Source: Escherichia coli
GTDB taxonomy: Bacteria > Pseudomonadota > Gammaproteobacteria > Enterobacterales > Enterobacteriaceae
DNA length: 64,000 bases
Direction: 5' to 3' (one strand)
Assembly (NCBI RefSeq): GCF_001677475.2
Contig: NZ_CP015229.1
Part shown: positions 1 to 64,000 of the stretch, in pieces
Layout of the letters: the number at the start of each line of letters is the position of its first letter
Position numbering within the stretch: position 1 is the stretch's first letter
Made by a program: the position numbers and the translations under genes
Notes under the pieces: generated by a model
The model's input: the letters and a program-made list of their open reading frames with translations, nothing else
Database searches by the model: none
Told to the model about the DNA's origin: nothing

Positions 1-24
1 TGCGTTGACACAAGGGGAAGTTAA

Positions 25-1029
25 ATGAAAACAGAACGTATTCTCGGTGCTCTTTATGGGCAGGCGTTAGGGGATGCGATGGGGATGCCCTCCGAGCTTT
101 GGCCACGCAGCCGCGTTAAAGCACACTTTGGCTGGATTGACCGTTTTCTGCCTGGACCAAAAGAGAATAACGCGGCCTGTTATTTTAACCGCGCCGAATT
201 CACCGACGATACCTCGATGGCACTGTGTCTGGCGGATGCGTTACTGGAACGTGAAGGCAAGATCGATCCGAATCTGATTGGGCGTAATATTCTCGACTGG
301 GCGCTGCGTTTCGACGCCTTTAACAAAAACGTACTAGGTCCGACCTCGAAGATTGCTCTCAACGCCATTCGCGACGGTAAACCCGTTGCTGAACTGGAAA
401 ACAACGGCGTGACCAACGGCGCAGCGATGCGCGTCTCGCCATTAGGCTGTTTGCTTCCGGCGCGTGATGTTGATTCCTTTATTGATGATGTGGCGCTGGC
501 GTCCAGCCCGACCCATAAATCCGATCTGGCAGTTGCAGGTGCGGTAGTCATCGCATGGGCGATTTCTCGTGCCATTGACGGAGAAAGCTGGTCAGCGATT
601 GTTGATTCACTGCCTTCAATTGCGCGACATGCACAGCAAAAACGCATCACTACCTTCAGCGCATCACTGGCAGCACGTCTGGAGATTGCGCTGAAAATTG
701 TGCGCAATGCCGACGGCACTGAATCCGCCAGCGAACAGCTTTACCAGGTCGTTGGCGCAGGTACCAGCACTATTGAGTCCGTTCCGTGCGCCATTGCGCT
801 GGTTGAACTGGCACAAACCGACCCGAATCGCTGCGCCGTCCTGTGCGCTAACCTTGGCGGCGACACAGACACCATCGGTGCTATGGCGACGGCGATTTGC
901 GGCGCGTTGCATGGCGTTAAGGCTATCGATCCTACGTTAAAGGCGGAACTGGATGCGGTAAATCAGCTTGATTTCAACCGCTATGCCACAGCGTTGGCGA
1001 AATATCGTCAACAACGGGAGGCGGTATGA
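25..1029 (+). CDS. yegU: ADP-ribosylglycohydrolase family protein
   Basis: 334-aa ORF; translation recognised as E. coli YegU-like ADP-ribosylglycohydrolase; stop overlaps start of next gene (ATGA at 1026-1029). Confidence 0.85.
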   Translation: MKTERILGALYGQALGDAMGMPSELWPRSRVKAHFGWIDRFLPGPKENNAACYFNRAEFTDDTSMALCLADALLEREGKIDPNLIGRNILDWALRFDAFNKNVLGPTSKIALNAIRDGKPVAELENNGVTNGAAMRVSPLGCLLPARDVDSFIDDVALASSPTHKSDLAVAGAVVIAWAISRAIDGESWSAIVDSLPSIARHAQQKRITTFSASLAARLEIALKIVRNADGTESASEQLYQVVGAGTSTIESVPCAIALVELAQTDPNRCAVLCANLGGDTDTIGAMATAICGALHGVKAIDPTLKAELDAVNQLDFNRYATALAKYRQQREAV

Positions 1030-1991
1030 GCGGCGCTCGATTACACACGCTGCTGCCTGAATTAACCACGCGTCAGCCAGTTATGGTGATTGGCGCGGCG
1101 GTCATTGATGTGATCGCCGACGCTTATGCCCTCCCCTGGCGTGGGTGCGATATCGAACTGAAACAGCAGAGCGTTAACGTTGGCGGCTGCGCCCTGAATA
1201 TTGCCGTGGCGTTAAAACGCCTCGGCATCGAAGCGGGTAACGCCTTGCCGCTCGGTCAGGGCGTGTGGGCGGAGATTATTCGCAACCGGATGGCAAAAGA
1301 GGGCTTAATCAGCCTGATCGATAACGCCGAAGGTGATAACGGCTGGTGTCTGGCGCTGGTTGAGCCGGATGGCGAACGCACTTTTATGTCATTCAGCGGT
1401 GTGGAAAATCAGTGGAATCTCCAGTGGCTGGCGCGATTAACCGTTGCGCCTGGCAGCCTGCTCTATTTTTCCGGTTATCAACTGGCCTCGCCCTGCGGCG
1501 AATTGTTAGTGGAATGGCTGGAAGAGCTGCAAGACGTGACGCTGTTTATCGATTTTGGCCCACGTATTGGCGATATCCCGGATGCATTACTGGCGCGGCT
1601 CATGGCCTGTCGACCTTTAGTGTCACTTAATCGTCAGGAGGCTGAGATTGCCGCCGAACGTTTTGCTTTATCCGCAGAGATAACAACACTTGGCAAGCAA
1701 TGGCAGGAGAAATTTGCCGCGCCGTTGATCGTTCGTCTCGATAAAGAAGGCGCATGGTATTTCAGCAACGACGCTTCTGGCTGCATTCCGGCATTTCCAA
1801 CGCAAGTTGTAGACACCATTGGGGCGGGCGACAGTCATGCAGGTGGCGTACTTGCCGGGCTGGCCTCTGGTCTGCCACTGGCGGATGCCGTATTACTGGG
1901 CAATGCAGTGGCGTCGTGGGTTGTCGGGCATCGGGGCGGTGATTGTGCGCCAACGCGCGAGGAACTACTCCTCGCACACAAAAACGTATAG
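1026..1991 (+). CDS. yegV: PfkB-family sugar/nucleoside kinase
   Basis: 321-aa ORF with PfkB-type C-terminal motif (GAGDSHAGG); translationally coupled to yegU. Confidence 0.85.
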   Translation: MSGARLHTLLPELTTRQPVMVIGAAVIDVIADAYALPWRGCDIELKQQSVNVGGCALNIAVALKRLGIEAGNALPLGQGVWAEIIRNRMAKEGLISLIDNAEGDNGWCLALVEPDGERTFMSFSGVENQWNLQWLARLTVAPGSLLYFSGYQLASPCGELLVEWLEELQDVTLFIDFGPRIGDIPDALLARLMACRPLVSLNRQEAEIAAERFALSAEITTLGKQWQEKFAAPLIVRLDKEGAWYFSNDASGCIPAFPTQVVDTIGAGDSHAGGVLAGLASGLPLADAVLLGNAVASWVVGHRGGDCAPTREELLLAHKNV

Positions 1992-2711
1992 ATCGCTGCG
2001 ACAGTGGCTAATGCTGTACTCAATAGGCCGTTGCTGTTGGTCAAGCGCCACTTGCTTGATCACCAGCACCGGTATTTTGCTATCTAACTGAATATGTGAC
2101 TGAAACTCGGCATCCGGCATCCGGGCGCTAACGCGGGAACGCGTACGTTGTGGGTAAATGTGCTGGCTGCGGAAATAGTCATAAAGAGAAATTCCGATGG
2201 CATCAACATCATGAATTAAATGCGCCGGAACCCACGATTCCTCAATCGATACCGCTTCTTCATCGACATAGCGAATACGCTTAAGCAAAAAGACATCACT
2301 TCCCGCTTCGACCGCCAGCTGCTGCGCGACTTCTTCGGGACATTTCACGACACGCTTGTTAACCCATAACGTATCGGGCTTTTTCCCGCGCAATACCACC
2401 TGCTGAGAAAAACCTCGCGCTTCTTTCAACGAGTATTCGAAGATGTTGTTGATCTGCGTGCCGTAACCACGCGAACGCGTCACCACACCCTCTTCTTCCA
2501 GCACCTGCATCGCCTTGCGCACCGTAATGCGCGAAACGCCGGTTAACTGACTTAAATCACGCTCACCGGGCAAAATATTGCCATGCTCCAGCACCCCGCT
2601 GCGCACGGCATTTTTTACCGTTTCGGCAAACTTGATATAAAGCGGCGTGTTATCCGTCGCTAAAATACGCTCGTTCAGTTGGGCAATCAGCTGGGTATGC
2701 GCTTGTTCCAT
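1965..2711 (-). CDS. yegW: GntR-family (HutC-like) transcriptional regulator
   Basis: 248-aa ORF; N-terminal GntR HTH (RDLSQLTGVSRITVRKA) plus effector-binding domain; 3' end overlaps yegV 3' end by 27 bp. Confidence 0.85.
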   Translation of the reverse strand: MEQAHTQLIAQLNERILATDNTPLYIKFAETVKNAVRSGVLEHGNILPGERDLSQLTGVSRITVRKAMQVLEEEGVVTRSRGYGTQINNIFEYSLKEARGFSQQVVLRGKKPDTLWVNKRVVKCPEEVAQQLAVEAGSDVFLLKRIRYVDEEAVSIEESWVPAHLIHDVDAIGISLYDYFRSQHIYPQRTRSRVSARMPDAEFQSHIQLDSKIPVLVIKQVALDQQQRPIEYSISHCRSDLYVFVCEE

Positions 2712-2762
2712 TTGTCTTTTTCCTGCCGGGGAGTCTGGTGGGAGTATATCACTGCTTCTTAT

Positions 2763-3590
2763 TTAAGGCGTTTCTTTAATCCCATCAACGAATGCCTGCA
2801 ACTCCTCCGCCGTGCCATTAAACACATTAAAATCCACCGGACCATTGATGCCATCTACCTGTCCACGGTCGGAATGCTGCCAGAAGCGCCAGGCCATTCC
2901 GTCATTGTCCGGACGACGTTGATAATAGTGAGCCACCCACCACGGATATTCATTGAAATAGCCCGCCAGATTCGAGTGATAAAAAACGGCTCCTGAGTAA
3001 ATAATCGGCTTTTTTCCCGTGCGTTTTTCGACCATTTTTAGCCACTGACTTACCCGCTTGCGTAATTCTTTTGCCGATAATTTTCCCCGTTCTTCTACGT
3101 CCAGCACGGCAGGGAGATCGCCGTGGGCAAAATCCACCGTTTGCAGAAATAATCGCGCCTGAACTGAAGCGGATACCGACGGGGACAAATAATGATACGC
3201 CCCGCGCAGCAGGCCATTTTCGCGGCTTAGTTGCCAGTTACGCGAAAAATAGGGGTCCACCAGCTTTTCGCCTTCCGTCGCCTTGATAAAGGCAAACTGC
3301 AAGCGAATACCGTTATCGCGCATTTTTGCCACCCGCTGCCAGTCGATTCGCTCCTGCCAGCGTGAAACATCAATACCATGAATGGTGTAACTGGCAGGAA
3401 TGCGAATAGCAAAAGATTTGACCGGACGATAACCGTAGAAGTGGATGTAGTCTTTAATCTGAATTGCTGTCGAGTAGAAAAAATTCACCGTCTGACGCGG
3501 ATAAATTGCAACGATGGAAATTAGCCCAAGAGCGCATAATAAAGCGGTGAATTTTTTTCGACTGGTGATTCTTAGCTGCATTGGTTTCAT
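2763..3590 (-). CDS. yegX: glycoside hydrolase family 25 (lysozyme-like) protein
   Basis: 275-aa ORF with hydrophobic N-terminus; recognised as YegX-like GH25 muramidase; true start may be the internal Met at 3581. Confidence 0.8.
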   Translation of the reverse strand: MKPMQLRITSRKKFTALLCALGLISIVAIYPRQTVNFFYSTAIQIKDYIHFYGYRPVKSFAIRIPASYTIHGIDVSRWQERIDWQRVAKMRDNGIRLQFAFIKATEGEKLVDPYFSRNWQLSRENGLLRGAYHYLSPSVSASVQARLFLQTVDFAHGDLPAVLDVEERGKLSAKELRKRVSQWLKMVEKRTGKKPIIYSGAVFYHSNLAGYFNEYPWWVAHYYQRRPDNDGMAWRFWQHSDRGQVDGINGPVDFNVFNGTAEELQAFVDGIKETP

Positions 3591-3645
3591 CCCTGAATGT
3601 CAGCGCCAAAGACTGACAATAACCAAAGCAGCTATAGTAAGGTGC

Positions 3646-4446
3646 TCACCACCACGCGTGGAAGTGGTGAACCGGACCAATACCGTGACCAACTTCCAGC
3701 GTGTCGGCCTGGGCTAACGCCGATGAAAGCCAGCTTTTTGCCTCCTGTACGGTGTCAGCCCAGTTTGTATGGCGCGGGCGTAGTGCAGCCAACGCCGCAG
3801 AGAGCGTACAACCAGTGCCGTGGGTGTTTTTGGTCATAATGCGCGGTGCAGTAAATCGTTGTTCCCCCTCACGAGTAAACAGCCAGTCCGGGCTTTGCTC
3901 ATCATCCAGATGACCACCTTTCATTAGCACTGCGCCACAGCCCATCGCCAACAGCGATCGCCCTTGTTCCAGCATTTCCTGTTCGGTGCGCGCGTGTGGC
4001 GCGTCGAGCAAGGCGGCAGCTTCGGGCAAGTTTGGCGTTATTAATGAAACCTGTGGCAATAATCGACTGCGCAGCGTAGCAACCGCCGAAGGTGAAAGCA
4101 GCGGGTCGCCGCTTTTTGCCAGCATAACGGTATCAAGTACCACGTTTTTGATCTGATAACGTTGCAACCTTTCTGCCACCGCTTCAACAATATCGGTTTC
4201 CGCCAACATACCGATTTTAGTGGTGTCGATTCGCACATCGCTGAACACCGAATCGAGCTGGGCGGCGACAAAATCAGGCTCAATGCGATACACCGACTGT
4301 ACGCCACGGGTATTTTGCGCCACTAGTGCAGTAATAACTGAGCAACCATAAGCGCCAAGTGCCGAGAAGGTTTTAAGATCGGCCTGAATCCCCGCACCAC
4401 CACTCGGATCAGTACCGGCAATCGTCAGAGCGTTAATTCGTTTCAT
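3646..4446 (-). CDS. thiD: hydroxymethylpyrimidine/phosphomethylpyrimidine kinase
   Basis: 266-aa ORF, recognised as ThiD ([19 protein letters not shown] motif). Confidence 0.95.
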
Positions 4447-5231
4447 GCCTGCACCTCCGGCGTCAATTGCCAGAGCGCATCAAGGAAATGTGGAACAAAA
4501 CTGCCTGGCCCCTCGCTTCTGGCGACTGCGCGTTCTCCGGCTTGTTTCATCCAGTGACAGGCAGATGCGGCATTTCCCAGCGTATCGCCTGGTAACGCAC
4601 TACAGGCAGCGACAACCGCCGATAATGCACAGCCAGTTCCCACCACTTTGGTCATTAACGGATCGCCGCCGTGAATGCCAACGGTGCGACGACCATCGGT
4701 AACATAATCCACCTCGCCAGTGACCACGACGATTGCGCCAGTTTCCCGTGCCAGTGTTTGTGCAGCGGGTATCGCATTAGCTACGGCGTCAGTGGTATCC
4801 ACTCCCCGTCCACCATTAGCAACGCCAGCTAATGCCATGATTTCCGAAGCATTACCACGTATGGCGGTTGGCTTATGAGACAGAAGTTCCAGACAAAAAC
4901 GGCGGCGATAGTCGAGTGCACCAACCGCAACCGGATCAAGCGTCCAGGGTGTTTGAGAGCTTTTTGCTTGCTCAACGGCGGCACGCATCGCCTGTGCGCG
5001 TGGCTGCGTCAGTGTGCCAACGTTAATCAGCAACGCACTGGCGATGGCCGCAAACTGACTGGCCTCTTCGGTTTCGATAACCATCGCTGGCGATGCACCA
5101 AGCGCCAGCAAGGTATTAGCAGTAAAGGTTTGCACCACATCGTTGGTCATGCAGTGCACAAGAGGGGAATGTTGGTGAAAAAGGTGTAACGTGTGCGCAG
5201 ATTGCGCGGAACTCAGCAGGTCGACTTGCAT
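4443..5231 (-). CDS. thiM: hydroxyethylthiazole kinase
   Basis: 262-aa ORF recognised as ThiM; 4-bp overlap with thiD. Confidence 0.95.
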
Positions 5232-5365
5232 AGTTTGCTCCTGCCATAACGTGAAGAAGCAATGACCTGGTGGTCCGTGACTTCCCTACGCTGGCATTAT
5301 CCAGATCAGGTGATACGGGTATTTCTCAGCCTTCACGCAGAAGGGCACCCCGAGTCGTTTGGTTG
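5232..5365 (-). promoter_or_regulatory. TPP (thiamine pyrophosphate) riboswitch in thiM leader
   Basis: Minus-strand sequence reads ...GGGGTGCCCTTCTGCGTGAAGGCTGAGAAATACCCGTATCACCTGATCTGGATAATGCCAGCGTAGGGAA..., the classical thi-box aptamer, immediately upstream of thiM. Confidence 0.9.
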
Positions 5366-5453
5366 CGATGATAAATCGCAGAGGAGGATGGTAATGTCCA
5401 GCGCACGCGTTGTAAACGAGGAAAAACCGCAGTTTTACAATCGCGTTAATAAA

Positions 5454-5726
5454 TTATTTGATATATGAATCCAGCACCTTCAGAACGACATCCAGATCTT
5501 CTTCACGTTTTAGCTCATCCCCCTGGTGAACGATGTGTTCCGTCAGATGACCTTTAATCACTTCCCGCATCAGACCGTTTACCGCGCCACGGATAGCTGC
5601 AATCTGTTGTAAAACTGCAGCGCATTCGTGCGGCTCGTCGAGCATTTTCTTGAGCGCCACGACCTGGCCCTGAATCTTACTGGCACGCGCTTTCAGTTTC
5701 TGTTTATCACGGATTGTATGAGACAT
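5454..5726 (-). CDS. rcnR: Ni/Co-responsive transcriptional repressor (CsoR/RcnR family)
   Basis: 90-aa ORF recognised as RcnR; divergent from rcnA. Confidence 0.95.
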
Positions 5727-5774
5727 GGCAACACCTGGTTAACAAGAACATGAAAAATCATAGCACTATTAATC

Positions 5775-5809
5775 TACTGGGGGGTAGTATCAGGTACTGG
5801 GGGGGAGTA
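5775..5809. promoter_or_regulatory. two RcnR operator dyads (TACT-G6/7-AGTA) in rcnR-rcnA intergenic region
   Basis: TACTGGGGGGTAGTA at 5775-5789 and TACTGGGGGGGAGTA at 5795-5809; G-tract flanked by TACT/AGTA inverted repeats as described for RcnR operators. Confidence 0.8.
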
Positions 5810-5846
5810 GAATCAGATTGCCGAATTAATACTAAGAATTATTATC

Positions 5847-6683
5847 ATGACCGAATTTACAACTCTTCTTCAGCAAGGAAACGCCTGGTTCTTCATCCCC
5901 AGCGCCATCTTACTTGGTGCGCTTCATGGCCTGGAACCAGGGCACTCAAAAACGATGATGGCGGCGTTTATCATCGCCATCAAAGGCACCATTAAACAGG
6001 CGGTGATGCTCGGACTGGCAGCAACTATTTCGCATACCGCAGTGGTCTGGTTGATTGCCTTTGGCGGGATGGTGATCAGCAAGCGTTTTACTGCTCAATC
6101 AGCAGAACCGTGGCTTCAGTTGATTTCCGCGGTGATCATTATTAGCACCGCGTTCTGGATGTTCTGGCGTACCTGGCGCGGCGAACGCAACTGGCTGGAG
6201 AATATGCACGGGCATGATCATGAGCATCATCACCATCATCACGAACATCATCAAGACCACGAACATCACCACGACCATGGACACCATCACGAACATGGCG
6301 AGTATCAGGATGCCCATGCACGAGCCCATGCCAATGACATTAAACGACGCTTTGATGGTAGAGAGGTCACCAACTGGCAAATTTTGTTATTTGGCTTAAC
6401 CGGTGGCCTTATCCCCTGCCCGGCAGCAATTACCGTGCTGTTGATTTGCATTCAGTTGAAAGCCCTGACACTGGGCGCAACACTGGTCGTCAGTTTCAGC
6501 ATTGGCCTGGCGTTAACGCTGGTCACCGTAGGCGTTGGCGCAGCAATCAGCGTTCAGCAGGTCGCAAAACGCTGGAGCGGATTTAACACTCTCGCTAAAC
6601 GCGCCCCCTATTTTTCCAGTCTGTTGATTGGCTTAGTTGGTGTGTATATGGGCGTACATGGCTTCATGGGCATAATGCGATAA
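5847..6683 (+). CDS. rcnA: nickel/cobalt efflux membrane protein with histidine-rich loop
   Basis: 278-aa ORF; N-terminal TM segments, central HxH/HHHHHH tract (about 6207-6335), recognised as RcnA. Confidence 0.95.
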   Translation: MTEFTTLLQQGNAWFFIPSAILLGALHGLEPGHSKTMMAAFIIAIKGTIKQAVMLGLAATISHTAVVWLIAFGGMVISKRFTAQSAEPWLQLISAVIIISTAFWMFWRTWRGERNWLENMHGHDHEHHHHHHEHHQDHEHHHDHGHHHEHGEYQDAHARAHANDIKRRFDGREVTNWQILLFGLTGGLIPCPAAITVLLICIQLKALTLGATLVVSFSIGLALTLVTVGVGAAISVQQVAKRWSGFNTLAKRAPYFSSLLIGLVGVYMGVHGFMGIMR

Positions 6684-6901
6684 CTCAATCCTTTAGGCTT
6701 GCATGTTATCTTCAGCCCAGGATGATTCTTAAATCAGCTATTTCCGCTGACTCTCTGCTCGCTAAGGATGCTTTTAGGGCATCCTTTCATTTACACTTTT
6801 TACGAAATCATGGGATCACTAACAAAATATCGCTTGTCAGTTATATTGTATGGCAGGAAAGATATGCGACTGATATTACAGATCCCCAAAGTGGAGAGTT
6901 T

Positions 6902-7240
6902 ATGACCATTAAAAATAAGATGTTGCTGGGTGCGCTTTTGCTGGTTACCAGTGCCGCCTGGGCCGCACCAGCCACCGCGGGTTCGACCAATACCTCGGGA
7001 ATTTCTAAGTATGAGTTAAGCAGTTTCATTGCTGACTTTAAGCATTTCAAACCAGGCGATACCGTCCCAGAGATGTACCGCACCGATGAGTACAACATTA
7101 AGCAGTGGCAGTTACGTAACCTGCCCGCGCCTGATGCCGGGACGCACTGGACCTATATGGGTGGCGCGTACGTGTTGATCAGCGACACCGACGGTAAAAT
7201 CATTAAAGCCTACGACGGTGAGATTTTTTATCATCGCTAA
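6902..7240 (+). CDS. rcnB: periplasmic Ni/Co homeostasis protein
   Basis: 112-aa product from ATG 6902 (GGAGAG SD upstream) with signal peptide; recognised as RcnB/YohN; the longer ORF from 6722 lacks support. Confidence 0.85.
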   Translation: MTIKNKMLLGALLLVTSAAWAAPATAGSTNTSGISKYELSSFIADFKHFKPGDTVPEMYRTDEYNIKQWQLRNLPAPDAGTHWTYMGGAYVLISDTDGKIIKAYDGEIFYHR

Positions 7241-7246
7241 AAAAAG

Positions 7247-7265
7247 CCCCCTCATCATGAGGGGG
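7247..7265 (-). terminator. intrinsic terminator downstream of yehA (also abuts rcnB 3' end)
   Basis: 8-bp GC stem CCCCCTCA/TGAGGGGG with 3-nt loop; followed by T-run on minus strand. Confidence 0.7.
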
Positions 7266-7321
7266 AAATGCAGACACCTTGTTATTTTTTATTATTAGCC
7301 ACTTGCTCGTCTTGCTTGTTA

Positions 7322-8356
7322 TTAGTCGTATTTCACGTTGATTAATGCGGTTGCCTCCAGTGCGCCAGATTTAACTTTGTTTGTATCGTAGACGTAGTAA
7401 CTGGCTGTTATCGGAATTGAAACCGTTGTATCTGTAAGTTTTGACTTTGCCGCAATTTCTTTTAAATTTGTGTATCCTTTACTGCTGTTAGTGATATTTA
7501 AAAGTGTGACTGGCGAACCATTACTTTCAAGAATAAATCCTACGCCATTATCTTCCGCACCTTTCAGTATTGTGTTGCTGTTGGTTAACAAGTCAGAACT
7601 TGATAAATACACCTGCATTTTCCGTGATGTTTGATTTTGTTGACCTAATAAATTTTTACAACGCAGAATAATATCCCCTTTTTTACTATTTATTGTTGCT
7701 TTGTTACCTGTGGCTGGTAATTGTGAAACGGGAATACTGTCTAAAGTAATTAATAAATCGTCCGGTTTGCAGGTTGTGGTTATCGGGTTGTATGACAATG
7801 TCAGATTAAAGGAATAGACACCTGCATTTTGTGCCAATGCATTTCTGTAGCTATTTACACATGCATCCCATGACTTGCCACCTAATAAACACAGTAGAAA
7901 TTGTACTGCGGCACTCCCGCGTGTCGATGATGAAGCACTGGATAATGTCGCAACTCCATTAATCATCACTGAACCGCCGCCTCCCGCAGAAACATTTACT
8001 TTTGCATTACTGGACGCAGGTGTCACCGTTACCGAATAACCACTGGTGAAACTGGTCTGATTATTTGACAACGTGATGTTGTTTTTATTGGTCCATTCAA
8101 AATGTAAATTTAATTTAATGGTATCGTTATAAAGTCCAACAATAATATCCGACGGGCTCATAGGGGTGATAGTATTTGTACTCACGCATGACGAATCATT
8201 AAAATTATGCTCATAGGTCGCCATTTGTGTTTGAGTAAGTGCAAAATCCCCCTGAACAACCAAATTGTGCTGAACAGATAACTCACTATAACATGCCGCA
8301 TAGCTCACAGGCATAACCATCATCATTAATATAAATAGCATTATGCGAATTTCCAT
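7322..8356 (-). CDS. yehA: fimbrial adhesin-like protein (chaperone-usher system)
   Basis: 344-aa ORF with signal peptide; last gene of AT-rich fimbrial operon. Confidence 0.85.
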   Translation of the reverse strand: MEIRIMLFILMMMVMPVSYAACYSELSVQHNLVVQGDFALTQTQMATYEHNFNDSSCVSTNTITPMSPSDIIVGLYNDTIKLNLHFEWTNKNNITLSNNQTSFTSGYSVTVTPASSNAKVNVSAGGGGSVMINGVATLSSASSSTRGSAAVQFLLCLLGGKSWDACVNSYRNALAQNAGVYSFNLTLSYNPITTTCKPDDLLITLDSIPVSQLPATGNKATINSKKGDIILRCKNLLGQQNQTSRKMQVYLSSSDLLTNSNTILKGAEDNGVGFILESNGSPVTLLNITNSSKGYTNLKEIAAKSKLTDTTVSIPITASYYVYDTNKVKSGALEATALINVKYD

Positions 8357-8371
8357 AGAACCACCTGACTA

Positions 8372-10852
8372 TTACTGGCAAATATAATTTCTACTTTCAT
8401 CAATCTCTTTACCGAAGGTGATTGTGCATGAAAGTCCTTGTTGCTTATCAATTGCTACATTAACCGATGGCGGTACTTCATTGGTGCGAATAAATAACTG
8501 GCTTCCCTGGCCGACAACGCCAATATTATGACCATGGATATCATTGACTTCATAACCAAACGTTAATGGTTGACCATCCGCTCTTAACGCTTTTATAAAC
8601 CAGGGCTTGCGCTGATCGGTATCAAAATTAACCAGTACAACCGCGCCGCGAAAAGGGGCGGCAATTTTCCGGTTGCCACGTAATTCTGCTTCGCTATCGC
8701 TTTGCGACACATCCAGCATCAGGTGATTTTCCCGATAAGGTGTCATTCCGTCGTATACCACCACTCCATTATGGTTTGTTGTGCGATATTTTTGCCCATT
8801 GACATAAGCATCTTTAATTCCTGGCGCATTCATCACAGCAAACGTTTCGGAAAGACGGTTCGCCAGATTAACGCCACCCGACCAGGCGACAATGCCCCCT
8901 GAAACACTGGCTCCAGCCTGTCGATAAGTACTCGACTGACTATAACTGCCATTCACCGTTGCCACCGGCGCGTTCCAGGTTAAATTCGCTCCAGCTGTCG
9001 TTTCATTTCCCTGATGCTGATGACTCAGGTTGACCCCATAGTTAAATTGATCCCGGCTTCCAACGGTTCCCGATAATCCCGTATTATTTGAGGCAAAACC
9101 CTGATCATCAAACGTCGTTGAGTTAGACATATATATTTGCCGACGAGGCGTCGTAACGTCATCACCCCAATCAAAGGGAATCGATATAAAAATATTAAAA
9201 CGTTTCTCTTCATGATGATTCTCGTCATAAGCCTGGCTTGCCGCGAGGGTATAGCTTATCCGTCGCAGGTTGTTGGAATAACTCAACTGATAATCCTTAC
9301 TGCTGCCGCTACGCCCCCAGTAATCTCGCCATAACGTACTTAAGGACACAGAACCCCAGCCTTCTGGCAATGACTGGCTCATATTGGCAGAAAAGCTATT
9401 TTTACGGCCAAAATCGTTCTGGTAATAATCGGCAATGTCATAGATATCGTTTTCATCACGGCGATAATTATCTTTATTGTTTGCCCAAACGTGATCGTTA
9501 AATGTCCGGTAATCACGCGACGAATAACGCCAGGCCGCCAGACCAAAACGCGTCGACGTTTGGCTCACAAATTTGTTGTAGGCAATTTGATAACTTTGCC
9601 CGTCAAACACATCGCCGTTGTCTTGTTTACTATGCGACTTCGTGGCATCGACGGAAATGGCACCAATGCGTGTATTCCAGCCAGTCCCCAAAGTGAACGC
9701 GTAATAATTATTCGCGACCATCGATCCGCCATACAGCGTCAATAAGTTATTAAAACCATACTGATAACCCGCCTGGACAAAATCACTTTGTTTGCTCGCC
9801 CCTTCAATATGGCTACGACCCGCCGCAAAATCATATTTCGACACGCCAGGTTGCAGCATATTCGGCACCGCTGAATAAGGCACCAGATAGGTGGTTACCG
9901 AACCGTCCGCCTCTTTCACGCTGACATCAAGATCTGCTCCACCACCGGCCAACTGCAAATCTGTAATCGCAAACGGGCCAGGAGGAACCTCTTTCTGATA
10001 AACGACAAAACCATTCTGTTCAATAGTTACCAACGCGTTACTCTGAGCAATCCCCTGCACCCGTGGCGTAAAATTTTGTTTCGAGTTAGGCAACATCTGC
10101 ATATCACGAAACAACCGCACACCTCTGAAGCGAACAGAATCAAAAATATCGCTTGATGTATACATATCACCCACGCGAAGCGTGCCGAGAAGTTGGACAA
10201 ATCCACGTTCCAGATACAGGGTATTGCTTTTCCACACCCCTGGATTGTTATTTGTTTTACTGAAACTTGCATCAGAATGCAGTTGCCACCCCAGTAAATT
10301 TAACCCGCTGTTAAAACGTACATATGTACTCTTACTGTTACCCGACGCTTTATAGTCACTGTAATACTGACTCACATAATAAGAGGTATAAACCGCATTA
10401 ATACCCCGCTCCCAGTTTTCCGGTGGAACATAGCCACTTTCCAGTTCTTCCACCCAGGCCTGCGGGACACTGAAATCGAGACGAAAAACCCCGATATCCC
10501 AGGTATAGCTCCCACCCTGAACAAGTTGCTCAAATGTTAAACATTGCTTACCGCTGGCGAAGTTATCGCTATTAATGCCTAACCGCTTGATAACTTCTCT
10601 TGATAAACATGTTTCTTGCGGGTTGTCTTTAACAATAATCTCATATTTCCCGCGCCATTGCTTATTGACATAAATATCGATGTCATACTGCCCCGGCAAG
10701 GGTTGATTATCATCAAGACGAATATTTGCAACCTGCTGGTCTTTCATTCCACCTATCATAAAATGGGTATCAAAGGTTTCTTCAGCTGCATAAGCTTCAA
10801 TGCCGAGCAATAACGCTACGATTGCTGATGCAAGTGGGGTCATTCTCAACAT
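8372..10852 (-). CDS. yehB: fimbrial outer-membrane usher
   Basis: ~826-aa usher-family protein (start at Met 10852; ORF extends to 10867). Confidence 0.9.
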   Translation of the reverse strand: MLRMTPLASAIVALLLGIEAYAAEETFDTHFMIGGMKDQQVANIRLDDNQPLPGQYDIDIYVNKQWRGKYEIIVKDNPQETCLSREVIKRLGINSDNFASGKQCLTFEQLVQGGSYTWDIGVFRLDFSVPQAWVEELESGYVPPENWERGINAVYTSYYVSQYYSDYKASGNSKSTYVRFNSGLNLLGWQLHSDASFSKTNNNPGVWKSNTLYLERGFVQLLGTLRVGDMYTSSDIFDSVRFRGVRLFRDMQMLPNSKQNFTPRVQGIAQSNALVTIEQNGFVVYQKEVPPGPFAITDLQLAGGGADLDVSVKEADGSVTTYLVPYSAVPNMLQPGVSKYDFAAGRSHIEGASKQSDFVQAGYQYGFNNLLTLYGGSMVANNYYAFTLGTGWNTRIGAISVDATKSHSKQDNGDVFDGQSYQIAYNKFVSQTSTRFGLAAWRYSSRDYRTFNDHVWANNKDNYRRDENDIYDIADYYQNDFGRKNSFSANMSQSLPEGWGSVSLSTLWRDYWGRSGSSKDYQLSYSNNLRRISYTLAASQAYDENHHEEKRFNIFISIPFDWGDDVTTPRRQIYMSNSTTFDDQGFASNNTGLSGTVGSRDQFNYGVNLSHQHQGNETTAGANLTWNAPVATVNGSYSQSSTYRQAGASVSGGIVAWSGGVNLANRLSETFAVMNAPGIKDAYVNGQKYRTTNHNGVVVYDGMTPYRENHLMLDVSQSDSEAELRGNRKIAAPFRGAVVLVNFDTDQRKPWFIKALRADGQPLTFGYEVNDIHGHNIGVVGQGSQLFIRTNEVPPSVNVAIDKQQGLSCTITFGKEIDESRNYICQ

Positions 10853-10867
10853 AGGCAGCTCCTGCAA

Positions 10868-11542
10868 TTAAATTTTGTCACTAATATAGTTGCCGTGGTC
10901 ATCGATAATGGTCAGATACCAGTTATTTGCATTATTACTTTTGACATTAACACTCTGACTTTCTAAGGGGGCAATCATAATAGTTTCATAATTGACTTTG
11001 ATATTATTCGCTTTTACATCGGAAATCGTCACCCAGTTCGGCGAATCATTTTTTATCACCAGCCCATTGCCGCTACGATTTACCAGCAATTTCTTAAACG
11101 TTGCTTTATTAACCGGAGCAATACCCGCCGGTCGGTAAAACAATTTGATTCTGTTTTGCATCGCAAACTTCAGTGCATTCTTGCCTTCTTGTTCTGGACT
11201 ATTTGGTGGAATATCCAGAACATTAAGATAAAAAATGCTCTCTTTATTACTGGGCAACTTATTCGGCATGATTTTAATTTTTACTTGCTGTCCGGAGTTA
11301 GCCCCTATTTTTGCCACTGGTGGCGTTAGCATGAAAGGAACCTGAATCTTTTCCGGCGGCAGTGATGTGTCGCCATCATCAATCCACGCCTGAAGTAATG
11401 AAGATCGGTTTCCCTGATTCATCAACTGCACCATAACTTCTTTATTTTCTGCCGGGTAAATAATGCGCGTCCCGTAGATAACAATTCCGGCATGTGCAGG
11501 AAGGACTATAGAAAAAATGAGTAAAGATAATAATCCTTTCAT
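10868..11542 (-). CDS. yehC: periplasmic fimbrial chaperone (PapD-like)
   Basis: 224-aa ORF with signal peptide, chaperone family; directly upstream of usher. Confidence 0.85.
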   Translation of the reverse strand: MKGLLSLLIFSIVLPAHAGIVIYGTRIIYPAENKEVMVQLMNQGNRSSLLQAWIDDGDTSLPPEKIQVPFMLTPPVAKIGANSGQQVKIKIMPNKLPSNKESIFYLNVLDIPPNSPEQEGKNALKFAMQNRIKLFYRPAGIAPVNKATFKKLLVNRSGNGLVIKNDSPNWVTISDVKANNIKVNYETIMIAPLESQSVNVKSNNANNWYLTIIDDHGNYISDKI

Positions 11543-11622
11543 CTTAATGCCTCTTAAATTAAAAAGCCGCCATGGGGATAGCGGCCATGTTTATTACCTG
11601 GAGAAACTTGCAATTTTATTTA

Positions 11623-12165
11623 TTAATCCTGCGCCACACGCATAACCAGAGAAGATAACACATCACCTGATTGCACTGAGTTATCTGTCAGTTTCAGGTA
11701 TTTTGCTTTAAACGGAATAGCATATTGACCTTCCGCTGTTTTATAACTCTCAATGTTAAAAGGTGCAGAAACATCCAGGACATCGCTGTTATCACCTAAA
11801 TAGAGATAGTACCCCACGGTATCGTTGCTACTGGCTATCGCCTTATCGTTTCCGGTTATTTTATCGTTGGTAATCAACGAGAGTTTCACACCAGCAACTT
11901 CTTTCGGACAGCTAATTTTTAACATGCTGCTGGTTACACCGACTGCATCATCATAGGTCGAGTATTTAGCTTTACCTTCAAAGACAGTGGTTGGTACAGT
12001 TGGCATATTAATACTTACTGAATCACCACCCGCTTCGAATTTACACGGAGATTCTGCAATATTCCCTTTAATAGTTAATGTTCCGGTATCAACGTCTGCA
12101 GCAAATACTCCAGCGCTCATAAAAAAAGAAGAAAAGACAGCGGCAGCAATAATTGAACGTTTCAT
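11623..12165 (-). CDS. yehD: fimbrial major subunit-like protein
   Basis: 180-aa ORF with signal peptide and fimbrial subunit character. Confidence 0.85.
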   Translation of the reverse strand: MKRSIIAAAVFSSFFMSAGVFAADVDTGTLTIKGNIAESPCKFEAGGDSVSINMPTVPTTVFEGKAKYSTYDDAVGVTSSMLKISCPKEVAGVKLSLITNDKITGNDKAIASSNDTVGYYLYLGDNSDVLDVSAPFNIESYKTAEGQYAIPFKAKYLKLTDNSVQSGDVLSSLVMRVAQD

Positions 12166-12395
12166 AATATGTTCCTTAATAAAATTTATTTTTGGTTGTT
12201 AAGAGTCTGTATCTCTTGGAAACAAATTTCTCACATCAAAAAAGTTGCCGCAATGTAAACATATTGTTTTATTGATTTAAAACAAATTAACCATTGCAAT
12301 ATAAATACAACAAATACTTAAGAGTATTAAATATTTATCGCATCTATTAATTAATGTAGATTTATGTAAATGGTATTGTTGATATCAATAAAAAA

Positions 12396-12428
12396 AGCCG
12401 AAATCATTTATATAAATGATTTCGGCTT
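12396..12428 (-). terminator. intrinsic terminator downstream of yehE
   Basis: Inverted repeat AGCCGAAATCATTTA/TAAATGATTTCGGCT followed on minus strand by a T7 run. Confidence 0.7.
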
Positions 12429-12458
12429 TCTAAATGCAATTAAAACCAGGGTGGCAAA

Positions 12459-12740
12459 TTAATCGTAGCGATTTAACACGATTCGACGTTTGCTATCGCT
12501 ACCTGCAACAACCACTTCTGTCGTCACACCTTTGACTGGCGAAGAAACCTGATGACGGGTATCAACATCATACGTTAACTGACCACAATGCTGTTGAGGT
12601 TGACCATTAACCATAGCCATACTGCATGTTGGGGGACTGATCCTGCCATTAATCGTTAATGTGGCAGTCTGTGAAGAGAACGCGGGAGAAGCCATTCCAT
12701 AGGCAAGAAAAATAATTCCTGACAGCCAGTACTTATTCAT
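12459..12740 (-). CDS. yehE: small secreted protein of unknown function
   Basis: 93-aa ORF with signal peptide; recognised as YehE. Confidence 0.75.
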   Translation of the reverse strand: MNKYWLSGIIFLAYGMASPAFSSQTATLTINGRISPPTCSMAMVNGQPQQHCGQLTYDVDTRHQVSSPVKGVTTEVVVAGSDSKRRIVLNRYD

Positions 12741-12941
12741 TGAACGTTATCCCTGTAGTAAAGGTTATGCCTGGATAGAATGAGTGCATAACAAACTATA
12801 GCTGTACATCCACTACACAGCCACGAAGGATGATAATGAAGCATTGCCTGTACGATCAATCGACTTTATAGAGTTTCGGACGAAGGTCCGCAGAATATTC
12901 GCAGCATTAAATAAGTGTTCATTAATGCGGCAAAAACAAAT

Positions 12942-12972
12942 ACACCGCATCAATGTTACATCTCTGCGGTGT
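12942..12972 (-). terminator. intrinsic terminator downstream of mrp
   Basis: Stem ACACCGCA/TGCGGTGT followed on minus strand by T-rich run. Confidence 0.6.
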
Positions 12973-13002
12973 ATGAAAAACAACCAAAAAGGTTAATGCG
13001 CG

Positions 13003-14112
13003 TTAGACCGCGCGGAAGGAAATCTCGCCAGGAATGACTTCACCCTGCCAATAAAGCTGGGCAGCAACGCGGTCAGCCAGCTGGCGGTAGATAGCGGTAA
13101 ATTCGCTCTCCGGACGGCTGATAACCGTTGGCGTGCCTTTATCGAGATCTTCACGTAAGGAGATGTGTAACGGCATCTGCCCCAGCAACTGCGTGTGGTA
13201 TTTCTCGGCCAGTTTCTCTGCACCACCGGTACCGAAAATCGGTTCATGGTGACCACAGTTACTGCAAATGTGCACACTCATGTTCTCGACAATACCGAGC
13301 ACCGGAACCTCGACTTTCTCGAACATCACAATGCCTTTTTTCGCATCGATCAACGCGATGTCCTGCGGGGTGGTGACCACGACCGCACCAGTTACTGGAA
13401 TGTTTTGTGCCAGTGTCAATTGAATGTCACCGGTGCCTGGCGGCATATCAAGCACCAGATAGTCGAGATCCGGCCACAAGGTTTCCTGCAACATCTGCAT
13501 TAACGCCTTGCTCGCCATCGGACCACGCCACACCATCGCATTGTCGTCAGTGACCAGATAACCAATTGAATTGGTTGCCAGTCCATGAGACATAATCGGT
13601 GCCATATGGGTACCGTCCGGCGAAGTTGGACGCTGATTTTCTGCGCCCAGCATGGTGGGAATTGATGGGCCGTAGATATCGGCGTCCAGAATGCCGACTT
13701 TCGCCCCTTCCGCCGCCAGTGCCAGCGCCAGGTTTACCGCCGTGGAGGATTTACCCACGCCGCCTTTACCTGAGCTGACCGCAATGATGTTCTTCACGCC
13801 GTTAATTCCCGGCTGATTCTTCACGCGTTTTAAGGTGGCGATATTATGCGACAGTTTCCAGTCAATAGCTTTCGCCCCGGTGATACGCAGCAGTTCGGCG
13901 CTACATTGCTCTTTTAACTCTTCGAACGCGCTATGCCAGACGAATGGCATAACCAGTTCCACATGCAACGTGTCGTCCATCCAGGCGACATGGTGCAACG
14001 CTTTCAGCGTGGTGAGGTTATGCTTCAGGGTTGGGTGCTGAAAATTGGCCAGTGTCCCGGCGACCATTGCGCGCAAGGCTTCTGGTGATTTGGCCTGGGA
14101 TTGTTCGTTCAT
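13003..14112 (-). CDS. mrp: Fe-S cluster carrier ATPase (Mrp/ApbC/NBP35 family)
   Basis: 369-aa product from Met at 14112 (ORF extends to 14142); P-loop SGKGGVGKS and CxxC motif. Confidence 0.95.
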   Translation of the reverse strand: MNEQSQAKSPEALRAMVAGTLANFQHPTLKHNLTTLKALHHVAWMDDTLHVELVMPFVWHSAFEELKEQCSAELLRITGAKAIDWKLSHNIATLKRVKNQPGINGVKNIIAVSSGKGGVGKSSTAVNLALALAAEGAKVGILDADIYGPSIPTMLGAENQRPTSPDGTHMAPIMSHGLATNSIGYLVTDDNAMVWRGPMASKALMQMLQETLWPDLDYLVLDMPPGTGDIQLTLAQNIPVTGAVVVTTPQDIALIDAKKGIVMFEKVEVPVLGIVENMSVHICSNCGHHEPIFGTGGAEKLAEKYHTQLLGQMPLHISLREDLDKGTPTVISRPESEFTAIYRQLADRVAAQLYWQGEVIPGEISFRAV

Positions 14113-14243
14113 CCCGACTCCTTTTTTGTATAGATAAACCATCAGCTGATAGTTTACCTGAAGAATATAGAGAAGTACTTACTTAACATTTTCCCATTTG
14201 GTACTATCTAACCCCTTTTCACTATTAAGAAGTAATGCCTACT

Positions 14244-16277
14244 ATGACTCAAGTCGCGAAGAAAATTCTGGTGACGTGCGCACTGCCGTACGCTAACGGC
14301 TCAATCCACCTCGGCCATATGCTGGAGCACATCCAGGCTGATGTCTGGGTCCGTTACCAGCGAATGCGCGGCCACGAGGTCAACTTCATCTGCGCCGACG
14401 ATGCCCACGGCACACCGATCATGCTGAAAGCTCAGCAGCTTGGTATCACTCCGGAGCAGATGATTGGCGAAATGAGTCAGGAGCATCAGACTGATTTCGC
14501 AGGCTTTAACATCAGCTATGACAACTATCACTCAACGCACAGCGAAGAGAACCGCCAGTTGTCAGAACTTATTTATTCTCGCCTGAAAGAAAACGGTTTT
14601 ATTAAAAACCGCACCATCTCTCAGCTGTACGATCCGGAAAAAGGCATGTTCCTGCCGGACCGTTTTGTGAAAGGCACCTGCCCGAAATGTAAATCCCCGG
14701 ATCAATACGGCGATAACTGTGAAGTCTGCGGCGCGACCTACAGCCCGACTGAGCTGATCGAGCCTAAATCGGTGGTTTCTGGTGCTACGCCGGTAATGCG
14801 TGATTCTGAACACTTCTTCTTTGATCTGCCCTCTTTCAGCGAAATGCTGCAGGCATGGACCCGCAGCGGCGCGTTGCAGGAGCAAGTGGCAAACAAAATG
14901 CAGGAGTGGTTTGAATCTGGCCTGCAACAGTGGGATATCTCCCGCGATGCGCCGTACTTCGGTTTTGAAATTCCGAACGCACCGGGCAAATATTTCTACG
15001 TCTGGCTGGATGCGCCGATTGGCTACATGGGTTCTTTCAAGAATCTGTGCGACAAACGCGGCGACACCACCAGCTTCGATGAATACTGGAAGAAAGATTC
15101 CACCGCCGAGCTGTACCACTTCATCGGTAAAGATATCGTTTACTTCCACAGCCTGTTCTGGCCTGCCATGCTGGAAGGCAGCAACTTCCGCAAGCCGACC
15201 AACCTGTTTGTTCATGGCTATGTGACGGTGAACGGCGCGAAGATGTCCAAGTCTCGCGGCACCTTTATTAAAGCCAGCACCTGGCTGAATCATTTTGACG
15301 CTGACAGCCTGCGTTACTACTACACTGCGAAACTCTCTTCGCGCATTGATGATATCGATCTCAACCTGGAAGATTTCGTTCAGCGTGTGAATGCCGATAT
15401 CGTGAATAAAGTGGTTAACCTGGCCTCCCGTAACGCTGGCTTTATCAACAAGCGTTTTGACGGCGTGCTGGCAAGCGAACTGGCTGACCCGCAGTTGTAC
15501 AAAACCTTCACGGATGCCGCTGAAGTGATTGGTGAAGCATGGGAAAGCCGCGAATTTGGTAAAGCAGTGCGCGAAATTATGGCGCTGGCTGATCTGGCTA
15601 ACCGCTATGTCGATGAACAGGCTCCGTGGGTGGTGGCGAAACAGGAAGGCCGCGATGCCGACCTGCAGGCAATTTGTTCGATGGGCATCAACCTGTTCCG
15701 CGTGCTGATGACTTACCTGAAGCCGGTACTGCCGAAACTGACCGAGCGTGCAGAAGCATTCCTCAATACAGAACTGACCTGGCATGGTATCCAGCAACCG
15801 CTGCTGGCGCATAAAGTGAATCCGTTCAAGGCACTGTATAACCGTATCGATATGAAACAGGTGGAAGCACTGGTGGAAGCATCCAAAGAAGAAGTGAAAG
15901 CCACAGCCGCACCGGTAACTGGCCCACTGGCTGACGACCCGATTCAGGAAACCATCACCTTTGACGACTTCGCCAAAGTTGACCTGCGTGTGGCGCTGAT
16001 TGAAAACGCGGAGTTTGTTGAAGGCTCTGACAAACTGCTGCGTCTGACACTGGATCTCGGTGGTGAAAAGCGTAATGTCTTCTCAGGCATCCGTTCTGCT
16101 TATCCAGACCCACAGGCACTGATTGGTCGTCACACCATTATGGTGGCCAACCTGGCACCACGTAAAATGCGCTTCGGTATCTCCGAAGGCATGGTGATGG
16201 CTGCCGGTCCTGGCGGGAAAGATATCTTCCTGCTAAGCCCGGATGCCGGTGCTAAACCGGGTCATCAGGTGAAATAA
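14244..16277 (+). CDS. metG: methionyl-tRNA synthetase
   Basis: 677-aa product; HIGH motif (SIHLGH) and KMSKS motif present. Confidence 0.98.
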
Positions 16278-16286
16278 TCTCCTTTC

Positions 16287-16316
16287 AAGGCGCTGTATCG
16301 ACAGCGCCTTTTCTTT
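16287..16316 (+). terminator. intrinsic terminator after metG
   Basis: Stem AAGGCGCTGT/ACAGCGCCTT with 4-nt loop followed by TTCTTT. Confidence 0.85.
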
Positions 16317-16417
16317 ATAAATTCCTAAAGTTGTTTTCTTGCGATTTTGTCTCTCTCTAACCCGCATAAATACTGGTAGCATCTGCATTCAACTGGATAA
16401 AATTACAGGGATGCAGA

Positions 16418-19400
16418 ATGAGACACTTTATCTTTCAGGACGAAAAATCACATAAATTCTGGGCGGTGGAGCAGCAGGGAAACGAGCTGCATATCAACTG
16501 GGGAAAAGTCGGCACCAACGGGCAAAGTCAGGTAAAAAGCTTTGCTGATGCTGCGGCGGCGGAAAAAGCGGAACTGAAGTTGATTGCGGAGAAGATTAAG
16601 AAGGGGTATGTGGATGATGGTTCGCCAGAAACCATCATAAACTCTCCGATATCAAGCACAGTTTCAGTACAAGAGTTAGCAATATCAACAGGAAACTTCA
16701 CAACGACTGAAACGGCACAGCCACAAGCGATGCCCACGTTGGAAACGCCGCCCTGGCTGAAGAACGGTGAGTCAATTGTTATTTTTGCCAATGCTGAACC
16801 CGCGCCGTTTAGCCATCGTCACTTGATTAATGATCCTCTGGACATTGTTGATAAAGATGGCTTCTTCTGGATACAACTAAAAGAGTACCCATATTGGGCA
16901 GCATTTTACCTTGCCTGTCTGCAAAAGTTCGATGTCAGCCAATGCCAGTCAGAATGGCAATTGGCGTTACAGGAAACTATTTCGCGCATCCAGAAATTAC
17001 AGCAAGACGGATCGTTGCTTTCCGACGTCATATTGACACTGACAAGATTAATTATCGGCCGCCCCGGTCGCCCTCATACATGGCTGGATAGCATAGTGCA
17101 ACTGCGAGGCCTTGAGTATGCCACTGAGTTAGTTATCGCTATGCAGCATGTACAAATGACTGACGACGCAAATACCGATCCTACAAAAAATGCCACTTTA
17201 AAACTTCATTACAATAGTCTTTTTAGTGCGCTGAGAAGAGGGGAAATGGCAGACAATTATTATCTACCTGTAGTAAGCCTTAGCCACGATATTTCCGACA
17301 TGCGCTACAAATATGGATTCAGCGACGAAATAGAGTTACGTTTACGAGAACACCTTTCGCACACAGATGAGGAAACCTGGCAACGCTGTGCTAATAAACT
17401 CATAGATGCTCTCCCTTCACTGCCTCCCCGCAAACGCCCATTAATTGCTTTTTTGCTACCAGAAAAACCAGATATTGCCAATCAGATAGCCCTGGAAATT
17501 GCCCCTATGCATGATTACCCAGAGATTGAGTGGCTTTCCCTTGTCACAACTGACCCGCAAGCAACGTGTCTGCTGAAGAATTTCCATCAACTTGAACTCA
17601 CAACGGGATGGGGAGGCGATATGACGAATCGTTGTATTAAAACCCTACTGCGTGAACAAGGTCTTAATGCCCTGTCACGTCTGCAAGAGGGAGTTAACGA
17701 TAGTTATCCTGTCAGACACGCACTTCAGGAAATTAACCATCCTGATGTCGTTACGTTGTTTATCAAAGAGGAATGTGCCATAGGTGTCGAAATTTCGGCT
17801 TCGAAGTACCCAGAATCGGCGCTTTATGCCCTTACTGCAGCTTTGCTTAGTGCTAAAAATCTGAGGTATTCTCGCCTGATGGAACGAATTGTATTAGGTA
17901 ATGCTCAAACCTTGCGTAATACAATGCCCTGGTTGAGTGAGGAACAGAAACAACTTTTATTCAGTTATTTTCCTCAACTTCATGCTAAAGAAGAGATAGC
18001 CAATGCTTGTGAGTTACCCGGTATATTAACTAATCCAATTTGGCTGAAGAAAAAGAATAAATCCGCCACGACGATATTTACATTACCCGTATTGCCTCTG
18101 GAGTCCATTGGCCCCAACCCTCAGCCACAACCCGAAGCAGAAATACCTTCTACTGCTGAAGTCTTACGCCACCTGGGATTCAGTAGTGGAGCATTTGAAG
18201 AGAATAATCCTGATCCAGAAAGATTCGATATTAAATGGGGCGTAACCAAAACGGCCATTCGTCTTCTGGAAACGGAAGATTATGAATCGTTGTTAAATAC
18301 CCGACCAAAGTATGATTATGAAGGTTTTATTACCTTTTATGTATCCATACTCACTCGTCTACCAGCAGAGAAAGCGCTCTCAATCTGGAATGGACTCTCA
18401 CACATGCACCTCGTGGGTGCTGAGAAAGTGGTTGAGCGATTTGGTCTATCTACGGTACCGGGTCTGTTGCGTTATGCCCTGGTAAACCCTAAGGAGGCGG
18501 TTCCCCTGGCAGCACAATTCGGTGCAACTGAAGTTGCCCTGCTGATGGCCCGCGCATTTTGCCAGTTAAAATCCGTACGAGATGTCGCCGAATATTGGCT
18601 CACCACCTACCCGGAACATGCCATTACCGGGCTGCTGCCTATTGCGCTGGGTAAACCAGTTAAAGAACAACAAGATGCCCGGATGACATTACGCTACCTG
18701 GTCAATAATGGTCATCTCGCGTTGCTGAAAAAAATTGCCAGCCGTTACCAACAACCTGAGGTAATAACTGCACTTACCGACTTTTTAGCAGCAGATCCGC
18801 TGGAAAACTATCCACAGAAAATCGCCAAACTCCCTGGGTGGTGTTCACCAGAAGTATGGCACCGCCCGCTTCTGCGCAGTAACGGCAAGGCACTTTCAGA
18901 TTCAGCCATCCTGCACCTGTGCACCATGCTCTCTTTTCCCCGCGAAGCCACCCTTTACCCAGGGATAACACAGGTAATCAAGGCCTGTACTCCGCAATCT
19001 CTTGCCGATTTCGCCTGGGATCTCTTCCTCAGTTGGGAATCTGCCAGTGGCTCCGCTAAAGATAACTGGGCATTTACCGCACTGGGGATTCTGGGCAACG
19101 ATGACACCGCCCGCAAACTCACCCCGCTCATCCGCGCCTGGCCGGGGGAATCTCAGCATAAACGCGCCACTGTCGGGCTGGATATTCTTGCTGCTATCGG
19201 CAGCGATATCGCCCTGATGCAGCTTAACGGCATCGCGCAAAAGCTAAAATTTAAAGCCTTGCAGGATCAGGCAAGAGTTAAAATCGCCCAGATTGCCGAA
19301 AGCCGCCAACTCACCGTCGCAGAAATGGAAGACCGGTTAGCGCCGGATCTCGGACTGGATGATAACGGCTCACTACTGCTGGATTTCGGCCCACGCCAGT

Positions 19401-20254
19401 TCACCGTCAGCTTTGATGAATCCTTAAAACCGTTTGTGCGCGATGCTTCCGGCAGCCGCCTGAAAGACCTGCCCAAACCGAACAAAAGCGATGATGAAAC
19501 ACTGGCTGAGGAAGCGGTAAATCGCTACAAGTTGTTGAAAAAAGATGTCCGCACGGTGGCAGCGCAACAAATTTCGCGTCTGGAAGCCGCCATGTGTCAG
19601 CGTCGCCGCTGGACAGCAGAACAGTTCCGCCTGTTTCTGGTTGAGCATCCCCTGGTACGTCATATCACCCAACGTCTGATGTGGGGCGTATACGATGCAG
19701 ATAATCAGCTTATCACCTGTTTTCGCGTGGCGGAGGATGGCAGTTTTAGCGACGGTCAGGATAACCCGTTAACCCCTGCGCAGGGTAGCATCGGTATCCC
19801 GCATGTGCTGGAAATCCCGGCCCCGCAGGCGGCTGAATTTGCTCAACTGTTTTCTGACTACGAACTCCTGCCACCGTTCCGTCAACTCGATCGCCCCTGG
19901 TCTCAGCTCTCTGATTCAGAAAAAAACAGCAACGATTTGCAGCGCTGGGCTGGTCGCCAGGCACCAAGTGGGCGCGTCGCCGGGCTGATGAATAAAGGCT
20001 GGCAACGGGGCGATGTGCTGGATGGTGGCGGCTATTACTCATTTTATAAAGCTGTGGATGATGGCTACGTCGAACTGAGTGTGACACCCGGCTTCAGTGT
20101 TGGATTACCCGTCACCGAAATCAGCGCCAGCCAAAAAATTGAGCACATTCAGTTGTGCAAACTGACGCCGCACAAATCGGTTTATCCCTTCTCCGTGCTC
20201 GACGACATCACCGCCAGCGAACTCATTAACGATATTGAATCACTGTTTGATTAA
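16418..20254 (+). CDS. molR: giant WGR-domain protein with DUF4132-like C-terminal region, paralog 1
   Basis: 1278-aa ORF; N-terminal ~65 aa with FQDEKSHKFWAVEQ...WGKVG (WGR-type) motif; first of three tandem paralogs; positional equivalent of K-12 molR (symbol assigned by position and recollection). Confidence 0.8.
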   Translation: MRHFIFQDEKSHKFWAVEQQGNELHINWGKVGTNGQSQVKSFADAAAAEKAELKLIAEKIKKGYVDDGSPETIINSPISSTVSVQELAISTGNFTTTETAQPQAMPTLETPPWLKNGESIVIFANAEPAPFSHRHLINDPLDIVDKDGFFWIQLKEYPYWAAFYLACLQKFDVSQCQSEWQLALQETISRIQKLQQDGSLLSDVILTLTRLIIGRPGRPHTWLDSIVQLRGLEYATELVIAMQHVQMTDDANTDPTKNATLKLHYNSLFSALRRGEMADNYYLPVVSLSHDISDMRYKYGFSDEIELRLREHLSHTDEETWQRCANKLIDALPSLPPRKRPLIAFLLPEKPDIANQIALEIAPMHDYPEIEWLSLVTTDPQATCLLKNFHQLELTTGWGGDMTNRCIKTLLREQGLNALSRLQEGVNDSYPVRHALQEINHPDVVTLFIKEECAIGVEISASKYPESALYALTAALLSAKNLRYSRLMERIVLGNAQTLRNTMPWLSEEQKQLLFSYFPQLHAKEEIANACELPGILTNPIWLKKKNKSATTIFTLPVLPLESIGPNPQPQPEAEIPSTAEVLRHLGFSSGAFEENNPDPERFDIKWGVTKTAIRLLETEDYESLLNTRPKYDYEGFITFYVSILTRLPAEKALSIWNGLSHMHLVGAEKVVERFGLSTVPGLLRYALVNPKEAVPLAAQFGATEVALLMARAFCQLKSVRDVAEYWLTTYPEHAITGLLPIALGKPVKEQQDARMTLRYLVNNGHLALLKKIASRYQQPEVITALTDFLAADPLENYPQKIAKLPGWCSPEVWHRPLLRSNGKALSDSAILHLCTMLSFPREATLYPGITQVIKACTPQSLADFAWDLFLSWESASGSAKDNWAFTALGILGNDDTARKLTPLIRAWPGESQHKRATVGLDILAAIGSDIALMQLNGIAQKLKFKALQDQARVKIAQIAESRQLTVAEMEDRLAPDLGLDDNGSLLLDFGPRQFTVSFDESLKPFVRDASGSRLKDLPKPNKSDDETLAEEAVNRYKLLKKDVRTVAAQQISRLEAAMCQRRRWTAEQFRLFLVEHPLVRHITQRLMWGVYDADNQLITCFRVAEDGSFSDGQDNPLTPAQGSIGIPHVLEIPAPQAAEFAQLFSDYELLPPFRQLDRPWSQLSDSEKNSNDLQRWAGRQAPSGRVAGLMNKGWQRGDVLDGGGYYSFYKAVDDGYVELSVTPGFSVGLPVTEISASQKIEHIQLCKLTPHKSVYPFSVLDDITASELINDIESLFD

Positions 20255-20266
20255 AAGGATTTAGCA

Positions 20267-23200
20267 ATGAAAACCTATATTTATCAGGACGAAAAATCAC
20301 ATAAATTCTGGGCGGTGGAGCAGCAAGACAACGAGCTGCATATTAGCTGGGGTAAAGTCGGTACTAACGGGCAAAGTCAGGTAAAAAGCTTTGCTGATGC
20401 TGCGGCGGCGGAAAAAGCGGAACTGAAGTTGATTGCGGAGAAAACAAAAAAGGGCTACGTAGAAGAAGTATCCGTGATAACACCGACATCTGTCCCCGTC
20501 CAGGTTATCGAATGCCCCGAAATAGCCCCTTTGCCACAAGACAAACCAGTATTTGTTGGAGACAACCTCCCCTGGCTGGCAGACGACGCCCAAATCATTT
20601 TACCGACAGAGGTTGCGCCAACCACACTAAGTCATCGACGCTGGCCTGGCGATCCTGTGCCACAGGAGAATGAATTAACTCTGCTACGCTCCGTCGCCGC
20701 GAATACTCACCGACGTTTTAAAAAGGTGATCACCTTCGATTACAGCACCTGTTCACTGGACTGGCAGCAGGCGATAACACAAGCAGTGGGCCTTATCGAC
20801 TCGCCGATTAGCACCACGCTACCACCGATGGTTCTGGCGGTACTGGTTGCGCTGGAACAAGGCTTCAATCGTAACGATCACGAAGAGTTAATGGATCAAA
20901 TTGTCCAGGAAGGTGGTCTGGAATATGCCACTGAGGTTGTCATTGCACTACAATTCATCCGCTTCGACTGGGATTATGATGCCCATCTTATTACGTTCAC
21001 CCCGGATGACAGGCAGCCTGGCTATCTGTTGCGCTTTGCCTCGGTTGAAATGCGCCTGCGCAAGCATTTCTCACTTGCAAATGACGATGTATGGCAGCGC
21101 TGCGCCGACAAACTGATTGCCGCTCTCGGAAACATGCCCGCCTGGCACCAGCCGCTGGTTGCACTATTGTTGCCGGAAAAACCAGAAGTAGCTCATGAGA
21201 TTGCCAGACATTTTTGCGGGCAAAAAGGGTTATATGCGCTGGAATGGCTAAAACTGACGGTCACCGATGCTCAGGTATTAGCAGACCTGGAAAAATACTA
21301 TCCAGGACAGCCTGGGCAGGTATTTGATGATTACTATGGCGGTAACATCTGGTGTGCGACAGCACTCCAGGAGCAAGGAGTCACTGCGCTGGCCCGTTTT
21401 GCCCATTACGCTACTGGTGACACATGTGGTGAAGTGTTGATGCATATCAACCACCCGCAGGCACTTACACTACTTATCCATGCAAGCGAGCAAGGAAAGC
21501 GTTGCCACGATCGCATGACAAAGGCTTTCGTTCGCTTCCCACACGCAGCGCTGGCGGCATTAGCAGAACTTCTGGCACAAAAAGATGAAAAGCGCTGGCG
21601 CATGATGCTAATGACGATGCTTATCTCGCAACCGGCACTAGCAGAACAGGTCACTCCCTGGCTCTCAACCCCCGCAGTTGCAGTGCTGAAATCATGCCAG
21701 CAACAACTGACACAGCCCTCAAACCATGCCAGCGCCGATCTACTGCCAGCCATATTAGTCTCACCGCCCTGGCTTTCGAAAAAGAAAAAATCTGTAATGC
21801 CGGTATTGGATTTAACGCCATTACCGCTGGAGTCATGCTGCACATTGACCGAGACGGCAGAAAAAGAGATTCATGCAAGGCATCGCTGGCACGCACATCA
21901 AATAGACGTCGGCCAAAAAGAGGATATTCAGAACTACCTGACACGTCTGGGTTTCAATCGCTGGAATAATGGCCAGTATATGAAAGCGTCTGATGCTGTT
22001 GTAGAACTCTGGCAGAGGGGAGATTATTCTGCGCTAATCAGCGAATTTAAAACCTTCTGGCACTCCTATCAACGGGAATGGCAGCTTTACATGTTAGCCG
22101 CCCTGCCTATCGAAAAAACAGCGCAGGCGTGGAATGTCCTCAGTAAAGAGCCACACGTCGGTGTCGAGTTTGTCATGACGCACCTGCAACTCGCTGGGTT
22201 ACAGGGTTTTATTCACTCCTTTTCACGCTATCCACAAGAAGCTCTGCCTGTAGCACAATATTTTGCGGCTATCGAATTAGCGCCACTGATCGCCCGCGCC
22301 TTCAACAAACTCAAAACCCTACGACAAGACGCCCGCACCTGGCTGCTGAAATACCCGGAACACGCCATTACCGGCCTGCTACCTTCGGCGCTCGGCAAAG
22401 CCGGTGAAGCACAGGATAACGCCCGCGCTGCCTTGCGTATGCTTACCGAAAACGGTCATCAGCCATTACTGCAAGAAATCGCCCGGCGTTATAACCAGCC
22501 GGAAGTAACAGATGCGGTGAACGCTCTGCTTGCGCTCGATCCCTTAGATAATCACCCGACAAAAATCCCCACTCTTCCGGCCTTTTATCAGCCATCGCTC
22601 TGGACGCGCCCGGTATTAAAAGCAAATGCCCAATCACTGCCAGATAGCGCCCTCCTACGCCTCGGCGAAATGCTCCGCTTCCCTCAGGAAGAGGCACTGT
22701 ATCCGGGATTATTGCAGGTGAAAGCCGCCTGTACCGCCGACTCACTGGCTGAATTTGCCTGGGATCTGTTTACCGCCTGGCAGACCGCTGGCGCACCGTC
22801 GAAAGAAAGCTGGGCGTTCACTGCGTTAGGTGTTCTCGGCAACGATGACACCGCCCGCAAACTGACGCCTTTGATTCGCGCCTGGCCTGGTGAATCCCAG
22901 CATAAACGCGCCACCGTCGGGCTGGATATTCTCGCTGCTATCGGTAGTGATATCGCCCTGATGCAGCTTAACGGGATCGCCCAGAAACTGAAATTCAAAG
23001 CATTACAGGAGCGGGCAAAAGAAAAAATTGCCGACATTGCCGAGAGTCGCGAACTGACGGTAGCGGAGCTTGAAGATCGGTTAGCACCGGATCTCGGTCT
23101 GGATGATAACGGTTCGCTGCTGCTGGATTTTGGCCCACGGCAGTTCGCCGTCAGCTTTGATGAAACCTTAAAACCGTTTGTGCGCGATGTTTCCGGCAGC

Positions 23201-24028
23201 CGCCTGAAAGACTTACCTAAACCCAATAAAAGCGATGATGAATCACAGGCGAACGATGCTGTTAACCGCTACAAATTGCTGAAAAAAGATGCGCGTACCG
23301 TCGCCGCCCAGCAGGTAGCAAGGCTGGAATCCGCCATGTGCCTGCGCCGCCGCTGGTCGCCGGAAAACTTTCAGCTCTTCCTGGTTGAGCATCCGCTGGT
23401 TCGTCACTTAACCCGCCGTCTGATTTGGGGCGTTTATAGCGCCGAAAACGAGCTACTGGCTTGCTTTCGCGTGGCGGAAGATAACAGCTACAGCACCACA
23501 GACGATGATCTTTTCACCCTGCCGGAAGGCGATATCTCTGTTGGTATTCCTCACGTTCTGGAAATATCACCCACGGATGCCGCTGCCTTTGGTCAGCTTT
23601 TTGCCGACTACGAACTGTTACCGCCGTTCCGCCAGCTTGACCGCAACAGTTACGCGCTGACAGAAGCCGAACGCAACGCCAGTGAACTGTCCCGCTGGGC
23701 CGGCAGAAAATGTCCGAGCGGTCGAGTAATGGGGCTGGCGAATAAAGGCTGGATGCGTGGTGAACCGCAGGACGGTGGCTGGATCAGCTGGATGATCAAA
23801 CCTCTGGGCCGCTGGTCGTTAATTATGGAAATCGATGAAGGTTTTGCGGTCGGCATGTCGCCAGCCGAACTGAGTGCCGAGCAACTCTTAAGCAAGGTGT
23901 GGCTATGGAAAGGCAAAGCAGAAAACTATGGCTGGAGGAGTTATTCAACACAGGAAGCGCAGTTCTCCGTACTCGATGACATCACCGCCAGCGAGCTGAT
24001 TAGCGATATTGAATCTCTGTTTGAATAA
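20267..24028 (+). CDS. giant WGR-domain / DUF4132-like protein, paralog 2
   Basis: 1253-aa ORF 12 bp after paralog 1 (AAGGA SD); N-terminal WGR region and C-terminal ~450 aa highly similar to paralog 1, central region divergent. Confidence 0.85.
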   Translation: MKTYIYQDEKSHKFWAVEQQDNELHISWGKVGTNGQSQVKSFADAAAAEKAELKLIAEKTKKGYVEEVSVITPTSVPVQVIECPEIAPLPQDKPVFVGDNLPWLADDAQIILPTEVAPTTLSHRRWPGDPVPQENELTLLRSVAANTHRRFKKVITFDYSTCSLDWQQAITQAVGLIDSPISTTLPPMVLAVLVALEQGFNRNDHEELMDQIVQEGGLEYATEVVIALQFIRFDWDYDAHLITFTPDDRQPGYLLRFASVEMRLRKHFSLANDDVWQRCADKLIAALGNMPAWHQPLVALLLPEKPEVAHEIARHFCGQKGLYALEWLKLTVTDAQVLADLEKYYPGQPGQVFDDYYGGNIWCATALQEQGVTALARFAHYATGDTCGEVLMHINHPQALTLLIHASEQGKRCHDRMTKAFVRFPHAALAALAELLAQKDEKRWRMMLMTMLISQPALAEQVTPWLSTPAVAVLKSCQQQLTQPSNHASADLLPAILVSPPWLSKKKKSVMPVLDLTPLPLESCCTLTETAEKEIHARHRWHAHQIDVGQKEDIQNYLTRLGFNRWNNGQYMKASDAVVELWQRGDYSALISEFKTFWHSYQREWQLYMLAALPIEKTAQAWNVLSKEPHVGVEFVMTHLQLAGLQGFIHSFSRYPQEALPVAQYFAAIELAPLIARAFNKLKTLRQDARTWLLKYPEHAITGLLPSALGKAGEAQDNARAALRMLTENGHQPLLQEIARRYNQPEVTDAVNALLALDPLDNHPTKIPTLPAFYQPSLWTRPVLKANAQSLPDSALLRLGEMLRFPQEEALYPGLLQVKAACTADSLAEFAWDLFTAWQTAGAPSKESWAFTALGVLGNDDTARKLTPLIRAWPGESQHKRATVGLDILAAIGSDIALMQLNGIAQKLKFKALQERAKEKIADIAESRELTVAELEDRLAPDLGLDDNGSLLLDFGPRQFAVSFDETLKPFVRDVSGSRLKDLPKPNKSDDESQANDAVNRYKLLKKDARTVAAQQVARLESAMCLRRRWSPENFQLFLVEHPLVRHLTRRLIWGVYSAENELLACFRVAEDNSYSTTDDDLFTLPEGDISVGIPHVLEISPTDAAAFGQLFADYELLPPFRQLDRNSYALTEAERNASELSRWAGRKCPSGRVMGLANKGWMRGEPQDGGWISWMIKPLGRWSLIMEIDEGFAVGMSPAELSAEQLLSKVWLWKGKAENYGWRSYSTQEAQFSVLDDITASELISDIESLFE

Positions 24029-24037
24029 GGAAATAAC

Positions 24038-27000
24038 ATGAACAAGGAATTACCGTGGCTGGCGGATAACGCACAACTGGAACTGAAATATAAAAAAGGC
24101 AAAACGCCGCTCAGCCATCGCAGTTGGCCGGGCGAACCGGTGCCTGTTATTACTGAAAGCCTCATCCAGACACTGGGTGATGAATTGCTACAAAAAGCTG
24201 AGAAGAAAAAAAACATTATCTGGCGTTATGAAAATTTTTCACTGGAGTAGCAGTCCGCCATCACGGAAGCCATCAACTTGATTGGCGAACACAAACCCTC
24301 AATTCCGGCACGGACAATGGCGGCGCTAGTCTGTATCGCGCAAAAGGACAGCCAACAGTTGCTCGACGAAATCGTCCAACAAGAGGGACTGGAATATGCG
24401 ACTGAGGTGGTGATTGCACGCCAGTTTATTACACGATGTTATGAGAGTGATCCTCTGCTAGTGACATTGCAGTATCAGAACGAGGACTATGGCTATGGTT
24501 ATCGCTCAGAAACCTATAACGAATTCGATCTGCGACTGCGTAAGCATCTCTCTCTGGCAGAGGAAAGCTGCTGGCAGCGTTGCGCCGACAAACTCATTGC
24601 CGCACTGCCAGGAATACCCAAAATTCGCCGTCCTTTTATTGCGCTGGTCCTCCCGGAAAAACCAGAAATAGCCAATGAGTTGGTAGGTCTTGAATGCCCG
24701 CGGACTCATTTTCATTCTAAGGAGTGGTTAAAAGCTGTTGCTACTGCCCCCCGGGCGGTGAGAAAACTCGAACACTACTGGAGCCAGGATATATTTAGCG
24801 ATCGCGAAGCCAGCTACATGTCGCATGAAAACCGCTTCGGGTACGCGGCCTGCGCCGCCCTTTTGCGTGAACAAGGACTGGCAGCCGTTCCGCGCCTGGC
24901 AATGTATGCCCATAGAGAGGATTGCGGAAGCCTGCTGGTACAAATTAACCATCCGCAGGTCATCCGCACCTTGCTGTTAGTTGCTGATAAAAACAAACCC
25001 AGCCTGCAACGTGTGGCTAAATACAGTAAAAATTTCCCCCACGCGACACTCGCCGCACTGGCAGAACTGCTGGCGCTAAAAGAACCACCTGCGCGTCCTG
25101 GTTATCCAATCATCGAAGACAAAAAGCTGCCTGCACAGCAAAAAGCACGTGATGAATACTGGCGTACGCTGTTACAAACGCTGATGGCATCGCAGCCACA
25201 ACTGGCAGAAGAGGTGATGCCGTGGTTAAGTACTCAAGCCCGGTCAGTGCTGAATAGTTATTTATCGGCACCGCCTAAAACGGTTATTGATAGCACCGAT
25301 AACAGCCAAATGCCTGAAATCCTCGTTTCACCACCGTGGCGTAGTAAGAAAAAAATGACAGTTCCACGTCTTGATTTGGCACCGTTCGAATTAACGCCGC
25401 AAGTTTACTGGAAACCAGGCGAACGAGAGAGGCTTGCCGCCACTGAGTCTGCCCGTTATTTCAGTACGGAATCTCTTGCGGAACGCATGGAACATAAAAG
25501 TGGACGAGTTGTACTACAGGAGCTGGGTTTTGGAGATGATGTATGGCTGTTTTTGAATTATATACTCCCCGGAAAACTGGATGCTGCACGCAATTCACTC
25601 ATTGTTCAGTGGCATTACTACCCAGGGCGGGTTGAAGAGATCATGAATGGCTGGAGCTCCCCGGAAGCTCAATTAGCAGAACAGGCGCTTCGCAGCGGTC
25701 ACGTAGAAGTGTTAATTAACATATGGGAAAATGACAGCTACTCACGCTATCGTCGGGAAAAGAGTATCTGGAACCTGTATTTATTGGCGCAGTTGCCGCG
25801 TGAGATGGCTTTGACTTTCTGGCTACGTATCAATGAGAAAAAGCATCTGTCTGCGGGTGAGGACTATTTTCTCAGTATCTTCGGATTGGATGCTCTACTA
25901 GGTCTGCTGTTGGCTTTTTCACATCGTCCAAAAGAAACATTTCCGTTAATTTTAAATTTCGGCGCAACCGAACTAGCCCTGCCCGTTGCCCGCGTCTGGC
26001 GACGTTTCGCGGCGCAGCGTGATCTGGCCCGCCAGTGGATTTTACAATGGCCGGAACATACGGCTACTGCACTTATCCCTCTTGTCTTCACCAAATCCAG
26101 CGATAATAGCGAAGCTGCATTACTTGCCCTGCGTTTACTTTACGAACAGGGACATGGCGAGTTACTGCAAACCGTGGCAAACCGCTGGCAGCGTACAGAT
26201 GTATGGCCTGCCCTGGAGCAATTACTTAAACAGAGTCCAATAGAGATTTACCCGACACGCATTCCAAAAGCCCCTGATTTCTGGCAGCCGGCAATGTGGT
26301 CCAGGCCGCGCCTTATCACGAATAATCAACCTGTTACTGATGACGCTCTGGAAATTATCGGCGAAATGCTGCGCTTTACCCAGGGCGGACGTTTTTATAG
26401 CGGACTGGAACAGCTGAAAACGTTTTGCCAGCCGCAAACGCTGGCAGCCTTTGCCTGGGATCTTTTCACCGCGTGGCAACAAGCTGGTGCTCCCGCAAAA
26501 GACAACTGGGCATTTCTGGCGTTAAGTCTCTTTGGCGACGAAAGCACGGCACGGGATCTGACGACACAGATCCTTGCCTGGCCACAGGAAGGCAAATCTG
26601 CCCGTGCTGTCAGTGGTCTGAATATACTTACTCAGATGAATAATGATATGGCACTGATACAGTTGCATCATATATCGCAACGGGCGAAATCCCGCCCCTT
26701 ACGTGATAACGCGGCGGAATTTCTTCAGGTGGTCGCAGAAAATCGCGGGCTAAGCCAGGAACAGTTAGCGGACAGATTAGTCCCAACACTGGGTCTTGAT
26801 GATCCGCAGGCGTTGATTTTTGATTTTGGTCCACGGCAATTTACCGTTCGCTTCGATGAAAACCTTAACCCGGTTATCTTTGATCAGCAAAACGTTCGCC
26901 AGAAAAGCGTTCCCCGGTTGCGCGCCGATGACGATCAACTGAAAGCACCCGAGGCACTGGCCCGACTAAAAGGGCTAAAAAAAGATGCCACTCAGGTGAG

Positions 27001-27670
27001 CAAAAACCTGCTCCCGCGTCTTGAAACTGCCCTGCGCACCACCCGACGCTGGTCGCTGGCAGATTTTCATTCTCTGTTTGTTAATCATCCCTTTACCCGC
27101 CTGGTTACTCGGCGATTGATATGGGGTGTTTATCCGGCAAATGAACCGCGTCGTTTACTCAACGCCTTTCGTGTGGCCGCTGAGGGGGAGTTCTGCAATG
27201 CGCAAGATGAGCCAATTGACCTGCCTGCCGATGCTCTGATTGGCATTGCCCACCCGTTAGAAATGGCAGCAGAAATGCGCAGTGAATTTGCACAGCTTTT
27301 TGCCGATTACGAAATTATGCCGCCTTTTCGCCAGTTGGCACGGCGCACAGTGCTGCTCACGCCTGACGAGTCAGCCAGTAATAGTTTGAATCGCTGGGAA
27401 GGTAAATCTGCTACCGTTGGGCAACTTATGGGAATGCGATACAAAGGCTGGGAGTCAGGCTATGAGAACGCATTTGTCTATGACCTGGGCGAGTACCGGC
27501 TGGTCCTTAAGTTTTCATCCGGTTTTAACCACTACAATGTTGATAGCAAAGCGCTAATGAGCTTCCGTTCTCTTCATGTATACCGTGAGAATAAATCTGT
27601 CACTTTTGCCGAACTTGATGTGTTTGATTTGAGTGAAGCGTTAAGCGCACCCGACGTTATTTTCCATTAA
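24038..27670 (+). pseudogene. yehI: third paralog (YehI-like, lacks WGR N-terminus) interrupted by in-frame amber codon
   Basis: ORFs 24038-24250 and 24278-27670 are in the same frame, separated only by TAG at 24248-24250, which aligns with a Trp codon in paralog 2; read-through length would be 1210 aa. Confidence 0.75.
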
Positions 27671-27730
27671 AACACAGCGGGCAGTGATGCGACTGCCCGT
27701 TATTAACACGACCTGCCACCGGGAAAAGCG

Positions 27731-28051
27731 ATGATCGTGCAAAAAGAGCTGGTCACTATTTACGATTATGAGGCCCCTGTACCTGAAGAGCCGTTTTCCT
27801 TCAGGCTTGAGATCCATAAACGCTCTGAATTATTTACAGGTTCCGTCTATCGACTGGAACGATTCCGGCTACGTCCAACATTTCATCAACGTGATCGAGA
27901 AGATGTCGACCCGCTAATAAATGATGCGTTGATTTATATAAGAGATGAGTTTATTGATGAGCGAAAATTACGAGGTGAATCACCTGAAACTGTAATAGCA
28001 ATTTTTAATCGCGAACTACAAAATATATTCAACCAACAAATAGAAAAATAG
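27731..28051 (+). CDS. yehK: small acidic protein of unknown function
   Basis: 106-aa ORF 60 bp downstream of paralog array; recognised as YehK. Confidence 0.8.
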   Translation: MIVQKELVTIYDYEAPVPEEPFSFRLEIHKRSELFTGSVYRLERFRLRPTFHQRDREDVDPLINDALIYIRDEFIDERKLRGESPETVIAIFNRELQNIFNQQIEK

Positions 28052-28061
28052 CTTTATTAAA

Positions 28062-28081
28062 GGGGGAAACGGTATTCCCCC
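28062..28081. terminator. bidirectional intrinsic terminator (yehK / small toxin ORF)
   Basis: Stem GGGGGAA/TTCCCCC with 6-nt loop between convergent yehK (+) and the 29-codon ORF (-). Confidence 0.6.
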
Positions 28082-28104
28082 TTAGATGCGTTTCAATTTG
28101 CCCG

Positions 28105-28194
28105 TTACTTCAACAAATCAATCAACCGTAACAGAGCCACTAATAGCTCCAGTACAGCAATGAGCACGGTTAACTTTTGTGTCAGCGTGTCCAT
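28105..28194 (-). CDS. zorO: 29-aa hydrophobic peptide, type I toxin-like (ZorO-like)
   Basis: ATG 28194 preceded by AAGGAG SD; translation MDTLTQKLTVLIAVLELLVALLRLIDLLK; ~175-nt leader from a consensus promoter; leader contains a 19-nt site complementary to the divergent sRNA. Symbol is from recollection of the ZorO-OrzO architecture. Confidence 0.6.
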   Translation of the reverse strand: MDTLTQKLTVLIAVLELLVALLRLIDLLK

Positions 28195-28375
28195 CCGCTC
28201 TCCTTATTAAGGAGCGCAATACCAGCACCTTACCCTTACACTGCCTGTCGATACTGGTTTACGTATGTTGGACCACGATGTTGCACTCCGGATCAGGGCA
28301 CCACCTGCAGCACCACCCGTCCGGTAGCCAGGACTTAAAATTGGTCCGATCCGGCGCAACGTCCCAACCGTCTGG

Positions 28376-28426
28376 ATTATAAATCTCATTATCTTAATTG
28401 CAACGGGGTCCACCGATGGTTATAAT
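28376..28426. promoter_or_regulatory. divergent sigma70 promoters sharing a palindromic -35 hexamer
   Basis: Plus strand: TTGCAA (28398-28403), 17-bp spacer, TATAAT (28421-28426). Minus strand: same TTGCAA, 16-bp spacer, TATAAT (complement of 28376-28381). Confidence 0.7.
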
Positions 28427-28432
28427 TCGTTC

Positions 28433-28515
28433 GTTGGAACACGATGTTGCACAGGCTGCGGTGTTGGGCCTGAAAATAGTAAATAAAAGAACCTGCCTCA
28501 CCAGCAGGTTTTTTT
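28433..28515 (+). ncRNA. orzO: small RNA, candidate type I antitoxin (OrzO-like)
   Basis: Consensus promoter directly upstream; 5' end UUGGAACACGAUGUUGCAC is complementary (18 of 19) to toxin leader site at 28267-28285; ends at strong terminator CCTGC-N7-GCAGG plus T7 (28492-28515). Confidence 0.55.
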
Positions 28516-28626
28516 ATTTACTGTGATCTGCTTTCCAGATATTTTTCGCTCAAACAACTAATGCGCAAAACATTTATTGCGCGTAAAATATCGTTTATTT
28601 CATTAATACATTTCAGGGATGAATAT

Positions 28627-29715
28627 ATGTCACCGCAGAATAATCATCTGCAGCGTCCGCCTGCCGCTGTGTTATACGCCGATGAACTGGCAAAATTAAA
28701 ACAAAATGATAACGCACCTTGCCCGCCAGGTTGGCAGTTAAGTTTGCCTGCGGCCCGCGCTTTTATCCTTGGCGACGAAGCGCAAAATATTAGCCGTAAA
28801 GTCGTGATCAGTCCCTCCGCTGTCGAACGCATGTTAGTCACTCTCGCTACCGGGCGCGGTTTGATGTTGGTGGGGGAACCTGGCACCGCAAAATCTCTCC
28901 TGTCTGAATTACTGGCGACCGCTATTAGCGGCGATGCCGGGTTAACCATCCAGGGCGGCGCATCTACCACCGAAGATCAAATCAAGTACGGCTGGAACTA
29001 CGCCCTGCTTATCAACCATGGTCCGTCAACGGAAGCGCTGGTCCCTGCCCCGCTTTACCAGGGAATGCGCGACGGCAAAATTGTCCGTTTTGAAGAGATA
29101 ACGCGTACACCGCTGGAAGTACAAGACTGTCTGTTAGGTATGCTTTCTGACAGGGTAATGACGGTGCCGGAACTCACTGGTGAAGCCAGTCAGCTCTATG
29201 CGCGGGAAGGCTTTAATATTATTGCCACTGCCAATACCCGCGATCGCGGCGTCAATGAAATGAGTGCTGCGCTAAAGCGTCGCTTCGATTTTGAAACTGT
29301 CTTTCCGATTATGGATTTCGCCCAGGAGCTGGAACTGGTCGCCAGTGCTTCCGCGCGTTTGCTGGCCCATAGCGGTATTCCGCATAAAGTGCCTGACGCG
29401 GTACTGGAATTACTGGTGCGCACGTTCCGCGATCTGCGTGCCAACGGCGAAAAGAAAACGTCAATGGATACACTGACAGCGATTATGTCCACCGCTGAAG
29501 CCGTTAACGTGGCCCATGCTGTGGGTGTCCGCGCCTGGTTTTTAGCGAATCGCGCGGGGGAGCCTGCCGACCTGGTGGATTGTATTGCCGGAACCATCGT
29601 CAAAGATAACGAAGAAGATCGCGCGCGTCTGCGCCGTTACTTCGAACAGCGCGTCGCCACACATAAAGAAGCTCACTGGCAGGCTTATTATCAAGCTCGC
29701 CACCGCCTGCCGTGA
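28627..29715 (+). CDS. yehL: MoxR-like AAA+ ATPase (AAA_5 type)
   Basis: 362-aa product from ATG 28627; Walker A LVGEPGTAKS, Walker B-like VRFEEIT; ORF N-terminal extension from 28561 rejected. Confidence 0.85.
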   Translation: MSPQNNHLQRPPAAVLYADELAKLKQNDNAPCPPGWQLSLPAARAFILGDEAQNISRKVVISPSAVERMLVTLATGRGLMLVGEPGTAKSLLSELLATAISGDAGLTIQGGASTTEDQIKYGWNYALLINHGPSTEALVPAPLYQGMRDGKIVRFEEITRTPLEVQDCLLGMLSDRVMTVPELTGEASQLYAREGFNIIATANTRDRGVNEMSAALKRRFDFETVFPIMDFAQELELVASASARLLAHSGIPHKVPDAVLELLVRTFRDLRANGEKKTSMDTLTAIMSTAEAVNVAHAVGVRAWFLANRAGEPADLVDCIAGTIVKDNEEDRARLRRYFEQRVATHKEAHWQAYYQARHRLP

Positions 29716-29725
29716 GGAAAGATGC

Positions 29726-32005
29726 ATGAGCGAGCCGTTAATTGTCGGCATCCGGCATCATAGTCCGGCCTGCGCCCGGCTGGTGAAATCGTTAATCGAA
29801 AGCCAGCGGCCACGATACGTGTTGATTGAAGGCCCGGCTGATTTTAATGACCGGGTAGACGAACTGTTGTTAGCCCACCAGCTTCCGGTAGCTATTTACA
29901 GTTATTGCCAGTATCAGGACGGTGCGGCCCCCGGGTGTGGTGCCTGGACGCCATTTGCTGAATTTTCGCCAGAGTGGCAGGCGCTACAAGCCGCACGTCG
30001 TATTCAGGCACAAACTTACTTCATCGATTTGCCTTGCTGGGCACAGAGTGAAGAAGAGGACGATTCGCCTGATACGCAAGAGGAAAGCCAGACCTTGCTG
30101 CTGCGTGCCACCCGCATGGATAACAGCGATACCCTGTGGGATCACTTGTTCGAAGATGAAAGCCAGCAAACTGCATTACCCTCTGCGCTGGTGCACTATT
30201 TTGCCCAACTGCGGGGCGACTCCCCCGGAGATGCTCTCAATCGTCAGCGTGAAGCCTTTATGGCCCGCTGGATTTCATGGGCGATGCAGCAAAATAATGG
30301 CGACGTGTTAGTTGTCTGCGGAGGCTGGCACGCTCCGGCACTGGCAAAAATGTGGCGCGAATGCCCGCAGGAAATTAACACGCCAGAATTGCCCTCGCTG
30401 GCAGATGCCGTTACAGGTTGTTATCTCACACCCTACAGTGAAAAGCGCCTTGATGTGCTGGCAGGATACCTTTCAGGAATGCCTGCCCCGGTCTGGCAAA
30501 ACTGGTGCTGGCGGTGGGGCTTGCAGCAGGCAGGTGAACAACTGCTGAAAACGGTTCTTACCCATTTGCGCCAGCACCACTTGCCTGCTTCAACAGCGGA
30601 TATGGCTGCCGCTCATCTACATGCGATGGCACTGGCACAGTTGCGTGGTCATACACTACCGTTACGCACTGACTGGCTGGATGCCATAGCAGGCTCGCTG
30701 ATTAAAGAAGCCCTGAATGCGCCGTTGCCGTGGAGCTATCGCGGCGTTATTCATCCCGATACCGATCCGATTCTGCTAACGTTGATAGACACATTAGCGG
30801 GTGACGGATTCGGTAAACTTGCCCCTTCTACGCCACAACCGCCTCTGCCAAAAGATGTCACCTGCGAACTGGAACGTACAGGAATCTCTTTTCCGGCGGA
30901 GCTTACCTTAAATCGCTTTACCCCCGATGGACTGGCGCAAAGTCAGGTGTTACATCGGCTGGCAATACTGGAGATCCCAGGGATTGTGCGCCAGCAGGGA
31001 AGTACACTGACACTTGCAGGCAACGGTGAAGAACACTGGAAATTAACCCGCCCGCTTAGCCAGCATGCGGCATTGATTGAGGCCGCATGCTTTGGTGCCA
31101 CACTCCAGGAAGCCGCACGCCATAAATTAGAAGCCGATATGCTGGACGCGGGTGGAATCGGCAGTATCACCACATGTCTTAGCCAGGCGGCGTTAGCGGG
31201 TCTGGCGTCCTTCAGTCAACAATTACTGGAGCAACTCACATTATTAATCGCCCAGGAAAATCAATTTGCCGAAATGGGCCAGGCGCTGGAAGTGCTATAT
31301 GCCTTATGGCGGCTGGATGAAATTAGCGGTATGCAAGGCGCGCAGATATTACAAACGACGTTATGCGCGGCTATCGATCGCACGCTGTGGCTGTGTGAAT
31401 CTAACGGCAGACCAGATGAAAAGGAGTTTCACGCTCACCTGCATAGCTGGCAGGCGCTTTGCCATATCCTGCGCGATCTACATAGCGGCGTTAATTTACC
31501 CGGCGTTTCTCTTTCTGCGGCGGTAGCCTTACTGGAGCGCCGCAGTCAGGCGATTCATGCCCCGGCGCTGGATCGCGGCGCGGCTCTTGGCGCACTGATG
31601 CGTCTGGAACATCCCAACGCCAGTGCCGAAGCGGCGCTGACGATGCTGGCGCAGTTATCCCCGACACAGTCCGGCGAGGCGCTGCACGGTTTGCTGGCAT
31701 TAGCCCGTCATCAACTGGCCTGTCAGCCGGCATTTATCGCCGGTTTCAGTAGTCATTTAAATCAACGGAGTGACGACGATTTTATTAACGCCCTGCCCGA
31801 TTTACGCGCGGCGATGGCCTGGCTACCACCACGAGAACGCGGGACGCTGGCGCATCAGGTGCTTGAGCATTACCAGCTCGCACAGCTTCCCGTTTCAGCG
31901 CTGCAAATGCCGTTGCATTGTCCACCGCAAGCCATTGCACATCATCAACAACTCGAACAGCAGGCACTGGCATCGCTGCAACACTGGGGAGTTTTCCATG
32001 TCTGA
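29726..32005 (+). CDS. yehM: large protein of unknown function
   Basis: 759-aa product from ATG 29726 (GAGGAAAG SD; 10 bp after yehL stop); no recognisable catalytic motif. Confidence 0.8.
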   Translation: MSEPLIVGIRHHSPACARLVKSLIESQRPRYVLIEGPADFNDRVDELLLAHQLPVAIYSYCQYQDGAAPGCGAWTPFAEFSPEWQALQAARRIQAQTYFIDLPCWAQSEEEDDSPDTQEESQTLLLRATRMDNSDTLWDHLFEDESQQTALPSALVHYFAQLRGDSPGDALNRQREAFMARWISWAMQQNNGDVLVVCGGWHAPALAKMWRECPQEINTPELPSLADAVTGCYLTPYSEKRLDVLAGYLSGMPAPVWQNWCWRWGLQQAGEQLLKTVLTHLRQHHLPASTADMAAAHLHAMALAQLRGHTLPLRTDWLDAIAGSLIKEALNAPLPWSYRGVIHPDTDPILLTLIDTLAGDGFGKLAPSTPQPPLPKDVTCELERTGISFPAELTLNRFTPDGLAQSQVLHRLAILEIPGIVRQQGSTLTLAGNGEEHWKLTRPLSQHAALIEAACFGATLQEAARHKLEADMLDAGGIGSITTCLSQAALAGLASFSQQLLEQLTLLIAQENQFAEMGQALEVLYALWRLDEISGMQGAQILQTTLCAAIDRTLWLCESNGRPDEKEFHAHLHSWQALCHILRDLHSGVNLPGVSLSAAVALLERRSQAIHAPALDRGAALGALMRLEHPNASAEAALTMLAQLSPTQSGEALHGLLALARHQLACQPAFIAGFSSHLNQRSDDDFINALPDLRAAMAWLPPRERGTLAHQVLEHYQLAQLPVSALQMPLHCPPQAIAHHQQLEQQALASLQHWGVFHV

Positions 32006-33134
32006 ACTGAACGATCTTCTGACCACCCGTGAGCTACAACGCTGGCGATTAATTCTTGGAGAAGCGGCAGAAACGACGCTTTGTGGGCTGGATGACAACG
32101 CCCGGCAGATAGACCACGCGCTGGAGTGGCTGTATGGGCGCGATCCTGAACGGCTCCAGCGTGGTGAACGTTCCGGTGGATTAGGTAGCTCAAATCTCAC
32201 CACCCCTGAGTGGATCAACAGTATTCACACGCTGTTTCCGCAACAGGTGATTGAGCGGCTGGAAAGCGATGCCGTACTGCGCTACGGCATTGAAGATGTG
32301 GTGACGAATCTCGACGTGCTGGAACGTATGCAGCCTTCTGAAAGCCTGCTACGCGCCGTTTTGCACACCAAACATCTGATGAATCCCGAAGTACTGGCTG
32401 CCGCCCGCCGGATAGTGCGCCAGGTTGTTGAAGAAATTATGGCTCGACTGGCAAAGGAAGTTCGTCAGGCTTTTTCTGGTGTCCGCGATCGCCGTCGCCG
32501 CTCATTTATTCCACTGGCGCGAAACTTTGATTTCAAAAGTACTCTGCGCGCCAACCTGCAACACTGGCACCCGCAACACGGCAAGTTGTATATCGAATCC
32601 CCCCGCTTTAACAGCCGCATTAAACGCCAAAGCGAACAATGGCAACTGGTCTTACTGGTTGATCAAAGCGGCTCGATGGTTGACTCGGTGATCCACTCAG
32701 CGGTGATGGCGGCCTGTTTGTGGCAGTTACCCGGCATTCGTACCCATCTGGTGGCGTTTGACACAAGCGTCGTTGATCTCACGGCAGACGTTGCCGATCC
32801 GGTAGAACTATTAATGAAAGTACAACTGGGCGGCGGAACCAATATCGCCAGTGCCGTGGAGTATGGTCGGCAACTTATTGAACAACCAGCAAAAAGCGTC
32901 ATTATCCTCGTGAGCGATTTTTATGAAGGAGGTTCATCATCATTGCTGACGCATCAGGTGAAAAAATGTGTCCAGAGCGGCATCAAAGTGCTGGGACTGG
33001 CGGCGCTCGATAGCACCGCAACACCTTGCTATGACCGCGATATGGCCCAGGCACTGGTTAATGTCGGTGCACAAATAGCCGCCATGACGCCGGGCGAACT
33101 GGCATCATGGCTGGCGGAGAATCTTCAGTCATGA
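31998..33134 (+). CDS. yehP: von Willebrand factor A (VWA) domain protein with MIDAS motif
   Basis: 378-aa product; start ATG overlaps yehM stop (ATGTCTGA); MIDAS-like LVLLVDQSGSM. Confidence 0.85.
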   Translation: MSELNDLLTTRELQRWRLILGEAAETTLCGLDDNARQIDHALEWLYGRDPERLQRGERSGGLGSSNLTTPEWINSIHTLFPQQVIERLESDAVLRYGIEDVVTNLDVLERMQPSESLLRAVLHTKHLMNPEVLAAARRIVRQVVEEIMARLAKEVRQAFSGVRDRRRRSFIPLARNFDFKSTLRANLQHWHPQHGKLYIESPRFNSRIKRQSEQWQLVLLVDQSGSMVDSVIHSAVMAACLWQLPGIRTHLVAFDTSVVDLTADVADPVELLMKVQLGGGTNIASAVEYGRQLIEQPAKSVIILVSDFYEGGSSSLLTHQVKKCVQSGIKVLGLAALDSTATPCYDRDMAQALVNVGAQIAAMTPGELASWLAENLQS

Positions 33135-35131
33135 ATTCACTACGTCCGGAATTATTAGAACTGACACCGCAGGCGCTGACGGCGTTAAGCAATGCCGGTT
33201 TTGTGAAGCGCAGTCTTAAGGAACTGGAAAATGGCAACGTCCCGGAAATCAGCCATGAGAACGGTGTTTTACTCGCCACGTTCAGTGACGGTGTCCGTAC
33301 CCAACTGGCGAACGGTCAGGCACTGAAAGAGGCTCAGTGCAACTGCGGGGCCAGCGGCATGTGCCGTCATCGCGTGATGCTGGTGTTAAGTTATCAACGA
33401 CTTTGCGCTACCGCCCAGCCCACGGAAAAAGAAGAAGAGTGGGATCCAGCAATCTGGCTGGGAGAGCTGGCAACCCTACCCGATGTCACCCGTAAACGTG
33501 CACAAGCTCTTGTCGCTAAAGGCATCACCATTGAGTTGTTCTGTGCGCCGGGCGAAATTCCCTCTGCCCGCTTACCGATGAGTGATGTGCGTTTTTATTC
33601 CCGCAGCAGCATTCGTTTCGCACGCTGTGATTGTATTGAAGGCACGCTGTGTGAACATGTAGCACTGGCTGTGCAGGCCTTCGTCGAGGCCAAAACTCAG
33701 CAAGCGGAATTTAACCATTTGATCTGGCAGATGCGCAGCGAACACGCCGCATCATCTGACGATCCATTTGCCAGCGAAGAAGGCAAAACGTGTCGTCAAT
33801 ATGTTCAGCAATTAAGTCAGGCATTATGGCTGGGCGGCATCAGCCAGCCGCTTATTCATTACGAGGCTGCTTTCAGCCGCGCGCAGCAAGCGGCGGAACG
33901 CTGCAACTGGCGCTGGGTAAGTGAATCACTACGACAGCTACGGGCAAGCGTTGATGCCTTCCACGCCCGCGCCAGCCACTACCATGCCGGAGAATGCTTA
34001 CGTCAGCTTGCGGCATTAAACAGTCGATTAAATTGCGCACAAGAGATGGCCCGGCGCGACAGTGTTGGTGAAGTTCCTCCCATGCCGTGGCGCACGGTCG
34101 TTGGCGCTGGCATTGCCGGAGAAGCAAAGCTTGATCATCTGCGGCTGGTGTCTTTAGGTATGCGTTGCTGGCAGGATATTGAGCAGTATGGTTTACGCAT
34201 CTGGTTTACCGATCCCGACACCGGCAGTATTTTGCATCTTTCGCGTAGTTGGCCGAGAAGCGAACAGGAAAACTCACCGGCAACGACGCGTCGGCTGTTT
34301 AGTTTTCAGGCTGGCGCACTGGCTGGTGGGCAAATTGTTTCACAAGCAGCAAAACGCAGTGCCGATGGCGAGCTGCTGTTAGCTACCCGCAACCGCTTAA
34401 GCAGCGTTGTGCCGCTGTCGCCAGACGCCTGGCAAATGTTGAGCGCGCCATTGCGCCAGCCGGGCATTGTGGCTTTGCGGGAATATTTACGCCAGCGTCC
34501 CCCCGCCTGCATACGGCCTCTTAATCAGGTGGATAACTTATTTATTCTGCCAGTCGCTGAGTGTATTTCACTCGGTTGGGATAGCAGCCGCCAGACGCTG
34601 GATGCGCAGGTAATCAGCGGCGAAGGTGAAGATAATCTGCTGACGTTATCACTGCCAGCCTCAGCCAGTACGCCTTATGCCGTTGAACGTATGGCGGCGC
34701 TTTTGCAACAAACAGAGGACCCCGTGTGTCTGGTTTCTGGCTTTGTCAGTTTTGTAGAGGGGCAATTGACACTGGAACCACGGGTGATGATGACAAAAAC
34801 CCGCGCCTGGGCGCTGGACGCAGAAACTGCGCCTGTGGCACCGCTACCTTCTGCCAGCGTTTTGCCTGTGCCGTCTACCGCTCATCAGTTGCTGATGCGC
34901 TGCCAGGCGTTACTTATTCAACTGCTCCATAACGGTTGGCGCTATCAGGAACAGAGTGCTATTGGTCAGGCAGAGTTGCTGGCGAATGACCTCACCGCGG
35001 TGGGTTTTTATCGGCTGGCACATGTGTTGGCACAATTTCGTAATACAGAAAGCGAGGCATGGGTAGAAGCAATGAATAACGGTGTTTTACTTTGCGAACA
35101 ATTATTCCCCATGCTTCAGCAACAAGGATGA
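33131..35131 (+). CDS. yehQ: protein with two SWIM-type zinc-finger motifs
   Basis: Start ATG overlaps yehP stop (ATGA); two CxCx5CxH motifs (CNCGASGMCRH from 33338; CDCIEGTLCEH). Confidence 0.8.
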   Translation: MNSLRPELLELTPQALTALSNAGFVKRSLKELENGNVPEISHENGVLLATFSDGVRTQLANGQALKEAQCNCGASGMCRHRVMLVLSYQRLCATAQPTEKEEEWDPAIWLGELATLPDVTRKRAQALVAKGITIELFCAPGEIPSARLPMSDVRFYSRSSIRFARCDCIEGTLCEHVALAVQAFVEAKTQQAEFNHLIWQMRSEHAASSDDPFASEEGKTCRQYVQQLSQALWLGGISQPLIHYEAAFSRAQQAAERCNWRWVSESLRQLRASVDAFHARASHYHAGECLRQLAALNSRLNCAQEMARRDSVGEVPPMPWRTVVGAGIAGEAKLDHLRLVSLGMRCWQDIEQYGLRIWFTDPDTGSILHLSRSWPRSEQENSPATTRRLFSFQAGALAGGQIVSQAAKRSADGELLLATRNRLSSVVPLSPDAWQMLSAPLRQPGIVALREYLRQRPPACIRPLNQVDNLFILPVAECISLGWDSSRQTLDAQVISGEGEDNLLTLSLPASASTPYAVERMAALLQQTEDPVCLVSGFVSFVEGQLTLEPRVMMTKTRAWALDAETAPVAPLPSASVLPVPSTAHQLLMRCQALLIQLLHNGWRYQEQSAIGQAELLANDLTAVGFYRLAHVLAQFRNTESEAWVEAMNNGVLLCEQLFPMLQQQG

Positions 35132-35255
35132 AATAGTGCTTTTTACTAAGAGTTCTACTCCAGTTCCGGACTGCTCACGCCACGGCATTAGGCATATCCT
35201 ATATAGCCCCTGGTGAGAGTCACCAGTTTCTTGATTAAATAAAATGGAGTTTTAC

Positions 35256-35717
35256 ATGAAGGCTTTCAATAAGCTGTTTTCCCTCGTTGTTGCATCTGTT
35301 CTGGTTTTCTCTCTTGCTGGCTGCGGTGACAAAGAAGAATCGAAGAAATTCAGCGCCAATCTGAACGGCACTGAAATTGCCATTACCTATGTCTACAAAG
35401 GTGACAAGGTGCTTAAGCAATCTTCTGAAACCAAAATTCAATTTGCCTCCATAGGTGCTACCACCAAAGAAGATGCTGCCAGGGCACTTGAGCCGTTAAG
35501 CGCCAAATACAAAAACATCGCGGGTGTTGAAGAAAAATTAACCTATACCGATACCTACGCGCAGGAAAACGTGACTATCGATATGGAAAAAGTGGATTTT
35601 AAAGCCCTGCAGGGTATTTCAGGAATCAACGTTTCTGCTGAAGATGCCAAAAAAGGTATCACTATGGCGCAAATGGAACTGGTGATGAAAGCCGCTGGTT
35701 TCAAAGAAGTGAAATAA
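35256..35717 (+). CDS. yehR: lipoprotein (DUF1307-like)
   Basis: 153-aa product from ATG 35256 (GGAG SD); lipobox LAGC. Confidence 0.85.
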   Translation: MKAFNKLFSLVVASVLVFSLAGCGDKEESKKFSANLNGTEIAITYVYKGDKVLKQSSETKIQFASIGATTKEDAARALEPLSAKYKNIAGVEEKLTYTDTYAQENVTIDMEKVDFKALQGISGINVSAEDAKKGITMAQMELVMKAAGFKEVK

Positions 35718-35723
35718 TCTGTC

Positions 35724-35748
35724 GGCGGCCATGTTTCGCATGGCCGCC
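35724..35748. terminator. hairpin between convergent yehR and yehS
   Basis: GC-rich stem GGCGGCCATG/CATGGCCGCC; weak T-tracts on both sides. Confidence 0.4.
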
Positions 35749-35757
35749 ATACCCGTC

Positions 35758-36228
35758 TTAGCTTTTCTTCACATGCTGGCGCGCTGCCAGTCCACGCAGA
35801 AAATAACGTAAAAATTGATCGCCGCATTCGCGGAAGTTTTTATGATCCGGTGCGCGCATCATCGCCGTAATTTCCGGCATCGAAACGCGGAACTGCTGTT
35901 CGGTGAGGATCGCCAGAATGTCATCGGTTTTCAGCGAAAACGCGATGCGTAATTTTTTCAGCACGATGTTGTTATTAATGCGACGTTCCGGTTCCAGTGC
36001 CGGAGCAGACTCATCCTTGCCGCGTTTTTCATAAATCAGGCCATTGAGGAATGACGACAAAACAATGTCCGGACAACGCTGAAAACCCTCTTCGTCTTCT
36101 TTACGTAGCCAGACGGCGATCTGTTCCGCGGTGGCTTCGACATTACCCAGCGCCAGAATACGAACCAGGTCATTATTATTGGCTTTCAAAATGTAGCGCA
36201 CGCTGCGCAGAATATCGTTACTTAGCAT
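35758..36228 (-). CDS. yehS: DUF1456 protein
   Basis: 156-aa product from Met at 36228; recognised as YehS. Confidence 0.8.
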   Translation of the reverse strand: MLSNDILRSVRYILKANNNDLVRILALGNVEATAEQIAVWLRKEDEEGFQRCPDIVLSSFLNGLIYEKRGKDESAPALEPERRINNNIVLKKLRIAFSLKTDDILAILTEQQFRVSMPEITAMMRAPDHKNFRECGDQFLRYFLRGLAARQHVKKS

Positions 36229-36274
36229 GAGGCCTTCAGGTGTTGATGAGGCAAAAAGCCATTTTAGCAGTCTT

Positions 36275-36994
36275 TTACAGGCCAATCGCCTCTTTTAAGC
36301 TTTTCAGATAACGGCGGCTGACCGGCACGGTTAAGCCATTACGCAAAATCAACTCGGCCTGGCCGTTATCTTCCAGACGAATCTCCTGTAAATGCGCGAG
36401 GTTAACCAGATACTGACGATGGCAGCGCAGTAGTGGTGTACGACTCTCCAGGGTACGTAATGTCAATTCGGTAAAGCCCTCTTTCCCTTCGTGGCTGGTA
36501 ACGTAGACACCGCTCATCCGACTGCTGACAAATGCCACATCTCTCATTTGCAGCAAATAAATCCGACTATGCCCCGTACAAGGGATAAATTTCAGCGCCT
36601 GTTGATTTTCCGGTAACAGCGAAACATCCTGCTTGCTGCGTTCCTGACGCAAACGCGCCAGCGTTTTCTCCAGTCGAGCTTCATCAATTGGCTTCAGCAG
36701 ATAGTCAAAGGCATGTTCTTCAAAGGCTTTAATAGCGTATTCGTCAAACGCGGTGAGAAAAACAATATACGGACGATGTTCCGGGTCGAGCATCCCCACC
36801 ATTTCCAGACCACTGATGCGCGGCATCTGGATATCGAGAAACAGCACATCCGGGCGCAGTTTATGCACCGCGCCGATCCCTTCCACGGCGTTTGAACACT
36901 CACCAACGATTTCAATATCGCTCTGCTCCTGCAAAAATACGCGCAGGTTCTCCCGTGCTAACGGTTCATCATCGACAATTAAGACTTTAATCAT
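36275..36994 (-). CDS. btsR: LytTR-family response regulator
   Basis: 239-aa product; receiver domain ([14 protein letters not shown]) plus LytTR DNA-binding domain; YehT/BtsR. Confidence 0.9.
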
Positions 36995-38676
36995 GCCTCG
37001 TCCCTCCATGGTAGTCGTAACGTTATTCGGGTGTAACTATCAGGCTCACAGGCGACGCTTATCCCATAGTCATCGCCAAACCGTTCACGTAAACGCTTAT
37101 CCACCAGATTCATCCCCAGCCCACTGGCATTGGTTACCGGTTGATACAAACCGGCATTGTCTTCGATCTCCAGCATCAAATGTTGCCCCTCACGTCGGGC
37201 GCTGATTGCCACTCGCCCTGTATCCAGCAGTTGTGATGTCCCATGTTTAATGGCGTTTTCCACTATCGGTTGCAGGGTAAACGCGGGCAATTGCTGCCGG
37301 GATAATTCCTCCGGAATAGCAATGTTGACCTGCAACCGTGACTGGAAGCGCGCCTTTTCAATTTGCAGATAAGCGTTCACATGTTCAATTTCGTCGGCGA
37401 GAGTAACAAACTCCGAAGGCCGCTTTAAGTTTTTGCGGAAAAAAGTGGAAAGATACTGCACCAGCTGGCTGGCCTGTTCGCTGTCGCGACGGATCACCGC
37501 TTTAATGGTGTTAAGCGCATTAAACAAAAAATGGGGGTTCACCTGGGCGTGAAGCAGTTTGATCTCTGACTGGGTGAGCATCGCTTTTTGCCGCTCATAT
37601 TGCCCGGCAAGGATCTGCGCCGAAAGCAGTTGCGCAATCCCCTCGCCCAGCGTGCGGTTGATTGAACTGAATAAACGGTTTTTGGCTTCATACAATTTGA
37701 TGGTGCCCATCACCCGCTGATTTTCACCACGCAACGGAATTACCAGCGTCGACCCCAGTTTGCATTGCGGATGCAAAGAGCAACGATAAGGTACTTCGTT
37801 GCCATCAGCGTAGACCACTTCACCGGTTTCAATCGCTTTTAAGGTGTAAGTCGAAGAAATCGGTTTGCCGGGTAAATGGTGATCGTCACCAATTCCGGTA
37901 AAGGCCAGCAATTTCTCTCGATCGGTAATCGCGACTGCACCAATATCCAGCTCCTGATACAGCACCTGTGCCACTTTCATGCTGTTCACTTCGTTAAACC
38001 CCTGGCGCAAAATGCCTTCCGTCGAGGCCGCCACTTTCAGCGCAGTGGCAGAAAAAGCTGAAGTGTATTTTTCAAACATCGCGCGTTTATCGAGCAATAT
38101 ACGCATAAACAGCGCCGCGCCGACGGTATTGGTGACCATCATTGGCGCAGCAATATTACTCACCAGACGCACCGCATCTTCATAAGGTCGGGCGATTGCC
38201 AGGATGATCAACATTTGCACCATTTCAGCGACGAACGTGACGGCACCGGCGGTAATGGGGTTAAAGACTTTATCAGTGCGCCCGCGACGGATCAGGATGC
38301 TGTGTACCAGGCCGCCGAGCAATCCTTCAACGATGGTCGAGATCATGCAACTTAGCGCGGTCATGCCCCCCATCGAATATCGATGTAACCCGCCGGTCAG
38401 GCCAACCAGCCCACCGACGACCGGACCGCCGAGTAAGCCGCCCATTACCGCGCCTATCGCACGGGTATTGGCAATAGAATCGTCAATGTGCAACCCAAAC
38501 CAGGTGCCCATGATGCAGAAGATGGAAAAGACGATGTAGCAGAGAAATTTATGCGGCAGACGAACCGTGACCTGCATTAACGGTATGAATAATGGCGTTT
38601 TACTCATTAACCACGCAATGACTAAAAAAACGCACATCTGCTGAAGCAGCAGCAACACCAGATTAAAATCGTACAT
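36991..38676 (-). CDS. btsS: LytS-type sensor histidine kinase (pyruvate sensing)
   Basis: 561-aa product; multi-TM N-terminus, GAF-like region, His-kinase C-terminus; 4-bp overlap with btsR. Confidence 0.9.
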
Positions 38677-38897
38677 ACCCGCAAACCACACTTCCCTTTA
38701 AAACGCGTAACATACATTGCCTGCGTTTAACTTTCTTTGAACTCTTGCAGAAAAATGAGAATTCGTGAGTACGATCACTCAAAATCGCCTGGCAAAAATA
38801 AAATCACCCTATAAATGCACAAAAAACGGGCAAAACTACCTGGTTCGCAAAACTGCGTCTAAAGTTAAACCGGGACCTCGCGAGCAAGGGTGAGACG

Positions 38898-39629
38898 ATG
38901 GCGCTTTACACAATTGGTGAAGTGGCGTTGCTTTGTGATATTAACCCTGTCACGTTACGCGCGTGGCAGAGGCGTTACGGATTGCTGAAACCGCAACGGA
39001 CAGACGGCGGTCATCGGCTGTTCAACGATGCCGATATTGACCGTATCCGCGAGATCAAACGCTGGATCGACAACGGCGTGCAGGTCAGCAAAGTTAAAAT
39101 GCTGCTCAGTAATGAAAATGTTGATGTGCAGAACGGCTGGCGCGATCAGCAAGAAACATTACTGACCTACCTGCAAAGCGGCAATCTGCATAGCCTGCGA
39201 ACGTGGATCAAAGAGCGCGGTCAGGATTACCCCGCCCAGACACTCACCACACATCTGTTTATTCCTCTGCGCCGACGGCTTCAGTGCCAACAACCGACTC
39301 TCCAGGCGCTGCTGGCGATCCTCGACGGCGTACTGATCAACTACATCGCCATTTGTCTGGCTTCGGCACGTAAAAAACAGGGTAAAGATGCGCTGGTGGT
39401 TGGCTGGAATATTCAGGATACCACCCGTCTGTGGCTGGAGGGCTGGATTGCCAGTCAACAAGGATGGCGCATTGATGTCCTCGCCCACTCGCTCAATCAA
39501 CTACGCCCTGAACTATTCGAAGGCCGTACATTGCTGGTGTGGTGCGGTGAAAATCGAACCTCCGCCCAACAGCAGCAACTCACCAGTTGGCAAGAACAAG
39601 GCCATGATATTTTCCCACTCGGCATTTAA
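38898..39629 (+). CDS. mlrA: MerR-family transcriptional regulator (curli regulator)
   Basis: 243-aa ORF with N-terminal MerR HTH (YTIGEVALLCDINPVTLRAWQRRYGLL). Confidence 0.9.
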   Translation: MALYTIGEVALLCDINPVTLRAWQRRYGLLKPQRTDGGHRLFNDADIDRIREIKRWIDNGVQVSKVKMLLSNENVDVQNGWRDQQETLLTYLQSGNLHSLRTWIKERGQDYPAQTLTTHLFIPLRRRLQCQQPTLQALLAILDGVLINYIAICLASARKKQGKDALVVGWNIQDTTRLWLEGWIASQQGWRIDVLAHSLNQLRPELFEGRTLLVWCGENRTSAQQQQLTSWQEQGHDIFPLGI

Positions 39630-39688
39630 TGATTCGTTAACAAATGCGCTTTACTGTACAATCCTTTCGTTAACATAAGGAGTGCATT

Positions 39689-39796
39689 ATGCGCATAGCT
39701 AAAATTGGGGTCATCGCCCTGTTCCTGTTTATGGCGTTAGGCGGAATTGGTGGCGTCATGCTCGCAGGTTATACCTTTATTTTGCGTGCTGGCTAA
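39689..39796 (+). CDS. yohO: 35-aa small membrane protein
   Basis: ATG 39689 preceded by AAGGAG; translation [35 protein letters not shown]; not in supplied ORF track because it is under 60 aa. Confidence 0.75.
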
Positions 39797-40508
39797 GCGC
39801 CTGCACCAGCCTTTCAAACAGGCGGTCTGCGATGATCGCCGCCAGTGCCACCAGTAACGCCCCCTGGATCACATACGCGGTATTAAATCCGCTAAGCCCG
39901 ATGATGATGGGCGTACCCAGCGTGCTGGCCCCTACCGTTGAGGCGATCGTCGCCGTACCAATGTTGATAATCACCGAAGTTCGCACGCCCGCCAGAATCA
40001 CCGGAGCCGCCAGCGGTAGCTCGACCTTACGCAGTCGCTGACCACGACTCATTCCCATACCTTTCGCAACTTCTGTCACGCTGGCATCAATCGCTCCCAG
40101 CCCGGCAAGTGTCGCCTGCAGGACGGGCAGCACACCATAAAGGATCAAGGCGATAATCGCTGGTTGCAGACCAAAGCCGATCACCGGAACAGCAATCGCC
40201 AGCACTGCGACAGGCGGAAAAGTCTGCCCAACGGCGGCAATAGTTTCCACCAGTGGGCGAAATTCCGCGCCCCACGGGCGAGTGACTGCAATTCCGGCAC
40301 CAGTGCCAATGATCACCGCAAACAAACTCGAAATTCCCACCAGCCAGAAATGAGCCAGTGCCAGAGCCGCAAAACTTTCTTGCTGATAAACGGGTCGTGG
40401 CAGTTGTGGGAACAAGGCAGCAAACAGCGGCTGGCTGTAAGGCAGCCAGAAAATCAGTGCCACAAACAAAGCAATGAGCCAGAACAGCGGATCGCGCAAC
40501 ATCTTCAT
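39777..40508 (-). CDS. yehW: ABC transporter permease (osmoprotectant uptake)
   Basis: 243-aa multi-TM permease; operon with yehX, yehY and osmF. Confidence 0.9.
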
Positions 40509-40512
40509 ACGC

Positions 40513-41439
40513 TTACGCCTCCTCCAGCAGATCCTGAAAATGCAGCGTGCCGCAAGGCTGGCCCTGCGTGTTCACCACCGGCAGCACCTCGCATCCCCGC
40601 GCGACAAACAGAGAGAGCGCATCGCGTAGCGTCATCTCTTCTGCCAGTGCCTCACCTTCTGCTCGTTCTTCGCGACGCACGTAATCCGCCACACTACGTA
40701 ACGAAAGCAGGCGCACACCCAGTTCACTACGTCCAAAAAACTGGCGGACAAAATCATTCGCCGGACGAGTCAGCATCGTCAGCGGACTGCCCTGCTGCAC
40801 CACTTCACCGCGATCCATCAACACCAGATGTTCAGCCAGCCGTAGCGCCTCATCAATATCATGAGTGACCAGCACAATAGTGCGCCCCAGCAAACGGTGA
40901 ATGCGCGTCATCTCTTGTTGCAACGCGCCGCGCGTTACCGGGTCCAGTGCGCCAAAAGGTTCATCCATCAGTAAGACTTGCGGATCGGCAGCCAGTGCGC
41001 GCGCCACTCCCACACGTTGCTGCTGACCACCGGAAAGCTGATGCGGATAACGCTCACGCAAATTTGACTCCAGCCCCAGTAGCGCCATTAATTCGTCGAT
41101 ACGATCGTCAATCCGCGCCCGCGACCATTTTTGCAATTGCGGCACGGTAGCGATGTTTTGCGCCACGCTCCAGTGGGGAAACAGGCCAATAGATTGAATG
41201 GCATAGCCCATCCGGCGGCGCAACTCCAGTACTGGCAGCGAGCGAATTTCTTCTCCGGCAAAGCGGATCACGCCGCTGTCATGCTCCACCAGGCGGTTAA
41301 TCATTTTCAGGGTGGTGGATTTGCCGGAGCCAGATGTGCCAATCAGCACCGAAAAACTCCCTTCCTGAAAATTGAGATTGAGATCGTTAACGGCTTTTTG
41401 TGCGCCGAACAGTTTGCTGACATGGCTAAATTCAATCAT
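40513..41439 (-). CDS. yehX: ABC transporter ATP-binding protein
   Basis: 308-aa; Walker [13 protein letters not shown] signature LSGGQQQR. Confidence 0.92.
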
Positions 41440-42589
41440 TACGTTTCACCTTCAGCAGTGCGATAAGCAAATCGAACAGCGCGTCGGTAAGCACCGCCAG
41501 AACAATTACCGGGATCACCCCGAGCAACACTAAATCAATGGCGCTGCTTAGCAGCCCCTGGAAAACCAGCGCACCAAAACCGCCTGCGCCGATTAACGCC
41601 GCAATCACCGCCATACCTACAGTTTGCACCATCACCACCCGCAGGCTGCGCAGAAATACCGGTAACGCCAGTGGTAACTGAACATGCAGAAAACGCTGCG
41701 CCCCGCTCATGCCCATCACTCTGGCGCTCTCCAGCACATCGCGCGGGATCTGGTTCAAACCGACTACCACGCCGCGCACCAGCGGCAGCAAGGCATAGAG
41801 CACCAGCGCAATCAGTGCGGGTGTCATTCCGGTTCCTGCTATGCCGAGCTTCCCCAGCCACGGAAAGGCCGTAACCAGCGCGGCAAGCGGCGCAATCAAC
41901 AGGCCAAAGAGCGCCACCGAAGGCACGGTCTGAATGACATTGAGCAGAGAAAAAATCGCCCCCTGCCGCGCAGTGGAAAAGTAGCACCAGATGCCCAATG
42001 GCACACCAATCACTAACGCAGGCAGCACCGCACCAAACAGCAACGTCAGATGTTGCGCCAGCGCGTCGTCAAACACATCCTGACGGTTGACGTACTCTTT
42101 CATTAGCGAGAGATCGTTAAGCGCGCCGGAGTACAGCAACCACAGCGGAATGATGGCAATCTGCATATGCAACAACCAGCGCCACAGCGGATGCGTGGAG
42201 ATTCGGCGGATGGCATCACTACAGGCCAGCAATGCCAGCGCCATAGCCAACCAGAAACCACTGCCGAGGCTGGTACGCGCCAGCGCACTACCATTTTGCG
42301 CCAGTTGTGTCGCCGCCTTTCCAGCTCCCCACACCAGCAATACGAAGACGAATTGCGCCAGAATGAGTGCAAAAATGCTGCCTTTTTTAGCGGGAATAAA
42401 ACAGGCTGTCAGCCAGGCGCAACCAACGCCCACCAGCATCCAGATCGTTTGCGGCCACAGTTGCCAGAGATGACGCCCTTCACCCGAGACTAAACGATTA
42501 GGCGCGTAACTGATAAACGGCAGCGCCGCTGCGATTGCCGTCAGCAACAGCAGCAGCGCCAGAACAGGATTAATACGTAGATAAGTCAC
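41432..42589 (-). CDS. yehY: ABC transporter permease
   Basis: 385-aa multi-TM permease; 8-bp overlap with yehX. Confidence 0.9.
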
Positions 42590-42595
42590 GGGAAA

Positions 42596-43513
42596 TTACT
42601 TCGTCCACCCTTTTTGTTTCAGGTAGTCGGCAGCCACTTTTTTGGCATCCAGTCCTTCCACTGCAATGCTGGCATTCAGTTGCTGCAATGTTTTTTCATC
42701 GAGGCTGGCGAAGACTGGCTGTAGCCACTGTGCCATTTGCGGATACTCCTTCAACACCGATTCACGCACCACTGGTGCAGGCGCGTAGATAGGTTGCACG
42801 CCTTGCGGATCGCTTAAGGTTTGCAGCCCCAGCGCCGCGACCGGACCGTCAGTGCCGTAAGCCATTGCGGCATTAACGCCAGAAGTTTGCTGGGCAGCGG
42901 CTTTAATCGTTACCGCCGTGTCGCCGCCAGCCAGTGACAGTAACTGATCCTGACCGAGCTTAAAGTCATAGGCTTTTTCAAAAGCGGGTAAGGCATCGGC
43001 GCGTTCGATAAACTCTGCCGAGGCTGCCAGTTTGAAGGTGCCGCCCTCTTTCAGATAACGACTCAGGTCGGCAAGCGAAGTGAGTTTGTTTTTCTCTGCC
43101 ACATCCTGACGCACGGCGATGGTCCAGGTGTTATTCGCAGGTGCGGGCGTCAGCCAGATTAACTTGTTTTGCTCTGCATCGAGTTTTTTGACTTTCTCGT
43201 AACCCTGTCCGGCATTTTTCCACGCTGCATCGTTTTCATCTTTAAAGAAGAAAGCGCCATTGCCGGTATATTCCGGATAGATATCCAGTTCACCGGAAGT
43301 AATCGCTCCGCGAACCACAGGAGTCGTTCCGAGTTGCACTTTATTGACCGTCGGTACGCCGTGGCTTTCGAGTACCTGCAAGATGATGTTGCCGAGTAGC
43401 GCGCCTTCGGTATCGATTTTTGAACCGACTTTAACGGGGGAAGCCGCGTGCAGCGGCAGGCTCACGGCTGCCAACAAAACCAGTGAACCTGCCCAGACCT
43501 TTGAGAGTGGCAT
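42596..43513 (-). CDS. osmF: periplasmic glycine betaine/osmoprotectant-binding protein
   Basis: 305-aa with signal peptide; OsmF/YehZ. Confidence 0.9.
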   Translation of the reverse strand: MPLSKVWAGSLVLLAAVSLPLHAASPVKVGSKIDTEGALLGNIILQVLESHGVPTVNKVQLGTTPVVRGAITSGELDIYPEYTGNGAFFFKDENDAAWKNAGQGYEKVKKLDAEQNKLIWLTPAPANNTWTIAVRQDVAEKNKLTSLADLSRYLKEGGTFKLAASAEFIERADALPAFEKAYDFKLGQDQLLSLAGGDTAVTIKAAAQQTSGVNAAMAYGTDGPVAALGLQTLSDPQGVQPIYAPAPVVRESVLKEYPQMAQWLQPVFASLDEKTLQQLNASIAVEGLDAKKVAADYLKQKGWTK

Positions 43514-43640
43514 GATGCTTTCCTCATTCTTTTACTGTTGTTTTCAGCGAATTAAGAGAAAAGCATAGTTGATAATGGCGGGGTTAGCCTGACTGGGCGG
43601 ATTCAGTTGCAGAATCAGATAAATACTTAAGAGGCATATT

Positions 43641-43690
43641 CGGTCCGGCCTTTCCTGCCGGATGCGGCGCGAGCGCCTTATCCGGCCTAC
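43641..43690. repeat. REP element
   Basis: GCCGGATGCGGCGCGAGCGCCTTATCCGGCCTAC, canonical REP palindrome. Confidence 0.8.
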
Positions 43691-43764
43691 AAAGGGCGAA
43701 AATTCAGCAAGTTAAGATATGAACATCAGGCAAAGGGCGCAGACGTCGCGCCCTTACTAAAGCA

Positions 43765-46062
43765 TTACAGCAACTCAAACTCACCTTTCTTAACGCGCGC
43801 GGAATCGGTGCCGATGAAGACGTTGAACTTGCCTGGCTCGGCGTCATATTTCATCTGTTGATTCCAGAACTTCAGCGCCTCGATATCGATCGGGAAGCTG
43901 ACGGTCTGAGTTTCGCCCGGCTTCAGGGTGATTTTCTCAAAGCCTTTTAGCTGTTTCACCGGGCGACTCATGGAAGCCGTCACATCCTGCAAGTACATCT
44001 GCACTACCGTGGCCCCTTCGCGTTTACCGGTGTTCGTCACCTGCACGCTGGCCGTCACTTTGCCGTCACGCTTCATGGTCGGCGCAGAAAGTTTCACATC
44101 AGAGACGGTGAAAGTGGTGTAGCTCAGACCATAGCCGAACGGATAAAGTGCCCCGTTAGCTTCATCAAAATAACGCGAAGTGTATTTGTTCGGCTTGTCG
44201 GCATTATACGGACGCCCGGTATTCAGATGGCTGTAGTACACCGGGATCTGCCCGACAGAACGCGGGAAGGACATTGGCAGCTTGCCGGACGGGTTGTAAT
44301 CACCAAACAACACATCGGCAATTGCATTACCGCCTTCAGTCCCCGCAAACCAGGTTTCCAGAATCGCATCAGCCTGCTGATCTTCTTTCACCAGCGCCAG
44401 CGGACGCCCGTTCATCAGCACCAGCACCAGCGGTTTACCGGTGGCTTTCAGCGCCGCAATCAAGTCACGTTGGCTTTGAGGAATAGTGATATCGGTACGG
44501 CTGGAGGCCTCGTGCGCCATCCCCTGTGCTTCACCGACCACAGCCACCACCACATCAGATTGTTTCGCGGTTTGCACCGCTTCATCAATCATCTCTTGCG
44601 GCGAGCGCGGATCGACTTTGACCGCTTCTTCATACTGATTCAGGAAATCGATAATGCCTTTGTCACTGGTAACGTTCGCCCCTTTGGCATACAGCACTTT
44701 ACCGTTTTCACCGACGGCATTTTTAATCCCGGTCAGTACGGTCACGGATTGATCGGCAACACCGGCTGCGGACCAGCTGCCCATCACGTCACGTTTACTG
44801 TCCGCCAGTGGCCCAACCACCGCAATGGTGGTCGATTTTTTCAGCGGTAACGTTTCGAGACGGTTTTTCAGCAACACCAGGCTTTCACGCGCCACTTCAC
44901 GCGCTTCTTTGCGATGCAGGCGGCTTTCAGCATTGGTATCCACCGGGTCAGACTCTTTCGGTCCCAAATGGCTGTATGGGTCGTTAAACAGCCCCATATC
45001 ATATTTAACGTTCAGTACATGACGGGCAGCGTCATCCAGCTCTTCCATCGTCACTTTGCCGGATTTGATCAACCCAGGCAGATACTTCGAGTAATACTCG
45101 TCGCTCATACTCATGTTGATGCCGGATTTCAGTGCCACGCGCACCGCATCTTCCGGGTCTGCCGCCGTGCCATGTTTAATCAGCTCTTTGATTGCACCGT
45201 GATCGGAAACGGTGATGCCTTTAAAGCCCCACTGGTCGCGCAGAACATCTTTCAGCAGCCAGGAATCGGAGGTGGCTGGCGTGCCGTTCAGCGAGTTCAA
45301 CGCCACCATCACCGCGCCGCTGCCTGCGTCCAGCCCCGCTTTATACGGCGGCATATAGTCATTAAACAGACGCTGCGGGCTCATATCGACGGTGTTGTAC
45401 TCTTTACCACCTTCTACCGCGCCGTATGCAGCAAAGTGTTTGACACTGGTCATCACCGAGTAGCGATCTGCCGGGCTTTTACCCTGCATCGCTTCCACCA
45501 TGGTTTTACCCATTATTGAGGTGAGATACGTATCTTCGCCAAAACCTTCGGAAGCACGTCCCCAGCGCGGATCGCGCGAGACATCGACCATCGGTGCCCA
45601 GGTCATATTCAGGCCATCATCTGCCGCTTCATAAGCAGAGACACGTCCGACCGTTTTCACCGCATCGAGGTTAAAAGACGAGGCCAGACCGAGGCTAATC
45701 GGGAACACCGTGCGCTGACCGTGCAGCACGTCGTAAGCAAAGAAAAGAGGAATTTTCAGGCGGCTTAATTCCATCACCTGATCCTGCATGGCGCGGATAT
45801 CCTGACGGGTTACGGTGTTGAAAATCGCCCCAACCTGCCCGTCTTTGATCATCTCGCGGATCGCCTCTTTCGGGTTATCCGGGCCGACGCTGATTAAGCG
45901 CAGCTGACCAATTTTCTCATCAACCGTCATTTTCTTAAGCAGTTCGGTGACGAACGCATCCCGTGCTTCAGGCGTTAATGGATGGTTACCGAATAAATCA
46001 TCCGCCAGTGCTGGCTGCAGGGCCAGACTCACCGCGATTCCTACTGAACATAGCCATTTCAT
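43765..46062 (-). CDS. bglX: periplasmic beta-glucosidase (GH3)
   Basis: 765-aa product from Met at 46062 with signal peptide; ORF extends to 46134. Confidence 0.93.
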   Translation of the reverse strand: MKWLCSVGIAVSLALQPALADDLFGNHPLTPEARDAFVTELLKKMTVDEKIGQLRLISVGPDNPKEAIREMIKDGQVGAIFNTVTRQDIRAMQDQVMELSRLKIPLFFAYDVLHGQRTVFPISLGLASSFNLDAVKTVGRVSAYEAADDGLNMTWAPMVDVSRDPRWGRASEGFGEDTYLTSIMGKTMVEAMQGKSPADRYSVMTSVKHFAAYGAVEGGKEYNTVDMSPQRLFNDYMPPYKAGLDAGSGAVMVALNSLNGTPATSDSWLLKDVLRDQWGFKGITVSDHGAIKELIKHGTAADPEDAVRVALKSGINMSMSDEYYSKYLPGLIKSGKVTMEELDDAARHVLNVKYDMGLFNDPYSHLGPKESDPVDTNAESRLHRKEAREVARESLVLLKNRLETLPLKKSTTIAVVGPLADSKRDVMGSWSAAGVADQSVTVLTGIKNAVGENGKVLYAKGANVTSDKGIIDFLNQYEEAVKVDPRSPQEMIDEAVQTAKQSDVVVAVVGEAQGMAHEASSRTDITIPQSQRDLIAALKATGKPLVLVLMNGRPLALVKEDQQADAILETWFAGTEGGNAIADVLFGDYNPSGKLPMSFPRSVGQIPVYYSHLNTGRPYNADKPNKYTSRYFDEANGALYPFGYGLSYTTFTVSDVKLSAPTMKRDGKVTASVQVTNTGKREGATVVQMYLQDVTASMSRPVKQLKGFEKITLKPGETQTVSFPIDIEALKFWNQQMKYDAEPGKFNVFIGTDSARVKKGEFELL

Positions 46063-46257
46063 ATGGATTTTTCTTCCTTTGTTGCCCGACGTGGCAGCGA
46101 AAATGGTGCAAAAACCGTAGTTTGCCATAAGCATGATGGAGAGAGAAAAAGAATGCTCAGTTTATTGTCTGAATTTTCAAAATATTCACTCGCTGAATTG
46201 TCATACAAGGCGCTATTCTAGTTTGTGATATTTTTTCGCCACCACAAGGAGTGGAAA

Positions 46258-47973
46258 ATGTCTTCCATGACAACAACTGATAATAAAGCCTTTTTGAATG
46301 AACTTGCCCGTCTGGTCGGTCATTCACACCTGCTCACCGATCCCGCAAAAACGGCCCGCTATCGCAAGGGCTTCCGTTCTGGTCAGGGCGACGCGCTGGC
46401 TGTCGTTTTCCCTGGCTCACTACTGGAATTGTGGCGGGTGCTGAAAGCCTGCGTCACCGCCGACAAAATTATTCTGATGCAGGCTGCCAATACCGGTCTG
46501 ACCGAAGGATCGACGCCAAACGGTAACGACTATGATCGCGATATCGTGATCATCAGCACCCTGCGTCTCGACAAGCTGCACGTTCTCGGCAAGGGCGAAC
46601 AGGTGCTGGCCTATCCGGGCACCACGCTCTATTCGCTGGAAAAAGCCCTCAAACCGCTGGGACGCGAACCGCACTCAGTGATTGGATCATCGTGTATAGG
46701 CGCATCGGTCATCGGCGGTATTTGTAACAACTCCGGCGGCTCGCTGGTGCAACGTGGCCCGGCGTATACCGAAATGTCGTTATTCGCGCGTATAAATGAA
46801 GATGGCAAACTGACGCTGGTAAACCATCTCGGGATTGATCTGGGCGAAACGCCGGAGCAGATCCTTAGCAAGCTGGATGACGATCGCATCAAAGATGACG
46901 ATGTGCGCCACGATGGTCGTCACGCCCACGATTATGACTATGTCCACCGCGTTCGTGATATTGAAGCCGACACGCCCGCACGTTATAACGCCGATCCGGA
47001 TCGGTTATTTGAATCTTCTGGTTGCGCCGGGAAGCTGGCCGTCTTTGCGGTACGTCTTGATACCTTCGAAGCGGAAAAAAATCAGCAGGTGTTTTATATC
47101 GGCACCAACCAGCCGGAAGTGCTGACCGAAATCCGCCGTCATATTCTGGCTAATTTCGAAAATCTGCCGGTTGCCGGGGAATATATGCACCGGGATATCT
47201 ACGATATTGCGGAAAAATACGGCAAAGACACCTTCCTGATGATTGATAAGTTAGGCACCGACAAGATGCCGTTCTTCTTTAATCTCAAGGGACGCACCGA
47301 TGCGATGCTGGAGAAAGTGAAATTCTTCCGTCCGCATTTTACCGACCGTGCAATGCAAAAATTCGGTCACCTGTTCCCCAGCCATTTACCGCCGCGCATG
47401 AAAAACTGGCGCGATAAATACGAGCATCATCTGCTGTTAAAAATGGCGGGCGATGGCGTCGGTGAAGCCAAATCGTGGCTGGTGGATTATTTCAAACAGG
47501 CCGAAGGCGATTTCTTTGTCTGTACGCCGGAGGAAGGCAGCAAAGCGTTTTTACACCGTTTCGCCGCTGCGGGCGCAGCAATTCGTTATCAGGCGGTGCA
47601 TTCCGATGAAGTCGAAGACATTCTGGCGCTGGATATCGCTCTGCGGCGTAACGACACCGAGTGGTATGAACATTTACCGCCGGAGATCGACAGCCAGCTG
47701 GTGCACAAGCTCTATTACGGCCATTTTATGTGCTATGTCTTCCATCAGGATTACATCGTTAAAAAAGGCGTGGATGTGCATGCGTTGAAAGAACAGATGC
47801 TGGAACTGCTACAGCAGCGCGGCGCGCAATACCCTGCCGAACATAACGTCGGTCATTTGTATAAAGCACCGGAGACGTTGCAGAAGTTTTATCGCGAGAA
47901 CGATCCGACCAACAGTATGAATCCGGGGATCGGTAAAACCAGTAAGCGGAAAAACTGGCAGGAAGTGGAGTAA
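46258..47973 (+). CDS. dld: FAD-dependent D-lactate dehydrogenase
   Basis: 571-aa product from ATG 46258 (GGAGTGG SD); recognised as Dld. Confidence 0.93.
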   Translation: MSSMTTTDNKAFLNELARLVGHSHLLTDPAKTARYRKGFRSGQGDALAVVFPGSLLELWRVLKACVTADKIILMQAANTGLTEGSTPNGNDYDRDIVIISTLRLDKLHVLGKGEQVLAYPGTTLYSLEKALKPLGREPHSVIGSSCIGASVIGGICNNSGGSLVQRGPAYTEMSLFARINEDGKLTLVNHLGIDLGETPEQILSKLDDDRIKDDDVRHDGRHAHDYDYVHRVRDIEADTPARYNADPDRLFESSGCAGKLAVFAVRLDTFEAEKNQQVFYIGTNQPEVLTEIRRHILANFENLPVAGEYMHRDIYDIAEKYGKDTFLMIDKLGTDKMPFFFNLKGRTDAMLEKVKFFRPHFTDRAMQKFGHLFPSHLPPRMKNWRDKYEHHLLLKMAGDGVGEAKSWLVDYFKQAEGDFFVCTPEEGSKAFLHRFAAAGAAIRYQAVHSDEVEDILALDIALRRNDTEWYEHLPPEIDSQLVHKLYYGHFMCYVFHQDYIVKKGVDVHALKEQMLELLQQRGAQYPAEHNVGHLYKAPETLQKFYRENDPTNSMNPGIGKTSKRKNWQEVE

Positions 47974-47975
47974 AA

Positions 47976-48008
47976 ATTACGGATGGCAGAGTATCGCCAT
48001 CCGTAATT
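47976..48008. terminator. bidirectional terminator between convergent dld and pbpG
   Basis: 12-bp stem ATTACGGATGGC/GCCATCCGTAAT with 8-nt loop. Confidence 0.7.
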
Positions 48009-48011
48009 CAC

Positions 48012-48944
48012 TTAATCGTTCTGTGCCGTCTGCCCCGCCGCCGCCATCTGAGCGGCTTTTTGTTTTTTATAGCTCAACGCCGCAGCCGGAACAGGCATCA
48101 CTTTACCGGTCTCAATCCAGGTACGCAGGCGGCTGGCATCGGCAAAATGGGTATATTTGCCAAATGCATCCATCACCACCAGCGCCACCGGTTTATTATT
48201 GATAACCGTGCGCATCACCAAGCAATGCCCTGCGGCATTGGTAAAACCGGTTTTGGTTAACTGAATATTCCAGTTATCGCGATAAACCAGATGGTTAGTA
48301 TTGCGGAACGGCAGGGTGTACGTCGGATTAGAGAAAGTCGCCATATCTTCACGGGTGGTACTCAACTGACCGATCAACGGATATTGTTTGCTGGCAATCA
48401 GCAATTTGGTCAGGTCACGGGCCGTCGAAACGTTATGCACCGACAACCCGGTCGGTTCAACAAAGCGCGTGTTGTTCATTCCGAGCGACTTCGCTTTCGC
48501 ATTCATCGCTTTAATAAAAGCGTTATAACCACCAGGATAATGGTGCGCCAGGCTTGCCGCCGCGCGGTTTTCTGAAGACATCAGCGCCAACAACAGCATA
48601 TCTTTACGGCTGATTTCGCTGTTCAGTCGCACGCGCGAATAGACCCCTTTCATCTCCGGCGTTTGGCTGATATCCACTTTTAGTTTTTCATCCAGCGGCA
48701 GTCGCGCATCCAACACGACCATCGCGGTCATTAATTTGCTGATAGACGCAATCGGACGCACCAGATCCGGGTGGTTCGAATAGATCACTTTGTTGGTATT
48801 CAGATCAACAATCATCGCGCTACCGGAGGCAATTTCCGGTTGTGAAGCGGTGGTAGCGGCTGCCGTTTTCGCAACGGTCTGCGGTGCAAAAGGCACAGCC
48901 AGCATCAGGGCCAGGCTAAATAAAGAAACTCGAAATTTCGGCAT
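48012..48944 (-). CDS. pbpG: D-alanyl-D-alanine endopeptidase (PBP7)
   Basis: 310-aa with signal peptide, SxxK motif (SISKLMT). Confidence 0.93.
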
Positions 48945-49117
48945 GATGAGCATTCAGATAGTGGTTCACGCGCACGGGTTGCGCACCGCCGGAGTAAGGA
49001 TTTACTGAGGCTAGCGACGCCATCATAACGAGCAAAAAGTGCGATCGTCAAAGGAGAATCGTGAGGAAATGCTGCATTGCTGACATTTACGCCAGCAATG
49101 CAACACAAAAGAACTTT

Positions 49118-49705
49118 CTAGAACAAACGATAACCGTAACCCCATAGTATAACGGTAAGGGCGAGCAGCACTTCCAACACCAGCACGCCTATCGCCAGCG
49201 TCGAACTGGAGAAGCTAAGTCCATCCTCTTTGTTGATATTCAGGAAGCTCGGAATACCGAGATAAAGCAGGTAGCCGGTGTAAAACAGCGCCACCGTGCC
49301 GACCAGCGCACACAACCAGACCAGCGGATAAAGCGCCACCAGACCGCTTAAAAACAGCGGAGTTGCAACGTAGCCCGCGAAGACCATGCAGTGCGCAAGT
49401 GATGGACGTTGCGGATAATTGCGCGCCATCCACCAGATGACCCGCCCCATCACCGCGACTCCAGCGAGCATAACGCCATAAAACAGGACAGCCAGCGCCA
49501 GTCCGGTAAACCAGGATAACTTCAGGATAGTGCCATCGCCAAAATTCCAGCCAATCTGTGTAGTGCCAATGAAGGCGCAAATCACCGGAATCGCCGCCAT
49601 CAGCAAAACGTGGTGGGTGTAATGGTGAGAAATCGTTTCGTTTTCGCGATTAATCACCTGCATTTCACGATCGGGATGGGAAAACAGTCCCCAGACATGG
49701 CTCAT
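49118..49705 (-). CDS. yohC: Yip1-family inner membrane protein
   Basis: 195-aa multi-TM protein; recognised as YohC. Confidence 0.8.
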   Translation of the reverse strand: MSHVWGLFSHPDREMQVINRENETISHHYTHHVLLMAAIPVICAFIGTTQIGWNFGDGTILKLSWFTGLALAVLFYGVMLAGVAVMGRVIWWMARNYPQRPSLAHCMVFAGYVATPLFLSGLVALYPLVWLCALVGTVALFYTGYLLYLGIPSFLNINKEDGLSFSSSTLAIGVLVLEVLLALTVILWGYGYRLF

Positions 49706-49874
49706 ACCGCCCCCTTGTTGTGAGTTCATGAACCTGACAGTTCAAGTATAAGTCAGCTTGTGATTATTTTTTGTTCGCTTATGTAATTTGCACCGTCTGA
49801 TGTATGTCCTTTTTCAGCGTGAACCATTCACAGGGTGTATGCTTACAGGCAACCAAAGGGAGACAGACTGGCCT

Positions 49875-50453
49875 ATGGATCTCAATACACTCATCTCACA
49901 ATATGGTTATGCCGCGCTGGTGCTCGGCAGTCTGGCAGAGGGTGAAACCGTGACTTTGCTGGGAGGCGTTGCGGCACATCAGGGATTATTAAAATTCCCG
50001 CTGGTGGTTCTTTCTGTGGCGCTTGGCGGCATGATTGGCGACCAGGTGCTTTATCTGTGCGGACGGCGGTTTGGCGGCAAGCTGTTGCGTCGTATCTCAA
50101 AGCATCAGGATAAAATTGAGCGGGCGCAGAAACTGATCCAGCGCCATCCGTATCTGTTTGTTATTGGCACGCGTTTTATGTATGGCTTTCGGGTCATTGG
50201 CCCGACGCTGATTGGTGCCAGCCAGTTGCCACCGAAAATCTTTCTGCCGCTGAATATTCTCGGCGCATTTGCCTGGGCGTTGATTTTTACCACTATCGGT
50301 TACGCCGGTGGTCAGGTGATTGCGCCGTGGTTGCACAGTCTTGATCAGCATCTGAAACACTGGGTCTGGTTGATTCTGGTCGTGGTTCTGGTGGTTGGCG
50401 TGCGCTGGTGGCTGAAACGGCGCGGGAAGAAAAAGCCGGATAATCAGGCGTAA
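49875..50453 (+). CDS. yohD: DedA-family inner membrane protein
   Basis: 192-aa product from Met 49875; DedA-like. Confidence 0.85.
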   Translation: MDLNTLISQYGYAALVLGSLAEGETVTLLGGVAAHQGLLKFPLVVLSVALGGMIGDQVLYLCGRRFGGKLLRRISKHQDKIERAQKLIQRHPYLFVIGTRFMYGFRVIGPTLIGASQLPPKIFLPLNILGAFAWALIFTTIGYAGGQVIAPWLHSLDQHLKHWVWLILVVVLVVGVRWWLKRRGKKKPDNQA

Positions 50454-50461
50454 AACCATTG

Positions 50462-50529
50462 CCCTGGATAAGGCGTGACATCCGGGGCACCATGCCTGAT
50501 GCGACGCTGGCGCGTCTTATCATGCCTAC
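50462..50529. repeat. REP/BIME element
   Basis: GCCTGATGCGACGCTGGCGCGTCTTATCATGCCTAC and adjacent GGATAAGGCG...CATCCGG palindromic units. Confidence 0.7.
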
Positions 50530-50565
50530 AACATACCCATTGAAATATCCACATATCCCATTGCG

Positions 50566-51327
50566 CTACTCCGGTTTAAACTGCGGATTCGCCAGCATAA
50601 AACCGCCATCGACAATCAACGACTGCCCGGTGGTGTAATTTGCGCCTTCGGAACATAGCCAGACCACCAGACTGGCAATCTCATGCGTTGCGCCGAAACG
50701 CCGCAGGGGAATTGATGGCTCTGCATCGGGCTTCACGTCGCCGTCATCCATGCCGTTCATCGGCGTGGCGATGGCTCCTGGCGCGACCGCATTCACCAGA
50801 ATCTTATGCCTGACCAGTTCGAGCGCCATCGCTTTGGTTAACCCGCCGAGTGCATGTTTAGCGGCGGTGTAGGCGCTGGCATCCGGCAGCGGCGTATGTT
50901 CATGTACCGATGTAATGTTGATGATGCGACCACCTTGCCCCTGTTTCACCATCTGGCGGGCGGCAATTTGCGAGCATAAAAAAGCACCATCGACATCAAC
51001 GGTAAAAATCTTGCGCCACTCATCAAAAGCCATATAAAGAAACGGCGCTTTGGTCATGGCGCCCGCATTATTCACCAGCACATCAATACGCCCCAGTCGT
51101 TGAATGAGTTTCTCCAGCGCCTGCGCACCTTCTGGCAGTTTACCGAGATCCAACTGCACGATCTCCGCACGGACGCCGTGGCTGATTACCTCACGCGCGG
51201 TTTCTTTTGCCCCTTCTTCATCAGAGTGCCACGTAATGCCAATATCAAAACCCTGCTGCGCCAGTAATAACGCGCATTCTTTGCCGATCCCCGAATCGGA
51301 GGCGGTAATTATCGCGACCTGTGCCAT
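50566..51327 (-). CDS. yohF: short-chain dehydrogenase/reductase
   Basis: 253-aa; TASDSGIG Rossmann motif, YTAAK catalytic motif. Confidence 0.9.
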   Translation of the reverse strand: MAQVAIITASDSGIGKECALLLAQQGFDIGITWHSDEEGAKETAREVISHGVRAEIVQLDLGKLPEGAQALEKLIQRLGRIDVLVNNAGAMTKAPFLYMAFDEWRKIFTVDVDGAFLCSQIAARQMVKQGQGGRIINITSVHEHTPLPDASAYTAAKHALGGLTKAMALELVRHKILVNAVAPGAIATPMNGMDDGDVKPDAEPSIPLRRFGATHEIASLVVWLCSEGANYTTGQSLIVDGGFMLANPQFKPE

Positions 51328-51379
51328 CGAGATCTCCACTTAACGCTGAATAAACGTTAAGTATAGAAGGCGCATATCA

Positions 51380-52816
51380 TCAGCGTTTGTAGCCCCCACC
51401 CAGCGCGCCGGTGAGTTGAATGGAGGCATCCAGCCACTGCCCCTGCAAGAGCAGACCGTTCGCCCGTTCACGCAGCGCCGGGATTCTGGCTTCGCTGACG
51501 CGGGAACCAGCAATGATGCCCGCGTTAAAGCGTGCCTGCGCAAGACCTACCACACGCAAGGCATCGCGCTCAATTTGCGCCTGATGCTGGTTTTTCTCCG
51601 CAAGTGTCTGAACCTGACTGGCTGCCCGCGCCACGTCATTCACCGCTTCAACCACCGCTTTGTTGTAGCTGGCGATAGACAAGTTGCTTTCGGCTTTTGC
51701 GATATCGAGGTTGGCGTTAAGACGACCACTATCGAAAATGGGTAGCGTCAGGCCTGCCGTAACGCCCATTTGCTGCGCGGAATGACGGAACAGATCGCTT
51801 AAGTGCAACGCATCCTGTTGCAGGAAGGCCATCAGGTTGATGTCAGGATAAAATGCCGCTTTTGCCGCATCAATAGTGCTTAACGATGACTCAACGTACC
51901 AGTGCGCCGCCTGCAAATCTGCCCGACGGGCCAGTAAGGAGTACCCCAGTTCATCAGGAAGCTGACTTGCCACTTTCGGCAACACGACCGGATTAAGCTT
52001 CAATACCTTTGTCTGGTGATTTGTAAGTGCGCTTAACCGTGCCTCAATAATTTTCATTTTCCCCGCGACATCGTTGAGCTGCTGCAGGGTTTTGCTGGCA
52101 TTAATATCGGTTTCCACACCTTCAACTGAAGAAGTAATCCCGTTCTGATATAGCTGGCGATCGGTGGCGATAATGGTGTTCTGCTCTTTTTCGATTTGCT
52201 GTAAGACAGTGTTTAACGCCGCCTGGGTTTGCCACTCCCAGTACAGGCGGGCTACGCTGCCAGCCAGCAATTGGCGGGTTTGCTCGCGTTCCGCCGCTCG
52301 TGCTTTAACCGTACCCAGGCGAGCAGTTACCTCCGCCCGATTCTTTCCCCAGATATCAAGATGCCAGCCCGCCGTTAAGCCAAAAGTACCGTTGGTGTAC
52401 CACGGACCGGTCGTACCTGCGGCAGGATCGTTCAGAGCAAACGGCCCCATTAACCCTTCTGCAGACATTTTTTGCCGCTCCATATCCGCAGAAAAGTCGA
52501 TCTGCGGACCATCCTGAGTGGCAACTGCCTTCGCCTGGGCTTCAGCCAGCTGAATGCGCTGTTCAGCCACCTGCATATCCGGTGCGTTCTGTAGTGCGTT
52601 ATTAATTAAGGAAGTGAGTTGATTATCGTGATACTCCAGCCACCATTGGCTGTCTGGCCAACCATTTTTCAGCGCCGTGGGTAATGCGGTGTCAACTTGT
52701 GCAGCGGGCGTTTGCTGGCTTAACGCCTGGCGGGTTTCATGCATAGGCGCACACCCGGCCAGCATCAGTAACAGCGGAAAACAGGCGATGGCTGGATAAA
52801 AGGAATCACGATTCAT
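51380..52816 (-). CDS. mdtQ: outer-membrane efflux channel (OprM/NodT family lipoprotein), intact
   Basis: 478-aa product from Met 52816 with lipobox LLMLAGC; uninterrupted here (I recall the K-12 copy as a pseudogene). Confidence 0.8.
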   Translation of the reverse strand: MNRDSFYPAIACFPLLLMLAGCAPMHETRQALSQQTPAAQVDTALPTALKNGWPDSQWWLEYHDNQLTSLINNALQNAPDMQVAEQRIQLAEAQAKAVATQDGPQIDFSADMERQKMSAEGLMGPFALNDPAAGTTGPWYTNGTFGLTAGWHLDIWGKNRAEVTARLGTVKARAAEREQTRQLLAGSVARLYWEWQTQAALNTVLQQIEKEQNTIIATDRQLYQNGITSSVEGVETDINASKTLQQLNDVAGKMKIIEARLSALTNHQTKVLKLNPVVLPKVASQLPDELGYSLLARRADLQAAHWYVESSLSTIDAAKAAFYPDINLMAFLQQDALHLSDLFRHSAQQMGVTAGLTLPIFDSGRLNANLDIAKAESNLSIASYNKAVVEAVNDVARAASQVQTLAEKNQHQAQIERDALRVVGLAQARFNAGIIAGSRVSEARIPALRERANGLLLQGQWLDASIQLTGALGGGYKR

Positions 52817-53039
52817 GGGGGAATAATCAGGTAAGAAAAGGTGCGCGGAGATTACCGTGTGTTGCGATATATTTTTTAGTTTCGCGTGGCAATACATCAG
52901 TGGCAATAAAACGACATATCCAGAAAAATATACACTAAGTGAATGATATCTTCCGATTTATCTTAATAGTTTATGGATAACGGCAAAGGGCTTCGTTTTT
53001 TCCTATACTTATTCAGCACTCACAAATAAAGGAACGCCA

Positions 53040-53123
53040 ATGAAAATTATACTCTGGGCTGTATTGATTATTTTCCTGATTGGGCTACTGGTGGTGACTG
53101 GCGTATTTAAGATGATATTTTAA
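53040..53123 (+). CDS. yohP: 27-aa small membrane protein
   Basis: ATG 53040; translation MKIILWAVLIIFLIGLLVVTGVFKMIF; not in supplied ORF track because it is under 60 aa. Confidence 0.7.
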   Translation: MKIILWAVLIIFLIGLLVVTGVFKMIF

Positions 53124-53149
53124 AATTAATTAATGTCATCAGATCCGAA

Positions 53150-54800
53150 AATAACGAGAATATTTCAGTCTCTCATCCTGTTGCGCTCCTGTCATGTGCA
53201 TTGCTTCATATAATCACTGGCGCAAGGAACGCGCAGGGGGCGGCCAATCGCCGCCGCCCCCTGCACCCCCGGGCTCTGGCGAACAAAATCGCCGCTGCGC
53301 GGTGCCCTCGGCTTATCCCTTGCGGCTACCGGGTCGGGCGCGAGGTAACATATATGGACGCTCCCGGAATGCAATGCTTTCTTCAGTTATGTAATAAAAC
53401 GGGTAGGTGCAGCCATATATCCGGTTTCTGATGGGATTTTTATCCCGAACCATGATGAAATCCGCCAGGCAGGTACCAATCATCCTCTGCGGGCTAACTT
53501 GCCCTTGTTACCTCTCGGTGTATCCTGCCTGCGGTCTTACCTGTTTTGCCATCTTCTGAAGTCACCTGCACCTACCAGGACGTTAACTTTTTTTCAGCAC
53601 CTCGTCAGATTGACTGACCTTGTGTCAGGCGAGCTGCCGAGGTTGATATTCAGTATTGTGTGACAATATTGACCACATGATCCTCGCTGTTTTTGCCGCC
53701 ATGGCGACAACAGCTACATTGTAGTGCTTCCGCTCAAGGAGTCCCTGAAGCCAGGAATTCTCCTCAACCGCGCCGTTTCGGTTGACCCAGGCGGTAAGTG
53801 CGCGTGCGCCGTGAACCAGCAGGTATCGGAAATATCCATCTCCACGTTTGCTGATCCCTCCCAGTTGTGTTTCCCGCCGCTGGAATGTTCCTTTGGTGTC
53901 AGCCCCAGCCATGAAGCGAACTGCTTTGCGGTACTGAATTGTCGGGCATTACCCACTGCTGCTACCACATAAGTGGCCGTTAGCATGCCAACCCCCGGGA
54001 TCTTGGCCATTCTCTGGCAGGCTTCCTGCGTTCTATACCAGGAGGCCAGAGCTTCTTCTACCTGTTTAACTTGTTCTTCAAGTTCCCGGATATGTTTAGA
54101 CTGTCTGTAGATGCTGGTTCTGACAAAGGGAGATAAACCATTTTCGCCATCCTCCAGAATGGCTGGCAGCTCACGGGTTAAATGGTTTTGTCCGGCCGCA
54201 ATCGTAATACCAAACTCAGCAAGTGTGGCTCTTAAACTATTGGCACAGGCAATCCGCTCACGGATAAGTATTCCCCGTTCAGTGTGTAACGCTAAAACGG
54301 CCTGCTGCTCTTCGGTTTTTATCTGAACAAAACGCATATTCGGACGGGTTACCGCTTCGCAGATTGCTTCAGCATCTGCTGCATCCGTCTTGTTCGTTTT
54401 CACATAAGGCTTCACATACTGCGGAGGTATGAGTTTTACCTCATGACCATAGCGGGTGAATAATCGCGCAAAATAATGACTGGATGAGCAGGCTTCCATG
54501 CCAATCAGACAAGGTTCCAGTTGAATCACAAACTGAACAAACTTAGCCCGGGTGAGCTTTTTACGCAAAATAGTATGGCCTTCATGATCGACACCATGAA
54601 GCTGAAAAACGTTCTTTGCCAGGTCGATACCAAGAGTTGATACTTTCATGTGGACGCTCCTAATTTTTCAGGACGTATTGCAACGATCCAGTCTGGTACT
54701 TTGATACCGTAAAATCTGGAGCGTCCATCTCATTATCCCTGTAAAACGCGCCCTCAGCCCACATCCATGTGGGCTGCCCCGGCCTCCAGGGAACGCCTCG
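53150..54800 (-). mobile_element. IS110-family insertion sequence (boundaries approximate)
   Basis: Contains DEDD-type IS110-family recombinase reading frame (53625-54649) flanked by ~120 bp upstream and ~450 bp GC-rich structured sequence downstream; as far as I recall, not present at this position in K-12. Confidence 0.6.
53625..54649 (-). pseudogene. IS110-family transposase/recombinase with frameshift
   Basis: N-terminal 311-aa ORF (53714-54649) carries conserved ...GLTPKEHSSGGK then goes out of frame; C-terminal motifs (LGGISKRGDGYFRYLLVHGA...) continue in the overlapping ORF 53625-53912; frameshift near 53867. Confidence 0.7.
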
Positions 54801-54879
54801 GCGATTTTGGCGCCACCAAACAACCGTGCGGCCTATTGATAAAGAGTTAACACATTGTCAAAAAACATCACTATGGTTT

Positions 54880-55827
54880 TTAGAGTTTCTCGATATCAAT
54901 TACCTGAATAGCCCTTGCAATATCAGGGGAATTATTCAACACCCGAACATGCTGAAATAATTCCGTTGCTTCATCGTATTCTTTACGCAAATAACTCAAC
55001 CACTGTTTAATCCGCGCAACGTGATATAACCCGGTATCGCCCTGCTTTTCCAGACGGGTATATTTTTGCAGCAAAGCAACCACCTCCGGCCACGGCATTC
55101 GCGGTTCGTTATATTTTACCACCCGGCTCAGGTTGGGAATATTGAGTGCCCCGCGACCAATCATCACTGCGTCACAGCCGCTGATCGCCATGCATTGTTG
55201 CGCACTCTGCCAGTCCCAGATTTCACCGTTGGCAATCACCGGAATATTCAGCCGCTGGCGAATCTCGCCAATCGCCTGCCAGTCAATATGCTCCGCGCGG
55301 TAACCCTGCTCTTTTGTCCGCCCATGTACTACCAGCTCCGTAGCGCCAGCCTGTTGCACCGCATCGGCGATTTCAAATTTCTTCTCACCGCTGTCCCAGC
55401 CCAGACGCACTTTTACGCTGACGGGCAAATGCGCTGGTACAGCTTCACGCATCGCTTTGGCACCCTGGTAGATGAGTTCAGGATCTTTGAGTAACGTCGC
55501 GCCGCCGCCGCTACCGTTAACCGTTTTCGACGGGCAGCCGCAATTGAGATCCACGCCCCAGGAACCTAACTCCACCGCACGGGCGGCGTTCTCTGCCAGC
55601 CATTGAGGGAACTGACCTAACAACTGCACGCGCACTAGCGTACCGGAAGGTGTCCGGCTGGCGTTTTGTAGCTCAGGGCAAATGCGATGAAAGACTTTTA
55701 CCGGCAGCAGTTGATCCACCACGCGGACAAACTCGGTGATGCACAGATCGTAGTCGTTAACTTCGGTCAGCAATTCACGCACCAGAGAGTCGAGTACACC
55801 CTCCATCGGTGCCAGTAACACACGCAT
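54880..55827 (-). CDS. dusC: tRNA-dihydrouridine synthase C
   Basis: 315-aa product from Met 55827; DUS-family TIM-barrel motifs. Confidence 0.93.
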
Positions 55828-56029
55828 ATCATCACCCGCAAAAAAATGAGGCGCTATGTTAGCGCCTATGGTCAGCGGATTAAAGGTCTGCAAAGAGGGA
55901 TTGCTGCAAACTGCATTCCCTCTCTATGCTTGATGTATGCCTGAGTTCGCTGCTCATTGCGTAATGCCCGGGAGCGAAAAAATAAGCGCTGATTTCTTAA
56001 TGTGATCGGTAGCACGTTTTACGAATTAA

Positions 56030-57156
<1,127 letters not shown>

Positions 57157-57158
57157 AA

Positions 57159-57230
57159 TTTGCGATGCGTCGCGCATTTTTGATGTAAGTTTCACGCGTT
57201 GCATAATTAATGAGATTCAGATCACATATA
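57159..57230 (+). promoter_or_regulatory. cdd promoter region with CRP-like sites
   Basis: TGCGATGCGTCGCGCA and TGATGTAAGTTTCACG resemble CRP half-site dyads (TGTGA-N6-TCACA) upstream of cdd, consistent with known CRP/CytR control. Confidence 0.5.
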
Positions 57231-57285
57231 AAGCCATAACGGGTTCGTAAACTGTTATCCCATTACATGATTATGAGGCAACGCC

Positions 57286-59281
<1,996 letters not shown>

Positions 59282-59439
59282 TATTTTCTCTTTTCTGTTA
59301 ATTATTGAGAATAATTATTACTTCACTCAATAAGCTGCGGATATAACATTCTGAACCGCAGCTATTTGTGAATCCTTTCACAGTTTAAATTTCCCCACAT
59401 GCTTAGCCTTAATATCAGCACGCAATATTTATACTCTAA

Positions 59440-59560
59440 ATAATTCGAGTTGCAGGAAGGCGACAAGTGAGTGAGTCCCCAGGAGCTTACATAAGTAAGT
59501 GACTGGGGTGAGCGAACGCAGACGCAGCACATGCAACTTGAAGTATGACGAGTATATTTA
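59440..59560. repeat. ERIC (IRU) element
   Basis: Core GAGTGAGTCCCCAGGAGCTTACATAAGTAAGTGACTGGGGTGAGCG with flanking imperfect inverted arms (CGAGTTGCAGGAAGG... / ...CTTGAAGTATGACGAG). Confidence 0.8.
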
Positions 59561-59599
59561 GCGTTCGCCTTAATTACTCATAGCATTAAGGAAGATCAC

Positions 59600-60838
59600 A
59601 TGCCGCAACAAAATTATCTGGATGAACTCACTCCGGCTTTTACGCCTTTACTGGCGATTAAAGAAGCCTCTCGCTGCTTATTATGTCATGACGCTCCCTG
59701 TAGTCAGGCTTGCCCGGCACAGACCGATCCGGGGAAATTTATTCGCTCAATCTACTTTCGTAATTTTAAAGGCGCTGCCGAGACAATTCGTGAAAATAAT
59801 GCCCTCGGTGCCGTTTGTGCCAGAGTGTGCCCGACGGAGAAATTATGCCAAAGCGGTTGTACCCGTGCCGGTGTTGATACTCCCATTGATATCGGTCGCT
59901 TACAGCGTTTTGTTACTGATTTTGAACAACAAACTGGGATGGAAATTTATCAGCCCGGTACTAAAACGCTCGGCAAAGTCGCCATTATTGGCGCGGGTCC
60001 TGCCGGATTGCAGGCCAGTGTGACACTGACAAACCAGGGTTATGACGTCACGATCTATGAGAAAGAAGCACAACCCGGTGGCTGGTTGCGTAACGGCATT
60101 CCGCAATTCCGGTTACCGCAATCAGTACTGGATGCAGAAATCGCCCGTATTGAAAAAATGGGCGTGACCATTAAGTGCAATAACGAAATCGGTAAAACAC
60201 TCACCCTGGAGCAGCTGAAAGCGGAAAACCGCGCGGTACTGGTCACTGTGGGGTTATCGAGCGGTTCGGGGCTACCACTGTTTGAGCATAGCGACGTTGA
60301 GATTGCCGTCGACTTCTTGCAACGTGCACAACAGGCGCAAGGCGATATCAGCATTCCACAAAGCGCATTAATTATCGGCGGCGGTGATGTCGCGATGGAC
60401 GTAGCCAGCACGCTGAAAGTTCTCGGCTGTCAGGCAGTAACTTGCGTAGCGCGTGAAGAGTTAGATGAGTTTCCGGCAAGCGAAAAAGAGTTTGCCAGCG
60501 CCCGGGAGCTGGGCGTTTCGATCATTGATGGATTCACGCCAGTAGCCGTGGAAGGCAATAAAGTCACGTTTAAGCATGTACGGTTACCGGGCGAACTGAC
60601 GATGGCGGCAGATAAAATTATTCTCGCCGTCGGTCAGCATGCCAGACTGGATGCCTTTGCGGAGTTAGAGCCACAGCGTAACACCATCAATACACAAAAT
60701 TACCAGACCCGCGATCCGCAAGTCTTTGCTGCTGGCGATATTGTTGAGGGGGACAAAACCGTGGTCTATGCCGTGAAAACCGGGAAAGAAGCCGCCGAGG
60801 CGATTCATCACTATTTAGAGGGAGCTTGCTCATGTTAA
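59600..60838 (+). CDS. preT: NAD-dependent dihydropyrimidine dehydrogenase subunit PreT
   Basis: 412-aa; Fe-S cysteine clusters and FAD/NAD Rossmann motif (IIGAGPAG). Confidence 0.93.
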
Positions 60839-62067
60839 CGAAAGATCTTTCGATTACTTTTTGCGGCGTGAAGTTTCCCAACCCGTTCTGCCTCTCTTCT
60901 TCGCCGGTAGGCAACTGCTATGAGATGTGTGCCAAAGCCTACGACACTGGCTGGGGCGGCGTGGTGTTTAAAACGATCGGCTTTTTTATCGCCAACGAAG
61001 TCTCGCCGCGTTTTGATCATCTGATGAAAGAAGATACCGGTTTTATCGGCTTCAAAAATATGGAGCAGATTGCCGAGCATCCGCTGGAGGAGAATCTGGC
61101 CGCCCTGCGTCGGCTGAAAGAAGATTACCCGGACAAAGTATTGATAGCTTCAATCATGGGCGAAAATGAGCAGCAGTGGGAAGAGCTGGCGCGTCTGGTG
61201 CAAGAAGCTGGCGCCGATATGATCGAGTGTAACTTCTCCTGTCCGCAAATGACATCTCATGCGATGGGTAGCGATGTCGGGCAAAGCCCGGAGCTGGTAG
61301 AAAAATATTGTCGGGCAGTAAAACGTGGTTCCACGCTGCCAATGCTGGCGAAGATGACGCCGAATATCGGTGATATGTGCGAAGTGGCGCTGGCGGCGAA
61401 GCGCGGCGGCGCAGATGGCATTGCGGCGATTAACACCGTTAAATCCATCACCAATATCGATCTTAATCAGAAAATCGGTATGCCGATCGTTAACGGTAAA
61501 TCGAGTATTTCCGGATATTCCGGTAAAGCGGTAAAACCGATCGCCCTGCGCTTCATTCAGCAAATGCGCACCCATCCAGAGCTGCGCGATTTCCCGATCA
61601 GCGGTATCGGCGGCATTGAAACCTGGGAGGATGCGGCGGAGTTTTTATTGCTCGGCGCAGCGACGTTGCAGGTGACCACCGGCATCATGCAGTACGGGTA
61701 TCGGATAGTGGAAGATATGGCGAGCGGGTTGTCGCATTATCTTGCCGATCAGGGATTTGATTCGTTGCAGGAGATGGTAGGTCTGGCGAATAACAATATT
61801 GTCCCGGCGGAAGATTTAGACCGCAGTTATATTGTCTATCCCCATATCAATCTCGATAAATGTGTTGGCTGTGGACGCTGTTATATTTCCTGTTACGACG
61901 GCGGTCACCAGGCGATGGAATGGAGTGAGAAAACCCGTACACCGCATTGTAATACCGAGAAATGTGTTGGTTGCCTGCTTTGTGGACACGTCTGCCCGGT
62001 GGGTTGTATTGATCTCGGAGAAGTGAAGTTTAAGAAGGGAGAGAAAGAACACCCGGTAACGTTGTAA
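60832..62067 (+). CDS. preA: NAD-dependent dihydropyrimidine dehydrogenase subunit PreA
   Basis: 411-aa product from Met 60832; DHODH-like TIM barrel and C-terminal 4Fe-4S ferredoxin motifs (CVGCGRC, CVGCLLC); overlaps preT 3' end. Confidence 0.93.
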
Positions 62068-62073
62068 AACCAG

Positions 62074-62122
62074 AGACGCATCCGGCATTTGGCACCGATT
62101 GCCGGATGCAGCGCATCCGGCA
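62074..62122. repeat. REP/BIME element
   Basis: GCATCCGGCATTTGGCACCGATTGCCGGATGCAGCGCATCCGGC between convergent preA and mglC. Confidence 0.7.
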
Positions 62123-62137
62123 ATATCCACAATCACA

Positions 62138-63148
62138 TCACTTCTTACGCGCGTATTTCAGTGAATCCAGCGCTACGGCGAAGATAATAATCGCCCCTTT
62201 GATGATGTACTGCCAGTATGGGTTTACGCCGATATACGTCAGGCCATAGTTGATGACGGTAAAAATAATTACCCCGGTCACCACGCCAATCACCGTCCCT
62301 ACACCACCGCTGAACGATACACCGCCTACCACACACGCCGCGATAGCATCCAGCTCATACATAAAGCCGAGGTTGTTGGTGGCAGAGCCGATACGTCCGG
62401 CTTCTAACATCCCGCCAAAGGCATAGAACACACCAGACAACGCGTAGATCATCAGCAGATTCAGGCCGACGTTGACACCAGATACTTTTGCCGCTTCCGG
62501 GTTACCGCCAATGGCAAAAATGTTCTTACCGAAGCGGGTTTTGTTCCACAACACCCAGACGAACGCCACCGCAATCAACGCGTAGAAGGTGATGTAAGAG
62601 AGACGGAAACTCCCCAGCGCGACAAAGCCCTGAGCAAAGGTAGAGAAGCCACTGTCAAAACCAGAAATTGGCGACGCCCCGACAAAGTCGTAATAGAGCG
62701 AGTTGATGCCATAGACGATGATCATCGTGCCGAGCGTGGTAATGAACGGCGTCACGTTGAGATAGGCGATAATCAGACCGTTGATCAAACCGATCACCGC
62801 ACCAATGGCACAGACAATCAGAATAACCAGCGCAATCGGCATCGTCGCCATTTCCGGGAACACTTTGTTAGCGTTATCCATGGACTGCAATAACGTCGCT
62901 GCCACCACGGCCGCCAGCCCCACCTGGCGACCTGCAGAAAGGTCGGTCCCCTGGGTGACAATTAACCCTGCCACACCGAGCGCGATAATAATACGCACCG
63001 ATGACTGGGTGAGAATATTACTTAAGTTCAACAGACTTAAAAATGTTGGGTCCTGGAAAATAATAATTGCCAGCAAAACTAAAAGAACGACGTAAATACC
63101 GCCCTCTTTCAGGTAAGTAAGAAAACTTTTCTTATTTAACGCACTCAT
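62138..63148 (-). CDS. mglC: galactose/methyl-galactoside ABC transporter permease
   Basis: 336-aa multi-TM permease. Confidence 0.93.
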   Translation of the reverse strand: MSALNKKSFLTYLKEGGIYVVLLVLLAIIIFQDPTFLSLLNLSNILTQSSVRIIIALGVAGLIVTQGTDLSAGRQVGLAAVVAATLLQSMDNANKVFPEMATMPIALVILIVCAIGAVIGLINGLIIAYLNVTPFITTLGTMIIVYGINSLYYDFVGASPISGFDSGFSTFAQGFVALGSFRLSYITFYALIAVAFVWVLWNKTRFGKNIFAIGGNPEAAKVSGVNVGLNLLMIYALSGVFYAFGGMLEAGRIGSATNNLGFMYELDAIAACVVGGVSFSGGVGTVIGVVTGVIIFTVINYGLTYIGVNPYWQYIIKGAIIIFAVALDSLKYARKK

Positions 63149-63163
63149 GGGAAGCCCCTAATC

Positions 63164-64000
63164 TTAAAGGTGCAAAGACGCAAGACGCAGAATTTCGTTT
63201 TGCGTTGTTGTTTTTGTATCGACAATTCCGGAAACGAGACCATTGCTCATAACCAGAATACGGTCTGTTATCCCTAACAACTCAGGCATTTCAGAGGAGA
63301 TAATAATAATCCCTTTGCCTTTCTTCGCCAGCTCGGCAATTAACTGATAGATCTCAAACTTCGCTCCGACATCAATACCGCGCGTCGGTTCATCGAGCAT
63401 TAATATTTCTGGTTGCGTTAGTAGCCAGCGACCAATAATCACCTTTTGCTGATTACCGCCGGAGAGCGAACCAATTTGCGTCCGATGCCCCGGTGTTTTT
63501 ACCCGCATCGAATCAATCACCCACTGGGTATCGCTTTTCATCCGCGAGTTATCCAGTAAACCAACTTTATTTTTGTAGTTGCGAATATTGGAAATTAACG
63601 AGTTAAAACCGATATCCAGATAGGCATAAATTCCCGTTGAGCGGCGCTCTTCAGTTACCAGTGCAAATCCGTGGTTTATGGCTTCGTTGGCATTATGGTT
63701 ATTGATCTTTTTGCCGTGCAACGTAATGGTGCCAGCCGATTTCTCGCGAATACCAAATAACGTCTCAACAATATCGGTACGTTTCGCCCCCACCAGACCG
63801 GCAATACCGAGGATCTCCCCTTTATGCAGATCAAACGAGACATCGCGAATCGACGGCTGGCGCAGCGACGTCAGGTTACGCACTTCAAGAATCACTTCGC
63901 CCGGCTTGTTTTCTTTGTCAGGGAAACGTTGGTTAAGAGAACGCCCAACCATCATGGCGATGATCTTGTCCATCGTCAGCCCTGCCAGCGGTTCGGTAGC
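63164..64000 (-). CDS. mglA: galactose ABC transporter ATP-binding protein (3' portion; gene continues past window end)
   Basis: C-terminal ABC domain (LSGGNQQK signature, Walker B ILMLDEPT); N-terminus lies beyond position 64000. Confidence 0.9.

Follow-up and report, generated by a model that had tools for sequence, protein, structure and literature searches.

Organization and conservation of the yegU-yegX locus

The window, which is the whole 64,000-nt stretch of Escherichia coli DNA that was analysed, begins with the end of yegT, followed by yegU, yegV, yegW and yegX. The positions of the four complete open reading frames were confirmed, and the features of the locus are as follows.

1..28, plus strand: 3' end of yegT, encoding an NHS-family nucleoside:H+ symporter homologue that opens the yegTUV operon, according to the RefSeq annotation of a syntenic locus (L001)
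25..1029, plus strand: yegU, ADP-ribosylglycohydrolase-fold (ARH) enzyme, 334 aa (Pfam PF03747, 2e-66)
1026..1029, plus strand: yegU/yegV start/stop overlap, ATGA, read directly in the sequence
1026..1991, plus strand: yegV, PfkB-family kinase, 321 aa (Pfam PF00294, 2e-55)
1965..1991, both strands: tail-to-tail coding overlap of yegV and yegW, 27 nt, read in the sequence
1965..2711, minus strand: yegW (ggaR), HutC-subfamily GntR repressor with a winged HTH and a UTRA effector domain (Pfam GntR 9e-16, UTRA 2e-36)
2743..2751, minus strand: candidate yegW promoter -10, TGATATACT, an extended -10 element lying about 31 nt before the yegW ATG
2763..3590, minus strand: yegX, GH25 muramidase homologue (Pfam PF01183, Glyco_hydro_25, 2e-54)

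The remainder of yegT lies off the window; its last codons and stop occupy positions 2-28 in frame 2 (ending in ALTQGEVK and the stop), and an ATGA read from the sequence at 25-28 is shared by yegT and yegU. The ATGA overlap of yegU and yegV and the 27-bp opposite-strand overlap of the regulator with the kinase 3' end, both pointed out in a preliminary description of this DNA, were found in the sequence, but two orientations given there were wrong: yegW, called divergent, is convergent with yegV, and yegX, said to follow yegW, is encoded upstream of that gene, likewise on the minus strand. A GGGAGG Shine-Dalgarno-like sequence is located 5 nt upstream of the yegV ATG. Among 74 related loci, hydrolase and kinase genes overlap by 4 nt in 39, and nearly all others lie within 23 nt of each other.

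The yegU-yegV-yegW-yegX locus with these gene names was present in 5,424 of 5,426 complete E. coli genomes. The lineage that the window comes from differs by 2-3% from all complete RefSeq E. coli genomes, and the closest complete genome has 98% DNA identity to the locus, with gene order and names as in the RefSeq E. coli annotation. The four genes are part of the core E. coli genome and have already been annotated and described. Neither the convergent overlap nor yegX is unusual as a finding of a genome scan.

For YegX, the match to Pfam GH25 reached 185 bits (cut-off 27), and D74 and D164-V-E166, which we take to be the GH25 catalytic positions (D74, D164-x-E166), align with identical residues in the Bacillus anthracis GH25 lysozyme 2wag; phage endolysins reach no more than 41% identity. 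The RefSeq start of yegX is at window position 3581, giving 272 aa. The N-terminus has a basic stretch and then a hydrophobic segment (about residues 13-31, mean hydropathy 1.84) that may either direct export as a signal peptide or anchor the protein in the membrane, so that the earlier assignment to a secreted GH25 muramidase homologue holds for the family and only in part for secretion. The GC content of yegX is 48%, compared with 51-56% in neighbouring genes, and of 80 species-representative loci only those of E. coli had the gene, contrary to its earlier treatment as a member of the cluster. Confined to E. coli, yegX is inserted in a variable slot and is an unrelated neighbour outside the yegTUV-yegW module.

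The hydrolase YegU and the kinase YegV

YegU matched PF03747 (ADP_ribosyl_GH) with 224.9 bits (cut-off 26.2) over profile positions 1-285 of 287, and it matched this family alone and not the PsuG (indigoidine synthase A-like) family. Its metal-binding and catalytic motifs are intact (E24, D61-D62-T63, G279-D280-T281-D282-T283); E24, D61-D62-T63 and D280-T281-D282-T283 are invariant or at least 90% kept in 21 orthologues and align to E41, D77/D78 and D314/D316/T317 of ARH3, the ARH3 residue names being taken from PDB entry titles. The AF2 model (pLDDT 97.2) has the all-alpha ARH fold, with Foldseek TM scores of 0.81 to MJ1187, the closest solved relative, and 0.75-0.79 to ARH3 and DraG. Assignment to the DraG equivalog (TIGR02662, 80 bits against a cut-off of 337) or the Tri1 equivalog (NF041672, 70 bits against 490) was rejected. 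In the substrates of the ARH family, the cleaved ribose normally carries a 5'-phosphoryl group.

YegV matched PF00294 with 189 bits (cut-off 25.8). In 17 orthologues, G53-G54, D263, G268 and D269 are invariant and T264 and G266 are at least 90% conserved, covering the GG dipeptide and the DTxGAGD motif. The PfkB fold was confirmed in the AF2 model (pLDDT 93), which is structurally closest to ribokinases, nucleoside kinases and pseudouridine kinase (17-26% identity); ribokinases and nucleoside kinases were not separated by the fold search. Identification of YegV as a ribokinase was rejected, since it scored 82 bits against the cut-off of 299.65 for the equivalog TIGR02152 and the RbsK-type contacts are changed.

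In a site comparison with RbsK, whose ribose-contact residues we take to be N14, D16, K43, N46, E143 and D255, the YegV family keeps D16, G41-G42, N46 and D255. N14 is replaced by V/F/I/L/A (V in YegV), K43 by C/S (C in YegV) or, in five fused kinases, a gap, and E143 by S/G/A or others (S in YegV). Most of these replacements are common to the kinases fused to an ARH domain (see below): position 14 is hydrophobic or small in them, Lys is missing at 43, and all but one have Phe at 110. YegV belongs to the ribokinase/nucleoside-kinase structural clade but is not a ribokinase.

Coupling of hydrolase and kinase in other bacteria

Among 120 full-length YegU-like representative proteins, 13 were ARH/PfkB fusions, with the domain order ARH-PfkB in 6 and PfkB-ARH in 7, and their kinase domains match YegV at up to 1e-37. 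Because the fusions occur in both orders, gene order is uninformative on reaction order. The trio of hydrolase, kinase and GntR/UTRA regulator was found again in distant bacteria with different importers: an NHS importer in Enterobacterales, Vibrio and Woeseiaceae, an NCS1 importer in loci L002, L008, L010, L014 and Aeromonas L095, and, beside one ARH/PfkB fusion each, ECF importer components or an ABC importer with GntR/UTRA. An ARH-NCS1-ribokinase triad is also carried by staphylococcal mobile elements (PMC3637587). Some genera have YegU-like and YegW-like genes without the kinase, indicating that the hydrolase can be kept alone. The fusions and the distant trio with exchanged importers are the comparative additions made here.

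The fusions and the recurring trio with exchanged importers indicate that YegU and YegV handle the same imported small molecule. The two-step salvage pathway suggested in the preliminary description is therefore retained as far as it places both enzymes in one pathway for a ribosyl or nucleoside-like small molecule, as supported by fusions in both orders, tight spacing in about 70 loci and varied importers. Its order, deglycosylation before phosphorylation, is not supported: three ribokinase ribose-contact residues are replaced and the diol-binding Asp/Asn and the catalytic Asp retained, in keeping with a kinase for the intact riboside.

Regulation by YegW and the yegV/yegW overlap

YegW matched PF00392 with 57.8 bits and PF07702 with 125.1 bits, and YvoA/NagR is its best solved relative. 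It was renamed GgaR in 2024, when ChIP-chip, EMSA, Northern and RT-qPCR experiments showed it to be a single-target repressor of yegTUV (Saito et al. 2024, PMC10819704). Binding was confined to the fbaB/yegT region, with operators upstream of and inside yegT, off the window; a 3.3-kb yegTUV mRNA was observed solely when yegW had been deleted, derepression being about 30-fold, and the GgaR protein remained constant across growth phases at about 20 molecules per cell (PMC10819704). In EMSA, 10-100 µM ADP-glucose freed GgaR from its operator, and ADP and glucose did not; at 6 h glycogen was about 2-fold higher in the yegW deletion, and lower glycogen was reported for the yegV deletion (PMC10819704). 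The co-regulation of yegU and yegV is thus established by published experiment, and the earlier view that the physiological role was unknown is outdated by the 2024 report of GgaR, its sole target, its ADP-glucose effector and the glycogen phenotype.

Upstream of yegW, TGATATACT at 2743..2751 on the minus strand is a candidate promoter element. When 44 listed Enterobacteriaceae loci were inspected by eye, most had a TATA(C/A)T-like hexamer at this distance from yegW, regardless of whether the upstream gene was yegX, thiD or another.

An overlap of exactly 27 nt was found in 42 of the 61 loci having both yegV and yegW. The YegW C-terminus reads LYVFVCEE before the stop in 41 of these 42 loci, the YegV tail has 18 variants, and almost all variation falls at yegW third codon positions. 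The overlap is thus constrained by the YegW C-terminus alone and is passive, arising because yegV runs on into the end of yegW, which is under strong constraint. A 27-nt coding overlap leaves no room for an intergenic terminator, and no terminator-like site was found at the yegV/yegW junction, so overlapping convergent transcripts are forced. The pair is listed as a convergent excludon in the core excludome of E. coli MG1655 from RNA-seq (PMC12288877), and this listing and the 27-nt coding overlap agree with the overlapping antisense transcripts expected of an excludon. Induced yegTUV transcription could lower yegW expression through the overlap.

Proposed pathway and alternative explanations

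The yegT-yegU-yegV genes are proposed to form an operon for taking up and cleaving a ribosyl compound of external origin, a nucleoside-like riboside, in which the kinase acts first and which is repressed by YegW/GgaR; we give this reading a probability of roughly 0.5. YegT, the NHS permease encoded off the window, would import the riboside, and YegV would phosphorylate it intact, presumably at the 5'-OH; it has the Asp/Asn binding the ribose 2',3'-diol and the catalytic Asp of GAGD, but an altered substrate pocket. YegU, with its intact metal ligands and catalytic Glu, would then hydrolyse the ribose C1 bond to give ribose 5-phosphate and the aglycone. Since the diol-binding and catalytic residues are kept and three other ribose contacts are replaced, phosphorylation of the intact riboside before hydrolysis is favoured. 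A phosphorylated pathway metabolite would relieve the repression of yegTUV by YegW, and ADP-glucose, the sole positive ligand so far, may mimic this metabolite. The published ADP-glucose ligand and glycogen phenotype (PMC10819704) are left unexplained by the model and stand against it, as do the genera that keep the hydrolase without the kinase, the ARH genes beside genuine ribokinases in Bacteroides and the fold search that did not tell ribokinases from nucleoside kinases.

The reverse order, in which YegU strips the aglycone from an imported riboside and YegV then phosphorylates the ribose or the aglycone, is considered unlikely. It is consistent with ARH genes beside ribokinases in ribose-induced Bacteroidetes ribose-utilisation loci, for which hydrolysis first is favoured by the authors (bioRxiv 574913). 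In both sequence and structure, YegV also matches ribokinases best, and the hydrolase gene precedes the kinase gene, but the order of genes loses its weight with fusions in both domain orders, and the YegV family lacks the RbsK ribose contacts N14, K43 and E143, with YegV at 82 bits against the 300-bit ribokinase cut-off. Moreover, E. coli already possesses RbsK, and the 5'-phosphoryl group on the ribose normally cleaved by ARH enzymes is at odds with hydrolysis of an unphosphorylated riboside.

A second explanation follows Saito et al. 2024: YegT, YegU and YegV would make, import or modify ADP-glucose, and YegW would sense it and set glycogen levels. The release of GgaR at 10-100 µM ADP-glucose, not by ADP or glucose, and the glycogen changes in the yegW (about 2-fold up at 6 h) and yegV (down) deletions speak for it (PMC10819704), although the published EMSA had only two control ligands and ADP-glucose lacks a ribose-C1 leaving group of the type cleaved by ARH enzymes. 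No glycogen-metabolism gene was flagged among the annotated neighbours in the loci examined, and the module occurs with importers of four classes and also on mobile elements, as would be expected for an exogenous substrate more than for an internal precursor; action on ADP-glucose or glycogen precursors is accordingly regarded as improbable. That YegU is a genuine de-ADP-ribosylating enzyme on protein or nucleic acid like DraG, Tri1 and ARH3, with an incidental linkage to yegT and yegV, is very improbable despite its fully conserved catalytic motifs and the match of its fold with those of ARH3, DraG and the Tri1 pair, given the recurrent sugar-kinase fusion, small-molecule importers and metabolic GntR/UTRA regulator, its scores far under the DraG (80 against 337 bits) and Tri1 (70 against 490 bits) cut-offs, and annotated neighbours that include no ADP-ribosyltransferase or toxin partner.

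Beyond the kinase-first operon in E. coli, a wider reading is offered tentatively, at somewhat less than an even chance: YegU and its relatives may be riboside-5'-phosphate glycosidases, in which the ARH fold was recruited from macromolecular de-ADP-ribosylation, forming with a PfkB riboside kinase a widespread, horizontally mobile and often fused salvage pathway, with ADP-glucose as a mimic of the true GgaR effector. The riboside salvaged might, for instance, be a nucleoside that is modified or alpha-linked, a pyridine riboside, or the ribosyl-adenosine set free when poly(ADP-ribose) is degraded.

Reversal of protein ADP-ribosylation is the main activity associated with the ARH fold, and identification of the substrate could bring the family a new reaction class. 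It would also give functions to three E. coli y-genes (yegT, yegU and yegV) and explain a module that spans Enterobacterales to staphylococcal mobile elements. With the fusions, the importer exchange and the kinase-first prediction, the substrate search is narrowed to a few cheap assays.

Comparison with known systems

In the pseudouridine catabolism of E. coli, the transporter PsuT/YeiM, the PfkB kinase PsuK/YeiC and the pseudouridine-5'-phosphate glycosidase PsuG/YeiN release ribose 5-phosphate. This architecture of permease, PfkB riboside kinase and 5'-phosphate glycosidase is common to the proposed yegTUV pathway, with the kinase-first order known in the former and predicted in the latter. 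YegV has a TM score of about 0.73 to the E. coli pseudouridine kinase (PUKI) but only 17-18% identity, and the glycosidase folds differ (ARH in YegU, PsuG in the pseudouridine pathway), so the likeness is in pathway logic and not in family.

In Salmonella, STM4065 is reportedly a permease and the adjoining STM4068 a GntR-type regulator. According to a passage of PMC3161100 citing Dougherty & Downs 2003 on STM4065-4066-4067, the STM4066 product phosphorylates intact aminoimidazole riboside and STM4067 is annotated as a putative ARH, so that STM4066, as described there, is like YegV a PfkB kinase encoded beside a putative ARH and acts on an intact riboside. The Salmonella AIRs kinase (1tyy) matched YegV at E = 1.8e-4 and is of a different PfkB subfamily, which makes it an analogue and not an orthologue.

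ARH3, DraG and MJ1187 share with YegU the fold, the metal-ligand motifs and the catalytic Glu motif at 21-26% identity, but the genomic context of YegU is small-molecule uptake and phosphorylation and not protein modification. The Bacteroidetes rus loci obtain ribose from ribosylated nutrients through ribosyl-cleaving enzymes and PfkB kinases combined with a transporter and a regulator, much as proposed for yegTUV; unlike yegTUV, these loci have genuine ribokinases, a hydrolase-first model and a SusC/D-based system, and no ARH-kinase fusions were reported in them (bioRxiv 574913). The E. coli yegTUV/GgaR system of Saito et al. 2024 is the same locus as the one analysed here; there yegTUV is read through ADP-glucose and glycogen (PMC10819704), whereas the comparative evidence presented here points to an imported riboside.

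Organization of the yegU-yegV-yegW-yegX Locus

Window 1-3700, the region analyzed here, corresponds to the already known yegU-yegV-yegW-yegX locus of E. coli. Four ORFs with Pfam domain matches were present:

25-1029, plus strand: yegU, ADP_ribosyl_GH domain (2e-66)
1026-1991, plus strand: yegV, PfkB domain (2e-55)
1965-2711, minus strand: yegW, GntR and UTRA domains
2763-3590, minus strand: yegX, Glyco_hydro_25 domain (2e-54)

The ATGA overlap between yegU and yegV (1026-1029) and the 27-nt overlap of yegV and yegW on opposite strands (1965-1991), both pointed out in the preliminary description, were read directly from the sequence. The orientations given there need correction: yegW is not divergent but convergent with yegV, tail-to-tail, and yegX does not follow yegW but lies upstream of it on the minus strand. 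The first gene of the operon, yegT, encodes an NHS-family permease and is truncated at the window edge, with its last codons at 2-28 and a second ATGA overlap, yegT/yegU, at 25-28. Beyond yegX, the ORF list continues with thiD, thiM, rcnR, and rcnA. An ATGA overlap joins thiM and thiD at 4443-4446, a TPP riboswitch (RF00059, 71 bits) is located upstream of thiM (5266-5362, minus strand), and rcnA (5847-6683, plus strand), whose product carries a long His-rich stretch, forms an ordinary Ni/Co efflux locus with the divergent rcnR (5454-5726).

In megablast searches, the 3.7 kb was found with the same gene names in 5,424 of 5,426 complete E. coli genomes; the top identity to any of them was 98.0%, and window 30000-33700 reached 97.0% at best. 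Since the nearest of these genomes is only 97-98% identical, the source is an Escherichia lineage that has diverged somewhat and lies beyond the part of E. coli diversity that is well sampled. None of the four proteins reached the cut-off of any NCBIfam model, so no specific name could be transferred to them, and for YegX no NCBIfam match was obtained at E ≤ 1e-5. The promoter and terminator consensus scan gave nothing exceeding the shuffle expectation.

yegX and the Interval between yegW and thiD

Among the loci examined, yegX was present only in those of E. coli (L001, L016, and L017), while yegW is directly followed by thiD in Citrobacter, Salmonella, Enterobacter, Klebsiella, and others. 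Its inclusion in the cluster was therefore wrong, and yegX was rejected as a module member on phyletic distribution. The yegW-thiD interval (2712-3645) is a variable insertion site, empty in most other genera and occupied by a gene for a 447-aa SWIM-domain protein in E. albertii (L018, 2912-4255), by a Mac/hexapeptide acetyltransferase gene in Superficieibacter (L020, 10793-11527), and by other genes totaling about 5 kb in Pseudocitrobacter (L026, 10758-15615).

The GC content of yegX is 48%, compared with 51-56% in its neighbors, and its closest phage matches are GH25 endolysins at no more than 41% identity. The GH25 catalytic residues of YegX are intact, and its secretion, previously stated as such, is no more than suggested by a basic-then-hydrophobic N-terminus. 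No dedicated study of yegX was found in the literature; a constitutive sigma-70 promoter has been mapped within the thiD-yegX spacer. Upstream of yegW, one promoter candidate was picked out by eye:

2743-2751, minus strand: candidate extended -10-like element, TGATATACT

In most of the 44 listed Enterobacteriaceae loci, a TATA(C/A)T-like -10, likewise found by eye, precedes the yegW start by about 31 nt. Because it is there whatever gene is upstream, it suggests that yegW has its own predicted promoter and does not depend on yegX.

Convergent Overlap of yegV and yegW

Both genes are present in 61 loci, of which 42, comprising all Enterobacteriaceae sampled and Pectobacterium, have an overlap of exactly 27 nt; seven Pantoea/Erwinia-type loci have one of 14 nt and two loci one of 4 nt, with gaps elsewhere. 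Variation inside the 27 nt falls nearly always at yegW third codon positions, and the YegW C-terminus LYVFVCEE* is kept in 41 of the 42 loci, against 18 variants of the YegV tail. Selection on the 27-bp overlap itself was therefore rejected. The YegV tail is under no visible selection, and the overlap persists because yegV extends into the strongly constrained end of yegW.

There is no room for a terminator at this junction, so the transcripts must overlap, in agreement with E. coli RNA-seq data in which yegV-yegW is one of 165 listed convergent "excludons" (PMC12288877). Transcription of yegTUV, once induced, might in this way lower yegW expression. At the overlap, the Glu-Glu codons of the two genes form a perfect 7-bp hairpin (GCGAGGA-ACTAC-TCCTCGC, 1957-1975). 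Its possible use as a bidirectional terminator or processing site was weighed, but the left arm differs between genera and neither strand has a T-run, so the hairpin is not regarded as a functional element.

Published Regulation of yegTUV

The earlier view of regulation was out of date, since control of yegTUV by YegW (GgaR) has already been published (Saito et al. 2024, PMC10819704). In that study, the only ChIP-chip targets of YegW were the fbaB/yegT spacer and a weaker site within yegT, and the 3.3-kb yegTUV mRNA was visible only in the yegW deletion, with about 30-fold derepression. The transcriptomics of a yegW deletion proposed in the preliminary description is thus in effect available, and the genes are co-regulated. 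In EMSA, 10-100 µM ADP-glucose freed YegW from DNA, while ADP and glucose, the sole controls, did not; glycogen was about twofold higher in the yegW mutant at 6 h, and GgaR protein was constant at about 20 molecules per cell (PMC10819704). YegV is still an uncharacterized sugar kinase in a 2025 preprint, and the paper on the YegT crystal structure reports no substrate. No biochemical assignment emerged from literature searches that paired ADP-ribosylglycohydrolase with PfkB, ribokinase, riboside, or permease.

Linkage of YegU and YegV

A phmmer search of the full library with YegU gave 235 representative clusters at E ≤ 1e-30. Among the 120 full-length proteins within the best 150 of these, 13 carried the ADP-ribosylglycohydrolase (ARH) and PfkB domains in one protein, in the order ARH-PfkB in six and PfkB-ARH in seven, indicating that the fusion arose at least twice. 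Several fused kinase domains are closer to YegV than any solved ribokinase is (up to 135 bits, E = 2e-37).

Distant orthologues (31-56% identity) lie in neighborhoods where ARH and PfkB genes stay adjacent, usually with a GntR/UTRA regulator, while the importer varies. An NCS1 (Transp_cyt_pur) permease is found in L002, L008, L010, and L014, with an additional PNP_UDP_1 gene in L008; ECF-type components adjoin one ARH/PfkB fusion, and an ABC importer adjoins another, at a locus where GntR/UTRA and a second ARH are likewise present. The same ARH-NCS1-ribokinase triad occurs on staphylococcal mobile elements (PMC3637587). Among 80 genome loci representing different species, those of Enterobacterales, Vibrio/Photobacterium, and Woeseiaceae retain yegT-yegU-yegV together with yegW, and in Aeromonas the module is of the NCS1 type. 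At the yegU-yegV junction, 39 of 74 loci show a 4-nt overlap, and in nearly all the rest the two genes are within 23 nt of each other. Fusions, swapped importers, and the conserved junction provide strong comparative evidence that YegU and YegV would act one after the other on a single imported small molecule, which upholds the proposed two-step pathway under a GntR regulator.

Several variants were also observed. Orphan YegU-like genes (63-66% identity) without the kinase, usually with a YegW-like regulator, are present in Brenneria, Lonsdalea, Edwardsiella, and Serratia (L080, L081, L082, L086, L087, L092, and L093, around 7900-9800), with 2-hydroxyacid dehydrogenases among their neighbors. 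In the Vibrio loci, yegW is co-directional with yegV and separated from it by an additional MFS_1 transporter (L070, 10056-11276), and the Woeseiaceae loci have a second PfkB kinase after yegV (L088, 10155-11084). The 692-aa protein P0162 is a tandem ARH-ARH protein, and a second, divergent ARH gene stands beside the ARH/PfkB pair in several distant loci (L012, 1815-3209; L098, 7511-8500). These extra ARH domains and genes hint that some versions include a further ribosyl-cleaving step.

Predicted Order of Steps and Substrate

The reading we favor, at a probability of about 0.5, is that the substrate would be imported, YegV would phosphorylate the intact riboside at the 5' position, and YegU would then hydrolyze it to ribose 5-phosphate and the aglycone. 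Every catalytic feature of the ARH fold is present in the YegU alignment, where E24, D61-D62-T63, and D280-T281-D282-T283 align with the motifs of ARH3 and vary little or not at all, and the confident structure model superposes on MJ1187, ARH3, and DraG. ARH enzymes cut the C1 bond of a ribose bearing a 5'-phosphoryl group. Structurally, YegV belongs to the ribokinase/nucleoside-kinase clade, and it fails the ribokinase equivalog model (82 bits, cut-off 300); fold searches confirmed both folds and did not discriminate the substrate class.

When aligned with the E. coli ribokinase RbsK, the YegV family retains D16, G41-G42, N46, and the catalytic D255, while N14 is replaced by V/F/I/L/A, K43 by C/S (a gap in five fused kinases), E143 by S/G/A or others, I110 by F in nearly all members, and A98 by C in most. 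The pattern is common to the NCS1-linked kinases, and most of it to the fused kinases. From ribokinase structures, we take the replaced positions to be among those hydrogen-bonding the bound ribose, and the retained Asp and Asn to hold the 2',3'-diol, which points to a ribofuranoside other than free ribose as the substrate.

The hydrolysis-then-phosphorylation order of the preliminary description is the model proposed for Bacteroides ribose-utilization loci (bioRxiv 574913). It is probably wrong here, with perhaps a one-in-four chance of holding, since the altered YegV pocket, the ARH chemistry, and two analogous pathways all favor the kinase acting first. That the operon serves ADP-glucose/glycogen metabolism has direct but thin experimental support (PMC10819704) and is improbable; it is hard to reconcile with ARH chemistry or with a module accompanied by four importer classes. 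A role of YegU in macromolecular de-ADP-ribosylation is very improbable, given the gene context and how poorly YegU scores with the DraG and Tri1 models.

With phosphorylation by YegV predicted to come first, the evidence from fusions and importer swaps makes the substrate question directly testable. In pseudouridine catabolism, a PfkB kinase likewise precedes the glycosidase. The Salmonella STM4065-4067 operon is analogous, its kinase being reported to phosphorylate an intact riboside (PMC3161100), but this aminoimidazole riboside (AIRs) kinase is related to YegV only distantly and was rejected as its orthologue (1tyy, E = 1.8e-4).

Follow-up and report, generated by a model that had tools for sequence, protein, structure and literature searches.

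The window, a stretch of 64,000 nucleotides of Escherichia coli DNA (GCF_001677475.2, contig NZ_CP015229.1), contains the divergently oriented genes rcnR and rcnA, followed downstream of rcnA by rcnB and preceded at the 3' end of rcnR by a TPP riboswitch (see Table 1 for coordinates and assignments). Nickel/cobalt efflux in E. coli is controlled by the rcnR-rcnA pair, a textbook switch that already serves as a Ni/Co biosensor part. The intergenic gap of 120 bp between the two genes holds both of the operator sites treated below; the earlier sequence-only reading, which had placed them in the rcnR-rcnA divergent promoter, is borne out by their position between the gene of a PF02583 repressor and that of a NicO exporter and by RefSeq, in which the same DNA is annotated as rcnR/rcnA in 5,367 of 5,426 complete E. 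coli genomes. The gene order of the corresponding K-12 neighbourhood is thiD-thiM-(TPP riboswitch)-rcnR/rcnA-rcnB-yehA.

The repressor encoded in the window is 100% identical to K-12 RcnR and possesses the H-C-H-H metal-ligand fingerprint of the RcnR type (H3, C35, H60 and H64); the window RcnB is also identical to its K-12 counterpart. A single difference, located outside of the sites at position 5749 (C in the window, T in K-12), distinguishes the intergenic region from that of K-12; in consequence, experiments performed with K-12 apply directly to the sequence under study. The differing position is the exact start base of rcnR; as the start stays a purine (A to G on the transcribed strand), the change is probably neutral. 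The His-rich loop of RcnA (window positions 6180-6330, residues ~120-150) deviates from K-12 in length as well as in sequence (278 versus 274 aa for the whole protein), and rcnA is much longer on an IncHI2 plasmid (1,116 nt) and in Ralstonia (1,134 nt); the loop appears to be a hypervariable segment of low complexity.

Table 1. Features of the rcnR-rcnA locus, with positions in the window (TSS, transcription start site).
Feature	Position	Strand	Basis or remark
TPP riboswitch RF00059	5266-5362	-	71 bits; upstream of thiM-thiD, adjoins rcnR 3' end; K-12 annotated likewise
rcnR, 90-aa CsoR/RcnR-family Ni(II)/Co(II) repressor	5454-5726	-	PF02583, E = 3.5e-21
rcnR transcription start	5749	-	Kim et al. 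2012, NC_000913.2 2183841, 11 reads
TGcTATGAT, putative extended -10 of PrcnR	5757-5765	-	sequence upstream of the mapped TSS
RcnR operator site 1 (rcnR-proximal), TACT-GGGGGG-T-AGTA, TACTGGGGGGTAGTA	5775-5789	+	sequence, exact consensus match, K-12 identity
TAGTAT, likely -10 of P2 (putative); also at -35 position of P1 (17-bp spacer)	5785-5790	+	TSS 5799
Inter-site spacer TCAGG, 5 bp	5790-5794	+	sequence; only first T conserved
RcnR operator site 2 (rcnA-proximal), TACT-GGGGGG-G-AGTA, TACTGGGGGGGAGTA	5795-5809	+	sequence, exact consensus match, K-12 identity
rcnA P2 transcription start, first G of site 2 G-tract	5799	+	Kim et al. 2012, NC_000913.2 2183891, 12 reads
TAGAAT, putative -10 hexamer of rcnA P1	5808-5813	+	overlaps last 2 nt of site 2
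rcnA P1 transcription start (main)	5820	+	Kim et al. 2012, NC_000913.2 2183912, 25 reads
rcnA, 278-aa Ni/Co efflux protein, His-rich loop	5847-6683	+	PF03824 NicO, E = 2.4e-70
rcnB, periplasmic accessory protein, downstream of rcnA	6902-7240	+	PF11776 RcnB

The two dyads that had been reported from the letters alone for positions 5775-5809, spaced by 20 bp from centre to centre, are present there: Their centres fall on 5782 and 5802, the start-to-start distance is also 20 bp, and the G strand lies on the plus strand at both, i.e. the sites are arranged in tandem and in the same orientation. The accompanying notation TACT-G6/7-AGTA describes the G runs of 6 and 7 correctly but not the architecture of the sites, given that site 1 reads TACT-G6-T-AGTA and both dyads measure 15 bp with a gap of 7 bp between TACT and AGTA. 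Site 1 has a T and site 2 a G as the seventh central base (the N of the published consensus), which accounts for the G runs of 6 versus 7; the G6/G7 difference is a T/G substitution that alters neither length nor geometry. A search of the 64 kb with TACTGGGGGGNAGTA, allowing up to two mismatches, yielded sites 1 and 2 and no other match (0.14 matches expected by chance; two or more matches in 0 of 100 shuffles). Both sites conform to TACT-G6-N-AGTA with an unbroken G/C tract, follow each other in tandem at about two helical turns and occupy the divergent rcnR/rcnA location. We regard it as practically certain that the pair constitutes the tandem operator to which RcnR, a sensor of Ni(II) and Co(II), binds in the divergent rcnR-rcnA control region of E. 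coli; indeed, it is the published tandem type-1 RcnR operator, which has already been characterised mechanistically on an identical sequence.

According to three publications (PMC3902906, PMC7055735, PMC5146963), the RcnR consensus TACT-G6-N-AGTA occurs in two copies in the E. coli rcnR-rcnA intergenic region. PMC3902906, with reference to Iwig & Chivers 2009 (J Mol Biol 393:514), describes a tandem operator of two type-1 sites in E. coli with one RcnR tetramer per site (1:1), contacts of RcnR to the minor groove of the TACT/AGTA repeats, and an A-form character conferred by the unbroken G tract; the tetramers, one per site, are placed on the same DNA face in PMC5146963. In Salmonella, a probe composed of the two sites and the spacer alone was bound by two RcnR tetramers. 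The apo-protein had a KDNA of 1.5e-7 M; with Ni(II) this value rose to 5.9e-6 M or more and with Co(II) to 1.5e-5 M or more, a weakening by a factor of at least 40 to 100. One common affinity for the two sites was used in fitting these data (PMC5016687). The experimental check suggested together with the sequence-only reading, binding of RcnR to each of the sites, has accordingly been published with one tetramer each, for E. coli in the papers named above and for Salmonella in PMC5016687. Binding, stoichiometry and metal response are thus shown in the literature for the identical K-12 sequence and for Salmonella. A literature search for details of RcnR wrapping or supercoiling and for an earlier comparative motif for yohL/yohM returned nothing usable.

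The transcription starts published by Kim et al. 2012 (Table S1, PMC3415461) were placed on the window by mapping the upstream strings given there; the 51-nt string of rcnA P1 corresponds exactly to 5770-5820. Computed from these starts, site 1 extends from -45 to -31 of rcnA P1, from -24 to -10 of rcnA P2 and from -40 to -26 of PrcnR, while site 2 extends from -25 to -11 of rcnA P1, from -4 to +11 of rcnA P2 and from -60 to -46 of PrcnR: Site 2 overlaps the core promoter of rcnA P1 and site 1 that of PrcnR. The hexamer TAGTAT is composed of the N (T) of site 1, its AGTA repeat and the first base of the spacer. Canonical -35 hexamers were sought for P1, P2 and PrcnR, and none matches well. By its sequence, PrcnR looks like an extended -10 promoter, and the CA on the plus strand (TG on the minus strand) of its extended -10 element is moderately conserved across rcnR-rcnA loci. 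A consensus promoter scan brought up two candidates, one (TTGCCG/TATTAT) directly next to the rcnA ATG and one inside rcnR; both were rejected, as neither fits the experimental starts.

For Klebsiella pneumoniae, Kim et al. 2012 list a single rcnA start, situated 7 nt after a TAGGAT hexamer that begins at the TA of site 2; a counterpart of P2 is not among the K. pneumoniae starts of their Table S1. The P2 start of E. coli (12 reads, one data set, no K. pneumoniae counterpart) is weakly supported. In K. pneumoniae MGH 78578 (rcnA start at 465988, rcnR start at 466077 in the same table), simple arithmetic positions the RcnR sites at about -57 to -43 and further upstream of the rcnR start, outside of the core promoter and unlike the arrangement in E. 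coli; simple occlusion of PrcnR may therefore not be general, and autoregulation in K. pneumoniae may differ.

From this geometry, we infer repression by promoter occlusion. Without metal, one RcnR tetramer occupies each of the 15-bp TACT-G6-N-AGTA sites, contacting the TACT/AGTA inverted repeats and reading the shape of the G tract. The tetramer on site 2 would cover the putative -10 of P1, the main rcnA promoter, as well as the base at which P2 starts. The tetramer on site 1 would cover the -10-like hexamer of P2 and, in addition, the -35 position of P1 together with the -35 region of the rcnR promoter. Since the bound tetramers would cover core promoter elements, transcription of rcnAB and of rcnR would be blocked. 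Ni(II) or Co(II) weakens the binding of RcnR to DNA and relieves the repression.

To follow the sites across species, one genome per species was scanned with the pattern TACT-G5-N{1,4}-AGTA-N{0,15}-TACT-N7-AGTA, in which the N of site 1 and the centre of site 2 are free. The scan gave 105 matches, of which 103 adjoin homologues of rcnR and/or rcnA in the E. coli arrangement; wherever the flank was available in these loci, a minus-strand rcnR lies to the left of the sites and a plus-strand rcnA to their right. The 103 loci belong to 36 genera of the Gamma- and Betaproteobacteria (RcnR identity of 54-100%), and the G strand is the rcnA sense strand in all of them. From centre to centre, the sites are 20 bp apart in 74 loci and 21 bp apart in 24 (together ~95%), the remaining 5 loci ranging from 19.5 to 23 bp; the spacer, with 48 distinct sequences, has a length of 5 nt in 76 loci, 6 nt in 25 and 8 nt in 2. 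The last base of the centre is T in 103 of 103 loci at site 1 and G in 100 of 103 at site 2. After weighting by genus, a T opens the spacer in 97% and stands at the fourth position past site 2 in 94%; the other flanking positions are near random. The latter T is the final base of the putative TAnnnT -10 of P1 and is also found in 58 of 58 metagenome alleles.

As the pattern of the species scan fixed the start of the site 1 G tract, metagenomes were searched with the reverse ascertainment, i.e. with site 2 fixed and the centre of site 1 free at 6-8 nt. Homologues of rcnR and/or rcnA flank 117 of the 120 loci obtained, and these 117 comprise 58 different alleles. In 57 of the 58, the centre of site 1 closes with a T, and the first spacer base is T in 58 of 58. 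These DNA-pattern scans count tandem sites only. A tblastn search of plasmids retrieved mostly the IncHI2 copy of rcnR and FrmR-like genes, with one informative divergent locus from Ralstonia. In the IncHI2 copy (RcnR 92% identical), both sites are exact, including the T and the G, with TATTT as spacer. The Ralstonia locus (RcnR 62% identical) exhibits a single site, TACT-A-G6-AGTA, adjoining rcnA; tandem sites, though common, are thus not present at every such locus. Some metagenome contigs contain, in place of the direct tandem, inverted pairs of the form TACT-C7-AGTA...TACT-G7-AGTA, or of the form C6T...AG6 with a gap of 12 nt. These loci do not lie beside rcnR/rcnA, one of them being located beside a CsoR-like gene of 30% identity, and they represent a different operator architecture for another member of the family.

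The N of the published consensus is thus not free but T in the rcnR-proximal and G in the rcnA-proximal site, conserved across 36 genera; this is a small new point. Because the T/G difference is so strongly conserved across genera, the two operators are probably not equivalent, as judged from the comparison of sequences. A possible explanation for the conserved N and the non-equivalence of the operators, which we put forward tentatively, lies in a second role of site 1 as a promoter hexamer, either as -10 of P2 or at the -35 position of P1: Together with AGTA, the conserved T's on both sides of the repeat form TAnnnT hexamers at the P2 position and at the -35 position of P1. These T's do not look like a part of the general recognition by RcnR, given that they are specific to site 1 and are mirrored neither at the left half-site nor at site 2.

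It seems rather unlikely that the T/G difference instead tunes the binding of RcnR, through an extended TAGTA half-site or through the groove shape of G6 versus G7, such that the operators would differ in intrinsic affinity or in bending, with a graded de-repression as the outcome. The sequence-only reading had suggested a difference of this kind in affinity or DNA bending, starting from a slightly inaccurate picture, as the two sites are equally long. The bases themselves (T in 103 of 103 rcnR-proximal and G in 100 of 103 rcnA-proximal sites in 36 genera, T in 57 of 58 alleles with site 1 unconstrained) are as expected for such tuning, and some site 2 variants as well as the single Ralstonia site TACT-A-G6-AGTA mirror TAGTA and hint at half-sites of 5 bp. 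However, the Salmonella data are adequately fitted by an equal affinity for both sites (PMC5016687), general recognition would predict the T at site 2 or at a mirrored left half-site, and the equally conserved T after site 1 lies outside of the RcnR motif and fits the TAnnnT promoter hexamer. We think that the asymmetry is more likely due to overlapping signals for RNA polymerase than to a tuning of RcnR affinity. If site 1 indeed doubles as a promoter hexamer, the operator sequence would be a compromise between recognition by RcnR and by RNA polymerase.

Of the 5,132 E. coli genomes with a match to the 56-bp core (5765-5820), 4,429 show 100% identity to it. The common variants sampled concern the spacer and the flanks and spare the operators, and the rare assemblies that vary within an operator do so at site 2 only, the G6 of site 1 being unchanged in every variant assembly fetched and aligned. 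At site 2, up to 98 of the 5,132 genomes show G8, many of them from one O121 lineage (several O121:H19 strains), and at least 6 genomes show G6. Strain 097H6 has a deletion of 5 bp and strain L3Cip3 a deletion of 3 bp (equivalent 5803-5810), each of which breaks the AGTA half of site 2 and shifts the -10 of P1. The length and deletion variants are possibly real alleles or possibly (homopolymer) assembly errors; if the deletions in 097H6 and L3Cip3 are real, expression of rcnA should differ in these strains.

The G8 and G6 assemblies, together with the Salmonella lineages that have G5, G6 or G7 in site 1, might be taken to indicate a phase-variable tract, in which slipped-strand mispairing at the G7 of site 2 would switch rcnA via promoter spacing or operator geometry. 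This is very improbable: The G7 is found in ~98% of the E. coli genomes and persists in most of the 36 genera, it is shorter than typical contingency tracts, and many of the G8 records look, by their accession series, like long-read assemblies of one O121 lineage, in which miscalls are to be expected. The frequent length heterogeneity among close strains that characterises contingency tracts was not observed, the core including G7 being identical in the large majority of E. coli genomes counted above. The G runs might also act via non-B DNA formed by the rcnA sense strand, either a G-quadruplex-like fold or a cruciform of the TACT/AGTA repeats. The two G6-7 runs on one strand within 31 nt speak in favour of this reading, which was rejected on anatomical grounds and has a negligible probability, as there are only two G runs, the inverted repeats comprise only 4 bp, and experiments have established that protein binds to precisely these sequences.

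The operator as such was already known, and the sole addition of the present analysis is the site-specific conservation of its N across genera. Engineers and modellers should not treat the sites as interchangeable copies of TACT-G6-N-AGTA, since both the T/G difference and the T that follows site 1 show conservation in 36 genera and coincide with putative promoter hexamers.

Among the known systems, the E. coli K-12 RcnR operator (Iwig & Chivers 2009; Blaha et al. 2011, Biochimie 93:434) agrees with the window in the 35-bp core, the flanking genes and RcnR; the window strain deviates in the C/T difference at the rcnR start and in the size of RcnA (278 versus 274 aa), and nothing functional differs. 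The rcnRA locus of Salmonella Typhimurium (Osman et al. 2016, PMC5016687) resembles the window in its two G-tract sites with a gap of 5 bp and with T and then G before AGTA, and E. coli in the binding of two tetramers and the response to Ni/Co. The oligonucleotide as printed differs by G7-T in site 1 (one G more than in E. coli) and by the spacer TTCTA: The rcnRAPro oligo of Table S1 in PMC5016687 reads TACT-G7-TAGTA-TTCTA-TACT-G7-AGTA and amounts to 36 nt, versus 35 bp in the text of that paper. Site 1 contains G5-T in S. enterica subsp. arizonae and G6-T in subsp. diarizonae; either Salmonella is variable in the number of G's at site 1 or a typographical error has entered the table of PMC5016687.

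The more distant relatives share the general design of the operator. FrmR of E. coli at PfrmRAB (Denby et al. 2016, PMC5146963) belongs to the same family as RcnR and likewise binds tandem G/C tracts with AT-rich inverted repeats over the promoter; unlike those of RcnR, its repeats are ATAC/GTAT, its GC tracts comprise 9 bp and its effector is formaldehyde (PMC5146963). The FrmR centres are 31 bp apart versus 19 bp for rcnR-A by the counting of that paper (PMC5146963) and 20 bp here; the discrepancy of 19 versus 20 bp for rcnR-A is a matter of counting convention and reflects no difference in sequence. The type-2 CsoR of Streptomyces lividans (Tan et al. 2014, PMC3902906), again of the same family, recognises a GTA-containing dyad around an A-form G/C tract as RcnR does; in contrast to RcnR, its G/C tract is interrupted, the dyad spacing is ~11 bp, the effector is Cu(I), and two tetramers bind to one site on opposite faces of the DNA (PMC3902906).

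Follow-up and report, generated by a model that had tools for sequence, protein, structure and literature searches.

The locus considered here is a histidine-rich tract inside the rcnA gene of Escherichia coli, and the question that it raises is whether the tract differs in length between strains, how such differences arise and whether they bear on the handling of nickel and cobalt. [quoted passage not shown] All positions refer to the window, which is the whole stretch of 64,000 nucleotides that was analysed. The gene and its neighbours were located as follows.

5847 to 6683, plus strand: rcnA coding sequence, 278 amino acids plus stop, NicO-family nickel/cobalt efflux protein (from the open reading frame list, NCBIfam and Pfam)
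5454 to 5726, minus strand: rcnR, divergent nickel/cobalt-responsive repressor (NCBIfam NF011613, RcnR equivalog, 197 bits)
6902 to 7240, plus strand: rcnB, gene for the periplasmic partner (Pfam PF11776, RcnB, 67.8 bits)

On family match and gene context, the open reading frame at 5847 to 6683 is RcnA. The NCBIfam model NF007454 ("nickel/cobalt efflux transporter") spanned residues 1 to 278 with a score of 560.4 bits (cut-off 195), the Pfam NicO model (PF03824) matched with 237.5 bits, and every matching E. coli genome annotates the gene as rcnA. [quoted passage not shown] According to PMC3391293, Rodrigue et al. (2005) showed that the K-12 allele confers nickel and cobalt efflux and resistance.

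The tract and its internal repeats were delimited by codon count, by an exhaustive scan for perfect tandem repeats and with Tandem Repeats Finder.

6207 to 6296, plus strand: core of the histidine-rich tract, HGHDHEHHHHHHEHHQDHEHHHDHGHHHEH, codons 121-150, the variable part of the locus (codon count)
6297 to 6335, plus strand: GEYQDAHARAHAN, 39 bp, ordinary sequence that is not of low complexity
6225 to 6242, plus strand: perfect tandem of CATCATCAC x2 (HHH HHH), 9-bp unit (perfect-tandem scan)
6228 to 6298, plus strand: imperfect 18-bp periodicity of HHHDHE-like units, 3-3.6 copies with a 78-80% match (Tandem Repeats Finder)

The low complexity of the tract lies at the level of codons and not in one repeated unit. 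Histidine accounts for 20 of the 30 residues encoded by codons 121-150, compared with 6 of the 248 in the remainder of RcnA, and this content is far from chance. The tract codons were CAT (12), CAC (8), GAA (3), GAC (2) and one each of GAT, GAG, GGG, CAA and GGA, such that 27 of 30 specify His, Asp or Glu. The sequence-only reading had described about 130 bp at 6207 to 6335 as almost entirely CAT, CAC, GAA and GAC codons. The peptide that it quoted was exact and in frame from 6207; the extent was too large, since a peptide of 30 codons ends at 6296, and the low-complexity part is therefore 90 bp. Over the full 129 bp, the four codons named make up just 27 of 43. The segment from 6297 to 6335 was kept in all of the alleles that were read, with the exception of the O157-type variant GDNEEYQ, and leads into a helix (residues 156-170) in the AlphaFold2 model.

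The term microsatellite-like, also used of the tract, proved to be a loose one; low complexity was confirmed, but a unit of 1-6 bp in perfect or near-perfect tandem was not found by either program. Tandem Repeats Finder reported imperfect periods only (9, 12, 18 and 21 bp; 71-90% match; 2-4 copies), and the perfect-tandem scan detected no unit of 3-6 bp in the window tract. Within the 64 kb the tract is nevertheless distinctive, in that Tandem Repeats Finder gave a score of at least 50 to just one other array, and CATCATCAC x2 is the sole perfect tandem of at least 18 bp with a unit of at least 3 bp. No Rfam match was obtained at the tract on either strand.

Variation in the length of the tract between strains, which had been predicted from the window alone with invariance named as the refuting outcome, was evident across E. 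coli. A megablast search with the window rcnA located the gene in 5,365 of 5,426 complete E. coli genomes, and two samples were drawn from these at even intervals, with about 59 genomes in each. In the first sample (59 full-length matches), rcnA was 825 bp, the K-12 length, in 49 genomes, 824 bp in two and 840 bp in two, and single genomes had genes of 798, 807, 822, 849, 852 and 858 bp. In the second, for which a 214-bp K-12 segment was the query, 51 of 59 genomes had the K-12 length and the others differed from it by -21, -15, +6, +15, +21, +24, +27 and +57 nt. Both samples thus place the modal length in about 86% of genomes, with about 14% deviating from 825 bp; these frequencies are estimates from about 120 of 5,365 genomes, uncorrected for phylogeny and for sampling bias toward clinical clones.

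Seventeen alleles were read, comprising 12 full genes and five tract segments. In all 17 the length differences fell between the conserved anchors WLENM and (E/G)YQDAH and were multiples of three. With the window included and a frameshifted copy of the K-12 allele left out, the 12 full alleles had 12 distinct tracts of 57-117 nt, and their flanks were 0-44 SNPs apart in 741 nt. Representatives of E. coli RcnA in the protein database had tracts of 27-53 amino acids, and several contained an internal tandem duplication, of 9 residues in P0025, 12 in P0022 and 18 in P0019. Among the alleles, M19 carried a perfect 18-bp duplication (CATCATCACGATCACGAA x2), and the CE10 and ST648 alleles carried (CACGAG)3 and (CACGAG)4. 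Overall, the E. coli tract ranged from 18 to 53 residues.

Repeats can be mis-assembled, and of the two sampled genomes with an 824-bp rcnA the one examined was annotated as frameshifted, which raises the idea that the low complexity of the region led to errors in sequencing or assembly and that the length differences are artefacts. Almost no credence can be given to this idea. The 1-bp deletion in the 824-bp record was located in an A5 run at about position 101 of the coding sequence, far from the tract, whereas all tract differences were multiples of three or six and consisted of whole repeat units. Furthermore, a sequencing read is longer than any of the tracts (57-141 nt), and PCR fragment sizing has shown the same variation for two decades. 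An on/off locus that is phase-variable by frameshift was also considered and was rejected; every difference in tract length was a multiple of three, and the sole frameshift examined lies in the A5 run away from the tract.

Repeat turnover was evident in the O157:H7 clade, in whose alleles the tract contains a perfect (GACCAC)n array, with n = 4-11 over all O157-type alleles and 5 to 11 copies in O157:H7. With a 241-bp O157 query and a strict E-value limit, 266 genomes with an O157-type tract were recovered, and half of these matched the query exactly. The copy numbers implied by segment lengths in an evenly spaced sample of 59 among these 266 genomes were as follows.

235 bp: n = 5, 5 genomes
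241 bp: n = 6, 33 genomes
247 bp: n = 7, 16 genomes
259 bp: n = 9, 2 genomes
265 bp: n = 10, 2 genomes
271 bp: n = 11, 1 genome

Whole GACCAC units were confirmed by reading the sequences for n = 4, 5, 6, 7, 9 and 11. Three alleles on the O157 backbone (n = 4, 6 and 7) were compared in full, and there were no SNPs between their flanks. As judged by these alignments, the O157 array is a true VNTR that changes inside a recent clone.

The variability of the tract is already known, as it is a routine strain-typing site in E. coli O157, Salmonella and Klebsiella. The primers of the MLVA locus VNTR-19 were matched to the window at the following sites.

6129 to 6164, plus strand: forward primer site of VNTR-19 (O157-19 / TR7), 2 mismatches in the window
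6394 to 6421, minus strand: reverse primer site of VNTR-19, 2 mismatches in the window

In O157:H7 rcnA the forward primer site lies immediately 5' of the tract, with 36 of 36 positions matched, and the reverse primer site immediately 3' of it, with 28 of 29. By primer position, then, the window tract lies between the published VNTR-19 (PulseNet) primers and is the same locus. PMC8461963 prints the primer pair and lists amplicons of 283-357 bp; the product predicted from the window is about 293 bp long, although it would hold no countable hexamer array. According to PMC3768571, TR7 and O157-19 are one locus and its unit is 6 bp. The clade medians published for O157-19 are 5-7 copies (PMC10062581), and the mode of n = 6 in our O157-type sample agrees with them. 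In Salmonella enterica, the typing locus STTR5 (Sal16) has the unit CACGAC and lies inside yohM, which is rcnA (PMC5183578, PMC1781188, PMC3391293). Since typing of this kind dates from the early 2000s, variability of the tract carries little weight as a discovery. A search of the literature on O157 VNTRs and nickel brought up nothing in which the gene was named. For the generic E. coli MLVA loci CVN001-CVN017, neither primers nor gene locations were found in PMC3407997 and PMC3877011. CVN014 was considered as a candidate for the rcnA tract and was set aside as probably a different locus, as it varies far more within ST131 than does rcnA length in the genome samples.

The window allele itself did not occur among the 5,426 complete E. 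coli genomes. The exact protein is, however, recorded as E. coli RcnA in 67 blocks of a public assembly index, and the one public contig that was compared at the DNA level did not differ from the window in rcnA or on either side of the gene. The allele is thus real but rare, being on record in public assemblies and absent from the complete genomes. Its best full-length match was an 840-bp allele with 97.9% identity overall and about 99% identity in the flanks, a difference that illustrates how tract indels dominate identity-based comparisons of rcnA. Compared with its relatives, the window allele had one GACCAC, the 9-bp x2 repeat and a terminal histidine run that was 6 bp shorter (HHHEH as against HHHHHEH).

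The more perfect units a repeat contains, the less stable it is generally considered to be. With one GACCAC and a perfect 9-bp repeat of only two copies, the window allele probably slips much less readily than do the arrays of O157 or Salmonella, and a repeat of this kind may undergo hardly any slippage. The description of the tract as slippage-prone, made in the sequence-only reading, consequently suits the locus, as exemplified by the O157 arrays, more than it suits the window allele, in which the hexamer array has been lost and only CATCATCAC x2 is left.

In another account of the series, window-like tracts no longer slip and are ancient, decayed duplications that have been shuffled by homologous recombination as an old and stable polymorphism. 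This account is quite possible, if not the favoured one. It is consistent with the 18-bp units of the window being merely 78-80% alike and the sole perfect repeat being 2 x 9 bp, with the recurrence of the exact window protein in the assembly index and the identity of the compared contig, and with the association of tract types with flank haplotypes, the O157-type tract being accompanied by 24 downstream SNPs. Since about 86% of genomes have one tract length, the variation that is not of the O157 or (HE)n type may go back to an old polymorphism that is tied to lineages and has been spread by recombination, and not to recurrent slippage. Against a wholly ancient origin stand the recent perfect duplications in non-O157 backgrounds (the 18-bp x2 of M19, the 12 and 18 residues of P0022 and P0019, and the (CACGAG)3-4 arrays of CE10 and ST648); because of these duplications, new events must still be arising. 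The two accounts are complementary more than they are exclusive.

Slippage, the mechanism that we infer for the series as a whole, would operate as follows. The tract is built of decayed 18-bp units (HHHDHE-like) together with His-Asp and His-Glu hexamers, and whole units would be gained and lost by replication slippage or by unequal exchange between short direct repeats. Only in-frame products survive, because the three C-terminal membrane helices encoded downstream must stay in frame, and the outcome would be the alleles of differing length and sequence that are seen across the species. Where the hexamer array is perfect, as it is in the O157:H7 clade with (GACCAC)n and in Salmonella with CACGAC, the number of copies changes on epidemiological time scales, and it is this change that accounts for the use of the locus in typing as VNTR-19/O157-19/TR7 and STTR5. 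The window allele is a rare and probably comparatively stable member of the series.

The tract also leaves open frames on other registers of the DNA, as listed below.

6099 to 6380, minus strand: antisense open reading frame, 93 amino acids, TTG start, by-product (open reading frame list)
6142 to 6321, minus strand: second antisense open reading frame, 59 amino acids, by-product (open reading frame list)
6214 to 6399, plus strand: out-of-frame open reading frame, 61 amino acids (MIMSIITIIT...), by-product of the low-complexity tract (open reading frame list and stop-free runs)

The frame at 6099 to 6380 had been called a spurious product of the tract, and this assessment was borne out. Its 93 codons are open from the TTG start, and the predicted product is hydrophobic, so that a real small protein overlapping rcnA is conceivable, but this is extremely improbable. 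The frame is codon-aligned with rcnA, such that its codons are exact reverse complements of the rcnA codons; those of the His, Asp and Glu codons (ATG, GTG, GTC and TTC) give no antisense stops and yield a product rich in M, V, F and I. Antisense stops come solely from sense TTA, CTA and TCA codons, of which there are seven in the 279 codons of rcnA, and the open span is bounded by a sense TCA (6099) and a sense TTA (6387). The resulting stop-free gap of 95 codons is close to the chance expectation. There was no Pfam or NCBIfam match for the frame and no promoter-like site upstream of it on the minus strand, and its length shifts with each tract allele. For annotation, the antisense and out-of-frame reading frames over the tract should not be called genes.

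At the protein level, the tract corresponds to the central loop of RcnA, an Ni(II)/Co(II) efflux protein of the inner membrane. An AlphaFold2 model built on a 40-sequence alignment (mean pLDDT 80.3, pTM 0.70) placed residues 123-155 in a low-confidence coil (pLDDT about 49-60) between helices at 83-122 and 156-170, and membrane helices were well predicted on both sides. The loop is predicted to be disordered and to lie between the third and fourth membrane helices. Its borders are rich in K and R, and it is probably cytoplasmic. Capture or buffering of metal by the loop in the cytoplasm is a putative role that we infer, as no solved structure of the family was found by sequence or by fold. A PDB sequence search returned only His-tags and a histidine-rich stretch of the cobaltochelatase CbiX, all compositional matches, and a Foldseek search with the RcnA model gave nothing below E = 1.6, with a top TM-score of 0.42 (CcdA). 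Among 76 distant full-length representatives of the family, the loop measured 11-247 amino acids with a median of 15 His; from this comparison, histidine-richness is conserved whereas length and sequence are not.

It had also been proposed that loop length tunes the affinity or capacity of the exporter. In its general form the proposal is that length and composition alleles are selected for nickel and cobalt efflux rate, selectivity and cytoplasmic buffering, with the arrays acting in a contingency-like manner that allows fast re-tuning, and this was judged unlikely. A slightly lower probability again was assigned to the fuller statement that the series is not neutral, that loop length and His/Asp/Glu composition set efflux, selectivity and buffering, that hexamer arrays are held in the middle of their range by selection and that rare alleles are locally adapted. 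The loop remains rich in histidine at every length in all of the alleles read, and also, although its length varies greatly, in almost every member of the wider family; this agrees with tuning, as does the consistently expanded loop of cable bacteria (PMC11247825). At STTR5 in Salmonella, mid-range copy numbers predominate and long alleles only shortened in vitro (PMC5183578), but the authors of that work ascribe the bias to directional mutability. Likewise, the restriction to in-frame changes is explained by the downstream helices and not by tuning, and a single length is common to about 86% of the E. coli genomes. Selection on copy number by metals, or an effect of copy number on RcnA stability or resistance, has been raised as speculation (PMC3391293, PMC5183578, PMC6760104); in the papers found no length allele was linked to a phenotype, and a literature search for experiments on loop length and nickel or cobalt handling found none. 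The present evidence is neutral on tuning and speaks neither for nor against it. The natural allele series of 18-53 residues is ready material for a test of loop length against nickel and cobalt handling.

The loop and its repeats resemble several known systems. One likeness is to cation-diffusion-facilitator (CDF) transporters such as plant MTP1, divalent-metal exporters which possess a disordered, histidine-rich cytoplasmic loop that is thought to bind or buffer substrate. This is a functional analogy only, as the protein family and fold are unrelated to those of RcnA. Loop-deletion experiments exist for CDF proteins; none for RcnA were found in the literature.

Another counterpart is the RcnA homologue of cable bacteria, which also has a central histidine-rich loop that is predicted to be cytoplasmic and that differs in size between lineages (PMC11247825). 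That loop is 100-123 amino acids long, contains 33-53 His and is fixed within its clade, whereas the window tract has 30 residues and 20 His. According to the same paper, RcnA of E. coli may function either as an exporter or, by way of the loop, as a chelator.

Among the repeat loci, locus 27 of the Klebsiella pneumoniae MLVA scheme appears in a table listing as a 6-bp VNTR within a putative rcnA gene, with 0-19 copies and, at 81.7, the highest diversity value in the table excerpt (PMC3948817). It thus shares the gene and the unit length with the tract examined here; the unit is a different one, written there as CATGGT.

VNTR-19 is the same locus as the window tract, and in O157 alleles it encodes in-frame His-Asp repeats inside the RcnA loop. 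The O157 alleles differ in having a perfect (GACCAC)n array; the head-to-tail 6-bp array that characterises VNTR-19 is not present in the window allele, which has a single GACCAC (n = 1) and the 9-bp x2 tandem on another backbone (HGHDHE..., with GEYQ in place of GDNEEYQ).

STTR5 lies in the homologous gene, likewise in the part that links the two membrane halves of the product, and its unit is the window hexamer in another register (His-Asp). It is much longer and more mutable. Copy numbers of 7-26 were found in five S. Typhimurium strains, single-unit changes occurred in vitro within 50 generations (PMC5183578), and 54 nt encoding (HD)9 were lost after passage in chickens (PMC6760104); the window tract, in contrast, is a degenerate mosaic.

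The rcnA allele at 5847-6683 (+) was found in none of the 5,426 complete RefSeq E. coli genomes that were searched with rcnA, in which the closest allele was 97.9% identical. A DNA-identical copy was present in the draft assembly GCA_016118575.1, and 67 blocks of a public assembly index listed the exact sequence of the encoded RcnA protein.

In two of the other E. coli alleles, the His-rich tract carried a second hexamer array, (CACGAG)n, which encodes (His-Glu)n; there were three copies in the allele from strain CE10 (L005) and four in that from ST648 (L017), and these two alleles had the shortest tracts seen. Some genomes had a disrupted rcnA gene (records H220, NZ_CP138397.1; H60, NZ_CP047455.1; and L010, NZ_CP045277.1). 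In strain 81EVA the match ended beside a transposase of the IS3 family. ZF31 retained no more than the initial 111 bp of rcnA, adjoining yehA, and in LAU-OXA there was a 1-bp deletion within an A5 run. No rcnA match was obtained in 61 of the 5,426 complete genomes.

Variation in the central loop was also observed among RcnA homologues in the protein database. One subfamily, whose members include the representatives P0135, P0137, P0138, P0143, P0146, P0160, P0177 and P0187, among others, has an insert of approximately 110-150 residues in this loop that is not His-rich and that has the conserved motifs IDTGHG..., FE.GVPP.FRL, IPEPH.F and H.H.Y. P0135 had 74% identity to the RcnA protein of the window. 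A Pfam search revealed no family that covered the insert.

The features that were located around rcnA and elsewhere in the window were as follows.

5266-5362 (-), TPP riboswitch (RF00059), score 71.2 bits (gathering cut-off 54.3)
5775-5789, G-tract inverted repeat TACTGGGGGGTAGTA, rcnR-rcnA intergenic region
5795-5809, G-tract inverted repeat TACTGGGGGGGAGTA, rcnR-rcnA intergenic region
7247-7265, hairpin of high GC content, CCCCCTCATGATGAGGGGG, bordered by runs of A and T
61458-61508, tandem array of period 26, 1.9 copies, 80% match and 11% indels (Tandem Repeats Finder)

The two intergenic repeats, which contain homopolymer runs of G6 and G7, match the published RcnR operator motif, TACT-G6-N-AGTA. 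The riboswitch lies upstream of a 262-aa ORF (4443..5231, minus strand) that we take to be thiM. Apart from the rcnA tract, the array at 61458-61508 was the sole array in the window with a Tandem Repeats Finder score of at least 50.

Downstream of rcnA, the mechanically called ORF over rcnB extends from 6722 to 7240 (172 aa); within it, the ATG at 6902 is where the RcnB domain begins, together with an N-terminus that resembles a signal peptide, MTIKNKMLLGALLLVTSAAWA, and the 60 codons 5' of this ATG are probably untranslated. The hairpin at 7247-7265, which was called by the scan on the minus strand only, looks like a terminator; it is located between rcnB and a convergent 344-aa ORF (7322..8356, minus strand) that is annotated as yehA in other genomes.

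When RcnA was compared with solved structures, the top sequence matches (PDB chains 8i56_A and 6m25_A) were to CbiX, a sirohydrochlorin cobaltochelatase, in its His-rich segment NHEHHHEHSHHHHHHHHHEHEK, and to affinity tags. The likeness of RcnA to these sequences is compositional. As a separate observation, CbiX, like RcnA, handles cobalt.

Follow-up and report, generated by a model that had tools for sequence, protein, structure and literature searches.

Two questions are raised by the AT-rich fimbrial gene cluster at positions 7322-12740 of the DNA considered here: whether its low G+C content records a recent arrival, and whether the small gene yehE that precedes it shares its transcript. 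The window, a stretch of 64,000 nucleotides from Escherichia coli (contig NZ_CP015229.1), shares only approximately 97-98% identity with any complete E. coli genome, and the experimental data on the locus all come from E. coli K-12. Taken as a whole, the features of the region are very probably explained by a yehDCBA fimbrial operon driven from an AT-rich spacer and a separate, monocistronic yehE.

The Yeh locus and its relatives

The region is the Yeh chaperone-usher fimbrial locus of Escherichia (Salmonella Stc-type, gamma-4) together with the small companion gene yehE; the placement of the Yeh usher in the gamma-4 clade is taken from the literature (PMC11287998; PMC12778044). Intact genes for an adhesin (yehA), an usher (yehB), a chaperone (yehC), a major subunit (yehD) and a DUF2574 protein (yehE) lie on the minus strand (Table 1), and of the 5426 complete E. 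coli genomes, 5224 carry these gene names in RefSeq. The usher, the PapD-like chaperone, and the major pilin with a two-domain adhesin are those of a Yeh/Stc-type operon, as is the site, with rcnB on one side and apbC-metG on the other, a position common to Salmonella stc. The gene identities offered in the preliminary description of this DNA are thus upheld by Pfam domains and RefSeq annotation.

The closest known system is yehDCBA with yehE in K-12 (b2108-b2112), which has the same genes, order, flanks, spacer and terminator at approximately 97% nucleotide identity and encodes proteins of matching length (344, 826, 224, 180 and 93 aa). Relative to K-12, the lineage of the window differs by 2-3% from all complete E. 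coli genomes, yehC carries a mosaic patch of 85-92% identity, and the T-run of the terminator has one extra T. In UPEC nomenclature the YehA protein is named YehD; the structure and pectin binding of the UTI89 YehA orthologue have been published (PMC12778044). Salmonella stcABCD and the yehE homologue upstream of it are orthologous and identically placed; there too a terminator follows yehE and the leader is conserved, and Stc has been described as the Salmonella counterpart of Yeh (PMC3559732; PMC12778044). However, the Salmonella major subunit is only about 34% identical to that of the window and YehE about 49%; over Salmonella and Citrobacter orthologues together, YehD identity is only 30-36%.

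AT-richness, H-NS binding and the cryptic state of the locus are already in print for E. coli, and the main value of the present findings is the correct annotation of a catalogued locus. Additionally, recent work connects Yeh/Stc fimbriae with pectin binding and gut colonisation, and the results on the leader and on YehE are potentially useful to those who study these fimbriae.

Table 1. Features of the Yeh locus in window coordinates, with the evidence for each
Feature	Position	Strand	Evidence
Terminator-like hairpin after yehA	7247..7265	-	CCCCCTCA-TGA-TGAGGGGG then CTTTTTTT; 8 pairs, 6 G-C; fold
yehA, two-domain tip adhesin, 344 aa	7322..8356	-	Pfam Fimbrial, residues 184-344; NCBIfam adhesin equivalog PRK15252, 688 bits; RefSeq
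yehB, outer-membrane usher, 826 aa (counted from the ATG used in K-12; open frame extends to TTG at 10867)	8372..10852	-	Pfam PapC_N (E = 7e-34), Usher (1.4e-196), PapC_C (5.7e-09); ORF list; RefSeq
yehC, periplasmic chaperone, 224 aa	10868..11542	-	Pfam PapD_N (E = 3.9e-41), PapD_C (7.7e-09); RefSeq
G+C-rich yehD-yehC hairpin	11565..11586	-	Scan and locus comparison
yehD, major fimbrial subunit, 180 aa	11623..12165	-	Pfam Fimbrial above cut-off; RefSeq
Conserved yehD promoter/leader block	12166..12320	-	Cross-genus and K-12/O157 identity
yehE-yehD intergenic spacer, 293 bp, GC 0.246	12166..12458		Published K-12 H-NS-bound 'promoter island' (PMC3661553 Table 1)
yehE intrinsic terminator	~12390..12431	-	18-bp perfect stem, 4-nt loop, TTTTTTT; scan, fold, covariation
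yehE, 93 aa, DUF2574	12459..12740	-	Pfam DUF2574 (E = 1e-51)
yehE upstream region, presumed promoter	12741..12930	-	Sequence reading and scan
apbC terminator hairpin	12940..12974	-	10-bp stem then UUGUUUUU; z = -4.0; 0/200 shuffles fold as well

Base composition and age of the locus

At 0.416, the GC content of 7322-12740 falls below that of the whole window (0.507) and of the left (0.521) and right (0.515) flanks, and no other stretch of 5.4 kb in the 64 kb is as low (median 0.512). All five genes take part (yehA 0.384, yehB 0.456, yehC 0.394, yehD 0.407, yehE 0.447, versus 0.535 for apbC and 0.526 for metG), and GC3 is 0.34-0.44 in the yeh genes versus 0.61-0.62 in apbC and metG. The AT-richness of yehA-D relative to their neighbours, noticed earlier by eye, is therefore borne out by windowed GC calculation.

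The horizontal origin proposed alongside it fares less evenly. Compositional methods do flag the locus: in K-12 it is called foreign by IslandViewer/GIST and two compositional methods (PMC3661553). Moreover, K-12 and O157 differ by 10-60% over exactly the Yeh block, with flanks 98-100% identical, as a genomic island recently acquired in the lineage of the window might also appear. Such a recent acquisition is nonetheless very improbable. The metG-apbC-yehE-yehDCB arrangement, with equally low GC, is common to Escherichia species, Citrobacter and Salmonella; E. albertii, E. whittamii, Citrobacter and Salmonella share the site and gene order and have a GC of 0.41-0.45 between flanks of 0.51-0.55. 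This arrangement has been published, and the Yeh/Stc locus described as ancestral and core-associated (PMC3559732), and the contrast between K-12 and O157 fits an old locus whose alleles were replaced through recombination rather than a new insertion. Because the same metG-apbC site and equal AT-richness are found in three genera, any acquisition would be ancient. By this comparison, AT-richness marks an ancient, maintained state rather than recent transfer.

An intrinsic terminator after yehE

The preliminary description placed a strong intrinsic terminator at 12396-12428, between yehE and yehD, and these coordinates match a stem confirmed by both fold and covariation. A generic terminator scan found 8 sites in 7.4 kb versus 7.4 expected by chance, so this hairpin stands out by its strength and conservation, not by the scan count. 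It occupies 12431..12392 on the minus strand, begins 27 nt past the yehE stop codon and has GCCG/CGGC at the base of its stem. Its 91-nt context has a folding energy of -25.4 kcal/mol (z = -5.5), which none of 200 shuffles matches. Over 11 sequences, 13 core pairs are 98.6% paired, five of them with compensatory double changes; none of 500 shuffles reaches as high a pairing score, and sliding the partner columns leaves only 35-46% paired. Each of the 14 yehE-like loci read has a hairpin directly behind the stop codon, and in most a clear T-run comes next; the T-run is weak or interrupted in three (L007, L010 and L012). Recurrence after every yehE-like gene examined, together with the compensatory changes, argues strongly that the hairpin is a real intrinsic terminator. 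At a permissive threshold, Rfam returned only sub-threshold microRNA/sRNA hairpin look-alikes over it (11400-13100 searched). Because the stem is A+U-rich (5 G-C of 18 pairs), termination may be incomplete, with some read-through.

Instead of terminating RNA, the same palindrome could serve chiefly as a DNA operator to which a dimeric regulator of yehD binds. The apical 7 bp (ATCATT...AATGAT) hardly vary over three genera, with four of the seven pairs invariant, two with a single exception each, and a closing pair that alternates among U-G, C-G and U-A. Furthermore, an ATCAT-N6-GAATGAT repeat is also found upstream of the L012 operon, whose yehE-like gene is inverted. However, the lower stem changes by compensatory substitutions and by G-U pairs possible only in the RNA of one strand (the stem of Citrobacter sp. 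MGH106 retains five, pairable on the yehE sense strand only), an unrelated stem sequence occupies the equivalent position in locus L014, and the T-runs and the constant closeness to the stop codon are those of a terminator. A mainly operator role is accordingly given very little weight. Operator and terminator roles of a palindrome are not mutually exclusive.

Probable transcription of yehE apart from yehDCBA

With its own promoter region, yehE would form a monocistronic unit between the apbC terminator and its own strong terminator, which would halt most of its transcripts. At the upstream end, the apbC hairpin probably insulates yehE from transcription entering from that side. Candidate promoter elements are TATAGT at 12800..12795, preceded by C, and TTGATC-N18-TATCAT at 12859..12830. 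In K-12, a ChIP-seq peak of sigma-S RNA polymerase was assigned to yehE by its authors (PMC4447067); in window coordinates this peak would fall at 12741..12930. Elsewhere, a Yeh-type operon (L012/L013; 73% identity in YehB, 67% in YehC and 60% in YehD) has its yehE-like gene in divergent orientation and therefore cannot be co-transcribed with it, and in L012 the block upstream of yehD is kept with no tandem yehE gene before it. Entries for 3' ends or transcription starts of yehE or yehD were not found in the supplementary tables searched for PMC7815308.

Alternatively, yehE and yehDCBA could be a single five-gene operon in which the hairpin, as a leaky attenuator, does no more than adjust how much yehE message is made relative to that of the structural genes. 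The genes are adjacent and co-oriented in Escherichia, Salmonella and Citrobacter, a preprint names the unit the 'yehEDCBA operon' (bioRxiv 10.1101/2024.06.20.599902), and the A+U-rich stem would suit an attenuator. Against this stand the strength and covariation of the terminator, the conserved, promoter-like block of 150 nt downstream of it and the divergent gene of L012/L013; moreover, a table of SlyA-induced genes gives the operon as yehDCBA, with yehE absent (PMC5797941). The five-gene reading is distinctly unlikely. Separate transcription of yehE, as suggested in the preliminary description, is well supported, if indirectly, by the comparative evidence and the sigma-S polymerase peak.

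The yehD spacer: silencing and a conserved leader

The genes yehD-yehC-yehB-yehA would form one operon driven from the very AT-rich spacer before yehD. Within that spacer, 12166-12395 has a GC content of 0.222; the 230-bp windows with the least GC anywhere in the 64 kb all lie here (first percentile 0.348). A/T runs of at least 8 nt number 27 per kb, versus 3.7 per kb window-wide, and the tracts include an 18-nt run, A6, A7 and T5, in full agreement with the extreme AT-richness first noted for this stretch.

The literature on K-12 indicates that H-NS covers the spacer and that little is transcribed from it in laboratory culture. The yehD/yehE spacer is listed among H-NS-bound 'promoter islands' (PMC3661553), yehDCBA is listed in the H-NS regulon and is induced 3.6-fold when SlyA is overproduced (PMC5797941), and the locus lies inside a static protein-occupancy domain (bioRxiv 10.1101/2024.06.20.599902). 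These publications accord with the H-NS silencing and crypticity proposed earlier; H-NS occupancy and de-repression are in print for K-12 only (PMC3661553 and PMC5797941, citing Kahramanoglou, Oshima and Korea 2010; bioRxiv 10.1101/2024.06.20.599902). The window has the A/T tracts and the GC content well under average of an H-NS-silenced locus, though not the recent acquisition. Matches to the high-affinity H-NS motif TCGATAAATT in the locus all carry two mismatches and are not distinctive.

An AT-rich, H-NS-bound spacer is shared with the H-NS-silenced K-12 operons yad, sfm, elf/ycb, yra and ybg and with 'promoter islands', and Yeh resembles the cryptic K-12 chaperone-usher operons in its poor laboratory expression and its de-repression by the H-NS antagonist SlyA. 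Unlike in those operons, loss of protein occupancy alone fails to induce yehDCBA, and the yeh spacer contains a block conserved across genera. Together, these two differences point to an additional, specific activator.

The conserved block directly precedes yehD, and transcription of yehDCBA would start within its approximately 150 nt. It contains the palindrome TTGTTTTA-N6-TAAAACAA at 12264-12285, TTTACATTGCGGCAAC at 12244-12259, TGTGAGAAAT, a small AAGAG-N7-CTCTT stem and the Shine-Dalgarno sequence AAGGA. The block is 73-90% identical to those of Salmonella and Citrobacter, versus 25-50% for the mature coding part of yehD, and between K-12 and O157 it keeps 95-96% identity, versus 67-81% in neighbouring stretches. 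Its core motifs are also retained in the distant loci L012, L014 and L015. That the leader is conserved far beyond yehD itself may be a new observation. No transcription start or regulator of the block was found in the literature searched, and the transcription start site of stc was still reported as unknown in 2016 (PMC5137417). A simple sigma-70 scan showed no enrichment of promoter-like sites in the locus (13 versus 16.8 expected) and no convincing yehD promoter; inspection by eye, a reading without statistics, gave no convincing match in the block to sigma-54, CRP, IHF, Fur or RcsAB consensus sequences, and the permissive Rfam search assigned no family to the leader. Because the block is conserved beyond its gene and neither start nor regulator was found in the literature, it offers a defined target in the search for the signal that turns on Yeh/Stc fibres.

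YehE, a companion with a pilin-like N-terminus

YehE is predicted to be a small secreted beta-protein whose mature N-terminus resembles the N-terminal extension of pilins. As in pilins, a signal peptide is followed by an extension with alternating hydrophobic residues and then a Cys. The mature N-terminus, SQTATLTINGRISPPTC, aligns with the YehD N-terminal extension (hhalign probability 82-96%), and the best PDB profile matches of YehE are to the N-terminus of FimG, ADVTITVNGKVVAKPC, an extension from the type 1 and P pili (fim, pap), which are built by donor-strand exchange and include the terminator subunit PapH. This likeness to a pilin donor strand, seen in sequence comparison, may be new. 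Beyond the N-terminus, no incomplete Ig-like pilin fold and no Pfam Fimbrial match were detected in YehE, the fold predicted by AF2 has no pilin match, and an exhaustive family profile search found no link to ordinary pilins. That search recovered only 31 relatives, a narrow enterobacterial family. No NCBIfam model matches YehE, and a literature search for DUF2574 returned no papers and no YehE phenotype or function. The dN/dS of yehE is 0.18-0.35. A C-terminal likeness to pilins (Gly at -14, penultimate Tyr) seen by eye was set aside as unsupported (global hhalign probability 35%).

Its own promoter and terminator, the lack of any function or phenotype in that search and a predicted fold unlike any pilin would all suit a yehE that is unrelated to the genes beside it and plays no part in fimbrial biology. 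This appears unlikely, as yehE-like genes were found only beside Yeh-type operons (14 of 14 loci read, one at a different chromosomal site), the divergent haplotype block of O157 takes in yehE along with yehDCBA, and the N-terminus is pilin-like. A more specific proposal, speculative and rather improbable as it stands, is that YehE is a pilin-derived 'half subunit' consisting of a signal peptide and a donor-strand extension, with a small beta-domain in place of the groove-bearing body. In that case, the YehE N-terminus could fill the groove of YehD (or YehA) while offering no groove back, and YehE would be a chain terminator, an anchor or a periplasmic brake on Yeh fibre growth. Its own promoter, sigma-S polymerase-bound in K-12, and terminator would then allow fibre length or number to be set independently of the H-NS-silenced operon. 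The constant presence of YehE beside the operon and its donor-strand-like N-terminus supply a testable hypothesis for YehE, to which no function is assigned. None of the four genes of the Yeh operon encodes a subunit dedicated to such a chain-terminator or anchor role.

Further hairpins in the operon

Between the convergent genes yehA and rcnB, the terminator-like hairpin listed in Table 1 is probably the end of the yehDCBA transcript, judging from its sequence. The G+C-rich yehD-yehC hairpin may be a partial terminator or a stem-loop that stabilises the mRNA, either of which would favour the major-subunit message. All 12 loci examined have a G+C-rich hairpin here, with differing stem sequences, and only in K-12-like alleles does a T-run follow.

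Gene content and base composition

The yeh locus is catalogued; the preliminary finding was correct and its interpretation largely right. RefSeq names and Pfam domains identify yehB (826 aa; PapC_N/Usher/PapC_C), yehC (224 aa; PapD_N/PapD_C), yehD (180 aa; Fimbrial), yehA (344 aa; Fimbrial at residues 184-344) and yehE (93 aa; DUF2574). All five reading frames are of K-12 length, so the locus is intact in the window. Of 5426 complete E. coli genomes (RefSeq), 5224 carry it at a coverage of at least 80%. Nomenclature differs in UPEC, where the major subunit is called YehA and the adhesin is called YehD (PMC12778044). YehD (11623-12165) scores 112.7 bits against the NCBIfam equivalog 'fimbrial protein YehD', below its cut-off of 136. 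An NCBIfam search with YehE (12459-12740) matched no model; its RefSeq name is nonetheless 'YehE family protein'.

The yehA-D genes had been described as AT-rich relative to their neighbours, and the yehD upstream region as extremely so, with long A/T tracts. Windowed GC confirms both. The value is 0.416 in 7322-12740, the lowest among all 5.4-kb windows within the 64 kb, vs 0.507 for the whole window and 0.521 and 0.515 for the flanks. The five yeh genes have a third-codon-position GC of 0.34-0.44, compared with 0.61-0.62 for apbC and metG. The spacer upstream of yehD (12166-12395) has a GC of 0.222, the minimum among 230-bp stretches of the window, and carries 27 A/T runs of at least eight per kb, compared with 3.7 per kb window-wide.

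Hairpins and candidate promoter elements of the yeh locus
Feature	Position	Strand	Description
apbC terminator	12974..12940	minus	10-bp stem, 15-nt internally paired loop, U-run
Candidate yehE promoter	12859..12830		TTGATC-N18-TATCAT, within presumed sigma-S peak region
Candidate yehE promoter element	12800..12795		TATAGT, C before it, within presumed sigma-S peak region
yehE terminator	12431..12392	minus	18-bp perfect stem, 4-nt loop, then seven T
yehD-yehC hairpin	11565-11586		G+C-rich; present in 12/12 loci examined
Operon-end hairpin	7265..7247		hairpin + T7; probably ends the operon

The yehE terminator

A strong intrinsic terminator had been placed between yehE and yehD (12396-12428), and comparative evidence bears this out. 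The hairpin begins 27 nt past the yehE stop codon and folds in context at -25.4 kcal/mol (z = -5.5; 0 of 200 shuffles as stable). A generic terminator scan of the region showed no enrichment (8 sites vs 7.4 expected); the case for this terminator lies in its strength and conservation. A hairpin follows the yehE-like gene in 14 of 14 loci, with a clear T-run after most and weak or interrupted T-runs in L007, L010 and L012. When 11 spacers are aligned, the 13 core stem pairs are 98.6% paired, and five stem pairs are altered on both sides (15 cells). The covariation score was reached by none of 500 shuffles, and with partner columns slid only 35-46% are paired. Moreover, the stem of Citrobacter sp. 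MGH106 keeps five G-U pairs, which are possible only in yehE sense-strand RNA. By these comparative criteria, the terminator appears functional.

The apical seven pairs of the stem (ATCATT...AATGAT; 12397-12426) are near-constant in the 11 sequences from three genera, whereas compensatory changes occur in the basal pairs. Four apical pairs are invariant, two have a single exception each, and the closing pair is U-G, C-G or U-A. The apical constraint is sequence-specific.

The stem sequences of the yehD-yehC hairpin differ among the 12 loci, and a T-run follows it only in K-12-like alleles. Stem-loops after major-subunit genes have been described in other fimbrial operons, including pap and fim, and the yehD-yehC hairpin fits these; it would increase the proportion of message for the major subunit.

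yehE as a probable separate transcription unit

The apbC gene has its own terminator, missed by a simple scan because of its loop-size limit, and the promoter of yehE must thus lie no more than about 190 nt away. In K-12, a sigma-S RNA polymerase ChIP-seq peak (2190800-2190949) is assigned to yehE (PMC4447067). Two candidate promoter elements are listed in the table. Transferred from K-12 to window coordinates, the peak would cover the yehE start codon and ~130 nt upstream.

In the distant Yeh-type loci L012 and L013 (3975-5273), the operon lies at another chromosomal site, beside a mechanosensitive-channel gene, and its proteins are 73% (YehB), 67% (YehC) and 60% (YehD) identical to those of the window. 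The yehE-like gene (39% identity) lies on the other strand, with a 483-bp spacer between it and the operon; because it is divergent, co-transcription is impossible there. Its terminator differs, and the motifs in front of the major-subunit gene are kept. An ATCAT-N6-GAATGAT repeat upstream of the L012 operon resembles the yehE terminator apex. This arrangement suggests that the yehE-like gene was inverted locally, leaving the repeat upstream of the operon.

Past the yehE terminator, the 150 nt adjoining yehD (12166-12320, minus strand) share 73-90% identity with Salmonella and Citrobacter, compared with 25-50% for mature yehD coding sequence. Between K-12 and O157, the same stretch is 95-96% identical and neighbouring stretches 67-81%. 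This pattern is the one expected of a promoter and leader under selection. Its palindrome, TTGTTTTA-N6-TAAAACAA, is near-invariant across Escherichia, Salmonella and Citrobacter, with E. albertii alone differing; the leader also contains TTTACATTGCGGCAAC, and its core motifs are kept in distant Yeh-type loci. An Rfam search of the leader matched no family, and the Salmonella stc transcription start was still reported unknown in 2016 (PMC5137417). The conserved leader is a modest lead, with no prior description found in the literature searched.

Taken together, the apbC terminator, the sigma-S peak (PMC4447067), the conserved yehD block and the divergence in L012/L013 form an indirect but consistent case for separate transcription of yehE, which the preliminary description had considered probable. 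Co-transcription with yehDCBA is implied by one preprint that writes 'yehEDCBA operon' (bioRxiv 10.1101/2024.06.20.599902), and the terminator stem is A+U-rich, so some read-through may occur.

Silencing by H-NS in K-12

The H-NS silencing thought likely for the locus is already published for K-12 (PMC3661553, PMC5797941) and is carried over to the window by homology (~97% identity). The yehD/yehE spacer is one of 78 K-12 'promoter islands', and the data sets of Kahramanoglou and Oshima mark it as H-NS-bound (PMC3661553). H-NS regulon lists include yehDCBA, and SlyA overproduction leads to a 3.6-fold rise (PMC5797941). Korea et al. 2010, as cited in PMC5797941, described yehDCBA as cryptic, functional and H-NS-repressed. 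Additionally, the locus lies inside a static extended protein-occupancy domain, and loss of occupancy alone did not induce yehDCBA (bioRxiv 10.1101/2024.06.20.599902).

The YehE protein

yehE is a genuine gene and evolves under purifying selection (dN/dS 0.18-0.35, at divergences up to dS ~1.9). Its family is tiny (31 proteins retrieved when 1.84 billion representative proteins were searched with the family profile), and the genomic context was a Yeh-type operon for every relative read. In profile-profile comparison, YehE residues 1-42 align with YehD residues 1-44 (probability 96%, E 2e-9). With signal peptides removed, 17 columns align, YehE SQTATLTINGRISPPTC with YehD VDTGTLTIKGNIAESPC, at 47% identity and 82% probability; they pair the YehE mature N-terminus (residues 23-39) with the N-terminal extension of YehD. 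Against PDB sequences, the family profile matches best at the FimG N-terminus, ADVTITVNGKVVAKPC, with which the YehE mature N-terminus aligns (E 0.26-0.75, not significant alone). In type 1 pili, the FimG N-terminus is the donor strand inserted into FimH.

The remaining ~50 YehE residues have five predicted beta-strands (pLDDT ~80 over this stretch). YehE was not classed as a pilin because the predicted structure of this remainder matched no known fold, and it gave no Pfam Fimbrial signal or pilin profile match. We hypothesize that YehE carries an N-terminus resembling a donor strand but lacks an acceptor groove, and that it could cap or brake fibre growth. The pilin-like N-terminus is a modest lead; a DUF2574 literature search showed no earlier description.

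Origin and recombination

The horizontal origin proposed from AT-richness requires qualification. IslandViewer, GIST and two compositional methods score the K-12 spacer as foreign (PMC3661553). Recent transfer is improbable: the order metG-apbC-yehE-yehD-yehC-yehB recurs in E. albertii, E. whittamii, two further Escherichia lineages, two Citrobacter and Salmonella enterica subsp. arizonae, each with a GC of 0.41-0.45 in the yeh part vs 0.51-0.55 in the flank. Since order and low GC are common to Escherichia, Citrobacter and Salmonella, low GC is an old, maintained property and offers no evidence for recent transfer. This synteny agrees with published work in which Yeh is core-associated and ancestral, and the equivalent of Salmonella Stc (PMC3559732).

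Recombination nevertheless acts on the locus. Between K-12 (L001) and O157:H7 FRIK1989 (L011), rcnB and apbC are 98-100% identical, yehA 35-60% and the remaining yeh block 67-95%. The divergent block has boundaries near 7300 and 12900, with yehE and its promoter region inside, and looks like an old allelic replacement.

A patch of yehC (11000-11400) is 85-92% identical to K-12, compared with 96-100% for the rest of the locus, and synonymous divergence is 0.415 in yehC vs 0.07-0.08 in yehD and yehE; the patch is likely a recombination mosaic. Another short variable patch lies to the left of the yeh block (6500-6799; the rcnA 3' part and rcnA-rcnB spacer), where identity to O157 is 77-88%; over the 400 nt that follow, it is 95-100%. 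Although apbC and metG (e.g. 13003-16277) are housekeeping genes, they reach no more than 97.9% identity with any of the 5426 complete E. coli genomes. The window lineage therefore falls beyond sampled E. coli or at its margin, and may be a cryptic Escherichia clade.

Follow-up and report, generated by a model that had tools for sequence, protein, structure and literature searches.

The window, a 64,000-nt stretch of Escherichia coli DNA, carries a tandem array of large paralogous genes of the molR/yehH family beside metG. Two genes, p1 and p2, encode proteins with a WGR and a DUF4132 domain and are followed by a WGR-less paralog, the yehI ortholog. The gene order metG ... yehK/yehL-yehM-yehP-yehQ is kept here and at every Escherichia and Klebsiella locus inspected, and the array between metG and yehI probably forms one operon. 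The relevant features are as follows.

14235–16277, + strand: metG, the conserved gene that borders the array on its left; an open reading frame that carries the metG annotation at all related E. coli loci and is 96.1% identical to K-12 metG
16287–16310, + strand: terminator-like hairpin behind metG (10-pair stem with 6 GC, then a T-run), where the first-slot upstream region starts
16393–16408, + strand: LexA-box-like sequence CTGGATAAAATTACAG, one mismatch to CTGT-N8-ACAG, 10 nt before the start codon of p1
16418–20254, + strand: p1, WGR–DUF4132 open reading frame of 1278 aa (WGR at aa 5–68, DUF4132 at aa 1012–1195)
16418–16434, + strand: first-slot-specific start ATGAGACACTTTATCTT (MRHFIF), as against the internal-slot start ATGAAAACCTATATTTA (MKTYIY)
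16418–16613, + strand: p1 head (gene nt 1–196), WGR-coding, copy 1 of the repeat found by self-comparison
16435–16476 and 20284–20325, + strand: 42-nt exact match
16517–16593 and 20366–20442, + strand: 77-nt exact match at head nt 100–176, candidate conversion tract
20189–20462, + strand: conserved contiguous junction block, comprising the 66-nt p1 tail, a 12-nt spacer with AAGGA and the 196-nt p2 head
20267–24028, + strand: p2, WGR–DUF4132 open reading frame of 1253 aa, a 'D-type' paralog by comparison of C-terminal bodies
20267–20462, + strand: p2 head, copy 2 of the repeat
23963–24028, + strand: p2 tail, 89% identical to the p1 tail
24038–27670, + strand: yehI ortholog, the WGR-less third paralog, from alignment with the K-12, MB53 and GF4-3 yehI genes

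The DUF4132 domain of p1 (PF13569, aa 1012–1195) was assigned at E = 3.5e-48, and Pfam tags agree for p1, p2 and yehI on related contigs. Each gene consists of a conserved head (start codon to about nt 196), a long variable region and a conserved C-terminal part that ends in the 66-nt tail. The variable region is unalignable between gene types at the nucleotide level. At every gene boundary the tail, the 12-nt spacer and the next head together form one conserved block of ~275 nt, and in GF4-3 and MB53 such a tail-spacer-head block lies in front of all internal-slot genes. The yehI ortholog, with its start codon at 24038, is broken by an in-frame TGG to TAG change at 24248–24250, and the list of open reading frames shows only 24278–27670. 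Disruption by a frameshift at a poly-A run was considered and rejected on the basis of the alignment.

Genes in the first slot are distinguished from internal-slot genes at their very start. Diagnostic sites 5, 7, 8, 11 and 15 split the two groups in nearly all Escherichia arrays sampled, with partial exceptions in the p1 genes of E1V33 and E. albertii. Over the 45 nt that precede its ATG, p1 matches the slot-A gene of E. coli GF4-3 without a difference, and the LexA-box-like sequence is confined to the first-slot upstream region. The number of LexA-box patterns within the window is not above chance, so support for this putative box comes from the literature, in which molR is listed among the LexA-regulated genes with a known SOS box (PMC6590174). 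The molR promoter, in the metG spacer, is additionally activated by BglJ-RcsB (PMC3950696).

The heads of p1 and p2 form a direct repeat (16417–16617 and 20266–20466, 89% identical, offset 3849 nt), at the place and with the partner given in a preliminary description of this DNA. Near-identity between 16425–16600 and 20274–20449 was likewise recovered, although at 160/176 positions (90.9%) rather than the ~95% first given. The identical tract of ~77 bp is indeed 77 nt long and lies 3–4 nt from where it had been placed. Among the remaining exact matches, the 42-nt one falls in a stretch almost invariant among Escherichia heads, and all others are ≤26 nt. The repeat corresponds to the WGR-coding segment, as proposed (PF05406, aa 5–68, E = 1.1e-17), and the two head proteins are 88% identical. 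Similarity between p1 and p2 stops sharply at about nt 196 in either gene, and that between p1 and every other allele is also over after about nt 196.

The head had further been described as far more similar than the rest of the genes. This is correct for exact-match length and for synonymous divergence, but other similar parts exist. The last 66 nt of the two genes (20189–20254 and 23963–24028) are 89% identical, and 19115–19474 is 82–91% identical to its p2 counterpart. The latter segment was tried as a second recent conversion tract and rejected, because its similarity within the genome equals that between genomes; the resemblance is old and not recently homogenised.

The bodies of the two genes have a long separate history. 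The p1 and p2 C-terminal bodies are 69% identical at the nucleotide level, as against about 90% for the heads, and their lineages separated before the Escherichia/Klebsiella split. Slot-D genes follow the species tree: their C-terminal bodies are 88–94% identical to p2 in Escherichia, 73–75% in Klebsiella and 69–71% in the single Erwinia gene. Judged from these comparisons, p2 is a vertically inherited paralog. At least five body types occur in total, including three deep lineages other than D that are each 64–69% identical to one another and to D. Across genera, bodies cluster according to paralog, but heads cluster according to genus and, in the case of C/D pairs, according to genome. Escherichia heads are 81–96% alike whichever paralog they belong to, compared with 69–81% against Klebsiella heads.

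Heads of the C/D gene pair were compared in all three genomes with this pair (the window, MB53 and GF4-3). Over nt 18–176 they differ at 8, 5 and 1 positions, respectively, within a genome. Heads of the same gene differ at 9–11 positions between genomes, above all three within-genome values. Synonymous divergence was 0.25 in the head and 1.53 in the body for the window, 0.03 and 1.31 for GF4-3, and 0.18 and 1.46 for MB53. Head dS is thereby lower between paralogs (0.03–0.25) than between orthologs (0.26–0.56); for bodies the order is reversed (paralogs 1.3–1.5, orthologs 0.15–0.29). The GF4-3 C and D heads are identical over 168 nt, and none of 100,000 permutations reached the observed run of 62 sites. 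In the window, all 29 consecutive polymorphic sites within the 77-nt tract are concordant (P = 1e-4 by permutation over the whole head; P = 0.014 with the slot-specific start and body-linked end excluded). Across 253 Escherichia head pairs, nt 100–176 show a mean of 7.7 differences, and the window p1/p2 pair is the only paralogous one with zero.

Gene conversion between the p1 and p2 heads, as first proposed from the repeat itself, is supported by the dS values, the different groupings of heads and bodies, the permutation test and the contrast within and between genomes. Non-reciprocal homologous exchange between heads on the same chromosome would keep them far more alike than the genes to which they belong, and in the window would have left the 77-nt and 42-nt tracts of perfect identity. 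The p1 and p2 heads still differ at 21 positions in nt 1–196 and at 8 in the core (nt 18–176), and "recent" conversion is a relative term, with those 8 differences left in the converted core. On these sequence comparisons, we consider it highly probable that the heads of this tandem WGR–DUF4132 array are kept similar by gene conversion and are also the site of whole-gene gain and loss.

Constraint on the WGR domain at the protein level accounts for part of the head similarity. Head dN is 0.008–0.02 for C/D pairs and 0.044 for the SK1144 A/D pair, the WGR protein is highly conserved as far as Erwinia, and codons 7–16 hardly vary in nucleotide sequence among Escherichia. It is nonetheless very unlikely that purifying selection by itself, however strong, on the domain or on a nucleotide element (an RNA structure or translation signal) replaces gene conversion as the explanation. 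Synonymous sites are homogenised in Escherichia and not in K. oxytoca, where head dS (1.30) is close to body dS (1.45); a constraint intrinsic to the sequence therefore fails to explain the pattern. Moreover, 75 of the 196 head positions are polymorphic among Escherichia heads, indicating a sequence free to vary, and Rfam yielded no RNA family in the heads. Paralogous heads in one genome are also closer than orthologous heads between genomes; this contrast and the K. oxytoca data largely refute an explanation by selection alone. The head-to-tail arrangement, equal domain order and similar lengths of p1 and p2 would also fit a recent whole-gene duplication in which the middles diverged very fast and the ends stayed unchanged. 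The body identity matrix refutes this reading, which we regard as extremely improbable: slot-D bodies are orthologous across Escherichia, Klebsiella and Erwinia, and the p1 body (65–69%) is as distant as that of Erwinia. Body dS of 1.5 at the C-terminus is close to saturation, with ordinary dN/dS, and K. oxytoca and K. spallanzanii each carry two WGR genes and a WGR-less paralog as well. Mis-polishing of similar repeats into an identical tract, a general risk with repeats some 200 nt long, can be practically dismissed. The heads are identical in four independent NCBI assemblies, which agree at 99.75–99.99% over 13.8 kb, the copies retain their 21 differences, and the phenomenon recurs equally in the complete genomes of GF4-3 and MB53.

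Several genes of the family are chimeric. The window p1 combines a first-slot start with a 'C-type' body: first-slot bases are found at nt 15 and before (nt 1–15), C-type sequence from nt 177 onward, and the body shares 96.7% identity with the gene in the third slot of E. coli GF4-3 and with the MB53 homologue. Such a hybrid would have arisen by joining a first-slot promoter and start, within head nt 16–176 (16433–16593), to a body of the GF4-3 third-slot type. The breakpoint is bounded to 161 nt only, as a slot-D-like sequence is already present in some first-slot heads (MS14387). A narrower placement at head nt 18–50, relative to the GF4-3 slot-A head, was dropped since the MS14387 first-slot head is D-like up to nt ~145.

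The single WGR gene of K-12, molR, combines a head of slot A with a body of slot D and has its breakpoint at head nt ~157–164. This maps to 16574–16581 in the window, inside the 77-nt tract. The K-12 type differs from the STW0522-31 slot-A gene at 3 sites in nt 1–158 and is divergent beyond; over nt 160–213 it matches E. whittamii p2 exactly, and its variable region is also of that type. In K_EC180 a first-slot head like that of MS14387 is followed by sequence about 2% from the STW0522-31 slot-D gene along its whole length, with the breakpoint at about nt 140–167. Codon-based figures for the K_EC180 and STW0522-31 comparison are invalid, as an internal stop disrupted the alignment.

Unequal crossing-over between the repeats had been proposed to explain differences in copy number between strains, and comparison of genomes supports it. 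Arrays hold 0 to 4 WGR genes plus yehI, with a unit length of about 3.75–3.85 kb: none in one array (an IS1 deletion), one in K-12 and 11 others, two in the window, SK1144, O157, MS14387, STW0522-31 and C1, and four in GF4-3. By two independent estimates, about 30% of 5,426 complete E. coli genomes have at least two heads. Copy number is thus polymorphic, and the mappable junctions lie inside the head rather than outside the repeats. GF4-3 B and C share a ~99% identical 3' part of 1.4 kb, which would fit an earlier duplication, but no two units there duplicate over their whole length. The insertion sequences IS1, IS4 and IS5 are also behind several of the gene losses or disruptions at this locus.

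Reciprocal exchange between heads in different slots would remove or add whole units of ~3.8 kb and make hybrid genes. Depending on pathway, recombination in E. coli needs 23–90 bp of uninterrupted identity (MEPS; PMC3758752). The 77-nt and 42-nt tracts are within or above this range and provide an adequate substrate. No Chi site occurs at 15075–29874, so Chi does not explain where the exchanges are located. The sequences show the pattern of homogenisation, the variation in copy number and the hybrid junctions. We infer RecA-dependent recombination as the enzymatic route, and likewise whether each event was a deletion or an insertion and whether an exchange took place within one chromosome or with imported DNA. 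The exact window p1 protein is found on at least 24 contigs. At the four distinct places examined, neither the number of genes nor the heads differ, and rates on a clonal timescale are accordingly low. Among the single-gene E. coli alleles examined, 11/12 have one junction type, which would fit one old event that spread, and not a hotspot; the events that change copy number are therefore probably rare and old.

DNA acquired from other strains by transduction or conjugation might instead be the main source of the shared tracts, chimeric heads and array lengths. Heads, conserved C-terminal parts or the metG/yehI flanks would then serve as anchors, and adjacent copies would undergo neither mutual conversion nor unequal crossover. 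The p1 and p2 variable cassettes are almost identical to those of some E. coli (dS 0.007–0.03), although these genes are much more diverged in their heads and C-terminal parts. Over 625 nt, p2 differs from E. coli SK1144 and K_EC180 at one position, whereas the flanks of this block differ by 5–10%. The flanks of the window are at best 97–98% identical to any complete E. coli genome, and the p1 body type is present in only 4/5,426. Since cassettes are nearly identical across lineages, some of the mosaicism must come from imported DNA. As the main cause, import is possible but the less probable account, because it leaves unexplained the genome-specific variants common to adjacent heads: the 168 nt of GF4-3, the GT at nt 98–99 of MB53 and the 77-nt tract of the window. 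A hybrid gene with its breakpoint in the head also still requires a head-to-head crossover at some time. The two processes are not exclusive, and import probably contributes to the spread of alleles.

The K-12 molR/yehI region resembles the window in locus (metG to yehK/yehL) and in gene family (WGR plus DUF4132). The 3' part of molR is orthologous to the window p2, and yehI to the third gene. In contrast to the two intact WGR genes of the window, K-12 has one, which has decayed through several in-frame stops and appears in the annotation as yehF and a yehH pseudogene; the p1 body type is absent there. The literature searched contains no mention of K-12 molR as a slot-A/slot-D hybrid.

Concerted evolution by RecA-dependent gene conversion was reportedly described by Abdulkarim and Hughes in 1996 for tufA and tufB of Salmonella and E. 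coli. As with the heads studied here, paralogs within a genome are closer than their age predicts, with genome-specific homogenisation that extends to synonymous sites. The tuf genes are homogenised over their whole coding sequence and lie far apart, whereas homogenisation in this array is confined to the ~196-nt head (plus the 1.4-kb 3' block of B and C in GF4-3) and the copies are adjacent direct repeats, so that crossovers also alter copy number. The array shares with other tandem arrays subject to unequal crossing-over direct repeats one unit apart, gain and loss of whole units and hybrid junction genes. It is unlike the usual case in that homology is restricted to the short conserved ends of very different genes, so an event swaps the body behind the single regulated first-slot promoter rather than merely changing dosage.

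Neisseria pilE/pilS and the hsdS shufflons of type I restriction systems are variable loci of the cassette type with conserved recombination anchors. The array resembles them in having conserved blocks around highly variable segments, and mosaic alleles with segment-specific histories. Unlike those loci, its copies are full-length open reading frames with their own ribosome-binding sites, rather than silent cassettes of partial length. The array showed neither a dedicated recombinase nor inverted repeats. Each copy has its own start and AAGGA spacer, which does not match programmed cassette switching or phase variation. Nor is there a sign of high-frequency switching, heads and gene count being invariant at the four places with the exact window p1 protein.

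Family searches returned little on function. PADLOC-DB v2 gave no matches at E ≤ 0.01 for p1, p2, yehI, yehK, yehL, yehM, yehP or yehQ. In NCBIfam the WGR part alone matched, far below the cut-off, and the PHROG matches were all of 'unknown function'. A sequence search of the PDB gave a sole match, through the WGR domain (2ra8_A, E = 8.5e-17). Literature searches on DUF4132/WGR, yehI-yehQ/molR and MoxR/SWIM/WGR/vWA returned nothing on array evolution or protein function, only regulatory mentions of molR. In most allele pairs dN/dS was higher in the variable part than in the C-terminal part (up to 0.87 compared with about 0.1). Positive selection on the variable part was considered and rejected, as dN/dS never exceeded 1.

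We also considered, as a doubtful extension, that the array is a modular diversity locus in which the head and tail-spacer-head blocks are kept as recombination anchors. Very different 'sensor-like' variable cassettes would be shuffled, imported and moved into or out of the single LexA/BglJ-RcsB-controlled first slot, acting with YehL (AAA+), YehM, YehP (vWA) and YehQ (SWIM) in a conflict or DNA-damage response. Since SOS induction raises RecA, expression of such a locus and its capacity for rearrangement would be coupled. This is compatible with the mosaic alleles and their nearly identical cassettes in different lineages, with the number of body types, and with the higher dN/dS of the variable part in most allele pairs; frequent pseudogenisation of the locus genes, the lack of a PADLOC match and the absence of signs of rapid switching weaken it. 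In a functional diversity locus tied to SOS and to YehLMPQ, the recombination anchors would be the heads.

The mechanism favoured here, conversion and unequal crossing-over of tandem paralogs, is an ordinary textbook one, and the locus is not described in the literature searched. It would relate the one, two or four 'DUF4132' genes found with yehI beside metG as array-length variants linked by exchanges in the ~196-nt head, with K-12 molR, seemingly a broken oddity, as a slot-A::slot-D hybrid. The gene adjacent to metG differs between genomes, and pan-genome or orthology pipelines based on position or gene ends will mis-assign it. The array also offers a natural experiment in how short an island of homology can drive concerted evolution and copy change between sequences otherwise about 50–70% identical.

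The window locus corresponds to the E. coli metG-molR(yehF/yehH)-yehI-yehK-yehL region. Three tandem ORFs on the same strand follow metG, the first two being WGR–DUF4132 genes, here termed p1 and p2:

14235-16277, metG ORF, upstream of the tandem array
16418-20254, p1 ORF, 1278 aa (WGR at aa 5-68, DUF4132 at aa 1012-1195)
20267-24028, p2 ORF, 1253 aa
24038-27670, yehI ortholog, third ORF of the array, its start at 24038 by alignment with yehI

In its flanks the window does not exceed 97-98% identity to a complete E. coli genome (5,426 compared), so it comes from an Escherichia lineage on the margin of E. coli. Its yehI ortholog carries an in-frame TGG to TAG change at 24248-24250 (codon 71), with a residual ORF of 1130 aa from 24278, and an identical residual ORF occurs in the window's clonal relatives. 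A frameshifted or stop-containing yehI was also seen in O157, APEC O1, MB53 and AMA1167. GC content was 44-48% in the variable parts of the array versus ~55% in the conserved C-terminal parts.

The direct repeat at the 5' ends of p1 and p2 claimed in the preliminary description was confirmed, 16417-16617 matching 20266-20466 at 89% identity with an offset of 3849 nt. Identity over the interval first delimited was 160/176 (90.9%) and not ~95%; the uninterrupted identical stretch is present at 77 nt, but its coordinates were corrected to 16517-16593 and 20366-20442. This is the longest exact match, followed by one of 42 nt (16435-16476 and 20284-20325), all others being ≤26 nt. Similarity breaks off sharply at gene nt ~196, beyond which the two genes are unalignable as nucleotides for ~2 kb; their 3' thirds recover 55-93% similarity, with 89% identity in the terminal 66 nt. 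We refer to the WGR-coding nt 1-196 as the head, the last 66 nt as the tail, and the remainder, compared in its C-terminal part, as the body. From the p1 tail across a 12-nt spacer with AAGGA into the p2 head, conservation is unbroken for ~275 nt (20189-20462), and the head repeat is thus half of a boundary block recurring at every gene junction.

Head similarity might reflect plain conservation or, as had been proposed, gene conversion. Gene pairs were compared by dS, those of GF4-3 and MB53 being named by body type (C for window p1, D for p2).

Head and body dS of gene pairs
Window p1/p2: head 0.25, body 1.53
GF4-3 C/D: head 0.03, body 1.31
MB53 C/D: head 0.18, body 1.46
K. oxytoca p1/p2: head 1.30, body 1.45 (heads not homogenised)

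The K. oxytoca values show that low head dS is not inherent to the sequence. Between orthologs the order was reversed, head dS (0.26-0.56) exceeding body dS (0.15-0.29). Across head nt 18-176, the three genomes with the window's gene pair differed internally at 8, 5 and 1 sites, and at 9-11 sites when the same gene was compared between them. A Sawyer-type permutation on the window pair found 29/29 consecutive polymorphic sites concordant, with P = 1e-4 for the whole head and P = 0.014 after removal of the slot-specific start and body-linked end. These results support gene conversion, since the pattern is that which would be expected of conversion limited to the head.

Related loci were compared from E. 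coli (SK1144, K-12, K_EC180, O157 and others), E. whittamii, two other Escherichia species, E. albertii, three Klebsiella species, Erwinia and Intestinirhabdus. C-terminal bodies clustered by gene. The D type is vertically inherited: its bodies share 88-94% identity among Escherichia, falling to 73-75% against Klebsiella and to 69-71% against the one Erwinia gene. Non-D bodies formed three deep lineages (the window with MOD1-EC7003; E. coli SK1144 and O157 with E. whittamii and E1V33; Klebsiella), 64-69% identical to one another and to D. From these lineages and identities it follows that the split between window p1 and p2 predates the divergence of Escherichia from Klebsiella. Escherichia heads, irrespective of gene, were 81-96% identical, and 69-81% to Klebsiella heads. 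K. oxytoca also has a two-WGR-gene-plus-paralog arrangement (locus L009, 6251-13738), and K. grimontii a single WGR gene. A short 3033-nt form of the slot-D gene, without ~730 nt that include the second variable block, is intact in Escherichia sp. E1V33 (locus L012, 13814-16846) and decayed in O157 (locus L004, 16941-19926).

Strain-to-strain copy-number differences, as anticipated, were found, with arrays of 0 to 4 WGR genes:

Four WGR genes (slots A-B-C-D, tandem) plus yehI: GF4-3 (locus L041, 2227-21063)
Two plus yehI: window, SK1144, O157, MS14387, STW0522-31, C1
One plus yehI: K-12 and 11 other E. coli examined
None (IS1 deletion): GDSC2227PM

Two independent counts placed at least two heads in ~30% of complete E. 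coli genomes: a head query matched 7,078 places in 5,423 genomes, and a tail-spacer-head query matched ~1,636/5,419 genomes at ≥90% identity, a junction marker inferred from sampled rows. The window's exact p1 protein lies on at least 24 contigs; the four distinct places examined were 99.75-99.99% identical over 13.8 kb, with no head or gene-count differences among them. Insertion sequences account for further losses and disruptions at the locus.

Crossover junctions had been predicted within the repeat, and those mapped lie in the head. The C body of p1 occurs in only 4/5,426 E. coli genomes and occupies the third slot in GF4-3. All three C-body genes with a readable start (GF4-3, MB53, PT62) open with ATGAAAACCTATATT, the start typical of internal slots, preceded by a tail and spacer. 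In the window, the C body (96.7% identity) instead stands behind the first-slot start ATGAGACACTTTATC, and the preceding 45 nt match those of the GF4-3 slot-A gene exactly. On this evidence p1 is a recombinant with its junction within head nt 16-176 (16433-16593); D-like first-slot heads such as that of MS14387 prevent any finer placement. Up to nt 158 the K-12-type gene departs from the STW0522-31 slot-A gene at only 3 sites, after which the two cannot be aligned. Its comparison with E. whittamii p2 gives 22-24 differences over nt 1-159 and none over nt 160-213, and these two genes have the same type of variable region. This indicates that K-12 molR is a hybrid gene, with a breakpoint at head nt ~157-164 (window 16574-16581), inside the 77-nt tract. 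K_EC180 joins an MS14387-like first-slot head to the STW0522-31 slot-D gene (~2% divergence) through to its end. The K-12-type junction is common to 11/12 single-gene alleles examined, more in keeping with a single old event than with a highly active hotspot. Overall, the comparative evidence supports the unequal crossing-over reading.

Array genes are mosaics of segments with differing history. Variable cassettes at 16616-17770 (p1) and 20465-21616 (p2), codons 67-450, showed dS of 0.007-0.03 to some E. coli alleles, the same genes giving 0.1-0.36 in heads and 0.13-0.22 in C-terminal parts. Comparisons for p1 (C) and for MS14387 make the 'hypervariable' part the youngest gene segment. A ~625-nt block of p2 (21753-22377, gene nt 1487-2111) has 1 mismatch to the SK1144 and K_EC180 alleles, against 5-10% difference in its flanks. 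In MB53 and GF4-3 its place is taken by a sequence of unrelated type, and the block appears to be a second variable cassette that was exchanged recently. The B and C genes of GF4-3 have in common a 1.4-kb 3' part of ~99% identity, with exact runs reaching 284 nt, downstream of ~50% divergent 5' parts; it forms direct repeats much longer than the heads. Given these three observations, DNA imported from other lineages and anchored in conserved blocks must contribute beside within-chromosome exchange.

The mechanism at the array is ordinary. Recombination in E. coli requires 23-90 bp of uninterrupted identity, depending on pathway (PMC3758752), and from substrate length we infer that RecA would be involved. 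No Chi site (GCTGGTGG) occurs in the 14.8 kb spanning the entire array (15075-29874); the whole window has 12, against 1.98 expected from shuffles.

molR is among the genes listed as under LexA control (PMC6590174), and BglJ-RcsB activates the molR promoter located in the metG spacer (PMC3950696). A LexA-box-like sequence, CTGGATAAAATTACAG (16393-16408), lies 10 nt upstream of the p1 start, in the first-slot upstream region only. It agrees with molR being listed as an SOS gene in the literature, but the count of such patterns in the window is not above chance. Together with the published regulation and the finding of no comparable regulatory signals between the array genes in the window, this box suggests that a single first-slot promoter may drive the array; if so, head crossovers would swap the variable body directly behind the promoter. 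PADLOC gave no matches for the cluster genes, and only the WGR domain matched a solved structure. The literature searched yielded no description of arrays with 0 to 4 WGR genes, of hybrid heads or of K-12 molR as a hybrid.

Across the metG-yehQ cluster, E. coli genes are frequently disrupted (loci L002, L004, L046, L052, L043 and L044): molR in K-12, p1/p2/yehI in O157, yehI/yehK/yehM in APEC O1 and yehL/yehM in C1; MS14387 and NT1N31 carry IS5 or IS1 insertions. Such frequent breakage suggests that selection here is weak or fluctuating. A 433-nt contig of Xanthobacter autotrophicus AM3 (L017, coverage 0.78), 96% identical to an Escherichia WGR gene, is most likely contamination; two 445-nt contigs of a Prolixibacteraceae assembly (L018, L019) resemble it.

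The yehK-yehL spacer, which varies widely among E. coli strains (~0.3-1.2 kb), contains an OrzO-P type I antitoxin sRNA match at 28440-28515 (+) (Rfam, 101 bits; gathering score 60), implying a putative zor/orz-type toxin-antitoxin module adjoining the array. Promoter-like sites lie beside it on both strands (28376-28426). A TPP riboswitch upstream of thiM (5266-5362, -) and a Peptidase-S11 RNA motif (48949-49029, -) are ordinary at such positions in E. coli-like genomes.
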